Positions 1 through 64,000 of a stretch of DNA of 64,000 nt are shown here, piece after piece. The stretch comes from an uncultured Methanosarcinales archaeon. GTDB taxonomy: Archaea; Nanobdellota; Nanobdellia; Woesearchaeales; ARS49. Each line of letters begins with the position of its first letter. Position 1 is the stretch's first letter. The stretch is from positions 31,360 through 95,359 of the forward strand of contig CAZWVL010000005.1 of assembly GCA_964637115.1 (NCBI GenBank), in the 5' to 3' direction. The notes under the pieces are model-generated. The model made no database searches. It worked only from the letters and a program-made list of their open reading frames with translations, and was not told the DNA's origin. Position numbers and translations under genes: made by a program.

Positions 1-2
1 CA

Positions 3-584
3 ACGATTAAGGGAGAGTTTGATCCTAAGTCTTTTTCGGTTTATTTTGGGAATATCGCGCCTGATTTTTTTGCGTGGGTTGTGCCTGAGAGTTCTACTCG
101 CGCCCGGGTTGGTATTGCTGCGCAGAAGTATGGTTTTAATGCGTATGATAAATTGCTGGAATTGTGTCCTGGCGAGATTGTTGACAAGCAGGCAGGTCCT
201 ATTCCTTTGTTTGACAGCCAGGGTGCGCAGAAAGATAATGTTTACCTTGTGGGAGATGCTGCTGCTTTGTGCAAGAACACGACTGGCGGCGGCATTATTA
301 CTGGAATGATGTCTGGCAAGTTTGCTGCAGAAAGCATTCTTACAGGTAAAAGTTATGAGAAATTGCTGAAGCCGTTAAGAAAAGAGCTCAAGATTCATCA
401 GAAGCTGAGAGACACGTTAAACAAATTTTCTGATGCTGATTACGAAAAGCTCATCAGCTGGATGTCCGTTCCTAAAGTGAAGGATATTCTGCACAAGTAT
501 CCCAGAGAATTTCCTTCAAGATTTATGCTTAAACTTTTGCTGGCTCAGCCGAAATTCTTGTATTTCTTGAAGTACGCGTTTTAA
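3..584 (+). CDS. Geranylgeranyl reductase-family FAD-dependent oxidoreductase (5' partial, C-terminal part)
   Basis: Frame is open from the window edge (…YFGNIAPDFFAWVVPE…). Contains LVGDAAALCKNTTGGGIITGMMSGKFAAE, typical of the GGR family. Confidence 0.8.
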   Translation, partial: TIKGEFDPKSFSVYFGNIAPDFFAWVVPESSTRARVGIAAQKYGFNAYDKLLELCPGEIVDKQAGPIPLFDSQGAQKDNVYLVGDAAALCKNTTGGGIITGMMSGKFAAESILTGKSYEKLLKPLRKELKIHQKLRDTLNKFSDADYEKLISWMSVPKVKDILHKYPREFPSRFMLKLLLAQPKFLYFLKYAF

Positions 585-862
585 GGGTTCCATTCGCTTG
601 CTTTGGCCATTGCTTTGGAAAGCTGGCGAAGAAGCTTCATTTTGTCTCTGTCTTCCACCGCTACCGTCGCGCCGGTAAGAATAAGCCTGAGATCATTTTG
701 TATGGCCTTTGCTCTGGCCTCAGCAGCTTCTTTTTCTGCTTTCTCAGCTTCTTTTTCCGCAACTTCTGTGGCTGTTGTCATGCCAAATACTTTCTTGCAC
801 GAATTTAATAATCTTTTGCCGTACGTTACCTTTAAATATCTCCTCTCCATTAATTTGTTCAA
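581..862 (-). CDS. Small hypothetical protein with an A/E/K-rich coiled coil; start may be at 781
   Basis: ORF fills the gap between neighbouring genes. No recognised motif. Confidence 0.4.
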   Translation of the reverse strand: MNKLMERRYLKVTYGKRLLNSCKKVFGMTTATEVAEKEAEKAEKEAAEARAKAIQNDLRLILTGATVAVEDRDKMKLLRQLSKAMAKASEWNP

Positions 863-886
863 TAAAAGCTTAAGGGGTGGTATTGA

Positions 887-1222
887 ATGGGAGCAAATCA
901 GACGTGGGCCAAGGTGATTGGAGTTGTGCTCATATTGGTGGGCCTTCTAGGCTTCTTTATGGGCGACAATGTATTCGGATTCCAGGTGAACCTGTTGCAT
1001 AACCTTGTGCACTTGATTACTGGAGTAATTTTTGCTTGGGCTGGATTCTCAGCAGGCGCGCCGACAAAGAAAGTCAACACCTGGCTTGGTGTAATATACC
1101 TGTTGTTAGGCATTATTGGTTTCTTCGCATTGCAGGACTTGCTTGCGTTGAACACTGCAGACAACTGGTTGCACATCGTTATCGGTGTTATTTCAGCCTG
1201 GGTTGGCTGGAAGGCTGAGTAA
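887..1222 (+). CDS. DUF4383-like 4-TM membrane protein
   Basis: Four hydrophobic segments, with NLLHNLVHLITG and NTADNWLHIVIG motifs. Confidence 0.75.
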   Translation: MGANQTWAKVIGVVLILVGLLGFFMGDNVFGFQVNLLHNLVHLITGVIFAWAGFSAGAPTKKVNTWLGVIYLLLGIIGFFALQDLLALNTADNWLHIVIGVISAWVGWKAE

Positions 1223-1242
1223 GCCTTCATTTTTTTCTTATT

Positions 1243-1854
1243 ATGATTTTTCTTTTCGACTGCTTTGGCGTAGTTGTAGATTGGAAGTCAGAATACATTA
1301 TTCCTTTCTGGGCGAAATATGCAAAGATTTCTGATGCTGATGTCAAGAGCGCGCTTTCTGAAGTGGGCCATCTTGCTGATACCGGCCAGATTTCAATGGA
1401 TGAGTTGTGGCAGCGTTTTGGGGAGAAATGCCGTGTTGACCCTGCAGGTCTTGAGCATATTTTTGTCGAGTGTTTCAAGAAAAAGGCGCGTCTTGATGAA
1501 GGTGTTGTGAAAATTGTGAAAAGCTTGCACGATCCTTGTGTGCTTTCTAACCAATGGCCGTGGCATACCGAATATTTGAAAAGAATTGGATGGCTTTCTT
1601 ATTTTAAGCGCGTGTTTATCAGCAATGAGCTGAATTATTGCAAGCCTGACCCCAGGGTTTATCTGGCAGTCATTAAGGAGCTTAGCGTTCCTCCTGATAG
1701 TATTGTGTTGATTGATGACAAAAGAGAGAACATTGATGGTGCTTTAAAGTGCGGTATGAAAGGTATTGTTTTTTCAAGTGCTGAACAATTGCGCGGTGAT
1801 TTAGAAAAGCTTTATAATATCAAATTCAATCAGAGGAAGCATGGCGTCGCTTGA
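1243..1854 (+). CDS. HAD-superfamily hydrolase
   Basis: Motifs FDCFGVV, LSN, KPDPRVY and IDDKRENIDGA. Confidence 0.85.
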   Translation: MIFLFDCFGVVVDWKSEYIIPFWAKYAKISDADVKSALSEVGHLADTGQISMDELWQRFGEKCRVDPAGLEHIFVECFKKKARLDEGVVKIVKSLHDPCVLSNQWPWHTEYLKRIGWLSYFKRVFISNELNYCKPDPRVYLAVIKELSVPPDSIVLIDDKRENIDGALKCGMKGIVFSSAEQLRGDLEKLYNIKFNQRKHGVA

Positions 1855-2485
1855 ATTTGCAAAAGAGGTTAAGGATTGGCTGCAGGATGTTCTGAAGCAG
1901 ATTGATCCAAAGATTAAAATTTCTATTAAACAGCCGTGGGAAGCTTTGAAATTGTTGGACAAGCTCGAACTTGAGAAAGAGAGCATTCAGGGCCAGATAG
2001 AGACTGGTGTCAAGTGGGACGTGCCTATAATTTTGGGCAAGGGTTCTGTTATCAAGTTTCCTACGAGAATTGATGGTCCTGTTATTATTGGTGAGAACAC
2101 GGTCATTGGCCCATACGCTTACTTGCGCGGTCCTGTCATTATCGGCAAGGACTGCAAGATTGGCTCTTCTGAGGTTAAGAACTCAATAATAATGGACAAT
2201 TCTTTTGTAGCGCACTTTAATTACGTTGGCGACAGCATTTTAGGCAAAAAGTGTAATCTGGGTGCTGGCACGAAGCTTGCTAATTTGAGATTTGATGGCG
2301 AAATTGTCAAAGTTTCTGCTGGTAAAGATACTAAAGAAATGTACAGCACTGGCATGCGAAAATTAGGGGCTATTATGGAGTCAAGTTCACAAACTGGCTG
2401 CAATTCTGTTCTGAACCCTGGCACGTATGTTGCGAAGAAGGCTAAAGTTATGCCCGGCGCTGTTGTATCGGGCTATGTTGAGTGA
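1841..2485 (+). CDS. Left-handed beta-helix (hexapeptide repeat) acetyltransferase, like the GlmU C-terminal domain
   Basis: Motifs IGPYAYLRG, EVKNS, HFNYVGDSILG, NLGAGTKLANLRFD and TGCNSVLNPG. No nucleotidyltransferase domain. Confidence 0.8.
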   Translation: MASLEFAKEVKDWLQDVLKQIDPKIKISIKQPWEALKLLDKLELEKESIQGQIETGVKWDVPIILGKGSVIKFPTRIDGPVIIGENTVIGPYAYLRGPVIIGKDCKIGSSEVKNSIIMDNSFVAHFNYVGDSILGKKCNLGAGTKLANLRFDGEIVKVSAGKDTKEMYSTGMRKLGAIMESSSQTGCNSVLNPGTYVAKKAKVMPGAVVSGYVE

Positions 2486-3497
2486 AAAAGTCCTTGTATT
2501 GTTCTATTACCTGCTGCACGTCGTGATGTTTTTTAACATATTTGTATCCGTTCTCTGAGAGTTCTTTCCATTTTTTCTTGTTTCTTAGAAGAAGCTTGAC
2601 GTCTTTTATTAAATGTTCAAAACTTCCTGAATGTAGTCCTGTATTGTGTTCTTTCAGCACGTCGTCAGGGTCCACGCTTAAGCTGATAATTGGTGTTTTG
2701 TTCTTCCATGCTTCGAGGAATATGTTGCCAAACCCTTCGCTGCAGGACGTATGGACGACTATTTTGGCTGATGAGTAGTATTTGTTTACTTCATCGTGAG
2801 GCACGTCTGGCAAGACTGTGACGTTGCGGGCAATGTCGTGTTTGAGTTTTCCAGCAACGGCCATCACAAAGCGTTCTTTTGGGAATTCTTTTGCTAATTT
2901 AAGAAAAATTTCTGGACGTTTGAGCGGATGAGCGCGTCCCACCCATAAGATGTGCTTCCGCTTCATTAAGAGTGGCTTGTCCATTTTTGTTGAAATGTTT
3001 ATGTTGCGCACTGGTCTTTTGGTGAACAATTGTAGATTTTCTTGTATTAAGCGCGCATTCGAAATTATGTGGCTGGCAAGTGCCAATCCAACGCGGTAAG
3101 CATATCTTTTGAGCCCTGACTGTCCCATGATTAGTATTGGGTCACATACTTCGATAAAGGCGTATTTTTTCCCGAGTAATTTGCATATTATGGGTTCGTA
3201 AATGCGTTGTTTTTGTTTTGATGAGCGTTCCAAATAGAAATCGGCATTTATGTGTTTGAAGAGAGTAAAAGTGCGTAGGAATGCCTTCAAAAGAGGTTCT
3301 TTTGGGACAATCCAGAAAGTAACATTGTACTTTCTGAATGTTTTGAAGCTATCTCCTTCAACAATCATGTGCACGTCAAATCTTTTGTCTTTTGCCAGTT
3401 CGCATGCTTCATTATAACGCGCAATCTCAGCCCCTCCACAGGACCTTGAGTCTGTGATGGTCGTAAAACCCAACCGGTTCATGTAGCAGATTCGCAT
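2448..3497 (-). CDS. Glycosyltransferase family 4 (GT-B)
   Basis: Motifs LWVGR…KRPEIF and EGFGNIFLEAW. Confidence 0.85.
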   Translation of the reverse strand: MRICYMNRLGFTTITDSRSCGGAEIARYNEACELAKDKRFDVHMIVEGDSFKTFRKYNVTFWIVPKEPLLKAFLRTFTLFKHINADFYLERSSKQKQRIYEPIICKLLGKKYAFIEVCDPILIMGQSGLKRYAYRVGLALASHIISNARLIQENLQLFTKRPVRNINISTKMDKPLLMKRKHILWVGRAHPLKRPEIFLKLAKEFPKERFVMAVAGKLKHDIARNVTVLPDVPHDEVNKYYSSAKIVVHTSCSEGFGNIFLEAWKNKTPIISLSVDPDDVLKEHNTGLHSGSFEHLIKDVKLLLRNKKKWKELSENGYKYVKKHHDVQQVIEQYKDFFTQHSPIQQRRA

Positions 3498-3549
3498 TAT
3501 TTATCGTCGGCTGGCAAGATTTAATAAATCTTTCAATTTCCCGGAGTGT

Positions 3550-4620
3550 ATGAATATTGGTTTGTATACTGAATGTTTAACACAACCCTATACTGGTGTG
3601 GAAATTCAGACAAAAGTTCTGATTGAAGGGTTGAGCAAAACGCCGCATAAGATTACCTGTTTTCATTCCAATGATTCGCGGCATCCAAAATTCGAAAAAG
3701 TCAGCCACTTTTTGTTTCGTAAGCCTCCGTTCAGAGTGCCGTTTTACCAGAGGACTGCGGCGCTTTTTCATTATAATTGCTTCAGTCATCTTGACGTTCT
3801 GCACCTTCAGCATCCTCAGATGCCTTATGTTTTCAAGCCAAAAGTTCCGGTTGTCATGACGATTCATGACATAAGCCCTGTTTTTCTTCCTCATTTTCAC
3901 AATATGCGAAGAATTGTGTTTTTCAGGGATGTTCTTCCTTTCTATCTTAAAAGAGTTGACGCCGTTCTTGCCAGCAGCGAGTCAACCAAGGCGGATTTGA
4001 TTAAGTATTACAGCATTCCCGAGGAAAAAATTCAGGTGGTTCATCTTGCCCTGCCGTTGAAAATCTCTTCTGAAAAAAAGAAGGAGCCGTTTATTCTTTA
4101 TGTTGGTACTTTGGAGCCTAGAAAGAATGTTGAAGGGCTCGTCAGGGCATATGCCATTCTAAAGTCGCAGGGTTTTAGGCAAAAACTGGTTATTGCAGGC
4201 AGGAAGGGATGGAAATATGAGAATATTTTCAGGCTAATAGAACAGCATAATCTGCAAAATGATGTTATTTACAGGGGTTACGTGTCTGAGGAAGAAAAAG
4301 AAGAATTGTACAAAAAGGCAGAATTGTTTGTCTGGCCTTCTTTCTATGAGGGTTTTGGTTTGCCTGTTCTTGAGGCAATGGCGCGCGGAACTCCGGTTGT
4401 AACGTCCAGAAGTTCTTCCCTGCCTGAGGTTGTTGGCGATGCAGGTGTTCTGGTCAATCCAAACAGTCCTGAGGATATCGCGCGCGGCATACAGGAAGCA
4501 TTATCTTCACCAGCAAATTATAAAAGGATGGTCAGGGAAGGATTAAAAAGAGCCAAAAAGTTTACCGTGAAAAAGATGATTAAGGATACACTCGCAGTGT
4601 ATGAGGGGGTTGTTAAGTGA
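3550..4620 (+). CDS. Glycosyltransferase family 4
   Basis: Motifs TIHD, YVGTLEPRKNV and PSFYEGFGLPVLEAMARG. Confidence 0.92.
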   Translation: MNIGLYTECLTQPYTGVEIQTKVLIEGLSKTPHKITCFHSNDSRHPKFEKVSHFLFRKPPFRVPFYQRTAALFHYNCFSHLDVLHLQHPQMPYVFKPKVPVVMTIHDISPVFLPHFHNMRRIVFFRDVLPFYLKRVDAVLASSESTKADLIKYYSIPEEKIQVVHLALPLKISSEKKKEPFILYVGTLEPRKNVEGLVRAYAILKSQGFRQKLVIAGRKGWKYENIFRLIEQHNLQNDVIYRGYVSEEEKEELYKKAELFVWPSFYEGFGLPVLEAMARGTPVVTSRSSSLPEVVGDAGVLVNPNSPEDIARGIQEALSSPANYKRMVREGLKRAKKFTVKKMIKDTLAVYEGVVK

Positions 4621-5543
4621 AAGCAAGCGTAATTATTTCGGATACAGAGTCGCAAAACAGGCTGCTTGTTGACGTGCTTGCCTTGTGCAAGCAGGACCTT
4701 CCATCCCATCAATATGAAGTTATACTTCCTGATTTGGGGCATTTTAGCGCTGAGGAAAAGACAATACTTGCAGAGTTTCAAAAGCAATATCCTAATTTCA
4801 GAGTGATCGGCAACAGGGGAAAAAGGAGCTTTATGCTGAACGAAGCAGTTCGTCAGTCAAGGGGCGAGCTTCTTTTTTTTGTTGAATCACACTGCTTGAT
4901 GCATAAAACCTGGTTGCGGGAATTTGTTGATTTGTTCAAGAACAAAAAAGTGCAGGCAGCGCGCGGCTTCATTAATACAGTGCCGACTGATTCATGGCCT
5001 GGGCAGGGTGAAGAGCAGTACAGGAAGCGTGTAATGCATTACTTTGAAGAATTGAAGGTTGCCGACTCTTATTTTGACTTTCATAATTCTGCGATTACGC
5101 GGAAGTGTTTTGATTCAATGGGCGGCTTGTCAGAAGATATCCCTACCCTGGCAGAATTTGAATTGGGAGCTGTTTTGCATCAGAATGGCATAAAAATTGT
5201 CAAGTTTCCTCAATGTGCGGTCTGGCATTTTAACGATGCTGCTTTTTCAAGTTATTCTAGAATTGTGGGCGCGCAGGGTGCAGATAAGACAAGGCTGCTG
5301 AAAAGGCGTGGTGCGAAATTTATGCGCCAATATTTCCCTCTCAGCAGAACTTTTATGAGGTGCCAGGCATTTTTCAGGCTGTTTAGGTTTCCCCTTCTTC
5401 TGATGGAAAAAACGCTGATTTACGGAGGGATTGCAGGTTTTACGTGTGCAAAAAAGCTCCATATGAACAGGCTCGCCATGCGTTTCTTCAAGGTGTTTGC
5501 AGAAAGCAGCCACAGGTATGGACTGCTGAGCGGATTAAGATGA
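4617..5543 (+). CDS. Glycosyltransferase family 2-like (GT-A)
   Basis: Motifs ASVII, YEVIL and NEAVRQSRGELLFFVESHC. The DxD position is atypical. Confidence 0.7.
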   Translation: MKASVIISDTESQNRLLVDVLALCKQDLPSHQYEVILPDLGHFSAEEKTILAEFQKQYPNFRVIGNRGKRSFMLNEAVRQSRGELLFFVESHCLMHKTWLREFVDLFKNKKVQAARGFINTVPTDSWPGQGEEQYRKRVMHYFEELKVADSYFDFHNSAITRKCFDSMGGLSEDIPTLAEFELGAVLHQNGIKIVKFPQCAVWHFNDAAFSSYSRIVGAQGADKTRLLKRRGAKFMRQYFPLSRTFMRCQAFFRLFRFPLLLMEKTLIYGGIAGFTCAKKLHMNRLAMRFFKVFAESSHRYGLLSGLR

Positions 5544-6610
5544 ACATTTTGCAGTTGGGCAAGTATTATCCGCCTGTAGTTGGAGGAATTGAGTCGCACG
5601 TTAGAGAGTTGTGCGAAGGCCTTGTTAAAAGTGGAAATAAAGTTGTCTGTATTGTTTCTTCAGCTTCAAATAAAAGTTCCAGTGAAATCATTAATGGGGT
5701 TAAGGTGGTGCGGCTTGCAAAGCTTGTCGGGATTAATCATCCGGTCAATCTTTCTCTTCCTGGATACGTGAAGAAACTGCGGAATTTTGATGTCGTTCAT
5801 CTGCATATGCCGAATCCGTCTGCTGAAATGAGCTGTTTGCTGGCAAAGCCGAAGAAGCTTATCGTGAGCTATCATGCAGACGTTGTCGGCAAGTTCGGTG
5901 CTGGAATATATCTTCCTTTCCAGAAGAGAGTATTGCGTATGGCGGATAAAATTATTGTATCATCCCCGCAGTATGCTGATTCTTCTCCTGTGTTGGAAAA
6001 ATTTAGGCACAAGTGCGTCGTGATTCCATATGGTATTGACATGAGAAAGTTTTCAGATAAACGTGGAATGTTTCTTGGCAAAAAGCCTGTTTTTCTTTTT
6101 GTTGGCAGGCTTGTTCGGTATAAGGGTGTTAAATATTTGATTGAAGCAATGAAAAAAGTTGATGGGACTTTGGTTGTAGTAGGCATGGGGCCCCTGCTGA
6201 GTTCATTGCAGCTGCAGGTTGCAAAATTAAATTTGAATGGCAGGGTTAAGTTTTTCACTGATGTCAAGAGCAAGGACTTGCCGGACTTTTATCACTCTGC
6301 TGATGTTGTTGTTCTTCCGTCAATTAGCCGTGCTGAAGCATTTGGGATTGTCCAGCTTGAAGCAATGGCGTGCAGCAAGCCTATAATCAGCACTTATGGC
6401 ATTGTTAACCGGCATTTGAAAACAGGGCTTGTGGTTTCTCCTGCCGACAGCGGCAAACTGGCTTCCGCAATGAATAAGCTTTCTCAGAACAAGCAATTGT
6501 GCTCTAAATTGGGAAAAAATGGAAAAAGATTAGTGCAAAGGCATTTTGAAGTTAGTCTGATGGTGGATAGGATTGTTGATGTTTATAATCTAAAATCTTC
6601 CACGTCATAA
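5540..6610 (+). CDS. Glycosyltransferase family 4
   Basis: Motifs GKYYPPVVGGIESH, FVGRLVRYKGV and EAFGIVQLEAM. ATGA overlap with the upstream gene. Confidence 0.9.
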   Translation: MNILQLGKYYPPVVGGIESHVRELCEGLVKSGNKVVCIVSSASNKSSSEIINGVKVVRLAKLVGINHPVNLSLPGYVKKLRNFDVVHLHMPNPSAEMSCLLAKPKKLIVSYHADVVGKFGAGIYLPFQKRVLRMADKIIVSSPQYADSSPVLEKFRHKCVVIPYGIDMRKFSDKRGMFLGKKPVFLFVGRLVRYKGVKYLIEAMKKVDGTLVVVGMGPLLSSLQLQVAKLNLNGRVKFFTDVKSKDLPDFYHSADVVVLPSISRAEAFGIVQLEAMACSKPIISTYGIVNRHLKTGLVVSPADSGKLASAMNKLSQNKQLCSKLGKNGKRLVQRHFEVSLMVDRIVDVYNLKSSTS

Positions 6611-8963
6611 TTCTTTCCGGTTTGAATGCGCGGTGGACAGCCGTAAATCCTTCTATTTTATCCTCTACAAACAGGCGCACGAGCAAGGTGTTTAAGTATT
6701 CTGGCGACATTAGAATGGCGCGGTAGTCATCATTTTCCTTGTAGATGAGTAGAGCTTGCCGTGTTTTTCCTTCCGGGAAAACGGTTTGCGTTCGTGTCCC
6801 GTTTCTAATTATTGTCAGGCTGTACGGGTATATGTTATTGAGTGATGCAGTGGTGTTTTCAATGTTAACAATGTAACCGGCACATTCAAGAATGGTTGTG
6901 TTAATTTCATTGCACGTTTTAATTGTTGAAATGGTTTTATCTGTGGGAATTAAGGCTTCTTCTTGTACGGCAAAGTACATTTGTCTGGCATCGTCGCCAG
7001 TAAGTCCTGTTACTTGTTCAATGTGTGCAAGTGTTTCTTTTTCAGTCATGCCTGCTGTTCGTTCACGGATGCTGCTTAAATCAGAATTTAATGTCGCAAT
7101 CGAATATATCGTGCTTATTACGTCTAGCATGTTTTTGTCAACAATGACGTATGCTTCTGGGAGCTCGCAGTGAGTGAGGTTGATCAAGTCAGCAATATTT
7201 TTTTTGGCAAGTGTTTTCTCGGCGTGTTCTTTTGGCTGCCGTAAAACTTCTTCTAGCACTGTTGTGCTGTTTGCGCCGAGTTCTTTTCTGTACGTGTTGT
7301 ATGCAGTAAGTCCTTTGCAATCAAGCATGCGGAATACGTTTTTTGCATAAAGTTCGTCTTCTGAAATTAACGCTTTTGCAATCCAGTGTGATCTCGTGCT
7401 TGGTCCTGCGTCAATAAATGTTGGCCTTCGTGCAGAGTACTGCCAGACATAACCGTAATCCCACCACGTGTTTATGATTGCTCCAGGGCCGGTATTTTGT
7501 CTTAGCCAAAGGGCAGTTTCTGCAGTTGCATCGGTCATTGGTGATAATGGAACGTTGCTGGTGTCAAGCATTGTTGCTCCCACAATAAATGGTAAAAGTA
7601 TTAACAACAAAAATGATGCAATTCGTTTTGAAGCAATGTGCAGAGAGCTGGTTAATCCCGCTGAAGACTGTTGCATTTTTAGCATTAGCCCTCCGACGAG
7701 AATTGTTGCGGGTGGTACAACGAAGAACATGAATCTTAGTGTTCGAAGTGCGGGAAGAAGCATAATTATTAGCCAGATGAAAATGAACAGCTCTGGAAGA
7801 CTTGCATTCCTTCGTATTATGCGGTAGCAGAGCCATCCGGCTGCAATGAGCAAAATAAGGCTGAATAGCGGGTCGCCGAGTGCGCTGATGAATTCAGGAA
7901 ATGTTGGCCGTGCAAGTTCCTTGACTGTTGTCTGTATGCCTTGCATGCCCGTGAGTTGTAATTTTACCATTATTTTGCGTACGTATCCTTGTTGGAAAAG
8001 GAGCAGTATGAGGGCCGTGCCTATTCCAAGGGTCGTGAACAATATTTTTTTCCTAACTCCTTGCTTTATGATTGTGTAAATTCCGGCTGAAATGCAGAAT
8101 GCTGCTGCAATGCCGAGAACAAAGAACCATCCGTTCCACGTATGTTTCAGGGCAAACAAGCTTGCAATTACTCCAATGCCTGCTGTTACGCGCTGCCACT
8201 TGTTTCCTTCTATCAGCCATAGTATGCTTAAGAAAAATGCAAGTGAGAGCGGCATGATGAGGCTTGGCGTGTCTGTGAAGCCTGCCATGTTTTGCCTGAA
8301 CAAATAGGGATGGACTGCAAACAATAGTGATGCGAAAAAGGCAGCCTCTGTTCGTTTGAAAATTGTGAATGCCAGTGCAAAAATTAATGCGATTGATATG
8401 ATGCCCAACGCAACCGGCAGGAAAAACGATGTTCTGAGGATTGTTGTTTCGGGCGATAAAATCCGTGCTAACTTGAACCAGCCTGCTTCTACAGCAGGCA
8501 GAAGCGTCCAGGGCGCCTCAGCACCTTGTGGCGCGTGTCTTAGTGTGTCGAACGGTCTGCCGTCTTCAAGTGTTTCTCCTTGGTGGCCGTGGTTGGCAAT
8601 GTTTTCTGCATAGCGTAAGTAATAGTATGCGTCTGGTTCAAGCAGGTAAGGCGTTCCGTGTTCGTCTTGGAAGAGCGCTTTTTGTTCGTTCGCTATTTTT
8701 TGTATGGTTTGTTTTGTGCGCGGGTCTTTGAGTGTTGTGTGTATTTGTTCCTGGACTATGGGGATGATTTTACGGTCTTCAAGCTGCGGGTATTGCGCAC
8801 GTGCTTTCTGAAGTGCTGATGCAGAAACTGAGTTTTCAACGTGCTTTGATACTAGTTCTTCAAGTTTGTCCAGCGAGGCGGAGGAGGAAAGCACGTATCC
8901 GCCGACAATCATTGAAATAATGAGCAGAATCCACCATGGGCATTTTATTTCGTCCGGGTCCAT
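6552..8963 (-). CDS. aglB: Archaeal oligosaccharyltransferase AglB (STT3 family)
   Basis: Motifs EPDAYYYLR, AGFTDT and WWDYG, with many TM helices. Confidence 0.92.
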   Translation of the reverse strand: MDPDEIKCPWWILLIISMIVGGYVLSSSASLDKLEELVSKHVENSVSASALQKARAQYPQLEDRKIIPIVQEQIHTTLKDPRTKQTIQKIANEQKALFQDEHGTPYLLEPDAYYYLRYAENIANHGHQGETLEDGRPFDTLRHAPQGAEAPWTLLPAVEAGWFKLARILSPETTILRTSFFLPVALGIISIALIFALAFTIFKRTEAAFFASLLFAVHPYLFRQNMAGFTDTPSLIMPLSLAFFLSILWLIEGNKWQRVTAGIGVIASLFALKHTWNGWFFVLGIAAAFCISAGIYTIIKQGVRKKILFTTLGIGTALILLLFQQGYVRKIMVKLQLTGMQGIQTTVKELARPTFPEFISALGDPLFSLILLIAAGWLCYRIIRRNASLPELFIFIWLIIMLLPALRTLRFMFFVVPPATILVGGLMLKMQQSSAGLTSSLHIASKRIASFLLLILLPFIVGATMLDTSNVPLSPMTDATAETALWLRQNTGPGAIINTWWDYGYVWQYSARRPTFIDAGPSTRSHWIAKALISEDELYAKNVFRMLDCKGLTAYNTYRKELGANSTTVLEEVLRQPKEHAEKTLAKKNIADLINLTHCELPEAYVIVDKNMLDVISTIYSIATLNSDLSSIRERTAGMTEKETLAHIEQVTGLTGDDARQMYFAVQEEALIPTDKTISTIKTCNEINTTILECAGYIVNIENTTASLNNIYPYSLTIIRNGTRTQTVFPEGKTRQALLIYKENDDYRAILMSPEYLNTLLVRLFVEDKIEGFTAVHRAFKPERIMTWKILDYKHQQSYPPSD

Positions 8964-9063
8964 TATGACGGTTGTATGCAGGGGAGTATTTAAAAAATAT
9001 GTGAGTCTTTATATGCGAATTGTCTCTTTTGAATTTGAAATGTTATCGCGCACGAAAAGCAAT

Positions 9064-10314
9064 ATGTCTGCCAGAATAATTAACGGTCTTTCTAATTCAT
9101 TGCAGATTGACGTTTCTTATTTTGCAAGGGCGGGTTTCTGGGTTGTTGTGGGGTATGCTGGCAGTGCATTGCTTCGGATTTTGCAGATTATTATTTTGGC
9201 CCGCGCCATTGACCGGCAGCTGTATGGTGAGTATCAGTTTGTTCTTGTTTTGATAGCTGCTGTTGCAGTGTTTTCGCTGCCTGGAATGGACAGCGCCATT
9301 GTTCGTTCTGTCGCGAATGGCTACTTTTCTTCATTTGTTGCAGGAACAAAGGCAAAATTGAAGTGGGCGCTTATCGGCACTCTGGTGTTGCTGGGTATGG
9401 CAGTGTTCTTTAAGTTCTTCCAGCCGAAGCCTTTCTGGCATCTTTTCATTTTTGTTGCTCTGCTGTTTCCGTGCTACACTGGTTTTACAGGGATATCTGC
9501 TTATTATAGGGGCAGGGAAAAGTTTCGCGCGGCTGCATTGTATGATTTGCTTGTTGCAGGAGTAAGCACTTTTTCAGTCGTGGTTGCGTTGTTAATCGAA
9601 AAATCAGTCTTTTCCATTATTCTTTCTCTGATGATCTTTAACATTCTCTTGTATCTTTATTTTTATGTTAAGACGTGCAAGCAAATTCCACATAAACCTT
9701 TAGACCGCGCAGTTGTCAGGGAAGGTGTTCACTATTCTGTTATTGGTGCGCTGAGCTATCTGACTCCGTATGTGGATAAGTTCATTATTGCGTTTATTGT
9801 TGGTTTTGAAGGTCTTGCCATTTATGCTGTTGCAGTTTCTTTGCTGCTGAATCTTTCAAATGGAAGTTATCTGATTTCGATGCTTTTGCTGCCGAAGCTT
9901 TCCCGTGCCAAGTCGCATCATGCAGTGCGTATTAGGGGTCTTTTTTGGCTGATGTGTCTTAGTATTGCAGGTATTGTTGCACTTGTCATACTGCTCACTC
10001 CTTTGCTCTTGCCGCTTTTGTTCTCCGTGAAATATGTTGAATCTGTTCGGTATGCGCAGATCGCACTTGTTTCTTTGGTGTTTATGCTTCCTTCAGCAGT
10101 GCTTGTTACTTATTTCAGGGCTGGAAATAGGACGAAGTTTCTCTACGTGTACTCGTTGGGCATGGGAGTGATGAATATTGTCTTGCTCGGCATTGGCGTG
10201 CCGTTGTTTGGTATTCTTGGCGCAGTGCTGAGCAAGGTTTTGTTGGGCTTTCTTGGTTGCGCGTTTTTGACAATCTCTTTTTTTTCTACCACAAACATTA
10301 AAAGTCGGCAGTAA
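9064..10314 (+). CDS. Oligosaccharide flippase (Wzx/MOP superfamily); start uncertain
   Basis: About 12 TM segments, LARAIDRQLYGEYQF and VDKFIIAFIVGFEGLAIY. Divergent from aglB. Confidence 0.85.
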   Translation: MSARIINGLSNSLQIDVSYFARAGFWVVVGYAGSALLRILQIIILARAIDRQLYGEYQFVLVLIAAVAVFSLPGMDSAIVRSVANGYFSSFVAGTKAKLKWALIGTLVLLGMAVFFKFFQPKPFWHLFIFVALLFPCYTGFTGISAYYRGREKFRAAALYDLLVAGVSTFSVVVALLIEKSVFSIILSLMIFNILLYLYFYVKTCKQIPHKPLDRAVVREGVHYSVIGALSYLTPYVDKFIIAFIVGFEGLAIYAVAVSLLLNLSNGSYLISMLLLPKLSRAKSHHAVRIRGLFWLMCLSIAGIVALVILLTPLLLPLLFSVKYVESVRYAQIALVSLVFMLPSAVLVTYFRAGNRTKFLYVYSLGMGVMNIVLLGIGVPLFGILGAVLSKVLLGFLGCAFLTISFFSTTNIKSRQ

Positions 10315-10317
10315 TCC

Positions 10318-11319
10318 GTGTCCGTTATGATTCTTTTGCAGATTGCAGTGGCTGTCGGAGTGAGTTTTTTATTTACTCTTGTTGCACTGCCCTATTGGAT
10401 TTCACGTTCAAAGGCGCATAAGCTGCTGATTCAGGATTCTCAAAAGATGCCTGTGCGGAGAATTCCGTATCTTGCTGGTTTGATTGTTGTGTTTGGTGCC
10501 GTATTGGGCATTCTTTCTTTTGTTTTCGCGCAGACGTTCGTGTATCCGGGCAAGGAGGGCATTACGGTGCTTTTGGCTGCAGTTGCAACTATTCTTATCG
10601 CGCTTATTATAGGTATTATTGATGATTTGTTGGGTGAGAAGATTGGGCTGAGGCAGTATCAAAAGCCGATCTTGACACTCGTTGCTGCCCTGCCAATTAT
10701 TGTAGTTAATGCCGGGCAGAATATCATGTCGTTTCCGTTTATCGGGCAGGTGATGTTGGGCAATCTGTACGCGTTTGTGGTTGTTCCGATCGGTATTGTC
10801 GGCGCGACAAATGGGTTTAACATTATTGCCGGCGTGAATGGATTGGAAGCAGGAATGGGCATTATTATCTTGAGCACGCTGGGCTATTTGGCTTGGACTT
10901 TTGAAGGTTTTTCTGCTGCGGTTATAGCAGCTTGCATGGTGGCAGCATTGCTCTCGTTTTTGTGGTATAACCGGTTTCCAGCGCGCATTTTGCCTGGCAA
11001 TGGTTTTACGTATGCTGTTGGTGCGGCTATTGCAGTGGTTGCCATCGTCGGCAATCTTGAACGCGCTGCATTGCTTCTTTTTATTCCGTATTTCATCGAG
11101 TTTTTCTTGAAGCTCAGGGGTTTGTTTCAGAAGGAAAGTCTTGCACGTCCGTTGTCTGACGGTTCGCTCGTGAATAATTACAAGCATTGGTATTCGTTGA
11201 ATCACGTGGTTATTTCTTTGTTGAGAAAGCTGAAAAGAAAAGCAAGAGAGTGGGAAGTTACTTTAGTGTTGCTTGGCTTTGAAGTTCTTATTGCTTTTGG
11301 CACTCTTGCGTTGTATTAG
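10318..11319 (+). CDS. MraY/GPT-like polyprenyl-phosphate sugar-1-phosphate transferase (AglH/Alg7-like)
   Basis: Motifs IGIIDD, TNGFNIIAGVNGLE and FPARILPGNGF, multi-TM. Confidence 0.88.
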   Translation: MSVMILLQIAVAVGVSFLFTLVALPYWISRSKAHKLLIQDSQKMPVRRIPYLAGLIVVFGAVLGILSFVFAQTFVYPGKEGITVLLAAVATILIALIIGIIDDLLGEKIGLRQYQKPILTLVAALPIIVVNAGQNIMSFPFIGQVMLGNLYAFVVVPIGIVGATNGFNIIAGVNGLEAGMGIIILSTLGYLAWTFEGFSAAVIAACMVAALLSFLWYNRFPARILPGNGFTYAVGAAIAVVAIVGNLERAALLLFIPYFIEFFLKLRGLFQKESLARPLSDGSLVNNYKHWYSLNHVVISLLRKLKRKAREWEVTLVLLGFEVLIAFGTLALY

Positions 11320-11372
11320 AAATAAGTTTTTAAAGTGTGTTCTATATCCTATATGTATAAGAGGTGATTGTA

Positions 11373-11597
11373 ATGCATAACTGCAATTTCAACAAGACCG
11401 CGTTATTGACTGATGTGAGACGGATTATCTGGCGTTTGGAAAATTACAAGAAGGATGCCAAGACTGCAAATCATCCATTATGTGGCAAATTATTGGATGA
11501 CATGGAAGTAGATTTGAAGAAGTACAGCAAGAAGCTGGAAGACGCCATCGTTGGACTGGCAAAGGAAGGCAAGTTCACTTTTTGCGAAAAGTGTTGA
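11373..11597 (+). CDS. Small helical hypothetical protein
   Basis: GAGGTG SD upstream. Two amphipathic helices. Confidence 0.6.
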   Translation: MHNCNFNKTALLTDVRRIIWRLENYKKDAKTANHPLCGKLLDDMEVDLKKYSKKLEDAIVGLAKEGKFTFCEKC

Positions 11598-11669
11598 TTA
11601 CTGGCTTGTAGTCTCAAATCATTTTAAAGGTAAGTTCATTTACTTCACCAAATTGGGTTGAGGTGAATT

Positions 11670-11930
11670 ATGGAAGATGTTGCTGTTGAGCCGTCTAAGG
11701 TCTCTAGCGCAAAACCGGTTTCTATTGTTGATGCTTTTGGCTTGGAAAAGCTTTTGTCAACAGGCTTGAAAACCGAACTTGTTGCAATGGAAGCGCAGGT
11801 GAAAAGAAGCAAAAGCGAAGGCTTGGTGTATACTATGTATTTGAAAATTGCAAAAGATCTGGTCGCGCAAAACATGCCTGGACCTGCAGGATTTACACAC
11901 GCTGCCGTGCTGGATTTTTATAAGCTCTGA
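11670..11930 (+). CDS. Hypothetical protein
   Basis: GAGGTGA SD directly upstream of the ATG. Confidence 0.55.
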   Translation: MEDVAVEPSKVSSAKPVSIVDAFGLEKLLSTGLKTELVAMEAQVKRSKSEGLVYTMYLKIAKDLVAQNMPGPAGFTHAAVLDFYKL

Positions 11931-12843
11931 TTGCCTCTGCAAAAAGGGGTTCCAATGGAATTGTGCGTATTTTTTCGTGTGCTGCCTTAAGCGGGATTGT
12001 GTTGCCGAAGACTATTTCTTTTACAAAAGCGTCATTGCACAGATCTCGTAATCTGGGTTCAAATCCTTGGCCAAGAACAGGATGTATGATTATTATGTAA
12101 GCTTCTTTTGCCCCGCGTTCTTTTATGGCCCGTACTGATTCGTGAATTGTGCCTAGCGTGTCGCCGATGTCGTCATATAAGAAAACGGTTTTTCCTTTCA
12201 CATCTCCCTTGATGTTCAAAATTTCTGTTTTATCATCTTCTGGTCTGCGCTTCTCTCCAATTGCAATGTTTGTTTTTAATGTGCTGCTCTTAGCTACAAT
12301 GTTTTGTGTTTCGCGCACTCTTCGCGCTCCCCCTTCATCCGGGCTAGCAAGTACTATGGTGTTCTCTTTGTCAGCTGTTTTGATTATGAAACTGGCTGCC
12401 AGATGATTGAACGTCAGGTGTTCCATTTTGATTCCTGCCTCGGAAAATATTTTCTCAGTCTCGTCTGCGTGCAGGCCTATTGTTATGATTCTATTTACTC
12501 CCATTGCTTTCAATGTGCGCGCCACAACCCCTGTTTGTATCGGTTGTTGATCGATTTGTTTTTCGCCTCTCATTCCAAAGCAGTACGGCATTACAATTGT
12601 GATGTTTTTTGCAGTTCGCGCTGCGCTGATTGCATTGAGAAGTTCGTAGAAGCGCTCTCCGATTGGAGGAGTATAGCTCTGAAAGATGTACGCGTCCTTT
12701 TCTTTGACGTTTTCTTTTATTTTGATGCTGGTTTCTCCATCTTTTAATTTTATGACTTCAGTGGAATGAGGACTTGTGTTTAGTAGTCTTGCCACAGTGT
12801 TTGAGAATGCTTTGTCCTGTGAAACGTCAATTATTGCTATCAT
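11893..12843 (-). CDS. prs: Ribose-phosphate pyrophosphokinase (start reassigned to MIAII)
   Basis: Motifs LKDGETSIKI, MPYCFGMR, ASPDEGG and PRPP-binding YDDIGDTLGT. Confidence 0.85.
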   Translation of the reverse strand: MIAIIDVSQDKAFSNTVARLLNTSPHSTEVIKLKDGETSIKIKENVKEKDAYIFQSYTPPIGERFYELLNAISAARTAKNITIVMPYCFGMRGEKQIDQQPIQTGVVARTLKAMGVNRIITIGLHADETEKIFSEAGIKMEHLTFNHLAASFIIKTADKENTIVLASPDEGGARRVRETQNIVAKSSTLKTNIAIGEKRRPEDDKTEILNIKGDVKGKTVFLYDDIGDTLGTIHESVRAIKERGAKEAYIIIIHPVLGQGFEPRLRDLCNDAFVKEIVFGNTIPLKAAHEKIRTIPLEPLFAEAIRAYKNPARQRV

Positions 12844-12848
12844 AACCC

Positions 12849-13070
12849 ACTGCGTTAGAAAACCAGTTATTGCTTTTATTGTTTTCGGAAGAATAGGTGA
12901 GTAGCGAGGGGGCTTGCGCCCCCTTCGCACACTCGTGGATGGTGGCTTTGTGGATTTAGCTCATTGGCACCTATTAAATAACTCCGTGAAACAAGGTGAA
13001 ACGAGTTGGAACGACCGCGGAGGTCGAGAGGAGGGCGGCGGTTGAGCCCTCCTCGGTATGATTACGCAGT
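12849..13070. ncRNA. Candidate structured RNA of unknown family, strand uncertain
   Basis: Nested complementary segments: 12849-55/13064-70 (7 bp), 12865-71/12977-83 (7 bp) and 12892-99/12968-75 (8 bp). GC hairpins at 12904-12928, 13012-13026 and 13028-13054. Confidence 0.4.
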
Positions 13071-13084
13071 CTAGAATCAAAATG

Positions 13085-13966
13085 CTACTTCTTCAGCGCT
13101 ATCTTATTCGTATTGCCGTAAATCGTCTTTGTTATTACCCCTCTTTCTTCTAAATTCCGTAATATCCTGCTGACTTTGGCTTTTGAGAAGTTTGTCGTTT
13201 GTTGTATCTGTTTCTGCCATACTTCGCCGTTTTGTTTCAGGAAATCTACAACTTGCTGTTCTTTGTCGATTAAAGTGGGAACGATGACTGTTTTCTTCTT
13301 TGTAGTCTTGTTTTTTGGCGTTCTTTGGCGTATTTGTGACAGTATTGTCCAGGCAACGCCCATGGCGGTTAAAATCACTAGCGCTGCTGTTGCTGCTATC
13401 CAGCCGAATGGGGGTCCTATGACTCTTCTTGCTATGACTGAAACAGGCAGTTCTTGTCCTTTCTGCTCCCAGTTTAGTATGATTCTCTGCCCGTCAGAGT
13501 ATACTTCTTTTGGTTTTGGTGAGACGTAAAAGCTTTCATCTTTGCCTTTTTCTCTTGGAATGATGTATCCGACAGGCAGCACAAGGGTTATTTGCTGGCT
13601 TCGTGAAGGATACGGCAGCTTGTCGGTGTAGCGGAACAGCGTGTTTTCTCCAACCGTGGCAATTGGATAATCTGTTTCATAGCTTATGTTGATGTTGTAT
13701 GCCCCTGCCGGAATGCTGCCGCAGCGTGCAAACTCTGCTTGTATTAAACAATCTGTAATTCCGCCGTTTATGGATATTTCAACATCCCTTGGGTTTGGGC
13801 TTAAGATTAATGTCAGATTTCCTATTGAGTCTGAGATGAGTACTAGGTTGCTCTGGACAAACGTTGTGCTTCCTTCAAGCTCTATTTTGGTCTCTGAATT
13901 ATTTATTACATTGGTTGCAAAGACCATAGGCACAAGTAGCAGTGCCACCACCCAAACTTGTTTCAT
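13085..13966 (-). CDS. Secreted/membrane-anchored protein with a C-terminal cytoplasmic winged-helix (COG2512-like)
   Basis: Signal peptide, beta-rich ectodomain and TM, then QKQIQQTTNFSKAKVSRILRNLEERGVI HTH. Confidence 0.75.
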   Translation of the reverse strand: MKQVWVVALLLVPMVFATNVINNSETKIELEGSTTFVQSNLVLISDSIGNLTLILSPNPRDVEISINGGITDCLIQAEFARCGSIPAGAYNINISYETDYPIATVGENTLFRYTDKLPYPSRSQQITLVLPVGYIIPREKGKDESFYVSPKPKEVYSDGQRIILNWEQKGQELPVSVIARRVIGPPFGWIAATAALVILTAMGVAWTILSQIRQRTPKNKTTKKKTVIVPTLIDKEQQVVDFLKQNGEVWQKQIQQTTNFSKAKVSRILRNLEERGVITKTIYGNTNKIALKK

Positions 13967-14055
13967 GTTGTTTCACTTATGCTGCCGAGCGTATTTAAAA
14001 CTTATGTACATTTGCTTACAAAATCTTTATATATCTGTTAGTGTCATTTGCAATT

Positions 14056-14883
14056 ATGCGTGGATGGATTGTAGTTGTAATGGTGCTGCTTCTTGCAGTT
14101 GTTGTTTCAGCCGGTAACGTGAGTTTGTGTTCTGATACTGATGGCGGCGGTGCAAAGTCTAGGGATGCTGCTTTGAAAGTAAGGGGTGAAGTGAAGTACG
14201 GTATTACCTCTCAGGTCGATACTTGTTTGACTTCAGAAGAGGGTGTTTCTACTAATCAGAGCAAGTGGTTGAAGGAATATTTTTGTGCACTTGACAAAAG
14301 GGAATCTGAAGCTTACGATTGTGTGAGGCTTGGCTTTTCTGGTTGTAAAAACGGTGAGTGTGCTGGTGGAGCTTCTGCAGCCCAGAACCAGTCTCAGCAG
14401 ACTCAGCCGGTAGCTGCTTGTGGCAACAAGATTCTTGAGAAGGACAAGGGCGAGGAGTGCGATCCTCCTAACAAGATTTGTTTTGGCAAGACAAAGGATC
14501 AGTATGGCTTGTGTGACGCGGTTTGCAAGTGTAAGGTTTCTGGTGCTTCTGCTGCCGCGCACGTTCCTGCGTGCGGCGATGATGTGCGAGAGGGCACTGA
14601 AGAATGCGAGAAAGATGATGAATGTCCTGATAATCACGTTTGTTCATCGTGTAAATGTGTTAAACAGTTGACAGCTGCAGATATTGAGGCTATGAAAAAG
14701 CAGGCTGCTGAGGGAAAGACCGAACCTTCAAAAGAGATTGATGAGAAGTACAAGGCGCCTGATATGCACGAAGTTGATCTTAGTGTCAAGAACTTTTCTG
14801 AAGAGCCTGGCATGAAGGCTACCTCGGGAATTGCGAACTTTTTCAAGAGTATTTTTGGATGGATTGCTGCTTTGTTCAGCTGA
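14056..14883 (+). CDS. Secreted cysteine-rich protein
   Basis: Signal peptide, CSDTDGG, CGNKILE…GEECD and CGDDVREGTEECE repeats. Confidence 0.7.
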   Translation: MRGWIVVVMVLLLAVVVSAGNVSLCSDTDGGGAKSRDAALKVRGEVKYGITSQVDTCLTSEEGVSTNQSKWLKEYFCALDKRESEAYDCVRLGFSGCKNGECAGGASAAQNQSQQTQPVAACGNKILEKDKGEECDPPNKICFGKTKDQYGLCDAVCKCKVSGASAAAHVPACGDDVREGTEECEKDDECPDNHVCSSCKCVKQLTAADIEAMKKQAAEGKTEPSKEIDEKYKAPDMHEVDLSVKNFSEEPGMKATSGIANFFKSIFGWIAALFS

Positions 14884-15307
14884 CTTTTCTGACTTCCTGC
14901 GCCGCTCTGATCACGTAAGGTGGTGTTTCTTTCCAGCCAAATATGCCTCCGACTAATATGTGGGTTGCAAAGCGCGTGAATTCTTCTGTTCTTATTTGGT
15001 ACTTGCCAATTCTGATCGTTTCTCCGATTTGTTCAGGGTATTCGTATAATCGGCATCTTGCCAGTCGTACGTCAAGGCCGGATTCTGGTATTTGTATGTG
15101 TTGGCTGATTTTGCTGAATGCCTGTCTGACGTAGGATGGCGTTTGCTGCCATCCTCGTTTTCCCCCGCTTAACACGTATGCAGCAAATCCTGTGAACTCG
15201 CGGGTTGGTATTTCGTAGTCTCCGATGCGCAGGTATGCTGTGTGCGGTTTGCAGAATCCGCAGTTGTCCAGTTCTCCGTGGTTTAGTGTTTTCAATACCA
15301 GGCTCAT
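14876..15307 (-). CDS. Hypothetical protein with an internal tandem duplication
   Basis: LRIGDYEIPTREFTGFAAYVLSGGKRGWQQTPSYV versus IRIGKYQIRTEEFTRFATHILVGGIFGWKETPPYV. Confidence 0.65.
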   Translation of the reverse strand: MSLVLKTLNHGELDNCGFCKPHTAYLRIGDYEIPTREFTGFAAYVLSGGKRGWQQTPSYVRQAFSKISQHIQIPESGLDVRLARCRLYEYPEQIGETIRIGKYQIRTEEFTRFATHILVGGIFGWKETPPYVIRAAQEVRKVS

Positions 15308-16167
15308 TTTCTTTCTCCTGCTGCTGCAAGTTCGCGTGTTTTTGTGTCGTAGTCGAGATTCAGTTCGTATCCTTCTCTTGCGGCTTTTGTTCGTGGGAAG
15401 TCTAGCTGTGCTCTTTCAACGATTTTGTCAATTGTTTCATCTGAGTGTGTTGGGTCGTGGTGGAAGAGGTGGAGTTCCTTCACATTTGATGCTTTTGCTA
15501 TTTTGATTCCTTCTTCAAATGTGCTGTGTCCCCATCGCTGTTTTTGCGGGTATTCTTCTGGCGTGTACTGTCCGTCGTAAATCAAAACGTCGGCGTCTTT
15601 TGCCAGTTTGATCAGTTTTCCGTCTGGCACAGAATAGTGTTCTGTGTCTGTTGCGTACACGATGCTTTTTCCAGAGTGCTCAATTTTGTAGGCGAACACG
15701 CCGTTGGGGTGATTCAGTCGTGCGGGTGTTATTTTTACTTGTCCGATGTCGAAAGGCTGCCATTCTTTTAATTCATGGAAGTTCAATGTTGCGGTGAATT
15801 TCGCGTCTTCTGGAAAGCAAGGAGGCTCTTGCTGTCCGTCTATCGCATCCTGCACTGTTTTGCCTAACCTTTTTTCTCCGTAGAGGTCAAATTCGTTTCC
15901 TCTGATGTACGCTGGGATGAAGAATGGCCAGCCTTGTATGTGGTCCCAGTGCGTGTGGCTGATGAGCACGTGTGCTTTGCCTTGTCCTTTTGAGTAGTCT
16001 CTTGCCATCAGCTCAAGTCCTAGTTTTCTTATTCCGCTTCCGGCATCGCAGATGATTAATTGGTTGTCTGCTTCTACTGCCACACAGCTCGTGTTTCCTC
16101 CGTACTTTACTGTTTCTGGTCCTGGTGCTGGTATGCTTCCTCTTACCCCATAGTATTTTAGTTTCAT
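15304..16167 (-). CDS. MBL-fold metallo-hydrolase
   Basis: Motifs GVRGSIP, YGGNTSCV, CDAGSG, SHTHWDHIQG, YATDTE, WGHS and FHHDP. Confidence 0.9.
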   Translation of the reverse strand: MKLKYYGVRGSIPAPGPETVKYGGNTSCVAVEADNQLIICDAGSGIRKLGLELMARDYSKGQGKAHVLISHTHWDHIQGWPFFIPAYIRGNEFDLYGEKRLGKTVQDAIDGQQEPPCFPEDAKFTATLNFHELKEWQPFDIGQVKITPARLNHPNGVFAYKIEHSGKSIVYATDTEHYSVPDGKLIKLAKDADVLIYDGQYTPEEYPQKQRWGHSTFEEGIKIAKASNVKELHLFHHDPTHSDETIDKIVERAQLDFPRTKAAREGYELNLDYDTKTRELAAAGERK

Positions 16168-16382
16168 TTTTCATCACCAAATAACATATTGGCTTGTGGC
16201 TACAAGAAACCTGTGGGTGGAAACTGCGCTAAATCAGCAAAAAGCGGTATTTATTTGAGGTTTTTGAGAGTTAATTGCCAAGAATATAGAACGATTGCGC
16301 AAAAAACGTAAAGTATATAAATACGAATCGTGAAAATGCTGAATTTGATGGCTGTAGTTTTATATAGTGTAGAGGTAATATT

Positions 16383-17399
16383 ATGGGCATGAAGGTTTTG
16401 CAGGTCAAGCCAGAAGCTGCCAAGGTGCAGTTGGATGCGTATGATAGGAAGATTTTGTTTGCTATGGCTCAGAATTGTAGGACTCCTACAAATCAGATTG
16501 CCAAGAGTGTTGGCTTGAGCAGGGATGCCGTGCGCTATCGCATCAAGAGGCTTGAGGACGCAGGAGTTATTCAGGGGTATAGGACTATTGTTAACGTGAC
16601 GCGTCTTGGTTTCTTGAACGTTCATTTGTTGTTGCAGTTGAATCAGCCTAATGTTGAGGCTGAGAAGCGGTTGGTTGAGAAGTTCAAGGCGTATCCTTTT
16701 GTCAGAGCGATTATCAAGTTTAGCGGTAAGTATGATTTTGAGCTGGCTTTGATTGCGAGAGACGTGCACGAGCTCGAGGGAGTTCTTTCTCGTGTTATCG
16801 AGGATTGTGGTGAGTTCTTGCAGGATTATAATTTGCTTTTTATTACCAAGACTTTTTCAGGGAAGACTTTTCCTGATAACTTTTTGAAGGCGCCTGCAGA
16901 GGTTAAGCAGGTTCAATATGATGAGCCTAAGCTTGACGAGCTTGATTATAAGCTTCTTAGCGTTATTTCTGATCATGCATACCTTCCTTTGCAGCATATC
17001 GCGCAGAAGCTTGGCGTTTCTGCTGATACTGTTAAATATCGGATGAAGAATTTGAAGCAGTGTGGTGTTATTGCTGGTTTCGTTCCTGTTATTAATTATG
17101 ATTTGATTAATTATAACGTGTATGCTATTTTGTTGAGCATTGCGGGTTTTAGTGAGAAAAGGGAAGCTACTCTGCGGGAATTCTTGAGGACGAACAAAGA
17201 TGTTTTGTGGGGTGTGAAGACGATTGGCAAGTATAATGTGTTTCTGTATATTTGCACTTCCAATCCTGATGATTTGGTCAAGACCACTGCAGAGCTGAGG
17301 AGTTACTTTACTCAGTCAGTGCGTGATTACGAAACATTGATTAATTATGAAGAATACACGTATACGTATTTCCCTGAAGTTGCGAGAAAGATGAGATGA
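16383..17399 (+). CDS. Lrp/AsnC-family regulator with two tandem HTH-RAM units
   Basis: LDAYDRKIL…IAKSVGLSRDAVRYRIKRLEDAGVI and LDELDYKLL…IAQKLGVSADTVKYRMKNL. Confidence 0.88.
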   Translation: MGMKVLQVKPEAAKVQLDAYDRKILFAMAQNCRTPTNQIAKSVGLSRDAVRYRIKRLEDAGVIQGYRTIVNVTRLGFLNVHLLLQLNQPNVEAEKRLVEKFKAYPFVRAIIKFSGKYDFELALIARDVHELEGVLSRVIEDCGEFLQDYNLLFITKTFSGKTFPDNFLKAPAEVKQVQYDEPKLDELDYKLLSVISDHAYLPLQHIAQKLGVSADTVKYRMKNLKQCGVIAGFVPVINYDLINYNVYAILLSIAGFSEKREATLREFLRTNKDVLWGVKTIGKYNVFLYICTSNPDDLVKTTAELRSYFTQSVRDYETLINYEEYTYTYFPEVARKMR

Positions 17400-17806
17400 G
17401 CTGGAAAAAAGAGTTGTATAGGGATATTGAATCATTGGGTTCTTTGTTATTTGTTGTTATAGTTGCAGCTCGGTCATTAGTGGGCTCTCATTGGAGGTTT
17501 TTCCTATCTTTGGTGATTGCTGTTGTATTGAGTTATGTCTTCTGGCAGGCCATTAGGAAATTGACTGGTGTGAAGGCCAGTTCGCATGTTTCTAATGCAA
17601 TGATTCTGTTTATCGTGATTGGCGGATTTTACCAGTCAATAGGATTCACTCTGTTTACCATTGCAGTGGGTTGTTTGCTGCTGTATGGGCATTCGCAGAT
17701 ACGGAAACATAAGAAAGGCGAGATGGTGTGGGGCGTTGTTAATGGCGTTGTTTCTGCCGGTCTTGGCGCTTGGATTACATACGGATATTTGTTGCCCAAA
17801 ACTTGA
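17396..17806 (+). CDS. Membrane protein (PAP2-like 4-TM, low confidence in family)
   Basis: Hydrophobic segments, SSHVS and RKHKKGEMVWG. ATGA overlap with the Lrp gene. Confidence 0.55.
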   Translation: MSWKKELYRDIESLGSLLFVVIVAARSLVGSHWRFFLSLVIAVVLSYVFWQAIRKLTGVKASSHVSNAMILFIVIGGFYQSIGFTLFTIAVGCLLLYGHSQIRKHKKGEMVWGVVNGVVSAGLGAWITYGYLLPKT

Positions 17807-17818
17807 TTATTGCTTATA

Positions 17819-18166
17819 TTAGATTGGTTCTACAGTTAATATGTTTCGGCCAGGCATTAGGAAGGAAACTGAGTGTTTGAGCAATTCCATCCCTATAAGG
17901 GCAAAATCTGTATCAGACGCGATGACGTTGACTTTTATGCGTTTGTTTAACCATTCTATTTCTGCTTCGTACATCTCGGTTCTTGAAGGGACGCCATCAG
18001 CCATCACGTAACGCACATTTCCAATTTTTGGAAGATTGTGTTTCTTTATGAGTGTTATCGGAAGAAGCAGAGAGCCGTTAAATCCTGTGTCAACCAAGCA
18101 TTCGATGTCCTGATTCTGTACTCGAAGAGTTGCAAAAGGCATTCCAAAAAGATAACGTGCGTTCAT
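17819..18166 (-). CDS. Clan AA (retropepsin-like) aspartic protease
   Basis: CLVDTGFNGSLLLP, and C-terminal ALIGMELL. Confidence 0.85.
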   Translation of the reverse strand: MNARYLFGMPFATLRVQNQDIECLVDTGFNGSLLLPITLIKKHNLPKIGNVRYVMADGVPSRTEMYEAEIEWLNKRIKVNVIASDTDFALIGMELLKHSVSFLMPGRNILTVEPI

Positions 18167-18390
18167 ACGCATCCGATAAAATAGGTTGCACGTGCACCAA
18201 CACGCATAAAGAAAAATTCCTTGCCCGGGTGCTTCTGACGTCCTTTTTCGAGCGCTTCCATAGTGTCAATTCCTAGGAAGTAGTCGCCGCTGTCTGGCTC
18301 TATTGCAACAATATTTCCCTCTTTTCCTTTTAGTTTGCTTTTGATATGTTCGTATATTTCTTCCGCGCGTTCAATGTTCATTGAAAGCAT
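18163..18390 (-). CDS. Small DUF5678-like protein, coupled to the aspartic protease
   Basis: GNIVAIEPDSGDYFLG…ALEKGRQKHPGKEFFFMRVG. ATGA overlap. Confidence 0.65.
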   Translation of the reverse strand: MLSMNIERAEEIYEHIKSKLKGKEGNIVAIEPDSGDYFLGIDTMEALEKGRQKHPGKEFFFMRVGARATYFIGCV

Positions 18391-18444
18391 AACGTCGTGG
18401 TGGTTAATAAATCCATCGTCGACAAAGTTGTAAACTTTACGGAT

Positions 18445-19041
18445 TCAGGCGTTTAGATGTTTCACACACATTAGCGCATGTATCTTGTGCCCTTTCTCAT
18501 CTATTTCTAGAATTGTTACTGCGCAATTTTCATGGATGTATTCCAGCCACTTTTCTTTTGGCACTTTTAGATAGTGTAAGAGAAATTGCCTTATTGGTCC
18601 TCCGTGGCTTACTATTAGAACTGTCTTGTCGTGTTCTTTTTTTATTAGCTGTTCCATGAATGTCGTAATTCTTTTTCTGAGTTCCTGGAATGATTCTCCG
18701 CCTTCTGGTTTTAGTTCATATGGATCTATTCCTGCTGCTTCAGCAGCTTTTCTCATTGAGCCGTGCGTCATTCCTTCAAATATGCCTAGATTTTGTTCTC
18801 TGACTGCCGGTTCGTAGATGACTTCTGCTTTTGGGTGAAATTTGATGATTTCTGCAGCCGTATCTACACATCTTTTCAGGTCGCTGACAAATATTTTGTC
18901 TATTTTCTCGTCTTTTAGCCTCAATGCTAATTTCTTGGTCTGCTCTATGCCTTTCTGCGTTAGTTTGCCGGGCATATGTCCCTGGTTTATCTTGGCAACG
19001 TTCTCTTCTGTTTCTCCGTGTCTGACTAATATGAGTCTCAT
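18445..19041 (-). CDS. Histidine phosphatase (phosphoglycerate mutase-like)
   Basis: Motifs LVRHGETEEN, SDLKRC, REQNLG, GGES and VSHGG. Confidence 0.92.
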   Translation of the reverse strand: MRLILVRHGETEENVAKINQGHMPGKLTQKGIEQTKKLALRLKDEKIDKIFVSDLKRCVDTAAEIIKFHPKAEVIYEPAVREQNLGIFEGMTHGSMRKAAEAAGIDPYELKPEGGESFQELRKRITTFMEQLIKKEHDKTVLIVSHGGPIRQFLLHYLKVPKEKWLEYIHENCAVTILEIDEKGHKIHALMCVKHLNA

Positions 19042-19065
19042 TTAGAGTGGGCAAAATTCATAACC

Positions 19066-19112
19066 TTTAAATATTACTATCGCTTCCGATATATCTCAAT
19101 CGATATATCGAT
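19066..19112 (+). promoter_or_regulatory. TATA box plus palindromic operator upstream of the PadR gene
   Basis: TTTAAATA at 19066-73. Perfect 14-bp palindrome ATCGATATATCGAT at 19099-19112, and a second CGATATATC at 19087-95. Confidence 0.55.
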
Positions 19113-19118
19113 ACCGAC

Positions 19119-19628
19119 ATGGCTAGCTCAATGCTTCGTGGATTCCTGAAAGTGGTTGTTTTGAAAGCGTTAGCTGAATCTCCTAAGTCTGGCTATGCGT
19201 TGATGAAATACATTGAGAGCAAGGTCGGCTCAAAGCCAAGTCCGGGCAGTATGTATCCATTGCTTGAAGCTTTGGAAAAGGAAGAATTGGTTGAGGTCAA
19301 AGGCGTTGGTCGAACTAAAGAGTACAAATTGACTGTTGAAGGCAAGCACACTATTGAATCAATGGAAGAAAAGCGCAATGAGTGTCTGAAGAACATGCTT
19401 GAGGGCATGAAAATGATGTCTGCCTTGACTGGCGAGGACATGAGTTTTCCAATGGCGATGGTTGAGAGCATTCGCAAGGGTGAGTTTCCATTCAAGGAAG
19501 TCAATCCTGAGTGGGATAATTTGAGAAATCAGATGTTTGTGATGTGGAAAACGGGCGTTTTGAAAATTAAGGCTCCGAAAGTCCGCAAAATTCTATCAGC
19601 ATCATATAAGGAGTTGAAATCGGTATGA
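19119..19628 (+). CDS. PadR-family transcriptional regulator
   Basis: LKALAESPKSGYALMK, PSPGSMYPLLEALE and KEYKLTVEG. Confidence 0.9.
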   Translation: MASSMLRGFLKVVVLKALAESPKSGYALMKYIESKVGSKPSPGSMYPLLEALEKEELVEVKGVGRTKEYKLTVEGKHTIESMEEKRNECLKNMLEGMKMMSALTGEDMSFPMAMVESIRKGEFPFKEVNPEWDNLRNQMFVMWKTGVLKIKAPKVRKILSASYKELKSV

Positions 19629-20305
19629 AGAAGCCGATTATTGAGCTGAGGAGAGTCTGGAAGACTTATAAGATGGGTGAGAATCTTGTGCACGCTCTTC
19701 GCGGTATTGATTTGGACGTCCGGCAGGGAGAATTTTTGGCAATTCAGGGTCCGTCAGGAAGTGGCAAGTCTACTGCAATGAATCTTGTTGGCTGTCTTGA
19801 CATTCCAACTAGAGGCGAGATTTATCTTGATGGTCAGAATATTGGCAAACTGCACGAGAGTGATTTGGCTCAGATTCGCGGCAGGAAAATCGGCTTTATT
19901 TTTCAGAAGTTCAACTTGATTGAAACCCTTACTGCGTTTGAAAATGTGATGCTGCCAATGACTTTTCAGGGTATTCCTGAGAATGAGCGCAGGAAGCGGG
20001 CTGTAAAATTGCTGACTCAATTCGGCCTTGGTGAAAGAATGCACCATAAACCGAATGAGTTGTCTGGCGGTCAGCAGCAAAGAGTGGCAATTGCCCGTGC
20101 TCTTGCAGTTGATCCTGAAGTTATTCTTGCAGACGAGCCAACTGGCAACTTGGACAGCAAGACTGGTCACGAAGTTATTGATTTCCTTAAAATGATTAAC
20201 AAAAAGGATGGCAAGACGATTGTTATGGTGACGCACGAAGACTCACTTGCCAAGCATGCTGACAGGATTGTGTATTTGAAAGACGGTTTGACCGTCAGGA
20301 GGTAG
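19625..20305 (+). CDS. ABC transporter ATP-binding protein (LolD/MacB-like)
   Basis: Motifs [23 protein letters not shown] and [11 protein letters not shown]. Confidence 0.95.
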
Positions 20306-20309
20306 GAAA

Positions 20310-21482
20310 ATGAGAAAAATTATTGCAATTGTACTATTATTGGCGCTCGCATTGAGCGTGCATGCTGCGAGGGCTCCTGAAATTACTGCGTCGATTTTGC
20401 GGTATACGCCTACACCTGCTGAACAGGGTAATACTGTTGATATTTGGATTTCTCTGGAAAATGCAGGCACTACTGCGAAGAATATTGTGGTGAAGTTCGT
20501 GCCTGAATACCCGTTCAACCTGCCAGAGGGGCAGAAGGGCGAGATTAATGCCGGTTCTGTTGCGCAGACTGAGAGCAAAGTTGTAAAGTTTACGGTGTTT
20601 GTTGACCAGAACGCTCCGAATGGTGATTCTAATATTAAGTTCCAGTATTCTGTTGATGGCGGGCAGTGGGCTCAGTTGGAAGCTCCTATTAGCTTGCAGA
20701 CGCAGAACGCTGTTATTGTGGTTGATGAATATGTGGTTAATCCTTCTCAGATTGTTCCTGGCCAGATTGTTGATGTTAAGCTTAAATTGCGTAATGCGGG
20801 AAGGATTGCTGTTAAGAATGTTGATGCGAGCATTGACTTGGTTGATGGCAAGTTCTCAACTATCGGCATGGGCGCGATGAAGCGTATTGATTTTATTGGC
20901 GCTGGTGAGACTGAAGAGTTAACTTTCAAGCTGGCATCTGATACTTCAACTGAAGTTAAAGTTTACAATATTCCTGTGTCGCTTTCGTATCAGGATGAGC
21001 GCAATAAAGTTTTGAGCTCAACTGCAAAGATTAGTCTTGTTGTCAATGCAAAGCCGGAACTTTCACTTACTATAGACAGCACTAAATTTGACAGCAAGAA
21101 AGTTCCTGGCACTGTTTCTTTGAAAGTCGTGAACAAGGGTGTTGTTAATTTGAAATACGTTACTGTTCGCCTTGTCCAGACTCCTGACTACGAAATCCTG
21201 AGCACGTCAAACGAAGCTTATGTTGGCAACTTGGATTCTGATGACTTTGAGACTGTTGACTTTACTGTCAAGCCTCTTGTTGCTTCTCCTCGTCTTTCAG
21301 TGCAGTTGGAGTTCAAGGATCCGTACAACGTGGACTTTAGCCAACAGTATGATTTGCCATTGCGCATTATTACTGAGAAAGAATTGGGCAAAGAAGGATT
21401 CCCGTGGGGAAAAGTTGTCGTTGTGCTGCTGATTATCGGCGGTATCGTTTACTGGTACTTCAAGAGAAAGAAGAAACGGTAA
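20310..21482 (+). CDS. COG1361-like secreted, C-terminally anchored accessory protein of the ABC operon
   Basis: Signal peptide, Ig-like repeats, YVGNLDSDDFETVDF and a C-terminal TM with basic tail. Confidence 0.8.
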   Translation: MRKIIAIVLLLALALSVHAARAPEITASILRYTPTPAEQGNTVDIWISLENAGTTAKNIVVKFVPEYPFNLPEGQKGEINAGSVAQTESKVVKFTVFVDQNAPNGDSNIKFQYSVDGGQWAQLEAPISLQTQNAVIVVDEYVVNPSQIVPGQIVDVKLKLRNAGRIAVKNVDASIDLVDGKFSTIGMGAMKRIDFIGAGETEELTFKLASDTSTEVKVYNIPVSLSYQDERNKVLSSTAKISLVVNAKPELSLTIDSTKFDSKKVPGTVSLKVVNKGVVNLKYVTVRLVQTPDYEILSTSNEAYVGNLDSDDFETVDFTVKPLVASPRLSVQLEFKDPYNVDFSQQYDLPLRIITEKELGKEGFPWGKVVVVLLIIGGIVYWYFKRKKKR

Positions 21483-21485
21483 GCA

Positions 21486-22700
21486 ATGCTAAAAGATTAT
21501 TTTTTAATTGCTTTTGGCAGTCTTCGTAAGAGATTTCTTCGCACGTCTCTTACGATGCTTGGCATTTTCATCGGCATAGCTGCAGTCGTAGCTCTTATCT
21601 CGTTAGGTCAGGGCATGCAGGCTGCTATTAACCAGCAGTTTTCTAGTATAGGTACTGACAAGATAGTTTTGCAGGGTGTGCAGGCTGGTTTTGGCCCTCC
21701 TGGACAGCTGGCTGCCGGCAAAGTGACCGAAAAAGATCTTGATTTGTTACGCAGCGTGCCTGGAGTGAAGCGTGCTGCTGGCAGATTGCTGCGTTCTGTG
21801 AATGTTGAGCTTGCCGACCATGTTGAAGTGATTTTTGGCGTGAGTATTCCAGAGGAAACAGAAGATCGCGATCTTGTTGTCGAGTCTCTTGATATTAAAG
21901 TTGCGGAAGGCAGAATGTTGAAGCCGGGAGAAAGGGGCAAACTATTGGTTGGTGAGCATTATTGGAGTGACGAACATTTTCCTAAGCCGATTGTTGTTGG
22001 GACAAAGCTTTTGTTGAATGGCAAGTCGTATGAAGTTGTTGGCTTGCTGGCGAAGGGTGCTGCGTTCGTGAATGGCGCGCTTGTGTTGAATGAAGATGAC
22101 CTTCGGGAGTTGACGAATGCGGGTGACGAGTTAAGCGCTATTGTTGCGCAAGTTGTTCCTGGAGAAGTTCCTAGTGATGTTGCGGATAGAGTGTTGCGTG
22201 CTGTTCGTCGTGACCGTCATCAGAAAGAGGGTTTTGAAGACATTACGGTTGAGACTTCTGAAGAGCTGATTGACAGCATTAATACAATTCTTGGTGTTGT
22301 GCAGGCTGTGTTTATCGGCATCGCGGCTATTTCATTGCTTGTTGGCGGCATCGGAATTATGAACACGATGTACACTTCTGTTCTTGAAAGAACTCATGAT
22401 ATTGGCATTATGAAGGCGATTGGCGCGCGTAATTCGGATATTTTGTGGATTTTTTTGCTTGAGTCTGGCTTGCTTGGTATGGCCGGCGGTGTTGTTGGAA
22501 TTGCTTTAGGTGTTGGTCTTTCCAAGCTTGTCGAGTTTGTCGGCCAGGGTTTTGCTGGCAGTTTGTTGAAGGCTTCTTTCCCGCTGTCATTGATTATTGG
22601 CGCTTTGTTGTTTTCTTTCCTTATCGGCACGATTTCAGGTGTGTTTCCTGCACGGCAAGCGTCTAAGTTGCCGCCGGTGGAGGCGTTGCGCGGTGATTGA
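21486..22700 (+). CDS. ABC transporter permease (MacB/FtsX family)
   Basis: RTSLTMLGIFIGIAAV, GGIGIMNTM and ERTHDIGIMKAIGA. Confidence 0.93.
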   Translation: MLKDYFLIAFGSLRKRFLRTSLTMLGIFIGIAAVVALISLGQGMQAAINQQFSSIGTDKIVLQGVQAGFGPPGQLAAGKVTEKDLDLLRSVPGVKRAAGRLLRSVNVELADHVEVIFGVSIPEETEDRDLVVESLDIKVAEGRMLKPGERGKLLVGEHYWSDEHFPKPIVVGTKLLLNGKSYEVVGLLAKGAAFVNGALVLNEDDLRELTNAGDELSAIVAQVVPGEVPSDVADRVLRAVRRDRHQKEGFEDITVETSEELIDSINTILGVVQAVFIGIAAISLLVGGIGIMNTMYTSVLERTHDIGIMKAIGARNSDILWIFLLESGLLGMAGGVVGIALGVGLSKLVEFVGQGFAGSLLKASFPLSLIIGALLFSFLIGTISGVFPARQASKLPPVEALRGD

Positions 22701-23904
22701 GCTCTTTAAACTGGCGATTAGGAATATCGGGAAGCGCAAGAAGCGCACTGCTTTGACTTTGCTGGGTATTTTTATTGGTATTGCCGCTGTTGTGGCTTTG
22801 GTTTCTCTTGGCCAGGGCTTGCAGGGTACTATTAATGCGCAGTTTGAGAAGATTGGTGCTGACAAAATCTTTGTGCAGGCTAAGGAGATTGGTTTTGGCG
22901 GCGAAACTGCCCCGGGTCAGCTGAAGGAGCGTGAGCTTGATATTGTTGAGGATGTGAATGGTGTGGTCGCTGTTTCCGGGCAGTTGTTCAGGGCTGTGCA
23001 GGTTGAATTTAATGATGTTCAGCGTACTTTGTTCGTGATTGGGAATCCTGAGAAGGCTGCTGAGGTGCAGTTGGCGCGCGCCGCGAATACGTGGGAGGCT
23101 GAGTCTGGCAGGTTGTTGACGCATACTGATAAGGAAAAGGCTGTTGTCGGGTATAATTTGGCGCACAAGCAGCAGTTTTTGAGGGATGTTCGTATTGGCG
23201 ATAAGCTGAAGATGGGTAACCGGACGTATGATGTGGTTGGCATTTTGGCGCGTGTTGGCGATCCTAATGCTGACAGCGGTGTTATTATTCCTGAGCTGGA
23301 ATTGCGTGATATTTCAGGTGCTCCTGATTCGTATTCCTATATTGTTGCGCAGACAGTTGCTGGCGTGAATCCTGATGATGTTGGTGAAAGGATTGAGAAG
23401 GCTATCCGCAGAGACCGTCACCAAAAAGAAGGCAAGGAAGACTTTTCTGTTCAGACTTCTACTGAACTTATTGCTTCTTTCAACGCTGTTTTCAATATTA
23501 TTCAGGTTGTGTTTGTCGGCATTGCCGCAATTTCTCTTTTAGTCGGCGGCATTGGTATCATGAATGTTATGTTTACTGCAGTTCTTGAGCGTACGCGCGA
23601 GATTGGAGTTATGAAAGCGATTGGCGCGCGTAATTCTGATGTTCTTACTTTATTCTTGATCGAGTCAGGCTTGCTCGGTGTTGCAGGCGGCATTATCGGG
23701 ATTATTTTGGGCGCTGCTATCAGCAAATCTGTCGAGTTTGGAGCAAATACTGCCTTTGGTCCTGGAACAATTACTGCAGTGTTTCCAGTCTGGCTGATTG
23801 TTGGCGCTTTAGTGTTTAGTTTTGTGATTGGCGCAGTTTCTGGCGCTTTGCCGGCGAGAAGGGCGAGCAAGTTGAGGCCGGTTGAGGCCCTTCGTTACGA
23901 GTAA
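22693..23904 (+). CDS. ABC transporter permease (MacB/FtsX family), second paralog, GTG start
   Basis: RTALTLLGIFIGIAAV and ERTREIGVMKAIGA. Confidence 0.93.
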   Translation: MIELFKLAIRNIGKRKKRTALTLLGIFIGIAAVVALVSLGQGLQGTINAQFEKIGADKIFVQAKEIGFGGETAPGQLKERELDIVEDVNGVVAVSGQLFRAVQVEFNDVQRTLFVIGNPEKAAEVQLARAANTWEAESGRLLTHTDKEKAVVGYNLAHKQQFLRDVRIGDKLKMGNRTYDVVGILARVGDPNADSGVIIPELELRDISGAPDSYSYIVAQTVAGVNPDDVGERIEKAIRRDRHQKEGKEDFSVQTSTELIASFNAVFNIIQVVFVGIAAISLLVGGIGIMNVMFTAVLERTREIGVMKAIGARNSDVLTLFLIESGLLGVAGGIIGIILGAAISKSVEFGANTAFGPGTITAVFPVWLIVGALVFSFVIGAVSGALPARRASKLRPVEALRYE

Positions 23905-23936
23905 CCTTTTTAACCCACCTCATTTTCCAATCCTTT

Positions 23937-24302
23937 ATGTACAAACCATTATGCTTGCTGTTATTATTCCTCATAGCCTGTACTACAATCCAGCAGCCAG
24001 AAGTAGTCACTCCAACTGATACGCCATCTGTTGTTGAGGAAGTTGTTGTGTCTGATTCAACTCCTAAAACAACTTCGAAAGTTTATACAGTTCCTGAAGT
24101 GCCTCCCATTGAAATGGTAGAAAATGAGTGTTCGGATATTGGCTGCCCTCTTGGCACAACTTTGATTGGTGATGCAAAAACAGACTTGTATTATGAATGT
24201 CGTTGTACGTTTGTGAAGTGGATTAAGCCAAGTGATTTGCTCTGTTTTGACTCAGAAGAAGAAGCTAAGGAAAGAGGTTATAGGGTAGCTCAGAGTTGTT
24301 AG
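23937..24302 (+). CDS. Lipoprotein with a C-terminal Ada-metal-binding-like domain
   Basis: Lipobox LIAC. Motif YYECRC…IKPSDLLCFDSEEEAKERGYR. Confidence 0.65.
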   Translation: MYKPLCLLLLFLIACTTIQQPEVVTPTDTPSVVEEVVVSDSTPKTTSKVYTVPEVPPIEMVENECSDIGCPLGTTLIGDAKTDLYYECRCTFVKWIKPSDLLCFDSEEEAKERGYRVAQSC

Positions 24303-24569
24303 ATGAATCGTTACAATGGCTGGACTAGGGTGGAGAATGGTTTGTGTTATTTGATTTCTCCGGACAACACCAAGATTGCTTACAAGAACGGAAAAATGGT
24401 TGAATTAACGTGGGTGCGCCGGATGGGTGGCGGTGTTTGCCCTAGGGAGCACGAGAGTGCTGAGGATTATGTGAGAAGAAGATTCAGTGGCAGTTTGAAG
24501 AAGAAAGATGTGAGAAATCTGGCTAGTGTTCTTGAAAATTTAGAAGAAAAATATAAGAAAAAATGTTAA
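24303..24569 (+). CDS. Hypothetical protein
   Basis: ORF directly abuts the upstream gene. Confidence 0.45.
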   Translation: MNRYNGWTRVENGLCYLISPDNTKIAYKNGKMVELTWVRRMGGGVCPREHESAEDYVRRRFSGSLKKKDVRNLASVLENLEEKYKKKC

Positions 24570-24626
24570 ATTCCATGTGTAATGTTTATAAGCTCATTTT
24601 AACTTCGAAATACAAAAGAGGCTAAA

Positions 24627-25103
24627 ATGCAAAAATTCATTTTGTTACTTCTTGTTTTGGTAGCAACGGTTGCTTTAGTTGGCCTGTTCTCTATCTCAGG
24701 CGCAGTGATGATGCCACTTCAAGATACAAACATAAGAGAATTAAGAGGAATTATAAGTGACAAAAATGGCAAGAATTTGCCTACCGGTCAGATGAGGGCC
24801 TCAGCCCCGGATGGCACAGTGATTGGTCAGGGTGAGGTAGACCAAATTAAGTACCAATTACAGCTAGCCAAAAAATGGATTGATTACCCCATTCTGAATG
24901 TCGAAGTAAATTCAGTGCGTCATTCTAGCTTTTCAGAGCGTACATATAAGGATTACAAGCCAATGGATTGGCTTAGCTGTACAGAAATCAATGTACAACA
25001 ATTATTGCAGCATGCACGTATGAGTCAAGCGTATATTGTAGTAGATTTGCAATGCGATAAACTTGAAACATTTGCACCTTTTTCGCAAAGACAAATGGAA
25101 TAA
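24627..25103 (+). CDS. Membrane-anchored exported protein, paralog of 26655 and 27040
   Basis: N-terminal TM ending SGAV. Shares APDGTVIGQG…YQLQL with its paralogs. Confidence 0.65.
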   Translation: MQKFILLLLVLVATVALVGLFSISGAVMMPLQDTNIRELRGIISDKNGKNLPTGQMRASAPDGTVIGQGEVDQIKYQLQLAKKWIDYPILNVEVNSVRHSSFSERTYKDYKPMDWLSCTEINVQQLLQHARMSQAYIVVDLQCDKLETFAPFSQRQME

Positions 25104-25147
25104 ACTTATTTCATCCTTCTAAACAGAGCTTGAATAAAAAAATAAAA

Positions 25148-26287
25148 TTAAGGCGAGTTGTAAGCTACTGCCGCTTGCGCGTCTATTCTTCCCCAGCCAA
25201 AGCTGGTGTCCTTGCCTGCTTTGCCAAGGTCTTTGGCTGTCTTAATCAAAGCTGTCTCGACTTGCGAAGCGCTGTAGCTTGGATGCGCTACTTTAATCAT
25301 GGCAACTGTTCCTGAAACTACTGGTGTTGCCATGCTTGTTCCTGAGTAGCTGGCATAATTGCTTCCAAGCACGCTTGACCAGAGACTTACTCCTGGTGCA
25401 GTTACGTCAACTGCGCCTCCTCTTCCTGAGAAGCTTGCTATCTTGTCAAGTTTGTCTACTGCGCCTACAGTTGTAGAGCTGCTGATGCAGCCTGGTATTG
25501 AGACTCCAGGATTGCCGCTATTTCCTGCCGCAACCACTACAAGCACTCCTTTGCTTCTTGCATAGTCGATTGCTGCTTTCATGTCTGGCATGACTGTGTC
25601 GCAAGTGCTTTTGTATAAGTATGGTGCTGAGCTTCCAAGCGACATGCTGATTGCATCAACGCCTGACTCGTCTCCGGTGGCGTAAATGCCGTCTGGACCG
25701 TCGATTACCCAGTAAATTGCTGCTACTGAGTCTGAGAAGTATCCGCCGCCTGCAGCGTCAAGTACTTTTGCTGAAACTATTCCTGCGTCTGGCGCGACTC
25801 CTTTTGCTTTCGAGTCTATTCCATCTGCTGTGATTATGCCTGCTACGTGGCTTCCGTGGCTGTTGTCGTCCATTGGATCATTATCGCCATTGACAAAGTC
25901 CTTGCCGCCCAAATAGCTTGAGCTGAGTTCTGGATGGTTGTAATTGTAACCGGTGTCTAGAATTGCTATTTTTCTTCCTGCACCCGTATTTCCTGCTGAT
26001 TGTACAAGGTTTGCCTTGATTTGAGTGTTTGCTCCAGAATCAACGGCGTATAAGCGGATGTCTTCCTGCAGTCCGAGTTCTGTTGCAGTGCTTTCAGTGC
26101 ATAGTAATGCAGTCATGCCGCGTGTCTCGCGTGCAATGCTGCAGCCTTGCGCAAGTGCTGCTTCAATTTCTTCTGCGCTGTGTGCAATGACTCGCTTGTC
26201 TTTGTCCTGCTTGGCAACTGCCACTGCAGAAAACACCAGAATTGAAAATATTGTTAGTAAAAAAATCCAGCTTAGTTTAGTGTTCAT
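25148..26287 (-). CDS. Secreted subtilisin-like serine protease (S8)
   Basis: Catalytic triad motifs ILDTG, SHGSHVAG and SGTSMATP, plus a signal peptide. Confidence 0.95.
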   Translation of the reverse strand: MNTKLSWIFLLTIFSILVFSAVAVAKQDKDKRVIAHSAEEIEAALAQGCSIARETRGMTALLCTESTATELGLQEDIRLYAVDSGANTQIKANLVQSAGNTGAGRKIAILDTGYNYNHPELSSSYLGGKDFVNGDNDPMDDNSHGSHVAGIITADGIDSKAKGVAPDAGIVSAKVLDAAGGGYFSDSVAAIYWVIDGPDGIYATGDESGVDAISMSLGSSAPYLYKSTCDTVMPDMKAAIDYARSKGVLVVVAAGNSGNPGVSIPGCISSSTTVGAVDKLDKIASFSGRGGAVDVTAPGVSLWSSVLGSNYASYSGTSMATPVVSGTVAMIKVAHPSYSASQVETALIKTAKDLGKAGKDTSFGWGRIDAQAAVAYNSP

Positions 26288-26346
26288 AGTAATCCTCCTT
26301 CTGAATTAAAAAGTCTGTGTTCGCTATTTAAAGGTTGTGTCTGACA

Positions 26347-26562
26347 TTACTTCATGCGCCGTACTTCTTTCCAGAGCTTGATAACCCATAGCCAGACCAG
26401 TAGTATCAGGCCGATGGAGAATATTAGCCATAATATTCCGTGCAGTGCTGAGCCGCCGTACATGCCGTCCATCATGCCTGCTCGTCCCGCTCTGCCCCAG
26501 TCTCCTGTTGGCTGCGCAACAACAGATGCTGCTGCCAGAATTGCTGCCAATAATGCTTTCAT
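26347..26562 (-). CDS. Small membrane protein with a G/M-rich segment
   Basis: GAGGTG SD. Signal peptide, GMMDGMYGG and a TM helix. Confidence 0.6.
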   Translation of the reverse strand: MKALLAAILAAASVVAQPTGDWGRAGRAGMMDGMYGGSALHGILWLIFSIGLILLVWLWVIKLWKEVRRMK

Positions 26563-26654
26563 AAATATCACCTCTTTAGTATAATATCTCTTCAAAGTTT
26601 AAAACCTTAACCTTTTTAAACAGTGAAAGTATCTCAAAGTGAAAAGAGGCTTAA

Positions 26655-27032
26655 ATGGAAAAAATTGGAGTGGCATTGTTGGTTCTTATTGCGGTTGTTG
26701 CATTTATCGGTTTGGTAAACCTTGACACGAGCACTGGCCAGGTCTATTATACTTCTTACCAGTACAAGACTCAGATAGTTACTGGCAACATTCTGAACGC
26801 GCCAGCTGGCGAATACGTTTTAGGCGTTGCTGATGGAGTTCAGGTTGGTATTGGCGAGATTGCTAATGGCCAATATCAGATGACTGTTTCTGGATCTTGG
26901 AGAGAGCATTTGGGCATTGATGTTATGATTAACGGCCAGACTTATTGCGCAACTATTCCTGTTGCGAGACTTCTTGACCCGAGTCAGATTATGTATGATG
27001 GCAGGGTTGCCTTAAGCATTGAGTGCGTGTAA
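26655..27032 (+). CDS. Membrane-anchored exported protein (paralog family)
   Basis: TM plus STGQV, and ADGVQVGIGEIANGQYQMTV. Confidence 0.65.
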   Translation: MEKIGVALLVLIAVVAFIGLVNLDTSTGQVYYTSYQYKTQIVTGNILNAPAGEYVLGVADGVQVGIGEIANGQYQMTVSGSWREHLGIDVMINGQTYCATIPVARLLDPSQIMYDGRVALSIECV

Positions 27033-27039
27033 AACAAGT

Positions 27040-27525
27040 ATGAAGCATGCTATTGCGTTGGCATTGTTGGGATTGATTGCAGCAGTCGCTCTGGTTGGCT
27101 TGATTAATCTGGATTCGAAGACTGGTATGCAGTTTATTATCAGGGGAGATGTTGTGTTGAATGGCGGCATTTACGATCAGGATGGTTATGTTCTCTTTAC
27201 TAAGCACCAGACGAGGTATCAAAAATTATACAATTCTATTGTTGCTGTTGCGCCGGATGGCAGGATTGTTGGCACTGGTCCTTTAAGTCCTGGACAGTAT
27301 CAGCTGACGCTGTATGGTGATTGGAGAAATTATGACACTTTATATCTTCAGATTGGATTTTATGATGCTGTAAGGCCTGAAAGAAACACTTTGTATGACT
27401 GCGCTCCTTTGAACACAGAGGAACTTCAGGGCAGGGCTGGAAGGAGGAGCAGTGTGAGAATTCCGATGGACTTGTACTGTAATGCGGAAACTTTGCAGAA
27501 AGCGTCGACGTTAAGGTATCGTTAA
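27040..27525 (+). CDS. Membrane-anchored exported protein (paralog family)
   Basis: TM plus KTGMQ, and APDGRIVGTGPLSPGQYQLTL. Confidence 0.65.
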   Translation: MKHAIALALLGLIAAVALVGLINLDSKTGMQFIIRGDVVLNGGIYDQDGYVLFTKHQTRYQKLYNSIVAVAPDGRIVGTGPLSPGQYQLTLYGDWRNYDTLYLQIGFYDAVRPERNTLYDCAPLNTEELQGRAGRRSSVRIPMDLYCNAETLQKASTLRYR

Positions 27526-28301
27526 AGGCTTTTTTTGGCTTTTTCCTGTTTTTGTTTTTCGTGTTCTTCTGTCATGGAATTGTAGAGAGAGCGTATTGTT
27601 TCTTGTTGTTCTTGCAGTTTTTTGTTCTTTAATGGCTTGTCGGAATCAATGAGCTCGATTGCGGTGCTTAATGCTCGGTATGCTTCATCTTTTTTTTCTT
27701 TGTCTTGTTTTAGGAAACTGAGCATGCTCAGTGTTTTATAATGGTAAACGTGCGCGTCTGGTTCTTCTTTGTTTGATTCAACGTATTTTTTGATGTCTTT
27801 AAGGGCTGCCTCGATTCCTTCAATTATGAACGTGTTGTTTTCAGTTGAGAATGCCATGTATGAATTGTAGCGCGCAAGTCTGGTTTTTGGATCGTCATTT
27901 ATTTCAATGGATTTTGTGAATGCACCTATTGCCATGGCATGCCAGCCCTGTTGCTGGCAGAGAATTCCTTTTGCGTAAAGTCCTTCTTTCGGATTTTTCT
28001 CGATTGACTTGTCTGCAAGTTCAAATGCTTTGAGCATCTGTCCAAGTTGCGAATGGCAGTATATTTGTTTTAGAATGCTGTCTGTTGGTTTGCTTTTTTC
28101 TGCTTGTTGGAATAAGTGCAGGGCTTCTTTGAGCAGATCATATCTTTCCAGTTCATTTGTTTCCTGTTCAGCTCTTTGTTCAAGTTCAAGGCCGTGGCTG
28201 TAGTGGTCTATTTTTTGTTCGAGTTTTGTTTCAGTGTTTTCTTTCGTCGCACAGCTGCCTAATAGAAGTGCTGCTGCCAGCCCCCACTCACGTAAGCCCA
28301 T
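27522..28301 (-). CDS. TPR-like lipoprotein
   Basis: Lipobox LGSC and TPR-like helices (AMAIGAFTKSIEIND). Confidence 0.7.
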   Translation of the reverse strand: MGLREWGLAAALLLGSCATKENTETKLEQKIDHYSHGLELEQRAEQETNELERYDLLKEALHLFQQAEKSKPTDSILKQIYCHSQLGQMLKAFELADKSIEKNPKEGLYAKGILCQQQGWHAMAIGAFTKSIEINDDPKTRLARYNSYMAFSTENNTFIIEGIEAALKDIKKYVESNKEEPDAHVYHYKTLSMLSFLKQDKEKKDEAYRALSTAIELIDSDKPLKNKKLQEQQETIRSLYNSMTEEHEKQKQEKAKKSL

Positions 28302-28346
28302 TTATAAGACGAGAAATCAGAGATTTATAAGGGTTGCGACATATTT

Positions 28347-29489
28347 TTAGACGAATGCGAGAACTACGTTTGTTATCAATACTGCCAGTATTGCAAAGCT
28401 GACTGATTTCCAGATGGTGCTTGCGTGTTTGTGGTGCAGCCTGCCCTGCAGTGCTGTCAGGAACATTCTGCCGCCGTCAACCGGGCCTAATGGAATCAAA
28501 TTGAACAATCCTACTCCTAGTGAAAGTAAGTACATCCAGAAGATTAGGTCTTTGAACCATAGAACAACGTGCGTGGCCCAGGTTGGCGCTTTCAATGGCT
28601 GGTCTATGAATACTCCTAGCCAGGCTCTTTTGTTGGTTGGATTCTCTCCCAGAGTTATGTCTCTGACAGCATTGGACGTGACTACACTTATAGTGTCTCC
28701 TGGTGAAGAATCTTTCAAAGCATTGCTGAAGTCTGCTGTCTCTCTGATTGCCTGGCCGTTTATCTCGGTTATTTTATCGCCTATTATCATTCCTGCTTGT
28801 TGTGCTGGCGGGTTTCCGTCCATTAAGTCTGTTACAACAACGCCGTCCTTTGAGTAGAAGGTATTGGTGAAAGGTGTAATGATTGTGAACATCAATAACA
28901 TTAGCAATAATCCTGTTACGATGTTTGCTACTGGGCCTGCTGCGTAGACTGCCAGTTGTTTTTTGCGCGATGCTTGCATTAATTTTTTTTCGTCTGGCTC
29001 TACAAACGCTCCTGGAATCAATGGAATTAGTGCGCCAAGGACAACTAGTCCTGAATTCTTGACCTTTAATCCATAAACGCGTGCCATGACGCCGTGCATT
29101 CCTTCGTGTATTATTAGTATGGCAAAAATGCTGATTATCCAGTAGAAAAAGGGCACGTAGAATACTCCTTTTGCTTTGAATGGCAGAACTACTCCAACAG
29201 TCGGCGTTGCAGTGCCGATTAGGATTTGTATGAGAGAGCGTGCGAGGTCAAATGTTACCAATGCCATTCCGATAAATCCTAAGCCGATTATCCAGGGTGT
29301 TGCGATTTCCCAGAAGCGTTTGTATTTTCTGGCAAGCCTGTCCATTGTGATTATGCCTGCCTGTGTTCTGTACATTGCTGCGTAGAATATGCCCCATCTG
29401 TGGAATGAAAGCTTGTGCCTGTTAACATACACGATTAGCGCAAGAACAATGACAAGGGAAATTGTTGCTGCTGTGTCCACAGAAACCAT
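28347..29489 (-). CDS. Site-2 protease (M50) with PDZ domain
   Basis: Motifs IIHEGMHG, GAFVEP, AAGPVANI, PAQQAGM (PDZ) and NLIPLGPVDGG. Confidence 0.93.
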   Translation of the reverse strand: MVSVDTAATISLVIVLALIVYVNRHKLSFHRWGIFYAAMYRTQAGIITMDRLARKYKRFWEIATPWIIGLGFIGMALVTFDLARSLIQILIGTATPTVGVVLPFKAKGVFYVPFFYWIISIFAILIIHEGMHGVMARVYGLKVKNSGLVVLGALIPLIPGAFVEPDEKKLMQASRKKQLAVYAAGPVANIVTGLLLMLLMFTIITPFTNTFYSKDGVVVTDLMDGNPPAQQAGMIIGDKITEINGQAIRETADFSNALKDSSPGDTISVVTSNAVRDITLGENPTNKRAWLGVFIDQPLKAPTWATHVVLWFKDLIFWMYLLSLGVGLFNLIPLGPVDGGRMFLTALQGRLHHKHASTIWKSVSFAILAVLITNVVLAFV

Positions 29490-29560
29490 GGTTTTTGCAT
29501 TGTCAATGGCTATATAATAAATGTTTGTTTTGGTTAGCCTGTTGACTTAGCTGAATAAGC

Positions 29561-30175
29561 TTATTTCAGGTTGTTCTTCTGAATGCAGTATTCTATAAAA
29601 GTCAGCATTGGAAGCACAATCACGTTATTTTGATATTTTATTACTGCTACAAAATTCTCTCTTGCTGCCACGCTTATGCCGAATTGTATGCCGCCGTGCG
29701 GGATGTGCATGTGAACTGGGCTCGAGTCTCTTATTGCCTGCAGATATTCATCTGCAGTTCGGATATGTGTATGTGTTAGCTTTTCAACTTCTATGATTTC
29801 TGGCTGCCATATACCGGCGTGTGCTGTTCTGTAGAGTATCCGTCTTAATACGCTTTCGGCTTCTGCTTTCTGCAATGGGGTTCCCCCTGTGAAAATGCAC
29901 ATATCATCTTTACCTTGTTTTATTCCTTCCATTCGTGTTCCAAGCGCTTTTTTTGCAGGGTAGAACTCTTCAATCACTTTGATGTATCCGTCAGTGTATA
30001 TCCCGTCTTTTATTTCGATACCTTTGCCTATAATTTCGTCTAATCCTCTTGGGTCTGGTGCAAATTTTACCTCTGGTTGCTTGGGTTTTTCAATTTCTTT
30101 TTCCGGGACATCTTTCCCTCTGATGTTGTAATCAATTGGGTGTTCTGGGTCCGCAAAAGGGTTTTTTGGTGTCAT
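29561..30175 (-). CDS. NPFADPEHPIDY-tag protein, copy 1 (unique payload)
   Basis: Starts MTPKNPFADPEHPIDYNIRGKDV. ATGA overlap with copy 2. Confidence 0.8.
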   Translation of the reverse strand: MTPKNPFADPEHPIDYNIRGKDVPEKEIEKPKQPEVKFAPDPRGLDEIIGKGIEIKDGIYTDGYIKVIEEFYPAKKALGTRMEGIKQGKDDMCIFTGGTPLQKAEAESVLRRILYRTAHAGIWQPEIIEVEKLTHTHIRTADEYLQAIRDSSPVHMHIPHGGIQFGISVAARENFVAVIKYQNNVIVLPMLTFIEYCIQKNNLK

Positions 30176-30480
30176 CTTAATTTATTATTCAGTGAGATGT
30201 TTTTATACAATTCAGTGATTTCAAGATTGCTGGTTTTTGTAATGTTAAATTTTTCTTTTGTATCGATTATTATTTTGGATAAACAACTTTCAAAATAATC
30301 CAAGTGTTTAAAATATTTCATTTTTTCCAAATCAAGTTTTACTTTTCCAATTAGACCTTCAAGGAAGGGTTTACTTTCTGGTTTGTTCTGTGGCTTTTCA
30401 ACTTCGTTAGGAACGTCTTTCCCACAAATTCCATAATCAATCGGATGTTCTGGGTCCGCAAATGGGTTTTTCGGAGTCAT
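30172..30480 (-). CDS. NPFADPEHPIDY-tag protein, copy 2 (short, AT-rich payload); start reassigned
   Basis: MTPKNPFADPEHPIDYGICGKDV. ATGA overlap at 30477-80. Confidence 0.7.
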   Translation of the reverse strand: MTPKNPFADPEHPIDYGICGKDVPNEVEKPQNKPESKPFLEGLIGKVKLDLEKMKYFKHLDYFESCLSKIIIDTKEKFNITKTSNLEITELYKNISLNNKLR

Positions 30481-31232
30481 TTTTTTGTTCGTACCCCACG
30501 CGACGCCCTGCTGTCGTAGTAGCCGTAGACGTTGCACATGCCGTCGAAGTCGGCACGGCCAACAGGCCGCGCAGCACCATCAGGAGGCAAACTCATGCGC
30601 GCTTTGAAGTTGCCTTCACGCACCTCTTGTGGCAAATCCTTGAACTTCCGCCCATAGATGGCTTGAACCAAGTCATCACTGAATTCATCGAGTGGAATCC
30701 ACGTGTTTGATTTTTTACCTGCAATGTCAAACTCCTGCTTGTCGACAAATTTGAAAGAGGAATTTTTCACGTACGTATTGCTGTTCCACACCAATCCTTC
30801 AGGGTCGAGATATGCGATGAGAATGTTTCCTTTGCGTTCGAATGCCATGCTGAACCATTCGCCATAGCTTGATAACATATCGGCATGCATATTTCTGAAT
30901 GAAGTATCTACGAGCTTTCCCTTTATACCATCCATGATAAGACCAAGTGCTTCCTGAGGTCTCGGGTGACGCTCAAAGCCGGGCTCAAGGCCGTCTATGG
31001 TCAAGCGAACCAAACTGTTATTGAAATAGAACAACATCTTTTCTGATGCTCCTTGCTTACGACATGCAAGCGGCTCAAACTCAATACCCTTGTAAGAGGC
31101 TGTTACGATTCTGTTTTGCAGTGGAGTTTCAGGTTTTTCTTTCTCAGCATTTGCAGGTTCCTTCACATCCTTCCCTCTAATATTGTAATCTATCGGATGC
31201 TCTGGATCCTCGAATGGGTTTTTCGGAGTCAT
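30477..31232 (-). CDS. NPFADPEHPIDY-tag protein, copy 3 (subfamily A, DGR-VR-like C-terminus)
   Basis: Tag, then a domain paralogous to copies 7 and 8, ending SRGVRTKK. Confidence 0.85.
   Translation of the reverse strand: MTPKNPFEDPEHPIDYNIRGKDVKEPANAEKEKPETPLQNRIVTASYKGIEFEPLACRKQGASEKMLFYFNNSLVRLTIDGLEPGFERHPRPQEALGLIMDGIKGKLVDTSFRNMHADMLSSYGEWFSMAFERKGNILIAYLDPEGLVWNSNTYVKNSSFKFVDKQEFDIAGKKSNTWIPLDEFSDDLVQAIYGRKFKDLPQEVREGNFKARMSLPPDGAARPVGRADFDGMCNVYGYYDSRASRGVRTKK
30491..30568 (-). other. Putative DGR variable-region-like segment, copy 3
   Basis: 14 of 16 codons end in C, between flanks identical to those at 36131-36205. Confidence 0.5.
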
Positions 31233-32023
31233 TTCTTTCCTCTTGAGATTTTTTGCGCGCGTATGCCGATGGCTGGTCCCAAATAGGTCATATCGGCAGT
31301 GGCTTTGATTCTGAACTGGCCAATGCCGGCTTCTCCCATGATGACAGCAAGCTCAGTTGTTTCTTGCGGCGTCTTGTCAAGGCGCCAAAGGTACGTGTCG
31401 TAACCGCTTATCCAATGATAAACATCATTGATTTCTTCTAGGTTGTCTGTGCCGAGTATTGCTTTGCAAGCTTTTCTGCCATGCTTGGAGGTTTTCAACC
31501 ATTCGTCTGGACCTATGATATTCTCGATTAATCTTTCAGTAGGAAGGTTATGTGCCACGTGATCAGGCGGGCCTATGTGTGCGTAATACGTGACGCTGGA
31601 AAGCGTGTACACCACATTCCGGTCAAACGTATCGTGCAGGAAAGTCCTGACTTTCTCCATCAATCCTTTGTGTTGTGCAACGTCTTTGTTCCGGTAGAGT
31701 GCTGTGAACAATGCGTGATACATCGGTGCAGAAACCAGCGCAAAGACTTTGTCTTTTGCAGCTTTCTTAGAGTAAGCAAGCCAACCGTCGTGATTATACT
31801 TCGCGCCTCCCAAAAGAAGCTCTTTGGCAATATCGATAACATAAGTGTCGTTCTTGAACGGTACACCGTAAACGCGATATTTCTCAGCGAAGTCCTCAAG
31901 GCTGAATACGGAAGATGACGGTGCAGGTTCTCTTTTCTCAACCTTTGCCTCCTTCACGTCCTTCCCTCTAATATTGTAATCAATCGGGTGTTCCGGGTCC
32001 GCGAAAGGATTGTTTATAGGCAT
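31229..32023 (-). CDS. NPFADPEHPIDY-tag protein, copy 4 (subfamily B)
   Basis: MPINNPFADPEHPIDY…, FSLEDFAEKYRVYGV, ends AIGIRAQK. Confidence 0.85.
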   Translation of the reverse strand: MPINNPFADPEHPIDYNIRGKDVKEAKVEKREPAPSSSVFSLEDFAEKYRVYGVPFKNDTYVIDIAKELLLGGAKYNHDGWLAYSKKAAKDKVFALVSAPMYHALFTALYRNKDVAQHKGLMEKVRTFLHDTFDRNVVYTLSSVTYYAHIGPPDHVAHNLPTERLIENIIGPDEWLKTSKHGRKACKAILGTDNLEEINDVYHWISGYDTYLWRLDKTPQETTELAVIMGEAGIGQFRIKATADMTYLGPAIGIRAQKISRGKK

Positions 32024-33702
32024 CTTGCCACCTGTTTGTACTTGTCGCTCGCCACTTTTACCATGAGTTTGGCCAAGTCATCATTTTTGCCAACGTAGTA
32101 GACTGCCACTCCCCAAGATTCGAGGTCTTCGCTGAACTGGTTTTTGCCTCCTATTTGTATGTGTGCAGTTGAGCATTGCTGTGCAAGTGTTTTGTAGTCA
32201 TCTTTGATGCTTTCCCAGTTGCCTATTGCTCCGTCTGATAACGTCAGCAAAAATGTTTCTTCTTTCACTCGTTCTTTTAATTTGTTGATGTCGAGTGTTG
32301 TTACGCCCCATTGTGGTGTTAACAGAACTTTGTGCGCTTCTTGTCCGCTTCCTGCAATTGTTTCTGAGCTGAAGTTTACAACTCCTGCATCCACGTATGG
32401 TGCTATGTGCTGCTGTTGCAGGTATCTTTCTATGCCGTAGTATCCTAAGAGTGCGTAGTGGTATTTGCTTTTGTCTCCCCAGGGAATGAATGCCTTATTT
32501 CCGACGTTTTCTGTATTATTAGGAGCCAGTTCCATGCTTCCGCTGGAGTCTATGACTGCCAGCCTGAAGTTTGGGAATTTCTTGATATTGTGCTTGTATA
32601 CTTGTTCTGTTTCTATCCAGCCCCTGTTCACCATTAATCCTACAGAGCCGTCTTCGTTGATTCCGACTGTTGTTTTACGGGTGAAAATGTCGTGTGCTTC
32701 TGGATCGTATGCTTCTCTTCCGTATGGTGCTATTGGGAATCTGTATCCGTGTGTGAACGTGTCTATTTCTACCGGGATTTCTCTTGCAAGGCTTCTGTAT
32801 AGTGCGTCCAGCTGTTCGTAGGAATCCCTGTTTTGTGCTGGTCCCCTGCCTGCCTTGTACCTGTTGTGCGCCACTTTTTCCTGTCCGTCTGGGCTTTTCA
32901 TTTTTTTGTCAAACGCGTCTTCTCCTATCATTGCGTGGAGCAAATGTTCTTCTTTCTTGTCGAGAAGCGGTTCCATTATTGTTGCGAATTGTTCTGCCAT
33001 TTTTTCCCAGCGCTTTTTTTGGTATAGCTGTTCTACTTTTTCGCTCACTTTGCCCTTTTGCACGCCCCAGTTAGTCAGGACGTCATTTACTGCTTTCTGG
33101 ACTGTTTTGTCGTTTGTGTACCATCTTTTCAGCAATCTTTTATCCGCCTTGTTTCCTCCAAGTGCCAAATTCAACCTTACAAATGCATCATAGAATTTTG
33201 TGTACTTGCCGTGCGTCATTCCTTGTTCGTTCCAGAATAATATTTGTCCTGCGTGGTCTGTGTGGAGTCTGCAGTTTAAATTCACAAGCACGTCTTCAAA
33301 TGCGTTTGACACGTGGTCTGCGTATGCTTCTTTTCCTTTTTTCCCCAATATTTTTGTTACGCTTTCAAGTATTGCATCCCTGTATGTTTCGTCGTATGGG
33401 CATCCTTTGCCCGAACTTCTTGGTAGTTCCCAATGTCCGCATTCGTGGTACAGTATGTCTTCGCACATTTTCTCAAGTGGTTTGGAAATTCTTTTCTTCT
33501 TGACGTATTGTTCTGTTGCCTTGTCTCTTACCGGCTGGTAGCCTTCTTTGACGTGTATTTCCACGTGCCAGTCTCCAGTGTCTATAAACGCGCTTACAGG
33601 CTCTTTTGCATCAGCTGTCTCGAACAATTTTAGTCTGCCGCCTACCAATCCTATCCTGTTTTTCTGCTTGTTCAGTTTTTGTTCGAGTTCGCTGAGGGTC
33701 AT
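32014..33702 (-). CDS. HExxH metallopeptidase-like domain plus C-terminal vWA (MIDAS) domain
   Basis: ILYHECGHWE and NAFEDVLVN. MIDAS elements IDSSGSM, GVTT and LSDG. Confidence 0.85.
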   Translation of the reverse strand: MTLSELEQKLNKQKNRIGLVGGRLKLFETADAKEPVSAFIDTGDWHVEIHVKEGYQPVRDKATEQYVKKKRISKPLEKMCEDILYHECGHWELPRSSGKGCPYDETYRDAILESVTKILGKKGKEAYADHVSNAFEDVLVNLNCRLHTDHAGQILFWNEQGMTHGKYTKFYDAFVRLNLALGGNKADKRLLKRWYTNDKTVQKAVNDVLTNWGVQKGKVSEKVEQLYQKKRWEKMAEQFATIMEPLLDKKEEHLLHAMIGEDAFDKKMKSPDGQEKVAHNRYKAGRGPAQNRDSYEQLDALYRSLAREIPVEIDTFTHGYRFPIAPYGREAYDPEAHDIFTRKTTVGINEDGSVGLMVNRGWIETEQVYKHNIKKFPNFRLAVIDSSGSMELAPNNTENVGNKAFIPWGDKSKYHYALLGYYGIERYLQQQHIAPYVDAGVVNFSSETIAGSGQEAHKVLLTPQWGVTTLDINKLKERVKEETFLLTLSDGAIGNWESIKDDYKTLAQQCSTAHIQIGGKNQFSEDLESWGVAVYYVGKNDDLAKLMVKVASDKYKQVARCL

Positions 33703-33722
33703 TTTTTCTCTCCTGAGATTTT

Positions 33723-34514
33723 TTACACGCGTACGCCGAATGCAGATAATTTTTCGTCGGTTAAGTCATCGGCGCAAATTTCGAACTTGGATATGCCGTC
33801 TCCGTCGTAGACGCCAAGTGCAACCACTTGCTCTGCTTTTTTTGTTGGTTGGCTCTTAAATCTGCGCGCATACGAATTCTCTTTTGTGACCCACTTGAAT
33901 ACTTCATTGATTTGTACAACTTCATCTGTTGTGTCCAGGAGCGCTTGTGAATATTCTGTTGCACCCGCCAGTACAATGAAATTTTCATCTCCGATTAGCG
34001 TTGCTTTTTTTGTGTACTGCGTTTTTTGTTTGTATTCATGGATGACATCATTAACGCCGTTTGGATTGTATATTGCCCTCGAAAGCGTGCAAATAAAAAT
34101 CTCTTCCCCGATGACTTCTTCAAGCGTTTGTCGTGCATTTTCAACAAATTTCTTGTACTGACGTTCTTCGTTTTTGTAAAGCGATCTGCAAATAGCGTAA
34201 ACCAATGGCGCTGAGGCAGCAACGAATTCATCAGGTTTTGCTTGCTTTGCGTGTTCTGCATGCTCATCTTGCGTCTTCTCCGGCAATACTGATTTTGAAA
34301 AATCAACTGCATAAATGCCGTTTCTATATCGCACTCCTGTAATTCGATAGGAATCTGCAAGCTCTTCCAGGCTGAAGTCAGTCCTGATTTGATTGGGCGC
34401 AGGGCTCACAGGAACCTTCTTTGGTTCGCTCTTTTGCGGTTCCTTTACATCCTTCCCTCTAATATTGTAATCAATCGGGTGTTCAGGGTCCGCAAATGGA
34501 TTTTTTGGTGTCAT
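33723..34514 (-). CDS. NPFADPEHPIDY-tag protein, copy 5 (subfamily B)
   Basis: Tag, FSLEELADSYRITGV, ends AFGVRV. Confidence 0.85.
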   Translation of the reverse strand: MTPKNPFADPEHPIDYNIRGKDVKEPQKSEPKKVPVSPAPNQIRTDFSLEELADSYRITGVRYRNGIYAVDFSKSVLPEKTQDEHAEHAKQAKPDEFVAASAPLVYAICRSLYKNEERQYKKFVENARQTLEEVIGEEIFICTLSRAIYNPNGVNDVIHEYKQKTQYTKKATLIGDENFIVLAGATEYSQALLDTTDEVVQINEVFKWVTKENSYARRFKSQPTKKAEQVVALGVYDGDGISKFEICADDLTDEKLSAFGVRV

Positions 34515-35335
34515 TTTGTTTTTGTTGCGCGAATGCCTAGGGCAATGTGTTGTGCTTCGTATGAAGTGGCTAAAGTCAAGAATGAATGATGATTAGGACC
34601 GCCACCAACATGTTGGTCGCCTTTGCCGAATACGACTGCGCAGGGTTTCTCTGGCTGCACAAAAGGACTGAAATCCACCATTGTGGGATATTCAACTAGC
34701 CATTGGTGCACTGCGTCAACGTGCCCGTAATCCTCGTTTCCAAAGATGCTCTTGCACAGGGGTTCTCTCGCATCGCTTCGAAATTCGTGAAAGTAACCTC
34801 TTGATGCTGGGAAACCTTCAAAATGGTCTTTTTTGCCTTCAGGGTCAAGATGGCAGCCTAATTTAGGCGTGATTTGTGAGTTTTTTTCTCCGAACGAAAT
34901 GCTCGACATCGTCATGAATTGGCTTCGACTTCCAAGTACGTTTTGCAGGAAAAGTTGAACCATTTTAATCTGTTTTTCGTATCTCGGATCGTTCCTGTTT
35001 TGATACAACGCGTCAAAGAATGCAAAATATAAAGGCATGCTTCCAACTCCAAAGCCGCCTCTACTTCTTGCCTGCGATGTGTATTCAAACCATTGTTCTA
35101 TGTTTTTTTGGCTGCAGGCTTCCAATGCTGTATAGCCGTCTAGGTCTACTGTGTAGATTCCATTTCCGTACTTTACTCCGTTCACGCGTATGAATCCTTG
35201 AGTGTCATCTATGCTGAAGAGGCTTGAAATTTCCGGCTTGGGTGCCGCTTGTATGACTCTTTCAACCAAATCTTTGCCTCTAATATTGTAATCTATCGGG
35301 TGTTCAGGGTCCGCGAAAGGGTTTTTTGGGTTCAT
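34511..35335 (-). CDS. NPFADPEHPIDY-tag protein, copy 6 (subfamily B, divergent)
   Basis: Tag, FSIDDTQGFIRVNGVKYGNGIYTVD, ends ALGIRATKTK. Confidence 0.85.
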   Translation of the reverse strand: MNPKNPFADPEHPIDYNIRGKDLVERVIQAAPKPEISSLFSIDDTQGFIRVNGVKYGNGIYTVDLDGYTALEACSQKNIEQWFEYTSQARSRGGFGVGSMPLYFAFFDALYQNRNDPRYEKQIKMVQLFLQNVLGSRSQFMTMSSISFGEKNSQITPKLGCHLDPEGKKDHFEGFPASRGYFHEFRSDAREPLCKSIFGNEDYGHVDAVHQWLVEYPTMVDFSPFVQPEKPCAVVFGKGDQHVGGGPNHHSFLTLATSYEAQHIALGIRATKTK

Positions 35336-36120
35336 TTCTCTCTGACTCCGCGTGAGGCTGCCTTTGTGTAATAACAGCCGATGTTAAATTTGTAGCTAGA
35401 TTTGTACTCACCCGTGCCGCCTATGCTTACTGGCCAAAAGTCTCCACCCGTTGGAATGCTTACTCGGATTTTTTCAGGGCCTTTTCGCAATTTTTCTGGC
35501 AGGTCTTCGAATGAGCGGCCTGTGATAAATCGTACAAATTTGTCATCAAAAGCTTTCAATTCCTGCCAATAATTTCCTACATTCCCGACATCAAATTCAA
35601 GGACATATCTGAATGTAAAATCGTCTCTCTTGTGGTATCCAGACCATTTTTTTCCCGAAGGAGGGTTAGCAAAATAATCCAAGTTTCGCGGCTCAATATA
35701 TGCGAGCAGAATGTTTCCTTTTCTTTCAAATGCCAGGCTCAACCATTCGCCCGAACCCTTGCCCATGTCATTAAAGACTGCCTCTAAATCTCCGCTAAGG
35801 CGTTTCTCAACGCCATCAATGATAAGTCCAAATGCTTCGTGGGCTTTTGGATGGCGAGTATAGTTGTTTTTCTTGATTCTTTCCAAACTGCCGTCATACT
35901 GCCATAGTTTTTTGAAGGAATTTTCGCCACGTAACACTTCTTTTTCAAATATCAGGTCGTTATAATTTGTGGCGTGCTGTATTGGAGCCGGGGATGGCTC
36001 TGGCTTATTCTTGCCTTCTTTTTCATCTTTTGTCGCTCCTTTCTGTTCTGGCACATCCTTCCCACTAATTCCATAATCAATCGGGTGTTCAGGGTCCGCA
36101 AATGGATTTTTTGGTGTCAT
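35332..36120 (-). CDS. NPFADPEHPIDY-tag protein, copy 7 (subfamily A); start reassigned
   Basis: Tag, RHPKAHEAFGLI, EWLSLAFERKGNIL, ends SRGVREK. Confidence 0.85.
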   Translation of the reverse strand: MTPKNPFADPEHPIDYGISGKDVPEQKGATKDEKEGKNKPEPSPAPIQHATNYNDLIFEKEVLRGENSFKKLWQYDGSLERIKKNNYTRHPKAHEAFGLIIDGVEKRLSGDLEAVFNDMGKGSGEWLSLAFERKGNILLAYIEPRNLDYFANPPSGKKWSGYHKRDDFTFRYVLEFDVGNVGNYWQELKAFDDKFVRFITGRSFEDLPEKLRKGPEKIRVSIPTGGDFWPVSIGGTGEYKSSYKFNIGCYYTKAASRGVREK

Positions 36121-36851
36121 TTTTTCTTGCGTACCCCACGCGACGTCCAGGTTTCGAGGTGACTGCCGCAGACGCCGTACCCACGGTAGCAACGGCCAAC
36201 AGGCCACGCAGTATTATCAAGAGGCAATTGCATGTGCGCTTTGTTGTTGCCTTTACGCATGGCTTGTGGCAAATCCTTGAACTTCCGTCCATAAACTGCT
36301 TGGAGTAAGTCATCATTGAATTCATTGAGTGGAATCCACGTGTTTGATAGTTTGCCTGCAATGTCAAACTCCTGCTTATCGACAAATTTGAAAGAGGAGT
36401 CTTTTACGTAAGTATTGCTGTTCCACACCAACCCTTCGGGATCAAGATAGGCGATGAGAATGTTTCCTTGGCGTTCGAATGCCGTGCTGAACCATTCGCC
36501 AGCGATTGATATCATATCAGTATACTTATTTCTGTATGAGGTATTAACGAGTTTTTCTTCTAAACAATCCATAATAAGACCAAATGCTTCCTGAGGGCGA
36601 GCATGCCTGTCGAAACCAGCACTTCGCACCCTGTTCAGGCTATCGTTGAAATAAAATAACTTATTTTCTGGTGCTCCTTGCCCAAGGAATGGAAGCGGTT
36701 CAAACTCAATATCCTTGTAAGAGGCTGTTATGATTCTGTTTTGTTTTGGAGTTTCAGGAACAATCGGTCCTTTTTGTTCTGGCACATCCTTCCCTCTAAT
36801 ATTGTAATCAATCGGGTGTTCAGGGTCTGCAAAAGGGTTTTTTGGTGTCAT
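36117..36851 (-). CDS. NPFADPEHPIDY-tag protein, copy 8 (subfamily A, DGR-VR-like C-terminus); start reassigned
   Basis: Tag, close paralog of copy 3, ends SRGVRKKK. ATGA overlap with the MoxR stop. Confidence 0.85.
   Translation of the reverse strand: MTPKNPFADPEHPIDYNIRGKDVPEQKGPIVPETPKQNRIITASYKDIEFEPLPFLGQGAPENKLFYFNDSLNRVRSAGFDRHARPQEAFGLIMDCLEEKLVNTSYRNKYTDMISIAGEWFSTAFERQGNILIAYLDPEGLVWNSNTYVKDSSFKFVDKQEFDIAGKLSNTWIPLNEFNDDLLQAVYGRKFKDLPQAMRKGNNKAHMQLPLDNTAWPVGRCYRGYGVCGSHLETWTSRGVRKKK
36131..36205 (-). other. Putative DGR variable-region-like segment, copy 8
   Basis: 10 of 15 codons end in C, with the same flanks as copy 3. Confidence 0.45.
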
Positions 36852-38047
36852 TTTTTTGCAGAGTTGGCTGTCCTGTTTAGGATGTCTTTCATGTATGCCC
36901 ATCTGCCCTCGAATTCTGTGAGGTGTTTGGCTGTTCCTTTTTGCGCTGACTTGATGGCCTGCATCAGCACGTCTTTCTTTGTTGAAAATTCGTTTCTGAT
37001 TCCGTCCATTACTGCTTGCATGGCGCTGTACGTGTTGCCGTCATAGTGTTGGTTTACTGCTGCAGGAGCAAGTACTCCTGATTGTGCTCCTATGAGATAG
37101 GCAGCGTCAAATACTGCTTCCAAGCTGTCTTGGTAAGCATTGTCCTTTGCCTTGCGCACTTCTTCGAATGCTTTTGCAAGTGTTAGCGTGCTTATTGCTG
37201 ATCTGGTGCTGAATGGGTAAATCAATGCTGCGTCGCTTCCCTTTGCATGGTTTTTCACGCATCCTGGCCAGGCGTTTTTGTTTTTGCGCTTGCTGTTGCC
37301 TTGCACGCTGTCAAGATAGTCAAGTCCGTGCACAAGGTACATTGCTGCCACGTATTGCAATAGTGTTGGATTGGATTTTTCTGTAAACTCCTTGTGTGCC
37401 TGAAGTATTTGTTCTGTCTTGTCCGTGCTTTCAGCTGAGCTTACACGTGGGTCTTTCTTGCTTATCAAGACGTCAAGCGTGTCGCTTGAGCTTTTTGGGA
37501 ACGCATCTGCATCAATTATCAGGTGCATTCTGTCAAGCAGTGCTCTGTCCACTTCTGATGTTCCTACAAATCTTCCATTGCCGACGTTTCCTGATGCTAT
37601 TCCTATGCTGTAGCCGTCTTTGCCAAGCTGGTATTTCTGTCCGTCTATTGTTATGAATCCGTCGAATAGGTTGAAGAATTGGTTTTGCACTGCCGGAATG
37701 CATCTTGTCAGCTCGTCTATTACATAAACGAGATGTTTTGCGTTTGCCGTAATTTCCTTTATTCCTTCTGTTGATTTGTTTTTGTCAATTTTGTCCAAGT
37801 TTAATTTGGTGAACATTTCCCTGACTGTCAGGTCATTTCTTCCTTGTTCAAAGAATCCTTTGTTGCCGAACAATCCCAAAATGTCATTCTCAAGCTGTGT
37901 TTTTCCTTCTCCTGTGTCTCCTATGAGCAAAAGGTTTAACCTGCCCAGTAAACAAGATTTCACAATGTCTTCCATTGCGATGCCTGGCACAACTTCTGTT
38001 GAGTTTTTGTAGTTTTGTAGTTTGATGGAGTTTAGTTCGTCTTTCAT
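36848..38047 (-). CDS. MoxR-like AAA+ ATPase
   Basis: Walker A LIGDTGEGKT, Walker B YVIDELTR, then QNQFFNL, IASGN and Arg finger DRALLDRM. Confidence 0.9.
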   Translation of the reverse strand: MKDELNSIKLQNYKNSTEVVPGIAMEDIVKSCLLGRLNLLLIGDTGEGKTQLENDILGLFGNKGFFEQGRNDLTVREMFTKLNLDKIDKNKSTEGIKEITANAKHLVYVIDELTRCIPAVQNQFFNLFDGFITIDGQKYQLGKDGYSIGIASGNVGNGRFVGTSEVDRALLDRMHLIIDADAFPKSSSDTLDVLISKKDPRVSSAESTDKTEQILQAHKEFTEKSNPTLLQYVAAMYLVHGLDYLDSVQGNSKRKNKNAWPGCVKNHAKGSDAALIYPFSTRSAISTLTLAKAFEEVRKAKDNAYQDSLEAVFDAAYLIGAQSGVLAPAAVNQHYDGNTYSAMQAVMDGIRNEFSTKKDVLMQAIKSAQKGTAKHLTEFEGRWAYMKDILNRTANSAKK

Positions 38048-38190
38048 TTTTCTACCTCGCTTAGAATTGTTATCTTGATTTCAGCAACTGTTCCTGGCTT
38101 TAGCTGTGTTTCAAGCACTTTAGGAATGACTATTACTGCCTGTTTTCCGTGTTTGGATATGCGTTTTGTTATAGTATAGGTATCTTGCAT
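38044..38190 (-). CDS. 48-aa AbrB/MazE-like swapped-hairpin DNA-binding protein (below the ORF-track cutoff)
   Basis: Manual translation MQDTYTITKRISKHGKQAVIVIPKVLETQLKPGTVAEIKITILSEVEK*. ATGA overlap with moxR, SD-like AGGGTGG upstream. Confidence 0.75.
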   Translation of the reverse strand: MQDTYTITKRISKHGKQAVIVIPKVLETQLKPGTVAEIKITILSEVEK

Positions 38191-38312
38191 TTTATACATA
38201 CCACCCTTGTATCATATAGAGAAAAACAGGGTTTATTTAAATCTTTCTAAATTTAATTACTTTGAAGTAGTAAAAAGAAAGTTTTTTATAGGTGTTTTCT
38301 GAAAGCGTCATT

Positions 38313-38939
38313 ATGGGCAGAAAGAAGAAGAGTTTTTGGGCAGATGCGGTGTTTATTGGGGCTTGTGCAGCTGCAGGTTTATACTGTTTGGCGCGAATAA
38401 GAGATTCAGCTGATGACGCGCCCCTGCCTGCAGAGAAGCCCGTAGTTATAGCAGCAATGCCTCAGCCTGAAGCTCCAAAGAAACTGGAGCAGATTGTTGT
38501 TGATGAAAAAGCAGTATTGACATTCGTACAATCAAGAGAAAGTTTTCAGTTCTATGGCGATAGAGTTTTGAAAGGAGGCAAGTACCGGCAGTTAGATGCA
38601 GACTTGTACGGGTTATTGATGCACATGGCAGATGCTTACAAGGCGCAGTTTGACCAACCATTATTCATAGGCCCTATGTGGGATGACCAAGGGCATGTAA
38701 AGAATTCAAAGCATTATGATGGGTTGGCTGTTGATATTGACTTTGGTGCAAATATTGGTACGCCTCAATATATTAAGACTGACAAGGATAAAGCAGAGTT
38801 TCTTTTGCGTCATGTCCAGAAATATGCAAATAAGCACAATAAAGAATTTAAAGTTCTGTTCAACGATCCTGATTTCGTGAATATGAAATTATGCAAGGAA
38901 TCTCCTGGCCACCACAATCATATTCACGTGTCGAAGTGA
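38313..38939 (+). CDS. Membrane-anchored Zn peptidase of the M15/MepA (LAS, hedgehog/DD-peptidase) type
   Basis: N-terminal TM. SKHYDGLAVDID (H-x6-D) and C-terminal GHHNHIHV (HxH). Confidence 0.75.
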   Translation: MGRKKKSFWADAVFIGACAAAGLYCLARIRDSADDAPLPAEKPVVIAAMPQPEAPKKLEQIVVDEKAVLTFVQSRESFQFYGDRVLKGGKYRQLDADLYGLLMHMADAYKAQFDQPLFIGPMWDDQGHVKNSKHYDGLAVDIDFGANIGTPQYIKTDKDKAEFLLRHVQKYANKHNKEFKVLFNDPDFVNMKLCKESPGHHNHIHVSK

Positions 38940-38944
38940 GGTTT

Positions 38945-39541
38945 ATGGAAAAAGCATTGGAACTTCTGGATTTTATGAACTTCAGGCTTGAGAATATCGA
39001 GCAGTTCAAGGCCAAAGCAGCTGAAAAACTGTTTTCTTTGGAAGCACATGGCCGAATGATGAATTTGAAAACAGATATTGTCAGGAGAACTCGGCAGTTA
39101 GTTGAAGAATGGATGAAGGTCAAGGGGATTCAAAAGTATGAATATGGTTTTGAGTGCGATAATCACACTTATAAGATGGATGAGAAGCCTGGCAGGCTGC
39201 AGGTGATGATAAAAAACGATCCTAAAAGTCCTGATTTATTTGTTGCGAGAACTGCTGGCTGGACTCCTGATGGGGGAGCGAATGCAGATCTTCAATTGAG
39301 ATTGTCTTCGTTGGAGCATTTGTTGGGCAGCTTTAACCGCTGGGCTGATAAGCGGTTCCAGGCGCCTGAGATAGTCAAGGAAGTGAAGTATTACTTCAAT
39401 CAGTTGGTGTTCAAGGACAAGCCTCCGTACAGCTTTGTAGGTTGGCTTTCTTACAATAATAGGTCGGTTGGTACGCACATACGTATGGACCTTGGCACTC
39501 CAATGTCATTGTATGTTGAGCTGAAGAACGAAAGGAAGTAA
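38945..39541 (+). CDS. Hypothetical protein
   Basis: GTGAGG SD upstream. No recognised motif. Confidence 0.6.
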   Translation: MEKALELLDFMNFRLENIEQFKAKAAEKLFSLEAHGRMMNLKTDIVRRTRQLVEEWMKVKGIQKYEYGFECDNHTYKMDEKPGRLQVMIKNDPKSPDLFVARTAGWTPDGGANADLQLRLSSLEHLLGSFNRWADKRFQAPEIVKEVKYYFNQLVFKDKPPYSFVGWLSYNNRSVGTHIRMDLGTPMSLYVELKNERK

Positions 39542-39625
39542 TTTTTATTACCTTGTAGTGACTACAAATAGAAAGGTTTTTATAGGGCTCTGGATTTCTA
39601 AATGCTTTACAACGAGGTATCTACT

Positions 39626-41263
39626 ATGATCAAGAAAACATTGGCCGGAATGGCACTTTCATTGGCAGCTTTAGTTGGTTGCTACGGAGCTAAAGAGTCT
39701 TCGAGCCCAGCCGTCATTTCTGCACCTGTCAAAGACCCAGAGATTTTTCCAACACCGGTTCCGGTTTGTGACAGCAAAGTGCTAGAGCTTTATGAAGATC
39801 TTTACGAGCACTTCCGCACTCTCACTTCAGCCGAATGGCCTGCAGTGCTTAAGGACGGTTCTATTACAAACGCGCAAGGTACTACACAATACTTGCAGCG
39901 CCTGACGCATGCAGGAAGGGTTATTTTTGGCCAGAATGAATATAATATTGTCGATACATTTTTCCACGCAAAAGATGGCCAGACATTGTTCAGTTATGCA
40001 ATTGCATTCCCTGACAAGTTGAAGTCTAGCCGCAATCTTCTCACCAATGGATTACCTGATCTTGTCGGCGTACAATTCAACATTCTTGGAAAAGACTATG
40101 TTGTTGATGCTGTCTCGATGTCGGTTGATGGAGATATGAAGATGAATCTGACTTCGTTGGACGGTCTCACTATGCTGGCGTTCAGTGATAATTCGAATGA
40201 CGTAATTAATGGTTTTTCTGTGCGTGTTAATGGCATACCTGTTCCTGAGGGGCGCATCAGTTTTAACAAGATTTTTGATGCAGACACTGCCGAGCTTGAC
40301 AGTATAGTTTACAAGCTTGCTGCAGAAACGCCTTTCGGCGACCTGTATGTTCCGCCGGGCGAGGGCGTGCGCCAACACTTGCAGCGTCCGCAGGCATTGC
40401 TTAGCGATGGTTGGGACGTCCTGTATGCAGGACTTAACACGACAAATGACACAACAATGCTGTTCTCGCAGCCGCAGCCGAGCGTGATCGACTTCTCCTT
40501 CGTTTCAAGGGAAAACATTCCATACTCGTTCGCCCTTGCGGAAAACGTTGACGGTAAAGTATCATTTTCGCGCAACTACAATTCAAACCGCCTCCGTTTT
40601 ATCGAGGGCGAGCCGATTGTCGCAGGCGACCGCTTTATCCTGAATAAGCCCGGCTCTGACTTAACGCGCGTACTAGAATATAACACGATAGACACAGTTG
40701 CTAGGCAAGTTACTTTCCAAGACTTGGGCACAGGGACGCGACAGGTCACGTACGACGCCGTCACCAAGAAAGGTGATTTGATTGTCGGCGGGGACACGTT
40801 CGCGTTCCAGGTTGACGAGGCAAACGGCAATGCACTCTATGTTGACTTGAACGGCGATGGTGCCTTAGACGGCAGTGGTCCGAATGGCCAGCTCGCCCAC
40901 ATCGTTAACAAGTTCGGCGGCAAACTGCACCTTCCGCAGCTGTATTCTGCTCCGGAGTTTTACGTTAAAATTGAAGCGCCTGGCAGCGGAATTGATAGCA
41001 GGGCGTGCAATCCTGCGCTTGGTGGCGAGGCCGTGCCTATCCAGCTCAGCGCGCGCGACAATGTCAATATGGACGTTTCAGTGCTGACGCAACTGGAATC
41101 GTCCGGTTCAGCAATCCCTGACGTGCATTACGACCTGCCCGCGAACATGTTCCGCGGAATGTCGCAGTATGGCGTCGAAGTGCAGCATATGCCATCTGCG
41201 CGCCTGCTCTATGTGCAGTACCCGCAAACGCAGCGCAAGCCGCGCATCGCGTTCACGCCTTGA
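39626..41263 (+). CDS. S-layer-like lipoprotein
   Basis: Lipobox LVGC. Beta-rich segments (TRVLEYNTIDT…TFQDLGTGTRQVTY…LIVGG…VDLNGDG) resemble DPANN S-layer proteins, from recall. Confidence 0.55.
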   Translation: MIKKTLAGMALSLAALVGCYGAKESSSPAVISAPVKDPEIFPTPVPVCDSKVLELYEDLYEHFRTLTSAEWPAVLKDGSITNAQGTTQYLQRLTHAGRVIFGQNEYNIVDTFFHAKDGQTLFSYAIAFPDKLKSSRNLLTNGLPDLVGVQFNILGKDYVVDAVSMSVDGDMKMNLTSLDGLTMLAFSDNSNDVINGFSVRVNGIPVPEGRISFNKIFDADTAELDSIVYKLAAETPFGDLYVPPGEGVRQHLQRPQALLSDGWDVLYAGLNTTNDTTMLFSQPQPSVIDFSFVSRENIPYSFALAENVDGKVSFSRNYNSNRLRFIEGEPIVAGDRFILNKPGSDLTRVLEYNTIDTVARQVTFQDLGTGTRQVTYDAVTKKGDLIVGGDTFAFQVDEANGNALYVDLNGDGALDGSGPNGQLAHIVNKFGGKLHLPQLYSAPEFYVKIEAPGSGIDSRACNPALGGEAVPIQLSARDNVNMDVSVLTQLESSGSAIPDVHYDLPANMFRGMSQYGVEVQHMPSARLLYVQYPQTQRKPRIAFTP

Positions 41264-41285
41264 TTTTTTATTTTATTTTACTCCC

Positions 41286-42341
41286 ATGTCCAAAAAACAC
41301 AACCTGCAAGAGGCACCCATAGTAAAGAGGAGTTCCCGAAGGAACTTGCTCATCGGCATTGCAGTACTCGGTGCCATCGGCGCGACATACGCATTCTGGC
41401 CTCGCCAAGAAACCTACGCTGAATGGTATCGCGCGCATCTCACACAAGCAAAAGGTGCTGAATTCAGGCATCCGTATTTCAGAAAGGCATACGCTCCAAC
41501 ATCTGAAGAACAGGCAGAATTTGCAAAGCGGCTTCCGCCGGTTGAGTTACAGGATGCCCGCTACTTCCAAGACAGGTTATTCAACGCACTCAGCATTGAC
41601 GACATTGCGTTATCACAGTACGCCAACCATAACAAGCAGGCGATTGAAGAACTCTTCAAGCACATTGGTACTTCTGAAAATAGGAGCGTCTTCTGCCGAA
41701 AACTTGCAGCAGATACTGCAATCAGTTTTGTCTCAGACAAGGAAATACCGATTTATCTCGTAGAGGAAATGCGTCACGAATATGGAATATCGTTCCGCGT
41801 ACCGGGCAAGGAAGAGCCGTCCAGCATTAGCCATGTGAAAAATGTCGCCTTTGGTGAGATTGTTAGAGAAAATTCGGTGCCTTTCTCAAATGATGGATTC
41901 ACGGTTAAGCCGCATGGATCTCCGGTCATTGTTGTCTCTGTCGGCAAAAATGCCGTTCAGAGTTATGCAACGCCACTTGCGGAAACCCTTCACGCAATCA
42001 TCTCGCCCGCAAGCCATAATTACGTGCAGCACGCACTTAACCAGCTCTGGACGCGCAATGGCAAACCCACAGAGATCAGCCGTGCGTGGATAAAAGATGT
42101 GCTCAACGAACACGAACTTCATGAGGAAGGAGTCGTGCACGCGCTTATCGATGACTTCGTCGAAAAAAACGGCGCCCGCCTCGGCTTCAACAAAGAGGAA
42201 ATCGACAAGTACGTCAGCCACGGGCCCCGGATCACCGGACAAGAACGCTATGCTGCCGCAATGCGCGAAAAGATCTCCCATTTCGGCTCAAAAGGGCTGT
42301 GGGAAGCGTATCAGACACGCCCACACACGCTCTTTCAGTAA
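41286..42341 (+). CDS. Membrane-anchored hypothetical protein, possibly a degenerate zincin
   Basis: N-terminal TM, LAETLHAII and LHEEGVVHA. Confidence 0.55.
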   Translation: MSKKHNLQEAPIVKRSSRRNLLIGIAVLGAIGATYAFWPRQETYAEWYRAHLTQAKGAEFRHPYFRKAYAPTSEEQAEFAKRLPPVELQDARYFQDRLFNALSIDDIALSQYANHNKQAIEELFKHIGTSENRSVFCRKLAADTAISFVSDKEIPIYLVEEMRHEYGISFRVPGKEEPSSISHVKNVAFGEIVRENSVPFSNDGFTVKPHGSPVIVVSVGKNAVQSYATPLAETLHAIISPASHNYVQHALNQLWTRNGKPTEISRAWIKDVLNEHELHEEGVVHALIDDFVEKNGARLGFNKEEIDKYVSHGPRITGQERYAAAMREKISHFGSKGLWEAYQTRPHTLFQ

Positions 42342-42500
42342 TATTTGAGAACAAGGATGCATCGCTCACTTATTTTTCATATATAAAATAATTCATTCTG
42401 AATAGCATATTTGTCGTCACCGTATAGTGAATACAAATCGAAACATTTATATACCAGAACCACCTTGTACTACCATATAGAGATAACACAAGGGGTGGTT

Positions 42501-43115
42501 ATGATGACTAGAAACAAGGGAAACATGAAGCTTTTGTTCACATTTTTGGTGCTGGCTGTTTTTACGGCTGGCGTAGGCCTTGGAAGCATGATTGGCTTGC
42601 AATTGCCTAGTTCTGATGCTATTTCGTTTGATACACAAACCACTTCAAGCCGTGGACTGCAGTTTAACTCAGTCCAGCTGGCAGACTCTACTGTTAAAAC
42701 AGAGCCTTTGAGGGCTTCTGTTAAAGCTCAGAGTTTGGACGGCCCTGTTGAACGTGATTCACCTTCAGACTGGGTCAAGGAGAGCCAGATTGAGATGAGG
42801 CCGGATGGTGTGTTTATTCACTTAAACAATCCTCAGTGGGCTATTTTGGCTAACACCAACTCAATGGACCCGGTATTTGACGATACTTCGCACTTGATCC
42901 AAGCCATTCCGCAGTCAGCTGCTGAAATTCACGTCGGTGACATTATGAGCTATTCTTCGCCTATGGGCTTTAGCATAGTTCACCGTGTTATCGAGATAGG
43001 CAATGACGAGGAAGGCTGGTATGCAATTGTGAAAGGCGACAACAACCCGACTCCAGACCCGTGGAAAGTCAGATTTGACATGGTCAGGCGTGTAACTGTT
43101 ATGATTGTTTATTGA
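42501..43115 (+). CDS. Signal peptidase I (Sec11/S26B type)
   Basis: TNSMDP (Ser), IVHRV (His) and KGDNN. GGGGTG SD. Confidence 0.85.
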   Translation: MMTRNKGNMKLLFTFLVLAVFTAGVGLGSMIGLQLPSSDAISFDTQTTSSRGLQFNSVQLADSTVKTEPLRASVKAQSLDGPVERDSPSDWVKESQIEMRPDGVFIHLNNPQWAILANTNSMDPVFDDTSHLIQAIPQSAAEIHVGDIMSYSSPMGFSIVHRVIEIGNDEEGWYAIVKGDNNPTPDPWKVRFDMVRRVTVMIVY

Positions 43116-43144
43116 TTTTATTATCTCAACCTCCCCGATTTTTT

Positions 43145-43175
43145 GGCTCCCAGCCCCCGCTGGGGCCTTTTTTTT
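43145..43175 (+). terminator. GC hairpin followed by a T-run after the signal peptidase gene
   Basis: GGCtCCCAGC-cccc-GCTGGGGCC followed by TTTTTTTT. Confidence 0.55.
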
Positions 43176-43229
43176 CTTGTTTTATAACACAATCTTTTTA
43201 TTCTCATCCATAAGCGCACTATATAGTGA

Positions 43230-44102
43230 GTGGGAATGGGCGATATACCGATGGATTATGAGGGCGTGTTCAGATTTCAGCATTTTCTGCACCGTCGTTA
43301 TGGAATGCCGTTGAATGGAGACAGGCAGGAAGAGCCGGAAACTCCTGAGAAAGTTTCTTCGTTCTTTCGTGAATTGGTATCCCGCAATCTGAGCAGTCAT
43401 ATGTGTGTTGATCTTGGTGATATCGCGGCAGCTAATTTTTGCAGTGTGGAAGAGAAGAATGAGAGTCTGGTTGTTTTCATATCTAGCGAGGACGATTTTG
43501 AAATTGGAAATATCCGTCTTGTTCCTGAGCGTATGGAAGTGGTTATAGATCCTGATCCAAGAAAGAGCTATGCTGCAGTTTTCAGAACGCCTAAAAAAAG
43601 CATTGAGGAAGTGCGTGGAGAGCAGGCATTCGCTATTGACGGGCGAGTGAACTGCATGTTGCTTTATCCGCATAATTCTTTGCTAATGGAGAAGGCGTAT
43701 AAAGAGAAAGTGCTTGTTGACCTTGGAGTGCAATTTTCTCCTCGGGCCTATACGCTTGTTCCTTATGATGCCGGAACCGATTGGCATCGTGTGATACTTG
43801 ATCGTGTGAAGGATAAGGTGATTTTTGGTTTGGCAAAACATTACCGGCATGCGAGAATCAAAGCAATTGATACGTTAAATGGAGTGCCTATGCGCGGTTC
43901 TGGTGAGAAACTTCATCGTGAAACAAATTATGCTGCTGTGTCTTTTGATATTCATCGTTCGCGTGGTATGAAAAAAGCACAGGTTGAGAAAACGGCACAG
44001 TTACTTCTTGAAAAGCACATTCCTTTCCATTATGAGATATTTTCTAATTCAGAACCGAACAGAATTACCAAAGTTTCAATATTATTGGAACTGCCAGCAT
44101 AA
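43230..44102 (+). CDS. Hypothetical protein
   Basis: 290-aa ORF with consistent codon usage. No recognised motif. Confidence 0.6.
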   Translation: MGMGDIPMDYEGVFRFQHFLHRRYGMPLNGDRQEEPETPEKVSSFFRELVSRNLSSHMCVDLGDIAAANFCSVEEKNESLVVFISSEDDFEIGNIRLVPERMEVVIDPDPRKSYAAVFRTPKKSIEEVRGEQAFAIDGRVNCMLLYPHNSLLMEKAYKEKVLVDLGVQFSPRAYTLVPYDAGTDWHRVILDRVKDKVIFGLAKHYRHARIKAIDTLNGVPMRGSGEKLHRETNYAAVSFDIHRSRGMKKAQVEKTAQLLLEKHIPFHYEIFSNSEPNRITKVSILLELPA

Positions 44103-44135
44103 CCTTTTTTAACTCATTCTAGTTTTCTCGAACAT

Positions 44136-45023
44136 ATGGAAGATTTGGACAAGTGGAAGAAAGCAGGTAAGATTGCTGCAGAAGCTTTGGAATATGGAAG
44201 AACTTTAATAAAAAATGGCGCTGTTGTCAGGGAAGTTTGCGATAAGATTGATCAAAAAATCATCGATCTCGGCGCATTGCCTGCCTGGCCTTCACAGGTT
44301 GGCTTAGATTCTGTTGCAGCTCATTCAACTCCAGAGCACGATGACAATTCTGTTTTTGACAACAATTTAGTCTGCCTTGATGTTGGCGCGCACGTTGACG
44401 GCTGTGTTGGGGATAATGCTTTGAGCGTTGATTTATCAGGAAAGTACACTGATATTCTGAAGGCTTCCGATGAAGCCCTGAAAGCCGCTATCGAAGTTGT
44501 CAGAGTCGGCGTTTCTTTGGGTGAAATCGGCAGGGCTATCCAGGAAGTTATTGAAGGCTATGATCTCGTGCCGGTCAGAAACCTGTCCGGCCACGGTATT
44601 TCTCCTTGGATAATTCACGACAAGCCTTCTGTTCCGAATTATGATACTGGCGACAAGAGAACTCTGCAAGGTGATCAAATCATAGCAATTGAGCCATTTG
44701 CAACAAACGGTGCTGGTATGATTTACGAGTCTGAGCAGGGCAATATTTTCGCGCTAGTTAATATGAAACCGGTCAGAAGTCCTTATGCAAGGGAAATTTT
44801 GAATTTCATAGCAGAGAATTACAAGAATCTGCCCTTTACAACAAGATGGCTCACTAAAAGATTTGGCGTTGGAAAAACCAATCTTGCAATGAATGAATTA
44901 ATGAGGTCCGGATTATTGCACGCATATCCTCCTTTGATAGAAAAGGGCAAGGGAATGGTTGCTGTTTTTGAAAAAACATTATTTGTTGGAGATAAAACAG
45001 AAATTTTGACGAAGATTGATTAA
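44136..45023 (+). CDS. map: Methionine aminopeptidase type II
   Basis: Motifs AAHSTP, DVGAHVDG, DNA, LSGHG, IAIEPF and insert LPFTTRWL. Confidence 0.95.
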   Translation: MEDLDKWKKAGKIAAEALEYGRTLIKNGAVVREVCDKIDQKIIDLGALPAWPSQVGLDSVAAHSTPEHDDNSVFDNNLVCLDVGAHVDGCVGDNALSVDLSGKYTDILKASDEALKAAIEVVRVGVSLGEIGRAIQEVIEGYDLVPVRNLSGHGISPWIIHDKPSVPNYDTGDKRTLQGDQIIAIEPFATNGAGMIYESEQGNIFALVNMKPVRSPYAREILNFIAENYKNLPFTTRWLTKRFGVGKTNLAMNELMRSGLLHAYPPLIEKGKGMVAVFEKTLFVGDKTEILTKID

Positions 45024-46426
45024 ATTTCAAGTTCAGATTTTTCATCTTGATGATGTCTTGGACCTTTTCTTCCGTCTTGTAAAGTTCTATTTATCCAGGC
45101 GATTGCTTTCATTGCATAGAAACTGTAGCTAGTAAGACCCGTGCTGAGACTGTATCTATTAAGCTTCGCATCATGTTCAGGATGTTCACCAAAATATTTT
45201 TTTGCAGACTTAAACTGTTCTCTGGCAGCTAATAGAAGTGTTTTATCCGTTGTACTGTGGTTATTTTTCAACCAGTTGTATTGCCATTTTTCGAACTTGC
45301 CTACATTGAACTGCATGATTGCTGTATTTTTTTCATCTTTGATTCTTTTATTTATTTCCAATGATTTTTTTGCAGTTTCAATTGCATTTTTAATAAATTC
45401 TATTTCATCTGCCGGATTGTCGCGGGATTCTATCGCTGCTCCGAAGTAGAAATGTGAAGAAATTGCGTAGTCTTTGGCAGCTGATGCCAGTTCTTTTGCA
45501 TAATCTTTGTCTGCTGGGTCTGTTTCAATTCGCCTTTCTGCAGCGCGTTGAAGGTTATCAATGGCGGTAAGTCTCCATTCCAATGATTCTTTTCCTTGGG
45601 TACTTTTCATTAAATTTATCGCTATATGAGCTCTTATGCCGTATCTTGTTGCCATGAATGGCTTATCGAAATCCTCCAGCAATTCAAATGAATCTTCCAT
45701 GTGGCTGTATGCAGTTTCCAAGAGTATTATCTTTTCATTAAGCGGCTGCGTTAGAGCAAGCTGGAGTTCAAGTTCTGATGCCTCTGAATATAACATCGAT
45801 GCCAGAACAGTGTCGCGTTCGCTGAATTCTTTTGCAGGTTCAATTGTGTTTACTATAGCTTTATTCAGCCAGCCAATTTTTGTATTTCCTATTGTGTATG
45901 TCGAGAGCAATTGTGCGATTCTTCCTAAATGCATCTGCGTTTCAGGTATCTTCATGCTTTCGTGCTTTTTTAATATGTCAATTGCTGTCATTACGTCTGC
46001 ATATGCCAGTTCAAGAAGCTGTATTCTTTCTTCATTATCATTTGTTTTGTCTACCAATCTTTCGAGAAAATCAGCTCCGTGCGTCAGGAAGTGTGCGCGC
46101 ATGTAATTCGGCTGGTATATGCTTTCCACAGAAGTTTCCAGCGAAAATTCTCCGCTTTCTATGCGTGCTGCTCCGATTTTGCTGAATGCAAACGCTCTTG
46201 TGAGGACAGTTGCATCATAGTCTACTCCTGTGTTTTTTGCAACTTCTTCGTCAAGGGTGTAGCTGGCACATTTTGTAAGATGCTTTATGTCGAGGGTTGT
46301 CAACGGCAGTCCGTTTGGAATTGGATGTTCTGTGAAAAAGTGTTCTACTTTTTTCAAAATAGTTGCATCTGTTAATGCGCTATTATTTTTTTTGGCTTCT
46401 TCCAGCAATTCTGCATAATCGTTCAT
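45020..46426 (-). CDS. Helical-repeat (TPR-like) hypothetical protein
   Basis: All-alpha ~40-aa repeated units. Confidence 0.55.
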   Translation of the reverse strand: MNDYAELLEEAKKNNSALTDATILKKVEHFFTEHPIPNGLPLTTLDIKHLTKCASYTLDEEVAKNTGVDYDATVLTRAFAFSKIGAARIESGEFSLETSVESIYQPNYMRAHFLTHGADFLERLVDKTNDNEERIQLLELAYADVMTAIDILKKHESMKIPETQMHLGRIAQLLSTYTIGNTKIGWLNKAIVNTIEPAKEFSERDTVLASMLYSEASELELQLALTQPLNEKIILLETAYSHMEDSFELLEDFDKPFMATRYGIRAHIAINLMKSTQGKESLEWRLTAIDNLQRAAERRIETDPADKDYAKELASAAKDYAISSHFYFGAAIESRDNPADEIEFIKNAIETAKKSLEINKRIKDEKNTAIMQFNVGKFEKWQYNWLKNNHSTTDKTLLLAAREQFKSAKKYFGEHPEHDAKLNRYSLSTGLTSYSFYAMKAIAWINRTLQDGRKGPRHHQDEKSELEI

Positions 46427-46803
46427 TTGAAGTGTGCCCTCAGTCTGTCGTCAAGTTTTTTTCCAAGTCTGAATGCATTCCATATCTTTCCGCTGCAGCC
46501 TGGATTTTGATAATCAAAGAGAGTTTTGTCGTATTCTTCCCGTGTTATAGTGGTCACGCGTCTTACCAATGGAATCGTGCCCACGATTTCCTGCAGGTTC
46601 CAGGTTATTCTTGATCCATCAGGAATTTCTTGCACAACATTGTCCGGTTTTATCAGTTCTCCTGTGCGGCAGGCGTTTATAGTGCCTTTTAGGTAGTTGT
46701 AGAAGATTAGTTCGTAGCCTGGCTTGGACAGACTTTTGTTCCGTTCGTCTGTAGCAATTACTCCTTGGTTTGTATCGTATAAGCGAACGTTTGCCATCAT
46801 CAC
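46423..46803 (-). CDS. Hypothetical protein
   Basis: ATGA overlap with the downstream gene. GGGGAGTG SD-like site. Confidence 0.55.
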   Translation of the reverse strand: MMMANVRLYDTNQGVIATDERNKSLSKPGYELIFYNYLKGTINACRTGELIKPDNVVQEIPDGSRITWNLQEIVGTIPLVRRVTTITREEYDKTLFDYQNPGCSGKIWNAFRLGKKLDDRLRAHFK

Positions 46804-46953
46804 TCCCCGAAAGTATTCTCGATGGCTGGGTTAAAATTGTATCGTTTCCACTATTTATTTTCCATATAAAAATTAATGCTGTTTTTACCGCAAACTTTAT
46901 AAGCCAACCCTCCTTCTTTTTTATTGAGAGGTGGACGTTTTTATCGTCGATAA

Positions 46954-49304
<2,351 letters not shown>

Positions 49305-49354
49305 ATTATTATTTCTTGGTTATTTAAAACTTTAGCAAATAGTGCTTTCCATTA

Positions 49355-50104
49355 TCAAGAACGTCTTGGCATCGCTAAACCCACAGAATATCTCACTGTT
49401 GGTTCTTTTTCTTTTCTTTTTGTTTCAAATCTTTTCAGATCATGAGAATTTCCGAGCGTTTTTCTGATCATATCCTGGTCGCCAATTAAAATTAAGTCCA
49501 TATCCACCAAATGTCCCCTGTGCTCATATTCGTGCCTTTTGACTATTATTGGAGGCGAACTTCTCATTACATTATTGCACAGGATTGCAACGTATTCTTC
49601 CAGCACGCGTCCTTTTATGTGCCTGATGGAGTCCTGGTATGCTTCTGGGTGAGTTGGCATTCTGTGCCAGAGTTGGCATATTATGTCCATTTCATCTCTT
49701 TTTGGGTAAAAGATATGCTCTAGAGGCATGCCGTGGTTGTTAACTATCTGGAAAATCTTCTCAGCATGTGTTATGAGAAGTGGTGGCGAATCTTCATTTG
49801 TTATCACGCTTTCCAATGCTTTTAAGCTTCTGTCTCTTTTGAGTTCTTTCAACTGATACAGAAAATCAAGCGAGTGTTTGCTTTTGCCTATTGCTGCTTC
49901 ATTTTTGAAGAAAATCACGCCAGAGTCAATGTGCACCTTTGACTCTTCTTGCATTGCATTTATGCATCTTTTCAGGTATGCTTTTCCCCATCTTGCTTCG
50001 CTGCACTTGCCTGCAAATCTTTCAGAATTCAATCCGTTGGTGATTTCTATGACTGCCGCGTACCCCGCTTCCCGTATTTTCTCGGCTAATTCGTGTCTGT
50101 ACAC
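49355..50104 (-). CDS. Hypothetical protein
   Basis: 249-aa ORF. A possible acidic nuclease-like motif (EEYV…VDMDLIL) is unconfirmed. Confidence 0.55.
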   Translation of the reverse strand: MYRHELAEKIREAGYAAVIEITNGLNSERFAGKCSEARWGKAYLKRCINAMQEESKVHIDSGVIFFKNEAAIGKSKHSLDFLYQLKELKRDRSLKALESVITNEDSPPLLITHAEKIFQIVNNHGMPLEHIFYPKRDEMDIICQLWHRMPTHPEAYQDSIRHIKGRVLEEYVAILCNNVMRSSPPIIVKRHEYEHRGHLVDMDLILIGDQDMIRKTLGNSHDLKRFETKRKEKEPTVRYSVGLAMPRRS

Positions 50105-50171
50105 TCACTATCATTATATTGTAATCAAGAACCATATAAAAACATTCATTGTCAATAGTAAGTAGCAATTT

Positions 50172-50501
50172 TCAGGTCATTCCGTGGGATGGTGTTTGCA
50201 CAAGGCATCCGTTGCAAGTCTGGTTGTACTTGTTCATTTCTCTGTAGAATTTCCAGCGGGAAACTATTTCACGGTTGAAAATGTATGATTTTCCATGGCA
50301 TTCGTTTATTAGTCCTATCGCAGATCTTCCGTATTTGAACCATTCTTTGTCCGTATCTTTGTTATCTACAAAATATGACGTTCCGCCATCAAGGCACTGT
50401 CCTCTTTTCATTTCTTGATACCAGACAGGTTCAATGTATAAAACACCGATGGCTGCGATAATCACAACAGCAATAATGCCTAATATTATTTTCATAACCA
50501 T
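50172..50501 (-). CDS. Small exported/membrane-anchored protein
   Basis: N-terminal TM and four Cys. Confidence 0.55.
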   Translation of the reverse strand: MVMKIILGIIAVVIIAAIGVLYIEPVWYQEMKRGQCLDGGTSYFVDNKDTDKEWFKYGRSAIGLINECHGKSYIFNREIVSRWKFYREMNKYNQTCNGCLVQTPSHGMT

Positions 50502-50537
50502 CAGAAATATGCTGTTTGTTTTATTTTTATTGATTTG

Positions 50538-51368
50538 TTAAGGTTTTTTACTTAGTTCTAGAACTTCCAATGCTAATTGTCTTGTTGCAGCTGTTATTAC
50601 AACAATCTGTTCTTTTTGGCCAAACTCGAGATATCTTTTGCTTCCCAGATCTTCGCCTTTTCCGTCTACCATCACGCCGCCTGCTTCTTTAACCAATCCA
50701 TACGAAGCAGCCATCTCGAGATTGTTCTTTCGCGTGCATTCTATCAATAAATCAGCGTCTCCTGATGCAACGTCTGCATATCCTGCGCACGAAGCGCGCA
50801 CAGGCCTAACAGAATATTCTTTAAGTTTTTCAGCAAGCTTCCTGTTTATTTCAAAATAATCATCTACGTAAATTCTAGTGTTCTTGTCCAAGCGCATTGT
50901 AGTTGACGCATACACTGGCTTTTCAAAATGTTTGATTTGAACCTTGATTCCTTGTCCTTTTGCAGCTGTCAACATTCTTTTTGTTGCATGCTCCATGATT
51001 CCACCAACAAGATAATCATCGTAATAGGGATTTAGTCCTGCAAAAATTTCAAGCATTGTTCCATATCTTCCAATGCCTCTCTCTTTTTTATAAACACTTG
51101 AGCCATCCAAACCATCCAGCACTCCGGTGTATTCTGGATTTCCCATGTCAACAATTCCGTGTTCTTCTGTGTGAAACCGTATTGGAAAATTAGCTTCTCT
51201 GAATGTTTGAAGCACAACCTCTTCACAGGTGATGTCGCACAGCAGTGCAGTGTCTCCGTGCTCATTTTTTTTGACCTCTTGCAATCCTTGGACTCCGAGG
51301 TTGTCGTGTGCAATTGTAGCTCTTTGCAGCGCATTCAGAACGATTTGTTCAACTTCCCTGATCCCCAT
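50538..51368 (-). CDS. Inositol monophosphatase/FBPase-family protein
   Basis: Motifs CDITCEE, TEEHG, LDGLDGS and EMAASYGLVKEAGG. Confidence 0.85.
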   Translation of the reverse strand: MGIREVEQIVLNALQRATIAHDNLGVQGLQEVKKNEHGDTALLCDITCEEVVLQTFREANFPIRFHTEEHGIVDMGNPEYTGVLDGLDGSSVYKKERGIGRYGTMLEIFAGLNPYYDDYLVGGIMEHATKRMLTAAKGQGIKVQIKHFEKPVYASTTMRLDKNTRIYVDDYFEINRKLAEKLKEYSVRPVRASCAGYADVASGDADLLIECTRKNNLEMAASYGLVKEAGGVMVDGKGEDLGSKRYLEFGQKEQIVVITAATRQLALEVLELSKKP

Positions 51369-51440
51369 GTGACAAAGCAAGCTTCTTTCCTATATAAGAA
51401 ATCCGCAACCTTTATAAAACCCCCCTTGGTTCCTCAAGCT

Positions 51441-52178
51441 ATGGCCAAGGGGACTACTGCAGCAGCAGTTATTGTCAAGAAGAAGAAATGGGTTCCAATT
51501 AGAGCGCCCAAGCTGTTCAATGAACAGGTTATTGGCGAGTCTTTTGTAGGCGAAGCCCAAGAGCTTGTTGGCAGGCACGTTACTGTCAGCCTGATGGTTC
51601 TTACAGGCGATCCTCAAAAGCAGACTGTCAATGTTTCTTTCAAGATTACCGGCTCGAAGGACAACGCGGTTTTCTGTGAACTTATCGGGTATCAGGTTAT
51701 TCCATCGGCAGCCAAGAAATTGATGCGCAGGCAGAAAAGCAAGATTGATGATTCTTTCATTGTTGAAACGTCTGACAAGAAATACATTCGTGTCAAGCCC
51801 TTGATTGTTACCAAGGGGCGTACTACGCATTCTGTGCTGGCTGCAATGCGCAAATTGGAGCGCGCTTACATTGCCAAGACGATTTCTAAGATGGACTTTG
51901 AATCATTTTTTAGAGAAGTTGTTCAGAAAAAACTTCAGCATGGTCTTAACCAGCTTCTTCGCAGATTGTATCCTGTTGGCGCGTGTGAAATCCGTCAATT
52001 AGAGTTAATTCCCACTGAAAAAATCAAGGAGCTTGGTTTGAAGATCACCCTGCCTCCTGAGAATATGCCTGAGCTTCCGAAGAGGGAAGCTGAGAAGCTG
52101 AAAGAGGAAGTTAAGGAACCTGTTTCTGAAAAAGAGAGTGCGAGTGAATCTTCAACAGAACAGCCTGAAGCTGCGTAA
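51441..52178 (+). CDS. rps3ae: Ribosomal protein eS1 (S3Ae); start reassigned
   Basis: KKKWVPIRAPKLF, GRHVTVSLMVLTGD, RRQKSKIDDS and LYPVGACEIR. Confidence 0.9.
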   Translation: MAKGTTAAAVIVKKKKWVPIRAPKLFNEQVIGESFVGEAQELVGRHVTVSLMVLTGDPQKQTVNVSFKITGSKDNAVFCELIGYQVIPSAAKKLMRRQKSKIDDSFIVETSDKKYIRVKPLIVTKGRTTHSVLAAMRKLERAYIAKTISKMDFESFFREVVQKKLQHGLNQLLRRLYPVGACEIRQLELIPTEKIKELGLKITLPPENMPELPKREAEKLKEEVKEPVSEKESASESSTEQPEAA

Positions 52179-52182
52179 TTCT

Positions 52183-52743
52183 ATGGCGCTTGAGTCGCTT
52201 GTTATTTCTTTGGAAGACAAGGCAAAAGCTGTGAAACTGACATCTGCCGGCTTGGTTTATGTTGCGAACAAGTGTGAGGAGTATTTGCGTGCTGAAAATA
52301 GGGGCGGATTATCTAAAGAAGGACGCCAGATTTCTCTTCGTTATCGTCATGACTTGAAGGATTTGTTGAGGCAGGCAAAGGAAGGAAAGTCTCCGAACGT
52401 CACTTTTGAATTCCGTGACCAGTTTGAATATCTGGTTAATCATTCTGTTGAGAGAGAAAAGCATAGATTTAGCAAATTGTGTGGACAAGCAGAAAAAGTG
52501 TTGCCGTATTTTGTTGGCGGGTTTTTTGGAGCCGGAAAGATTGAATGGGGTTTGTTTAGCGCGGGCGTTTTTGGATTGATTTGTGGTGCTGACCATTTCT
52601 TGGCAACGCATACAAAGGAATCCGCGCGCTTGGACGCAATGCAGGTCATGATTTCAGATGATAAGGTGTGGCAGCAGGCCATTAACGTGATTTCTTATCA
52701 TAAAATGAACTGCTTGAATGCGAGGAATTGGTATGCCAGGTAA
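52183..52743 (+). CDS. Hypothetical membrane protein
   Basis: G/F-rich TM hairpin. Confidence 0.55.
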   Translation: MALESLVISLEDKAKAVKLTSAGLVYVANKCEEYLRAENRGGLSKEGRQISLRYRHDLKDLLRQAKEGKSPNVTFEFRDQFEYLVNHSVEREKHRFSKLCGQAEKVLPYFVGGFFGAGKIEWGLFSAGVFGLICGADHFLATHTKESARLDAMQVMISDDKVWQQAINVISYHKMNCLNARNWYAR

Positions 52744-53326
52744 ACTTATCGGCCACGGCGCAGAAGCGAAATTGTTCAAGGTAGATGATAAAGTAGTCAA
52801 GGAGCGTTCTGCAAAAGGCTACCGTCATCCAGTTATTGACGAAAAGCTTAGAAAGCTCAGAACTAGAAAGGAAGCCAAAATCTTGGAATCATTGCATAAA
52901 CTGGACATTCCCGCTCCAAAATTATTGAAAGTCTGCGATGAAACAATGCAGATTGACATGTCTTTTCTTGAAGGTCCGAAAGTGAGGGACGTCATGGACG
53001 TGAAATATGCGCGTGAGATTGGAATGCGGGTTGGAATTCTGCACAGGAGCGATATTATTCACGCTGACCTTACCACGTCTAATATGATTCTGAAAGATAA
53101 CAAAATTCACTTGATCGATTTTGGCCTGAGTTTTGTAAGCAAAAAAGTTGAAGATAAGGCAGTTGACTTGCATCTTCTCTGCCGTGCTTTGGAAAGCAGG
53201 CATCACGAAATCTATCTTGATTGTATGAAAGAAGTGATTGCTGGTTACAAAGAGACTAATCCAGATGCAGATAAGGTTCTCGAACGCCTTGAAATCGTTC
53301 AAAAGCGCGGAAGAAACAAGAAATGA
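52733..53326 (+). CDS. bud32: KEOPS complex kinase Bud32
   Basis: Motifs GHGAEA, KGYRHPVIDEKLR, HADLTTSN, IDFGL and EDKAVDL. Confidence 0.93.
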   Translation: MPGKLIGHGAEAKLFKVDDKVVKERSAKGYRHPVIDEKLRKLRTRKEAKILESLHKLDIPAPKLLKVCDETMQIDMSFLEGPKVRDVMDVKYAREIGMRVGILHRSDIIHADLTTSNMILKDNKIHLIDFGLSFVSKKVEDKAVDLHLLCRALESRHHEIYLDCMKEVIAGYKETNPDADKVLERLEIVQKRGRNKK

Positions 53327-53865
53327 ATGTTCTCAAGCTGGAAAATAGATGGAGCATGCTGAGTGCAAAAGAACTTGCTCTATCCATTCATCCGATTGCG
53401 CGTGATCCAGCATCTCTTCCGCATGTTCTCCACATTCCGATGGAACGTATTGCTGCCGTCAGCGCACGTGATGAGAAATACATGATAGGCACAACAAATC
53501 TTTATTCCTGTCTTGGTCTTGCATTGTATGATGCTGCATCTCAGGTCGGTGCAATGGCACATGTCGGATTTGATTACAAGACATACCAAAAAAATTCAGA
53601 ATTCAAATTGTTTGGAAAAGTTCCTCAGCAGATTGACGGGTTGTTTGATGCCGCAGAGAAAAAAGGCGGTTCTAATTTTGATGCGTTTGTTGTCAATCTG
53701 CCGTCTGTGTGGCGTTCTCTGGTTCATGACCAGGAATTGCAGACAATCGTTTGGGATGCATTCACGAAGCGAAGCACTCCAATCAGGGCATCGTATATAG
53801 GCAAAGACCCGATGGAATTTAAGCTTGATTCAAAAACCGGCTTGATAACCCCATATTGGCAGTAA
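53323..53865 (+). CDS. CheD-like (Cys/His) deamidase-fold protein
   Basis: TTNLYSCLGLALYD…GAMAHV. Confidence 0.6.
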   Translation: MNVLKLENRWSMLSAKELALSIHPIARDPASLPHVLHIPMERIAAVSARDEKYMIGTTNLYSCLGLALYDAASQVGAMAHVGFDYKTYQKNSEFKLFGKVPQQIDGLFDAAEKKGGSNFDAFVVNLPSVWRSLVHDQELQTIVWDAFTKRSTPIRASYIGKDPMEFKLDSKTGLITPYWQ

Positions 53866-53905
53866 GTTAATATATTTCCATCCTGTTCTGTTATAAGAGG
53901 TGAAT

Positions 53906-54166
53906 ATGTCTTTCGCTACAGAGCTTCCAGGCTGGATTGGTGCAGTATTCATAATTCTCGCATTCTGGATGCTGACGCACAAAGTCGTGCATTCTCATTC
54001 CAAGACATATTTTGCTTTAAACCTGCTCGCAGGCATATTGCTGGCGTATGATGCTTGGATGCACAAAACATTTGCAGGCCTGACAATCAACATTGTCTGG
54101 ATCGTAATTGCCGTGTATGGTCTTGGCTGGGCGCACAAGCGCAAAGAGGTCAAATTAAAAAGATGA
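53906..54166 (+). CDS. Small 3-TM membrane protein (CBU_0592-like)
   Basis: GWIGAVFIILAF…YFALNLLAG…INIVWIVIA. GAGGTG SD. Confidence 0.65.
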   Translation: MSFATELPGWIGAVFIILAFWMLTHKVVHSHSKTYFALNLLAGILLAYDAWMHKTFAGLTINIVWIVIAVYGLGWAHKRKEVKLKR

Positions 54167-54822
54167 AATGGTTTTTTATTTTCTTATTGTTGTCAACTAT
54201 TGCAGTAGCTCAAACCGTGGCCGATTTTCCAGGCATTTTTCTTGTGCAGGATTTTTATCTTATCAAGGGTGATGTGCGTGATGTGCAGGAAATAGCAGCT
54301 GCTAACACAATTTCAATATATCTTCCTCTCAGCCAGTATCAGAAGGCCAGAATCACCAAGCGTGCTGAAGACATTGAAATTCTTGACCGTCCCGCTATTT
54401 TGGTTGGCACGCCTTGTCATAACAAGTGGATTCAGAGAGTTTTGAACTTGGAAAAGTGCGATGTTTTTGATGCAAGCGATGGTATTGTAATCGTTGGCAA
54501 GTATAATGATCTTCCAGTTGCCATCGTGACAGGCGGTTCTCCTAATGCGGTGTTTGGCGCAGCCCAATGGCTGTCACAGGGTGAAAACAGGTTTTACCAA
54601 TCCAGTTTTGTCCGTTTGGTGAAAGCTGCAGGATACTCTCGCACTTATATCGGCAATGGCTATTACATCAGCAACCGTAAATTGCTCTCAATCGGCCAGC
54701 CGATTTCTCAAGTCACTCCAGTGATAACCGTTGGCAGTCAGAAATTTAAAAGCACGTCTGCAAATGCGTACTTAAGACCGGGTGACGGCAAAGTTATTTT
54801 TGGCAGGCGTCCTAATTCTTAA
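54163..54822 (+). CDS. Secreted protein with an S-layer-type domain
   Basis: Signal peptide, DFPGIF…EIAAANTI and ILVGTPCHNKWI. Confidence 0.55.
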   Translation: MKWFFIFLLLSTIAVAQTVADFPGIFLVQDFYLIKGDVRDVQEIAAANTISIYLPLSQYQKARITKRAEDIEILDRPAILVGTPCHNKWIQRVLNLEKCDVFDASDGIVIVGKYNDLPVAIVTGGSPNAVFGAAQWLSQGENRFYQSSFVRLVKAAGYSRTYIGNGYYISNRKLLSIGQPISQVTPVITVGSQKFKSTSANAYLRPGDGKVIFGRRPNS

Positions 54823-54861
54823 GCACAGAAATACTTTTATAGAGAACCGTTTCTCACAAAA

Positions 54862-56355
54862 TTGATGGGTGAAGAGTTAAAAGAAGCGTGTGGGCTTTTT
54901 GGCATTTATGGTGATAAGAATGCTGCCTTAATTACATGCTATGGTCTGAGAGGTCTGCAGCATCGTGGTCAGGAAAGCTGCGGTATTGTGTCTAGCGATG
55001 GAACGGAGATGCATGAACGCATTCGAATGGGATTGGTTACTGAGGATAATTTTCCTGAGGAGATTTTTCCAAATGGCAGCGTTTCCGATTCAAATACAAA
55101 GATTGAAAAGTTGTATGGGCCCATAGCAAATGGTCATGTGCGTTATTCTACAACAGGCAAATCAAATATAAAAAATGCACAACCTCTTGTTTTGGACATT
55201 AAGTATGGAAAAATTGCGATTGGTCATAACGGGAATCTTACCAATGCCTTAATTCTACGTGAACAGCTCAAACAGCGCCATGCTGATTTCAAATCAACAA
55301 CTGATACTGAAGTTATCGGTCATTTAATTGCCCATTCCAACTCTACAAATTTAGAGGATGCGATAGTTGATGCTTTGCAACGAGTAGAGGGAGCTTATTC
55401 ACTTTTGATTTCAAGCAAAGATACGGTATATGCAGCACGTGATCCTTACGGTTTTAGACCTTTATACATCGGCCGTCTTCCAGGAGGCGCTGTTGTTATT
55501 GCTTCTGAAAATTACTCATTTGAAAAAACTGGCGCGATAATGGAACGCGAGGTGCTGGAAGGAGAGCTTATTTGTGTCGATAAAAACAGTATTGAAACTC
55601 CGCAAGGTTATCGCAGCAGGCAATTTGTTGCCCCTGATCTTATTAAGCCGGCTGCATGCATATTTGAATGGGTTTATTTTCAAAGACCTGATAATAAAGT
55701 AAAGCCGAAAGGCATCGATGATGATAAAATAAAACCTTGGCGCAGTATTGCTTCTATCCGTAAAGCATTCGGCAGGCAGCTATGGTTGGAGCACCCAGTA
55801 GATGCCGATGTAGTTGCTCCTGTGCCTGATTCAGGCAATTATGCTGCATCAGGTTATTCTGATGCAAGCGGCATTCCTTTAGAATTGGTATTTGTTCGGG
55901 ATCATTACAGCGGAAGAACTTTCACACTCCCGCGGCAAAAGGATAGAGTGGACCTGGTCAAGGAAAAACTCAATGTAGTCAAGGATTTTGTCAAAGGAAA
56001 ACGCGTTGTGATTACTGACGACAGCATTATTCGTGGAACAACTTCTAGAAACAGAATAATTCAGGTCAGGGAATCAGGTGCGAAAGAAGTTCATTTACGC
56101 ATTAGTTGTCCTCCAACAAAGCATGCATGTTACTACGGGATTGATTTCCCCGATCCCAAAGATCTGATTGCAGCAAACAAATCCGTTGAAGAAATTTGCA
56201 AAGAAATCGGTGCTGATACTTTAGGTTACTTGAGTTTGGAAGGCATGCTTAAAGCAGCTGGAACTGAAAAAGTATGCACTGCCTGCTGGACGAACGAATA
56301 TCCAACGCGATTACAAGATCACGACGCAGGTCTCATCACTGGAAAAAAATGTTAA
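54862..56355 (+). CDS. purF: Amidophosphoribosyltransferase, [4Fe-4S]-type with short propeptide
   Basis: Motifs EACGLFG, QHRGQES, GHVRYSTTG, HNGNL and DDSIIRGTT. Cys in CIFE, CYYGID and CTAC. Confidence 0.95.
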   Translation: MMGEELKEACGLFGIYGDKNAALITCYGLRGLQHRGQESCGIVSSDGTEMHERIRMGLVTEDNFPEEIFPNGSVSDSNTKIEKLYGPIANGHVRYSTTGKSNIKNAQPLVLDIKYGKIAIGHNGNLTNALILREQLKQRHADFKSTTDTEVIGHLIAHSNSTNLEDAIVDALQRVEGAYSLLISSKDTVYAARDPYGFRPLYIGRLPGGAVVIASENYSFEKTGAIMEREVLEGELICVDKNSIETPQGYRSRQFVAPDLIKPAACIFEWVYFQRPDNKVKPKGIDDDKIKPWRSIASIRKAFGRQLWLEHPVDADVVAPVPDSGNYAASGYSDASGIPLELVFVRDHYSGRTFTLPRQKDRVDLVKEKLNVVKDFVKGKRVVITDDSIIRGTTSRNRIIQVRESGAKEVHLRISCPPTKHACYYGIDFPDPKDLIAANKSVEEICKEIGADTLGYLSLEGMLKAAGTEKVCTACWTNEYPTRLQDHDAGLITGKKC

Positions 56356-56358
56356 GAA

Positions 56359-57396
56359 TCACGGCAGTATATGTTTATACGCGAAATAATCATCCACTTT
56401 CTTTATGTCCACATCCAGTATTGCTGCAGGGGGAAAGTATGTATGGTGGCCTTCTGCAAACATCAGTTGTGATTTGAAGTTGGTGACGTCAAAATTATTC
56501 CGCAGTTCGTGTAAAAACTGCTGGAAATGTATTGAATTTTTTGCCCAGAGTGATGCTTGCACGTTATATTGGCCGATTATTTTCGCGCAATAGTATATTT
56601 GTGGTTGCAGTTGTATAAAAGTCTCGAATTTTTTTTCGACTGCACCGGTGAGGTTGTCTACATGTAGGAAAATGTAATACATTTGGTAGCCTAGTTGCGT
56701 TAAATCAATAAGCCCGCGATAACCTTTTATGACTCCCGTTTGTTCGTAGCGTTTGATGCGTAATCTTACAGCTTCTTCTGATAAGTTGACGAGACGTGCA
56801 AGCTGCTTGTTTGTGATGGATGCGTCTTTTGAAAGCGCATAAAGTATTGTTTTATCGGCGATATCAAGTGAGTGTTCCAGTTTTTCCGGCATGAAATCTT
56901 TGATGAGCGCTTCTGAAAGCTGTGTTTGTTTGACAAGAAACGCTCCTCTGAATGTGTTTTTGTATTCCCGTTCGTAAGGGAACAGGTCATATCTTATGTT
57001 TTTCCCAAACTGCAATTCAACGCTCTGCATGCACTGTGCGAGATCTGTGGGTGTTCTCGTAAGAAAGCTTGTGCCGATGTCATAATCGCCGCTTAAGGAG
57101 CTTGCCCACATGAAATAGGGATTTTGAGCAAAAAATTGTATGCTTTCCTTGAGATACTTTTCATCTAATTTTGAGAAGCGCAAAAACATTGCATAAGCGT
57201 TCTGATAAAAGCGCGTCATGTCTACTTTAGTGACGATTTTCTTGAGAATGCCTCTTTGTTGGAGTCTTTTTATGCGATATGCTGCTACTTCCCGTGATAC
57301 ACCGATAAGCTTTGCCAACCTTCCTATAGGTAGTTTAGCATTATCCGTGTAAATTTCAAGTAATTTCCGGTCTTTAACGTCGAGCAGTGCTGACAT
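56359..57396 (-). CDS. Lrp/AsnC-family regulator with two tandem HTH-RAM units
   Basis: LDVKDRKLL…LAKLIGVSREVAAYRIKRL and LDIADKTIL…LARLVNLSEEAVRLRIKR. Confidence 0.85.
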   Translation of the reverse strand: MSALLDVKDRKLLEIYTDNAKLPIGRLAKLIGVSREVAAYRIKRLQQRGILKKIVTKVDMTRFYQNAYAMFLRFSKLDEKYLKESIQFFAQNPYFMWASSLSGDYDIGTSFLTRTPTDLAQCMQSVELQFGKNIRYDLFPYEREYKNTFRGAFLVKQTQLSEALIKDFMPEKLEHSLDIADKTILYALSKDASITNKQLARLVNLSEEAVRLRIKRYEQTGVIKGYRGLIDLTQLGYQMYYIFLHVDNLTGAVEKKFETFIQLQPQIYYCAKIIGQYNVQASLWAKNSIHFQQFLHELRNNFDVTNFKSQLMFAEGHHTYFPPAAILDVDIKKVDDYFAYKHILP

Positions 57397-57516
57397 AGTC
57401 CCCCTTTACAACCCGTTGTTTACATAAAACTGTCTTTGTATTAAATTCTTTTGTTTTTTGTAAAAATTCAGCTCAGAAATATTTAATATAACAAGGTCTA
57501 AGTCATTATCATAAAG

Positions 57517-57753
57517 ATGGCAAAAGGTGATCGCATGAATGTTGTTGTGAAAAACGCGGATGAATTCCAGAAGAGGTTCTGCACATCTGTTGAGCAGGCC
57601 AGGGCAACTGCCTCAAATCTTGCAGAACTTTTCCAGCGTCTTGGCACTCTGGGAGATGATTGTATAGGCATGAGAGTCTCTATGGGCGGCAAGCCGTTTG
57701 TCGTCGTGAGAGAAGGCAACACTTTTATTTTAGTCGAAGAAAAGGATTACTGA
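57517..57753 (+). CDS. Hypothetical protein
   Basis: ORF downstream of a TATA-like TTTAATA. Confidence 0.45.
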   Translation: MAKGDRMNVVVKNADEFQKRFCTSVEQARATASNLAELFQRLGTLGDDCIGMRVSMGGKPFVVVREGNTFILVEEKDY

Positions 57754-58151
57754 GCGTTGATGCCGTGTTTTTGCACTTCTGCTTTCCACATGCTGCCAAT
57801 CTTCACTAAATCTGCAGTGAACTTCGCTGATACTCTGTAAGTTTTCTTGTATAAATCGTAATCTATTAACCCCATTGCCTTCATTGGCGTCAGGATTCTG
57901 TCGTAGAATTGTCGTTTGTTGTATGACAACTTTACTTTCTTTCCTTTATACGGCGGCTCGTCGAGAATGCATTCGTATTTTCCGTCGTGCAATTGCGTCG
58001 CAAAAAGGCTCATGTCCGTCTTGGAAATCTCGCCTTTGCGCTGCACCATGAACTTGATGAGTTCTTTAGCGACGATCTTCTGCTGATTAGTTGAGAAAAT
58101 TACTTCGTAGATGTCTTCCGGTAAGTTGAATCTGTCAAACAAGATTACCAT
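57747..58151 (-). CDS. Hypothetical winged-helix-like protein, divergent from ftsZ; start reassigned to MVILFDRF
   Basis: GEISKTDMSLFATQLH…FYDRILTPMKAMGLIDYD. GGGAGTGG SD. Confidence 0.65.
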   Translation of the reverse strand: MVILFDRFNLPEDIYEVIFSTNQQKIVAKELIKFMVQRKGEISKTDMSLFATQLHDGKYECILDEPPYKGKKVKLSYNKRQFYDRILTPMKAMGLIDYDLYKKTYRVSAKFTADLVKIGSMWKAEVQKHGINAQ

Positions 58152-58318
58152 ATTGTAATACCACTCCCAGTATGGATTAATCTCATCCTGTTTATAAAGA
58201 TTGTGCTTTGCTCTCCTATTGTACAAAGACCCTTTTTCTTTATAACCATTACCGACGATAAACCGCCTTAAAATCAAAACCTTTAAATATAAGCTACCCT
58301 ATGCTAGTATACAAAAAT

Positions 58319-58604
58319 GTGACAATTGGTAACTTTGGTGAACCAGTTGTCATTCGTGATACTGGGCCAAAAGCCCAGTTGATGCAGGCAGAGAGGGAAA
58401 AAGAGGTGTTGATAACAAGTCTTCATAATCAGAGGGCTCTCCACTGTTTCTTTCCCATAAACCACCCCCCAAAACCCACAAAGAACTGGAGGGCCTTTCT
58501 ATTCCTCAAAAATGGCGTGAGCCATTTTGATGGTCCCGAAAACCGCAGTTTTCGCGGACCTCCTTCTCAATTCATTTTCCTTTAACAATAAAAAGGATGG
58601 AGGT
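58319..58604 (+). promoter_or_regulatory. Candidate structured 5' leader or ncRNA upstream of ftsZ
   Basis: TTTAAATA at 58282. Five hairpins whose G-U pairs favour the + strand, a GUGA tetraloop, and ACCTCC (58558-63) complementary to the SD GGAGGT (58599-604). Confidence 0.45.
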
Positions 58605-58612
58605 AGAAAAAC

Positions 58613-64000: not shown

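What the first reader, a model, noticed from the sequence alone, without database searches (positions are those of the whole stretch)
29561..38190. MoxR-vWA/peptidase operon with eight proteins sharing one N-terminal peptide tag and carrying variable payloads
Seen: a minus-strand operon, almost entirely ATGA-coupled, in the order AbrB-like gene, MoxR ATPase, tag8-7-6-5, peptidase-vWA, tag4-3-2-1. All eight proteins begin with NPF[AE]DPEHPIDY[NG]I[RCS]GKD, then a P/E/K-rich linker, then payloads from at least three unrelated groups. Nucleotide differences among tag copies are mostly synonymous, so selection appears to act on the peptide. No signal peptides, so the proteins are cytoplasmic. Known: MoxR ATPases work with vWA partners as remodelling machines and occur in diversifying conflict systems. 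Inference: the tag is a docking or recognition signal that plugs interchangeable sensor/effector modules into one MoxR-vWA machine. I do not recognise this tag from any described family.
Basis: partly seen in the sequence, partly recalled or inferred. Interest (0 to 1): 0.93.

Follow-up and report, generated by a model that had tools for sequence, protein, structure and literature searches.

The report
Tagged lectin array beside MoxR-vWA machine
A tiny symbiotic (DPANN-type) archaeon acquired an 8.7-kb gene island in which eight proteins, mostly relatives of the hypervariable lectin-fold proteins that mutagenic retroelements rewrite, all start with the same short peptide and sit beside an ATP-driven MoxR motor and a protease-like vWA partner; the peptide looks like a system-specific handle, but what it binds is not shown.

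Summary
Window 29561-38199 (minus strand) holds one operon: a small leader gene, an AAA_5/MoxR ATPase, four tagged genes, an HExxH+vWA gene and four more tagged genes. Eight of ten junctions are ATGA overlaps. All eight tagged proteins begin with the same 22 residues. Synonymous divergence in the tag is 0.59 and non-synonymous 0.07.

Six of eight belong to two families of diversity-generating-retroelement (DGR) target proteins. A model of t5 matches the nanoarchaeal variable protein AvpA (Z 11.3). Homologous operons elsewhere carry a template repeat, a reverse transcriptase and adenine-specific variable regions in these same families.

This genome has neither. The variable regions are identical in five independent assemblies, so the array appears to be a frozen, orphaned DGR target set. 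It is an island inserted between two genes that are adjacent in relatives.

In about 30 related DPANN loci, each locus has its own shared N-terminal peptide. Tag identity is 0.55-1.0 within a locus and 0.10 (median) between loci. This fits a cognate docking handle, but the partner is unresolved.

This scan has already reported the same system class in at least eight other genomes. I rate it a new variant of the bacterial MoxR-vWA/DGR systems.

The parts
38044..38199 (-). Small leader gene (51 aa), ATGA-coupled to the ATPase gene. Its motif resembles AbrB/SpoVT, but this is not confirmed.
   Evidence: ORF. Conserved in L009 and L012 at 58-76% identity. No significant Pfam or PDB sequence match.
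36848..38047 (-). MoxR-like AAA+ ATPase (399 aa)
   Evidence: Pfam AAA_5, E 1e-10, 42.2 bits against a cut-off of 22, residues 38-174. Walker A G-x-x-G-x-GK and Walker B D111/E112 are invariant in 12 orthologues.
36117..36851 (-). t8: tagged payload, group A (244 aa), with a VR-like C-terminal block at 36130-36205
   Evidence: Its flanks are identical to the VR flanks of locus L016, which has a TR.
35332..36120 (-). t7: tagged payload, group A (262 aa). The C-terminal SRGVR peptide is kept, but the IMH-like DNA has decayed.
34511..35335 (-). t6: tagged payload, group B (274 aa)
   Evidence: payload HMM, E 4e-59
33723..34514 (-). t5: tagged payload, group B (263 aa). Residues 46-263 are modelled as a C-type-lectin fold; residues 1-44 (tag plus linker) are disordered.
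   Evidence: AF2 model, pLDDT 86.9. Best structural match is AvpA 5ioo_B (Z 11.3, 167 aligned, rmsd 3.5), then TaqVP 5vf4 (Z 8.8).
32014..33702 (-). HExxH plus vWA(MIDAS) protein (562 aa)
   Evidence: AF2 model, pLDDT 91.8. Residues about 375-560 are a vWA fold (4fx5 Z 15.7; NorD vWA 9qh8_G Z 14.0 over residues 297-556). H86, H90, D137, D385, S387, T468 and D490 are invariant, and E87 and S389 nearly invariant, in 40 homologues. No Pfam hit.
31229..32023 (-). t4: tagged payload, group B (264 aa)
   Evidence: E 8e-71
30477..31232 (-). t3: tagged payload, group A (251 aa, 70% identical to t8), with a VR-like block rich in NNC codons at 30490-30568
30172..30480 (-). t2: tagged short protein (102 aa). 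It shares only the tag and linker with t7 and has no recognisable body.
29561..30175 (-). t1: tagged payload of a third family (204 aa), without a GVR end
   Evidence: Its one homologue, P0175 (31% identity), has a different N-terminus.
29490..38291 (.). Limits of the inserted island. In three same-genus genomes the M50 protease gene and the M15-like gene flanking this stretch are about 130 nt apart.

Best explanation
The operon is an archaeal (DPANN) relative of the bacterial MoxR-vWA systems that use DGR-diversified lectin-fold proteins. Here the lectin-type binders are separate small proteins instead of being fused to the vWA protein. Each carries a 22-residue N-terminal peptide and a disordered P/E/K-rich linker of about 20 residues. 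I propose that this peptide is a system-specific docking handle. It would let any payload encoded in the operon be recruited to the cognate MoxR ATPase / HExxH-vWA pair. The most likely acceptors are the metal site (MIDAS) or the beta-hairpin insert of the vWA protein, or the ATPase pore. The payload's variable C-terminal face binds a ligand. The ATPase and the metalloprotease-like domain then remodel or clip the bound payload to pass on or end the signal.

Shown: the anatomy, the selection on the tag, the payload fold and its DGR ancestry, the tag rule across loci, and the island status. Inferred: the docking itself, its acceptor, and everything downstream.

In this genome the retroelement is missing. 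The array is therefore a fixed set of eight binders, not a diversifying one.
For: 1) Tag: eight copies, 16 invariant positions, pS 0.59 against pN 0.068. Within this locus the first 20 residues are 89% identical while the payload bodies are 32% identical.
2) Locus-specific rule: in 13 curated loci the tag identity within a locus is 0.55-1.0, apart from one locus (L025) where the ungapped comparison was out of register. The median between loci is 0.10. The same pattern appears in 20 further loci, with up to 15 tagged genes in one locus.
3) The same payload family carries different tags in different operons. The closest operon (L012, vWA protein 59% identical) has its own tag dialect on both of its payloads.
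4) The tag and linker are disordered in the model (pLDDT 40-54), as expected for a short linear motif.
5) Partners: the AAA_5 ATPase; a vWA fold with invariant MIDAS residues and a NorD/Rea1-like insert. By established knowledge, vWA MIDAS sites of MoxR partners and of Rea1 bind an acidic residue of the client, and the tag has invariant Asp residues.
6) Payloads are DGR-type binders: t5 against AvpA, Z 11.3; TR/VR/RT sets in L009 and L016 for both payload families; RT within 10 kb in 18 of 35 loci.
7) Every operon has MoxR and the vWA protein together with tagged genes.
Against: No physical or predicted contact between the tag and either partner has been obtained. Tag families track the MoxR and vWA phylogenies equally well (AUC 0.88 and 0.87), which only shows that the whole operon is inherited as a unit. 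In several other loci the tag DNA is almost identical between copies (94-100%), so recent duplication or gene conversion contributes to the sharing there. The N-terminal HExxH half has no fold or family assignment, so 'peptidase' rests on motifs alone. The folds of group A, t1 and t2 were not modelled. No expression data could be obtained.
Confidence: 0.5

Rival explanations
1. The tag is a propeptide or sorting signal. The HExxH domain of the vWA protein would cleave the tag and linker to mature the lectin-fold proteins. These would then be exported or mounted on the cell surface as adhesins for attachment to the host cell, with MoxR-vWA acting as an assembly chaperone.
For: The HExxH motif and a downstream acidic residue are invariant in 40 homologues. 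Each payload has a flexible linker behind the tag. DGR targets of cellular genomes are mostly proposed to be surface binders (PMC8144416). vWA proteins are often adhesin or pilus-tip components.
Against: No protein in the operon has a signal peptide or a hydrophobic segment, and no secretion genes lie in the island. The tag differs between loci, whereas the peptidase active-site motif does not. A cleavage site alone would not need 16 invariant residues.
Confidence: 0.2
2. The tag mediates association of the payloads with each other, for example a shared N-terminal helix or strand that bundles different lectin-fold subunits into hetero-oligomers. It would not contact MoxR or vWA directly.
For: Known DGR variable proteins oligomerise (my knowledge of Mtd and TvpA; not tested here). 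Tags of many other loci look like amphipathic helices. The tag is shared only among payloads and is absent from MoxR and the vWA protein.
Against: The NPF...DPEHPIDY tag is proline-rich and is not predicted to be helical. t2 consists of little more than tag and linker. Invariable co-occurrence with MoxR and vWA would be left unexplained.
Confidence: 0.12
3. The shared 5' ends are kept by DNA-level processes: recent duplication, gene conversion, a recombination site for cassette shuffling, or a translational-coupling element. The peptide itself would have no function.
For: Tag DNA is 94-100% identical between copies in L009, L016 and L028. The genes are ATGA-coupled.
Against: In this window synonymous sites in the tag are close to saturation (pS 0.59, up to 0.97 for single pairs) while the peptide is nearly invariant (pN 0.068). 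That is the opposite of what DNA-level conservation predicts.
Confidence: 0.04

Closest known systems
DGR-associated vWA-MoxR (VMAP) ternary conflict systems of cyanobacteria and gammaproteobacteria (Kaur et al. 2020, PMC7159879; Dore et al. 2024, PMC10907252)
   Same: A MoxR-type AAA+ ATPase and a vWA protein sit in one locus with C-type-lectin/FGS domains whose C-terminal variable region is written by a DGR. The lectin domain is proposed to be the ligand sensor.
   Different: In those systems the lectin domain is fused to the vWA protein and a third VMAP protein carries the effector. Here the lectin-type proteins are free-standing, occur in arrays of 2-15, and each carries a short locus-specific N-terminal peptide. 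The vWA protein carries an HExxH domain. No VMAP, EAD, TIR, caspase or trypsin domain is detected. [quoted passage not shown]
AvpA and other archaeal/bacterial DGR variable proteins (PDB 5ioo, 5vf4, 2y3c; Handa et al. 2016, PMC5006420; Paul et al. 2015, PMC4372165)
   Same: Lectin fold with the variable region at the extreme C-terminus. Multiple targets per element and RT-less 'partial DGRs' were already noted in Nanoarchaeota.
   Different: No sequence-level similarity to AvpA. The AvpA paper (PMC5006420) contains none of the terms N-terminal, ATPase, signal or neighbor; in PMC4372165 'N-terminal' occurs only for a His-tag on the expression construct and 'ATPase' and 'Willebrand' not at all. 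This genome has no RT or TR at all.
Effector-associated domains (EADs) of bacterial NTPase conflict systems (Kaur et al. 2020)
   Same: The logic is the same: one adaptor element shared by many otherwise different proteins of one system recruits them to a core machine.
   Different: EADs are folded domains that also occur in the core protein and pair homotypically. The tag here is a 22-residue disordered peptide that is not present in MoxR or the vWA protein.
Terminal targeting peptides of bacterial microcompartments and encapsulins (from my own knowledge, not tested here)
   Same: A short terminal peptide plus a flexible linker is shared by diverse cargo proteins encoded in one operon.
   Different: No shell or encapsulin gene lies in or near the island.
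NorQ-NorD, CbbQ-CbbO and Rea1-MIDAS type MoxR/vWA remodelling pairs
   Same: The vWA domain has a MIDAS site and an inserted beta-hairpin region. NorD (9qh8_G) aligns over residues 297-556 at Z 14.0, and the Rea1/MDN1 MIDAS domain at Z 12.
   Different: Those pairs act on one dedicated client (NO reductase, Rubisco, pre-ribosome). Here the presumed clients are an array of tagged binders, and the vWA protein has an extra HExxH domain.

Membership tests
DGR target (variable) protein | C-type-lectin fold carrying the variable region at the C-terminus | tested here: met
   t5 model (pLDDT 86.9) against AvpA 5ioo_B, Z 11.3, and TaqVP, Z 8.8, followed by dozens of C-type lectins at Z 6-7. Not modelled for group A, t1 or t2.
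DGR target (variable) protein | A template repeat elsewhere that differs from the VR at adenine positions | tested here: not met
   There is no TR-like repeat of any payload tail in the 1.27-Mb genome. The feature is met in the homologous loci L009 and L016 for both payload families.
DGR target (variable) protein | A DGR reverse transcriptase in the genome | tested here: not met
   No RVT_1 match in G000, which is 98% complete. An RT lies within 10 kb in 18 of 35 related loci.
DGR target (variable) protein | GC-rich IMH-like element at the 3' end of the VR, and NNC-type codons in the VR | tested here: met
   t3 and t8 carry the same flanks as the L016 VRs (GGCCTGTTGGCCGT ... GTCGCGTGGGGTACG), with an NNC-rich block between them. 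The element has decayed in t7, t4, t5 and t6.
MoxR-type AAA+ ATPase (Pfam AAA_5) | AAA_5 domain with Walker A and Walker B | tested here: met
   E 1e-10, 42.2 bits against a cut-off of 22; invariant GK and DE.
vWA domain with MIDAS | vWA fold and the D-x-S-x-S ... T ... D metal site | tested here: met
   Z 14-15.7 to many vWA structures over residues 375-560. D385, S387, T468 and D490 are invariant and S389 nearly invariant. Pfam VWA is not reached.
Zincin metallopeptidase | HExxH with a third ligand, in a zincin fold | tested here: inconclusive
   H86, H90 and D137 are invariant and E87 nearly invariant. Fold searches were filled by the vWA domain, so the N-terminal half was not tested alone. 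No Pfam or PDB sequence match.
VMAP ternary system (Kaur et al. 2020) | A third protein with a VMAP domain, plus effector or EAD domains | tested here: not met
   No Pfam, NCBIfam or PADLOC family other than AAA_5 is matched above its curated threshold by any operon protein; the best PADLOC row is DolB, E 9e-5, for the ATPase. I assume, but did not verify, that the Pfam copy contains the VMAP and EAD models.
AbrB/SpoVT-type regulator | Swapped-hairpin domain recognisable by profile | tested here: inconclusive
   No significant Pfam or PDB hit, even with a 3-sequence profile. The resemblance is by motif only.

The most novel reading that the evidence does not exclude
The short locus-specific N-terminal peptides are a previously undescribed class of linear-motif adaptors. 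They would let one MoxR/vWA-metalloprotease machine read out a whole library of free-standing hypervariable lectin receptors. That would make this a cytoplasmic, antibody-like recognition repertoire in DPANN archaea, which persists and stays under selection even after the diversifying retroelement is lost.
Probability: 0.3. Interest if true: 0.85.

Novelty: new variant of a known kind. Interest (0 to 1): 0.6.

Why it matters
The function of DGR variable proteins in DPANN archaea and CPR bacteria is an open question; papers I could read say little is known about their targets (PMC5758913). Fixed co-encoding with a MoxR ATPase and a vWA/HExxH protein gives these proteins a concrete biochemical context. 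The shared locus-specific handle gives a direct experiment: pull-down and tag swap. This window adds three points. The tag stays under strong purifying selection at saturated synonymous divergence. The array can survive as a frozen set without its retroelement. The whole module moves as an island. If the docking model holds, it would extend the proposed 'diversified sensor plus NTPase' immunity logic from multicellular bacteria to the smallest archaea.

Tried and rejected
1) Complex prediction of MoxR (1-395), the vWA protein, the tag (1-40) and Mg gave a score of 0.00, verdict 'no answer'. It counts neither for nor against binding.
2) Covariation: tag-family sharing against pairwise identity gave AUC 0.88 for MoxR and 0.87 for the vWA protein. 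Only the beta-hairpin segment before the vWA fold stood out (0.95). That was one of seven post-hoc tests on non-independent pairs, so I treat it as a lead only.
3) Foldseek against PDB found nothing for the payload model. The VIA-align wide search was needed.
4) Profile searches against PDB sequences for the payload, the vWA protein and the small gene gave no significant hits.
5) hhalign between payload groups A, B and t1 found no similarity beyond the tag and the C-terminal end.
6) The protein-atlas search for t1 gave scores of 0.78 or less, which is uninformative.
7) The viral-contig scan with the vWA protein found no relative, though this method only finds close relatives.
9) Paul et al. 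2017 (Nat Microbiol) could not be read, so I cannot exclude that it mentions these neighbours.
10) I found no direct repeats of 8 nt or more at the island borders.
11) A group II intron reading of the L009 RT was rejected, because an AAC-rich TR with three matching VRs sits directly upstream.


Full report
OBSERVATION. The minus strand of window 29561-38199 carries eleven tightly packed genes. They are a 51-aa gene (38044-38199), a 399-aa ATPase (36848-38047), t8 (36117-36851), t7 (35332-36120), t6 (34511-35335), t5 (33723-34514), a 562-aa gene (32014-33702), t4 (31229-32023), t3 (30477-31232), t2 (30172-30480) and t1 (29561-30175). Eight of the ten junctions are ATGA overlaps. All eight 't' proteins start with the same 22-residue peptide, with 16 invariant columns of 25. 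Over codons 2-22, the 28 pairwise comparisons give pS 0.59 and pN 0.068. The DNA has therefore diverged almost to saturation while the peptide has not. A six-frame scan of the whole 1.27-Mb, 27-contig genome finds only these eight copies. No operon protein has a hydrophobic segment that could be a signal peptide or anchor.

WHAT THE PARTS ARE. Only the ATPase reaches a Pfam threshold (AAA_5, E 1e-10). NCBIfam and PADLOC add nothing above their cut-offs.

The 562-aa protein belongs to a family with 287 representatives at E below 1e-3 in the 1.84-billion-protein library. In an alignment of 40 members, H86, H90 and D137 (HExxH plus a downstream acidic residue) and D385, S387, T468 and D490 (MIDAS) are invariant. 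E87 and S389 are nearly invariant. Its AlphaFold model (pLDDT 91.8) has a C-terminal vWA fold, with Z 14-15.7 to many vWA structures. NorD from the NorQ-NorD complex aligns over residues 297-556, and the Rea1/MDN1 MIDAS domain scores Z 12. The helical N-terminal half with HExxH could not be assigned to a fold, so 'peptidase' rests on motifs.

The small leader gene is conserved in related operons, but no search confirms it as AbrB-like.

THE PAYLOADS ARE DGR-TYPE VARIABLE PROTEINS. Homologues of t5 carry different N-termini and a conserved C-terminal P-A-L-G-V-R end. Their contigs show the same operon plan.

In L009 an AAC-rich template repeat (14405-14494) lies directly upstream of an RVT_1 reverse transcriptase. 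Three payload genes end in variable regions that differ from it at template adenines. This is a classical diversity-generating retroelement. The GVR end is encoded by the GC-rich element at the 3' end of the variable region.

In L016 the vWA protein is 60% identical to ours. The same holds there for the second payload family, group A (t8, t7, t3), with a TR at 8305-8367 and two VRs. The VR flanks of L016 are identical to sequences in t8 (36130-36205) and t3 (30490-30568). Between those flanks lie blocks rich in NNC codons that are only 62% identical between t8 and t3, although the two genes are otherwise close.

The AlphaFold model of t5 (pLDDT 86.9; residues 1-44 disordered) finds the nanoarchaeal variable protein AvpA as its best structural match (5ioo_B, Z 11.3, 167 residues, rmsd 3.5). 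Next come the Thermus variable protein TaqVP (Z 8.8) and many C-type lectins. Foldseek alone missed this.

Groups A, B and t1 show no profile similarity to one another. 'Three unrelated groups' is therefore fair at the sequence level, but A and B are both DGR-target families. t1 has one distant homologue, which has a different N-terminus. t2 is little more than tag and linker.

THIS ARRAY HAS LOST ITS RETROELEMENT. The genome is 98% complete. It has no RVT_1 match and no template-like repeat of any payload tail.

The same operon occurs in a JGI metagenome contig and in Logan assemblies of four sequencing runs. The four Logan contigs are 100% identical to the window where they overlap. The JGI contig differs at only two positions in the 8.7-kb operon, neither in a variable region. 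At consensus level the variable regions are therefore fixed. RT-less 'partial DGRs' were already noted in Nanoarchaeota (PMC4372165). In t7 the DNA element has decayed but the SRGVR peptide is kept. The GVR end is thus also constrained at the protein level; in the t5 model it lies in the last beta-strand.

ISLAND. In three genomes of the same genus, the M50 protease gene (window 28347-29489) and the M15-like gene (38292-38939) are about 130 nt apart. Here the operon sits between them, with no border repeats found. The tag is not found in 60 relatives, of which 14 are from the same genus. One of these, G010, is unpublished; no claim here depends on it. The vWA protein family is found in 48 of 401 high-quality genomes of the phylum, in a patchy pattern: 7 of 29 in the family, and none of the four other genus members sampled. 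The exact tag is very rare. Only ten candidates exist among 5.8 billion protein clusters, namely this organism's own proteins and two metagenome fragments.

THE TAG RULE. I collected 14 named DPANN loci (Woesearchaeota, Pacearchaeota and Nanoarchaeota MAGs) and 20 more from the phylum search. Almost every locus with two or more payloads has its own shared N-terminal peptide, on 2 to 15 genes. In 13 curated loci the first 20 residues are 0.55-1.0 identical within a locus, apart from L025, where the ungapped comparison was out of register. Payload bodies are 0.32-0.52 identical in seven of these loci (0.82-0.96 in the four whose payload genes are recent duplicates; not computed for L015 because one of its two payloads is truncated by the contig end). 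The median tag identity between loci is 0.10. Tags fall into loose families. The NPF tag of this window has dialects in L012/L015, L016 and L022, and it resembles the F-A-[GD]-[FP] tags of other loci. An RT, intact or split, lies within 10 kb in 18 of 35 loci.

MECHANISM. The best-supported reading is that the tag is a cognate handle. It would bring free-standing lectin-type binders to the MoxR/vWA-HExxH pair of the same operon. By analogy with NorD, CbbO and Rea1 (established knowledge), the MIDAS site of the vWA domain would take an acidic residue of the client, and the tag has invariant Asp residues. This step is inference.

The single complex prediction gave no answer. Covariation cannot separate MoxR from the vWA protein (AUC 0.88 against 0.87).

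The rivals are as follows. The tag could be a propeptide or sorting signal cleaved by the HExxH domain. It could be an oligomerisation element among payloads. Or the conservation could lie at the DNA level, which largely excludes for this locus.

COMPARISON WITH WHAT IS KNOWN. MoxR-vWA 'ternary' systems with DGR-diversified lectin/FGS domains are described in cyanobacteria and gammaproteobacteria (PMC7159879, PMC10907252). There the lectin domain is fused to the vWA protein, and VMAP/EAD components are present. [quoted passage not shown]

The archaeal form seen here has free lectin proteins with a locus-specific linear tag and an HExxH-vWA partner, and no VMAP. I did not find it in the papers I could read, but I could not read Paul et al. 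2017.

Within this scan the same system class has already been reported from at least eight other genomes. As a class it is therefore not new to the scan. What this window adds is the largest-divergence test of selection on the tag, the orphaned (RT-less, frozen) state, and the clean island insertion.

VERDICT. The finding is real and well defined. It is a new variant of a known kind, with a testable but unproven docking mechanism. I score interest at 0.6, not 0.93. The payloads and the MoxR/vWA-DGR link have clear precedents, the scan has seen the class repeatedly, and the central claim that the tag binds the machine remains untested.

Noticed in passing
window 39602-41263 (+): This 553-aa gene has an N-terminal hydrophobic segment, so it is probably a surface protein. 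It carries 29 of the 36 differences between the window and the otherwise 99.7%-identical JGI contig L093, all within about 570 nt at its 5' end. The whole 8.7-kb operon has only 2 differences. It is a local hotspot of variation.
   Followed up: partly
window 38292-38939 (+): A gene with H-x6-D and H-x-H motifs of LAS/M15-type peptidases behind a hydrophobic N-terminus. It has no Pfam hit. It is conserved next to the M50 protease gene in genus relatives, so it belongs to the core genome and not to the island.
   Followed up: partly
L025 12704-13789; L026 4384-5565; L080 12261-13406; L082 9075-10283; L092 131-1114: In 5 of 18 loci with a DGR reverse transcriptase, the RT is split into two overlapping ORFs at a similar place. 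This could be decay, sequencing error or a programmed frameshift.
   Followed up: no
L085 (G361:C1) and L077 (G178:C2): These are very large tagged arrays, with 15 and 10 genes sharing one N-terminal peptide. Many of the genes lack a GVR end, so non-lectin cargo may be common in some loci.
   Followed up: no
L009 1-8300 and 16895-18124: The related operon in GCA_040961665.1 lies among STAND NTPase, PIN-nSTAND3, transglutaminase and nucleotidyltransferase genes and next to a phage-type integrase. This looks like a defence or mobile island context.
   Followed up: no
window 30172-30480 / 35332-36120 and 30477-31232 / 36117-36851: t8-t7 and t3-t2 look like one duplicated gene pair. t8 and t3 are 70% identical. 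t7 and t2 share the Gly17 tag variant and the linker. The upstream DNA of t7 and t2 is nearly identical. The body of t2 has since been lost or replaced.
   Followed up: partly
window 26655-27525 (+): Two adjacent genes have N-termini that resemble archaeal pilin (class III signal peptide). They are conserved in one genus relative (L041).
   Followed up: no
L015, L016, L027: The MAGs that hold the closest relatives of this operon are labelled 'uncultured Methanosarcinales', while all other hits are DPANN. This points to a binning or labelling error, or to transfer between a DPANN symbiont and a possible host lineage.
   Followed up: no

Follow-up and report, generated by a model that had tools for sequence, protein, structure and literature searches.

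Two small genes of the window (the whole stretch of 64,000 nucleotides that was analysed), which comes from a Woesearchaeota-type archaeon, encode tagged proteins whose C-terminal tails differ sharply between shared flanks. This locus raises the question of whether these tails are variable repeats (VRs) written from a template repeat (TR) by the reverse transcriptase (RT) of a DGR, and whether they are still being rewritten.

Two paralogous genes with divergent tails between constant flanks

The two genes and the parts of them that match templates of other genomes are as follows.

30477..31232, minus strand: copy 3 (tag3), ORF of 251 aa
36117..36851, minus strand: copy 8 (tag8), ORF of 244 aa, paralog of copy 3
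30496..30574, minus strand: template-matching stretch of copy 3, with a variable core of 16 codons at 30507-30554
30555-30574 and 30496-30506, minus strand: constant flanks of copy 3, bracketing the variable core
36136..36211, minus strand: template-matching stretch of copy 8, with a variable core of 15 codons at 36147-36191

The window contains two exact copies, and no more, of each flank string, all of them on the minus strand: 30555-30568 and 36192-36205 for the first (0.31 occurrences expected from shuffles), 30491-30505 and 36131-36145 for the second (0.00 expected). Both flanks are exact, and the two tails diverge abruptly between them, as the original prediction from the sequence had described. 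The stretch in between measures 49 nt in copy 3 (30506-30554) and 46 nt in copy 8 (36146-36191), and our recount of codons ending in C agrees with the earlier figures: 14/16 in the tail of copy 3 versus 52/236 elsewhere in that gene (Fisher p = 1.8e-7), and 10/15 in the tail of copy 8 against 52/229 (p = 6e-4). GC content is 0.60-0.64 in the tails versus 0.43-0.46 outside them. The two proteins had also been called near-identical, which was too strong; they are close paralogs with 68% amino-acid identity and 79% nucleotide identity outside the tail, and they diverge in patches other than the tail as well.

Copies 3 and 8 match at 9/10 synonymous positions of the flanks, compared with 76% for the gene body, a difference which is not significant (P = 0.28), and flank identity between the window paralogs was therefore rejected as evidence of homogenisation. 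Relative to homologues in other genomes, 10/10 flank codons are identical, against 42-66% of third positions in the gene body (P = 0.017 to 0.0002). The family alignment shows a conserved body with one patch rich in G/Y/D/S/F/C/N between WPVGR and SRGVR.

Homologous targets beside templates and reverse transcriptases in other DPANN archaea

At nine loci of other DPANN archaea (L003, L010, L011, L027, L029, L034, L060, L061 and L068) a homologous target adjoins an RT, and a TR lies between target and RT in eight of them, the exception being L061, for which the scan found none. The template repeats of these RT-linked relatives are AAC-rich, and the 14-nt 5' flank of the TR is identical to that of the window in L003, L027, L029, L060 and L068. 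In these relatives the differences between a VR and its own TR fall exclusively or nearly so on adenines, with adenine/other counts of 8/0 for VR2 of L003, 14/0 for L011, and 11/0 and 9/0 for the two VRs of L068. An artefact is an unlikely source of this TR-VR relation because the nine loci are independent. Adenine mutagenesis of an AAC-rich template had been deduced beforehand from the NNC codons of the window tails, and templates of this kind, with adenine-biased differences, are those found in the relatives.

Length differences of whole codons between VR and TR are the rule in the RT-linked relatives. The imperfect collinearity of the two window tails, which had been thought to call for two templates or an old event, thus largely falls as a caveat; in this lineage such frequent differences may contribute variation in length on top of the adenine substitutions already known.

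The operons of the relatives run in the order MoxR-type AAA+ ATPase, target 1, HExxH/vWA-like protein of ~570 aa, target 2, RT-16 RNA, TR and RT. The RT-16 RNA (Rfam RF03019), which was checked in 7 of the 9 RT-linked loci, sits between the last target and the TR, and scores 54-83 bits in L010, L011, L027, L029, L034, L060 and L065 and 43.9 bits in L003; seven loci of the relatives exceed the threshold of the Rfam model. Many of the RT-linked cassettes stand at contig ends.

The VRs end on a shared boundary, represented in the window by two features.

30490..30506, minus strand: IMH-like 3' boundary of the copy 3 VR, a constant GC-rich 11-mer followed by GGTACG
36130..36146, minus strand: IMH-like 3' boundary of the copy 8 VR, the same as that of copy 3 except for the first base

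This ending, the constant 11-mer plus GGTACG, is common to the window copies and to L003, L010, L011, L027, L060 and L068, whereas the TRs of relatives read AATAG after the 11-mer, at the place where VRs have GGTACG. Both window VRs thus have a VR-specific 3' boundary that is unlike the template's (IMH versus IMH*), and by analogy with Bordetella phage BPP-1 this boundary may play an IMH/IMH*-type role. Downstream of it, an inverted-repeat arm is seen in the VRs of several RT-linked relatives and is absent from both window VRs. In single-sequence folds, a hairpin 3' of the VR was weaker in the window copies (about -5 kcal/mol) than in several relatives (-10 to -16 kcal/mol); the alignment fold of this hairpin returned no covariation, so the hairpin and its arm are taken as a weak hint.

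Window tails compared with the foreign templates

Aligned without bias, the VR of copy 3 differs from the TR of L003/L068 at 9 adenine positions and 1 non-adenine position, with a gap of one codon (p = 7.5e-4), and the VR of copy 8 differs from it at 14 adenine and 6 non-adenine positions, with a two-codon gap at the 5' end (p = 9e-4). The six non-adenine differences of copy 8 may stem from another template or from subsequent drift. On the target side, the window tails show NNC-rich codons between constant flanks and differences from the template at adenines. That the tails of copies 3 and 8 are genuine VRs written by a DGR is strongly supported. What began as an inference from a codon pattern is now a documented case, with template, RT-16 RNA and RT identified in relatives.

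Predicted lectin fold of the targets

The AlphaFold model of copy 3 (pLDDT 83) has its best structural matches in TaqVP (5vf4, Z 9.2 over 182 aligned residues) and AvpA (5ioo, Z 9.1 over 171 aligned residues). Many further C-type lectins follow at Z 7-8, and about 130 C-type-lectin chains reach Z >= 5. From this model copy 3 is predicted to be a C-type-lectin-fold protein with its VR at the C-terminal binding surface, an assignment that comes from VIA-align re-scoring; Foldseek of the same model against the PDB gave no match at E <= 0.001. Copy 3 has no Pfam, NCBIfam or PDB sequence match, a PDB profile search returned nothing significant for it, and the tagged proteins of the window match no Pfam or PADLOC family. 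For the second payload family (tags 4-6), the model built from a 3-sequence alignment had a pLDDT of 35 and was unusable. The targets define a DGR target family of Woesearchaeota-type and other DPANN archaea that is without a Pfam or PDB sequence match.

The operon and a third paralog

Copies 3 and 8 carry an N-terminal leader that is common to their operon neighbours, among which the following features bear on the comparison with the RT-linked loci.

36848..38047, minus strand: AAA_5 (MoxR-like) ATPase at the operon head (Pfam PF07728, E = 1e-10)
35332..36120, minus strand: third paralog (tag7, 262 aa), sharing 40% identity with copies 3 and 8
35359-35427, minus strand: older, decayed VR of tag7, with the frame WPV...ASRGVR kept
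32014..33702, minus strand: 562-aa protein with HExxH and DxSxS (MIDAS-like) motifs, read from the translation

The window ATPase shares 33% identity with the bpMoxR/AAA_5 protein at the head of the DGR-bearing operon of L003. The same operon-head position is occupied by a MoxR/AAA_5 protein in L060 and L068, and L003 and L068 carry bpMoxR. The 562-aa protein shows 32% identity over 505 aa to a 572-aa protein of L003 (E = 1e-82), and this homologue stands between two DGR targets in relatives. It has no Pfam, NCBIfam or PADLOC match, and is a candidate vWA-like protein by its DxSxS motif.

At the nucleotide level the two flanks of the tag7 VR show drift, several NNC codons are now NNT or NNA, and just 10/23 codons end in C. 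The operon as a whole shows signs of duplication and of payload swapping.

Search for a template, RT-16 RNA and RT in the organism's own genome

The genome that contains the window is a MAG of 43% GC, 98.3% complete; it comprises 27 contigs and contains seven scaffold gaps of 100 N each. The absence of an RT and a template repeat had been noted for the window, and it extends to the rest of the assembled genome. A search with PF00078 gave 0 candidates, and the RT protein of L003 had no match at E <= 10, with a best tblastn E value of 0.65; searches of this type do recover RTs in the relatives. When the genome was scanned for the RT-16 RNA (RF03019), 110 candidates were scored and none had E <= 1, and the conserved RT-16 word was absent. 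The assembled genome also has no third copy of the flanks, no silent cassette and no flank-linked AAC-rich stretch. The original prediction had proposed a search of the rest of the genome for an AAC-rich template bearing these flanks beside an RT; none was found in the assembled genome, and the relatives have both. AAC-rich stretches that do occur in the genome (e.g. C3:99.9-102.6 kb) were rejected as templates: they are coding sequence with a periodic repeat and bear no relation to the flanks.

Searching metagenomes for a template that carries the window flanks gave 0 matches and then 6 chance matches, with low power because the JGI contig L060, which has three exact matches, was not returned. 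The template pattern with these flanks had 0 matches in viral contigs. In 401 genomes of the order, a sample which left out L003, L027, L029, L060 and L068 with their flanks identical to the window's, the sole match to exact VR-type and TR-type patterns was the window's own copy 8. A search for the RT of this population by way of a same-genus RT brought up 3,828 relatives of the latter. Two candidates recovered from JGI as well as Logan derived from other samples, had unrelated flanks, and were set aside as not being the RT of this population.

Variation between assemblies

The JGI contig L006, from a second strain, differs from the window at 41/13,488 bases, 0 of them in either VR, and outside one SNP cluster there are 3 differences in about 12 kb. 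Three Logan contigs are identical to the window across copy 3 and read through its VR unbroken, and the 90%-identity protein clusters of copies 3 and 8 contain no VR variant. As a positive control from the same database, P0005 and P0041 differ inside the VR only, and L060, the locus of P0005 in their lineage, carries an RT. VR-restricted variation, the mark of ongoing diversification, was thus not seen in the window genes across the available consensus assemblies, a comparison limited in power because such assemblies are consensus sequences and the strains are very closely related, with few differences.

Origin and present state of the variable tails

In the relatives, the RT makes a copy of the TR RNA that is error-prone at adenines, and this cDNA replaces the VR between its constant flanks. 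The tails of copies 3 and 8 were written likewise, from a template closely resembling the TR of L003/L068. TR, RT-16 RNA and RT would then have gone from the organism's own genome, or the operon would have arrived without them. The reading we favour, and regard as probable with real room for error, is that copies 3 and 8 are orphaned VRs that are no longer rewritten, the TR, RT-16 RNA and RT having been lost or never acquired with the operon. With all three absent, both VRs would be orphaned and their rewriting ended; and since neither the flanks nor the 3' boundary have departed from those of functional VRs, any loss would be recent. The three paralogs would form a decay series, in which copy 3 is nearly pristine, copy 8 has more non-adenine changes, and tag7 is much older and decayed. 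Of the DGR reading proposed for this locus, the origin is upheld by the foreign TRs, the RT-linked homologues and the fold; present activity is not, given that the search for a cassette came up empty and that the available assemblies show no difference in the tails.

The contrary possibility, that the VRs are still live and that their cognate TR and RT reside in the organism or in its virus or plasmid, missed through a gap, an unbinned contig or a mobile element, is one we consider unlikely yet worth serious attention. The intact flanks and 3' boundary, the same as in functional VRs, speak for it. Given the 27 contigs and seven gaps of the genome, and the position of many relatives' cassettes at contig ends, a TR-RT unit of 1.5 kb could be unassembled or unbinned; a complete DGR with different flanks and an RT of the same lineage occurs at a contig start in G387, a genome of the same genus, and the family has many targets that lie far from an RT (e.g. 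G143 with at least 13 copies). Against this stand five independent searches of a 98.3% complete genome that found no RT, TR or RT-16 RNA, and the stasis of the VRs, both unchanged in L006 and that of copy 3 likewise in three Logan assemblies which cross it without a break, with no variant in the protein clusters, while an RT-linked relative does show VR-only variation in the same database. The missing inverted-repeat arm of both window VRs points weakly in the same direction.

Two accounts dispense with a retroelement. Ordinary mutation and selection after duplication, acting on a fast-evolving surface loop, would agree with the divergence of the paralogs in other patches, with the indels needed to align the two tails and with the lack of an RT in the genome. 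We regard it as highly improbable, since the differences from a foreign template concentrate on adenines, the NNC codon bias is strong against a 43% GC genome, and the flanks are nucleotide-identical to TRs and VRs of distant genomes; moreover, homologous VRs stand beside an RT in nine loci, eight with a TR, where VR-TR indels are normal. Exchange of tails between paralogs, or with silent cassettes, through recombination or gene conversion in the style of antigenic variation could use the short identical flanks as recombination sites, and would suit an operon with marks of duplication and payload exchange. It is hardly credible here: the genome holds no further flank copy or silent cassette, adenine specificity and NNC bias would not be expected from conversion, and the TR-RT mechanism is directly evident in relatives.

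If the tails are orphaned VRs, the window would offer a dated series of them, fresh, intermediate and decayed, which could serve to study what becomes of targets after hypermutation stops. A further idea, which we put forward as speculative and rather doubtful, is that a DGR lineage of DPANN archaea (RT-16 RNA, TR and RT) forms part of a MoxR-AAA+/HExxH-vWA operon and diversifies its small lectin-fold sensors, which bear a leader peptide specific to the operon. The organism's own genome would then represent the stage after retroelement loss, with sensor diversity residing in a set of eight leader-tagged paralogs that no longer changes and that includes three one-time DGR targets, each decayed to a different degree. 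If true, somatic hypermutation would have given way, inside a single machine, to diversity among germline paralogs. We infer the loss or inactivity of the DGR in the organism's own genome, and likewise a sensor role of the proteins.

Comparison with known systems

Variable proteins of the AvpA type from Nanoarchaeota/DPANN DGRs (PDB 5IOO; Handa et al. 2016, PMC5006420) resemble the window proteins in their short C-terminal VR, their C-type-lectin fold, predicted for the window proteins, and their origin in nanosized archaea. In both, a constant last strand comes from the 3' boundary element, which reads RFxGV in AvpA and SRGVR in the window copies. There is no detectable sequence similarity between the two (PDB profile search, Pfam), and the window copies differ from AvpA in a VR that lies almost at the very C-terminus, in the N-terminal leader and in the MoxR/vWA-like operon. 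AvpA-like proteins have been reported in Woesearchaeota genomes without a DGR (PMC5006420). TaqVP of Thermus aquaticus (PDB 5VF4), the best structural match, is like copy 3 a DGR target of C-type-lectin fold, this fold being predicted for copy 3; TaqVP is bacterial and larger (about 380 aa), with 10% sequence identity to copy 3.

In gene content there is a parallel with the bacterial MoxR-vWA ternary conflict systems, which have DGR-diversified C-type-lectin/FGS sensors (Kaur et al. 2020, PMC7159879; Dore et al. 2024, PMC10907252). Like them, the present family has a MoxR-type AAA+ ATPase, a putative vWA-type partner, assigned by motif, and a DGR-diversified lectin-fold protein in one neighbourhood. 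Unlike them, it has DPANN hosts, its lectin domain is a separate small protein not fused to vWA, and its vWA-like partner carries HExxH and matches no Pfam model; no VMAP component was recognised with model libraries that contain none for VMAP. The RT-16 RNA is present in eight loci of the relatives and was not found in the window's genome; TR and RT stand at the operon end in the relatives, and the retroelement was not found in the window itself. A survey of DGRs stated explicitly that the MoxR/vWA-type arrangement was not seen for the CPR/DPANN clade examined (PMC10907252). The present family places archaeal DGR targets in a MoxR/vWA-like operon, an arrangement so far described for bacterial conflict systems.

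Variable tails in the window operon

A single tightly packed operon spans positions 38047-29561 of the window (G000:C5:31360-95359) on the minus strand, in an assembly (G000) of 1.27 Mb in 27 contigs with a completeness of 98.3% and a GC content of 43%. The lineage is a Woesearchaeota-type one within the DPANN archaea.

Genes of the window operon, in order of transcription
36848-38047, minus strand, AAA_5 ATPase (Pfam E = 1e-10), first gene
between ATPase and 562-aa gene, minus strand, tags 8, 7, 6 and 5, whose products begin with a common leader of ~23 aa; among them:
36117-36851, minus strand, copy 8 (tag8), 68% identical to copy 3
35332-36120, minus strand, tag7, third member of the copy 3/copy 8 family (40% identity)
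32014-33702, minus strand, 562-aa protein with HExxH and DxSxS motifs, no model match
after the 562-aa gene, minus strand, tags 4, 3, 2 and 1, with the same leader; among them:
30477-31232, minus strand, copy 3 (tag3), 68% identical to copy 8

The original prediction held that copies 3 and 8 carry C-terminal tails diversified by a diversity-generating retroelement (DGR), and our analysis shows that the finding is real and the proposed origin right. The flanks are exact and were found at just these two sites in the genome, and they enclose 49 and 46 nt, as claimed. Codons ending in C make up 14/16 of the tail in copy 3 and 10/15 in copy 8, compared with 22-23% elsewhere in the respective gene (p = 1.8e-7 and 6e-4). 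The description of the two proteins as near-identical was overstated: they share 68% of residues, their genes share 79% of nucleotides outside the tails, and further divergent patches are present.

Tags 4, 5 and 6 (31229-32023, 33723-34514 and 34511-35335) form a second payload family with 30-37% identity; their C-termini finish in G-[IV]-R-like motifs that recall lectin-fold DGR targets, and the structure predicted from the three-sequence alignment reached a pLDDT of only 35. The N-terminal leader is common to the proteins of one operon and varies from lineage to lineage (window 29561-36851; L003:5343-8657; L068:1868-5240; L060:2175-5414; L061:10001-10789), being of the type NPFADP...IDYN in the window and L060, MNPNTFAGFNLDDVF in L003 and L068, and NPFLDDDVEIDYG in L061. 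With this distribution, the leader would fit a docking or recognition tag co-evolving with its own ATPase/vWA-like partners.

The retroelement in relatives

On L003, a contig of an NCBI MAG, the genes run bpMoxR/AAA_5, target 1, a 572-aa homologue of the window 562-aa protein, target 2, a non-coding stretch and an RVT_1 reverse transcriptase (RT) gene. Between target 2 and RT lies an 82-nt template repeat (TR) of both variable regions (VRs), 43% adenine and with AAC runs; VR2 differs from it at eight positions, all eight at template adenines. Seven other loci have this layout, or a target followed directly by TR and RT. In the window, the place that TR and RT occupy in relatives, downstream of their last target, is taken by tags 2 and 1, followed by an M50 peptidase gene; L006, an independent JGI contig of a close strain, is laid out in the same way.

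Loci with target, TR and RT, and positions of RT-16 RNA
L003, NCBI MAG contig, RNA at 8689-8895
L010, genome G069, RNA at 5388-5559
L011, genome G084, RNA at 2968-3123
L027, RNA at 6783-6941
L029, Aenigmatarchaeota MAG, RNA at 2235-2486
L034, RNA at 6104-6275
L060, leader type as in the window, RNA at 5450-5609
L065, genome G387, RNA at 354-503
L068, TR core identical to that of L003

RT-16 RNA (Rfam RF03019) lies immediately upstream of the TR, after the last target gene. It scored above threshold at L010, L011, L027, L029, L034, L060 and L065, with 43.9 bits at L003, and was found in every DGR of the lineage examined for it, making it a useful marker for locating these cassettes. A constant 11-mer closes the VRs and is followed there by GGTACG, whereas the TRs go on with AATAG (L029 has a variant of both); a DGR should show just such a boundary difference between VR and TR.

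At L061, RT directly follows the target, no TR was found when looked for, and the locus appears degraded. This DGR-linked operon (L061:4660-12200, on a 261-kb ENA contig) holds a short AAA_5 fragment and several small ORFs; the frame of its target P0010 shifts within the VR, and an IS-type transposase is close by. The Woesearchaeota MAG nzgw44 (G143, L036-L059) has 13 to >20 target-family copies over many contigs and is a large remote-target expansion; its sole RT, on a 4.1-kb contig (L014), is interrupted by TAA and possibly broken.

As predicted, A-to-N mutagenesis of an AAC-rich template accounts for the tails: such TRs exist in relatives, and the window tails differ from them mainly at template adenines. 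With a plain match/mismatch aligner and the L003/L068 TR core, a foreign template, as reference, copy 3 showed 9 adenine and 1 non-adenine mismatches with a gap of one codon (Fisher p = 7.5e-4), and copy 8 showed 14 and 6 with a gap of two codons (p = 9e-4). By this comparison the fit to the foreign core equals that of L003 VR1 to its own TR (8 adenine differences, 1 elsewhere, two codons). Flank codons are 10/10 nucleotide-identical to those of other genomes, compared with 42-66% of gene-body third positions.

The original prediction was concerned that the two tails are not collinear. Among L003, L010, L027, L029, L034, L060 and L068, 9/12 VRs are likewise longer or shorter than the TR of their locus by whole codons, from -11 to +3, within AAC runs. 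P0005 (L060) and P0041, two versions of a single protein, are identical except in the VR, where their lengths also differ by one codon. This worry is therefore answered, and the data suggest that the retroelement makes length variation besides adenine substitutions.

Probably orphaned variable regions

The predicted lack of RT and template in the window extends to the remainder of the assembled genome, where we found no RVT_1, no match to the L003 RT, no RT-16 RNA, no third copy of the flanks and no AAC-rich stretch linked to them. A long run of periodic NNC-AAC hexamer repeats outside the window (C3:99900-102600), whose opposite strand would encode a repetitive V/G/E-rich protein, bears no relation to the VR flanks and is not a template repeat. 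In a comparison of consensus assemblies of very close strains, L006 and the window differ at 41/13,488 positions, none in either VR. Over copy 3, three Logan contigs from other runs show no difference, and no VR variant occurs in the 90% cluster of either copy 3 or copy 8. In tag7, the VR frame is retained, while flank nucleotide identity and much of the NNC bias are lost.

The caveat is that the cognate retroelement may exist outside the assembly: G000, a MAG, has gaps at seven places in its scaffolds, contig ends often hold the RTs of relatives, and a full DGR of this RT lineage, with flanks unlike those of the window, is present in the same-genus G387 (RT 69% identical to that of L003). That DGR (L065:120-1684) stands at the start of contig C3, as target end with VR, RT-16 RNA, TR and RT. 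In a sample of 201 genomes of the order, RT was found in 41 and the target family in 9; leaving out G000, RT was above cut-off in 5/6 genomes with strong target-family matches. Absence of RT, TR and RT-16 RNA from the assembly, the unchanged VRs and the state of tag7 together favour orphaned and static VRs, and the most fitting description is of a pair of orphaned DGR variable regions with one older relic.

Of the 41 L006-window differences, 38 fall in 39131-40284 (1.2 kb) and 3 in the remainder of the 13.5 kb. This cluster lies across ORFs 38891-39541 and 39602-41263, the latter encoding a 553-aa protein with a hydrophobic N-terminal segment, and marks a surface gene that has either recombined or is evolving rapidly.

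Target family and fold

Searching 5.8 billion proteins gave 28 relatives, none with a Pfam domain. Their alignment shows a well-conserved body and one patch, between WPVGR and (R)ASRGVR, that differs in every member and consists mostly of G, Y, D, S, F, C, N and V, residues encoded by NNC codons. The model predicted from this alignment has a pLDDT of 83 overall and about 87-92 over the VR. Foldseek ranked TaqVP, AvpA and C-type lectins first with non-significant E-values; VIA-align gave Z 9.2 for TaqVP (182 residues) and 9.1 for AvpA (171 residues), followed by many C-type lectins (Z 7-8). No sequence-level relation to any solved structure was found. The window feature qualifies as the variable region of a DGR target with a lectin fold; it does not qualify as a DGR itself, neither RT nor TR having been found.

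Comparison with known systems

DGRs in DPANN archaea and their lectin-fold targets are already established (PMC5006420). AvpA has a short VR, with its last strand constant and encoded by a boundary element, and Woesearchaeota AvpA-like proteins without a DGR have been listed (Handa et al., PMC5006420). In bacteria, MoxR-vWA ternary systems carry DGR-diversified lectin/FGS domains (PMC7159879; PMC10907252); the theme thus reaches into archaea with the operons of L003, L060, L068 and the window, where the target is a small protein of its own and the leader is specific to the operon.
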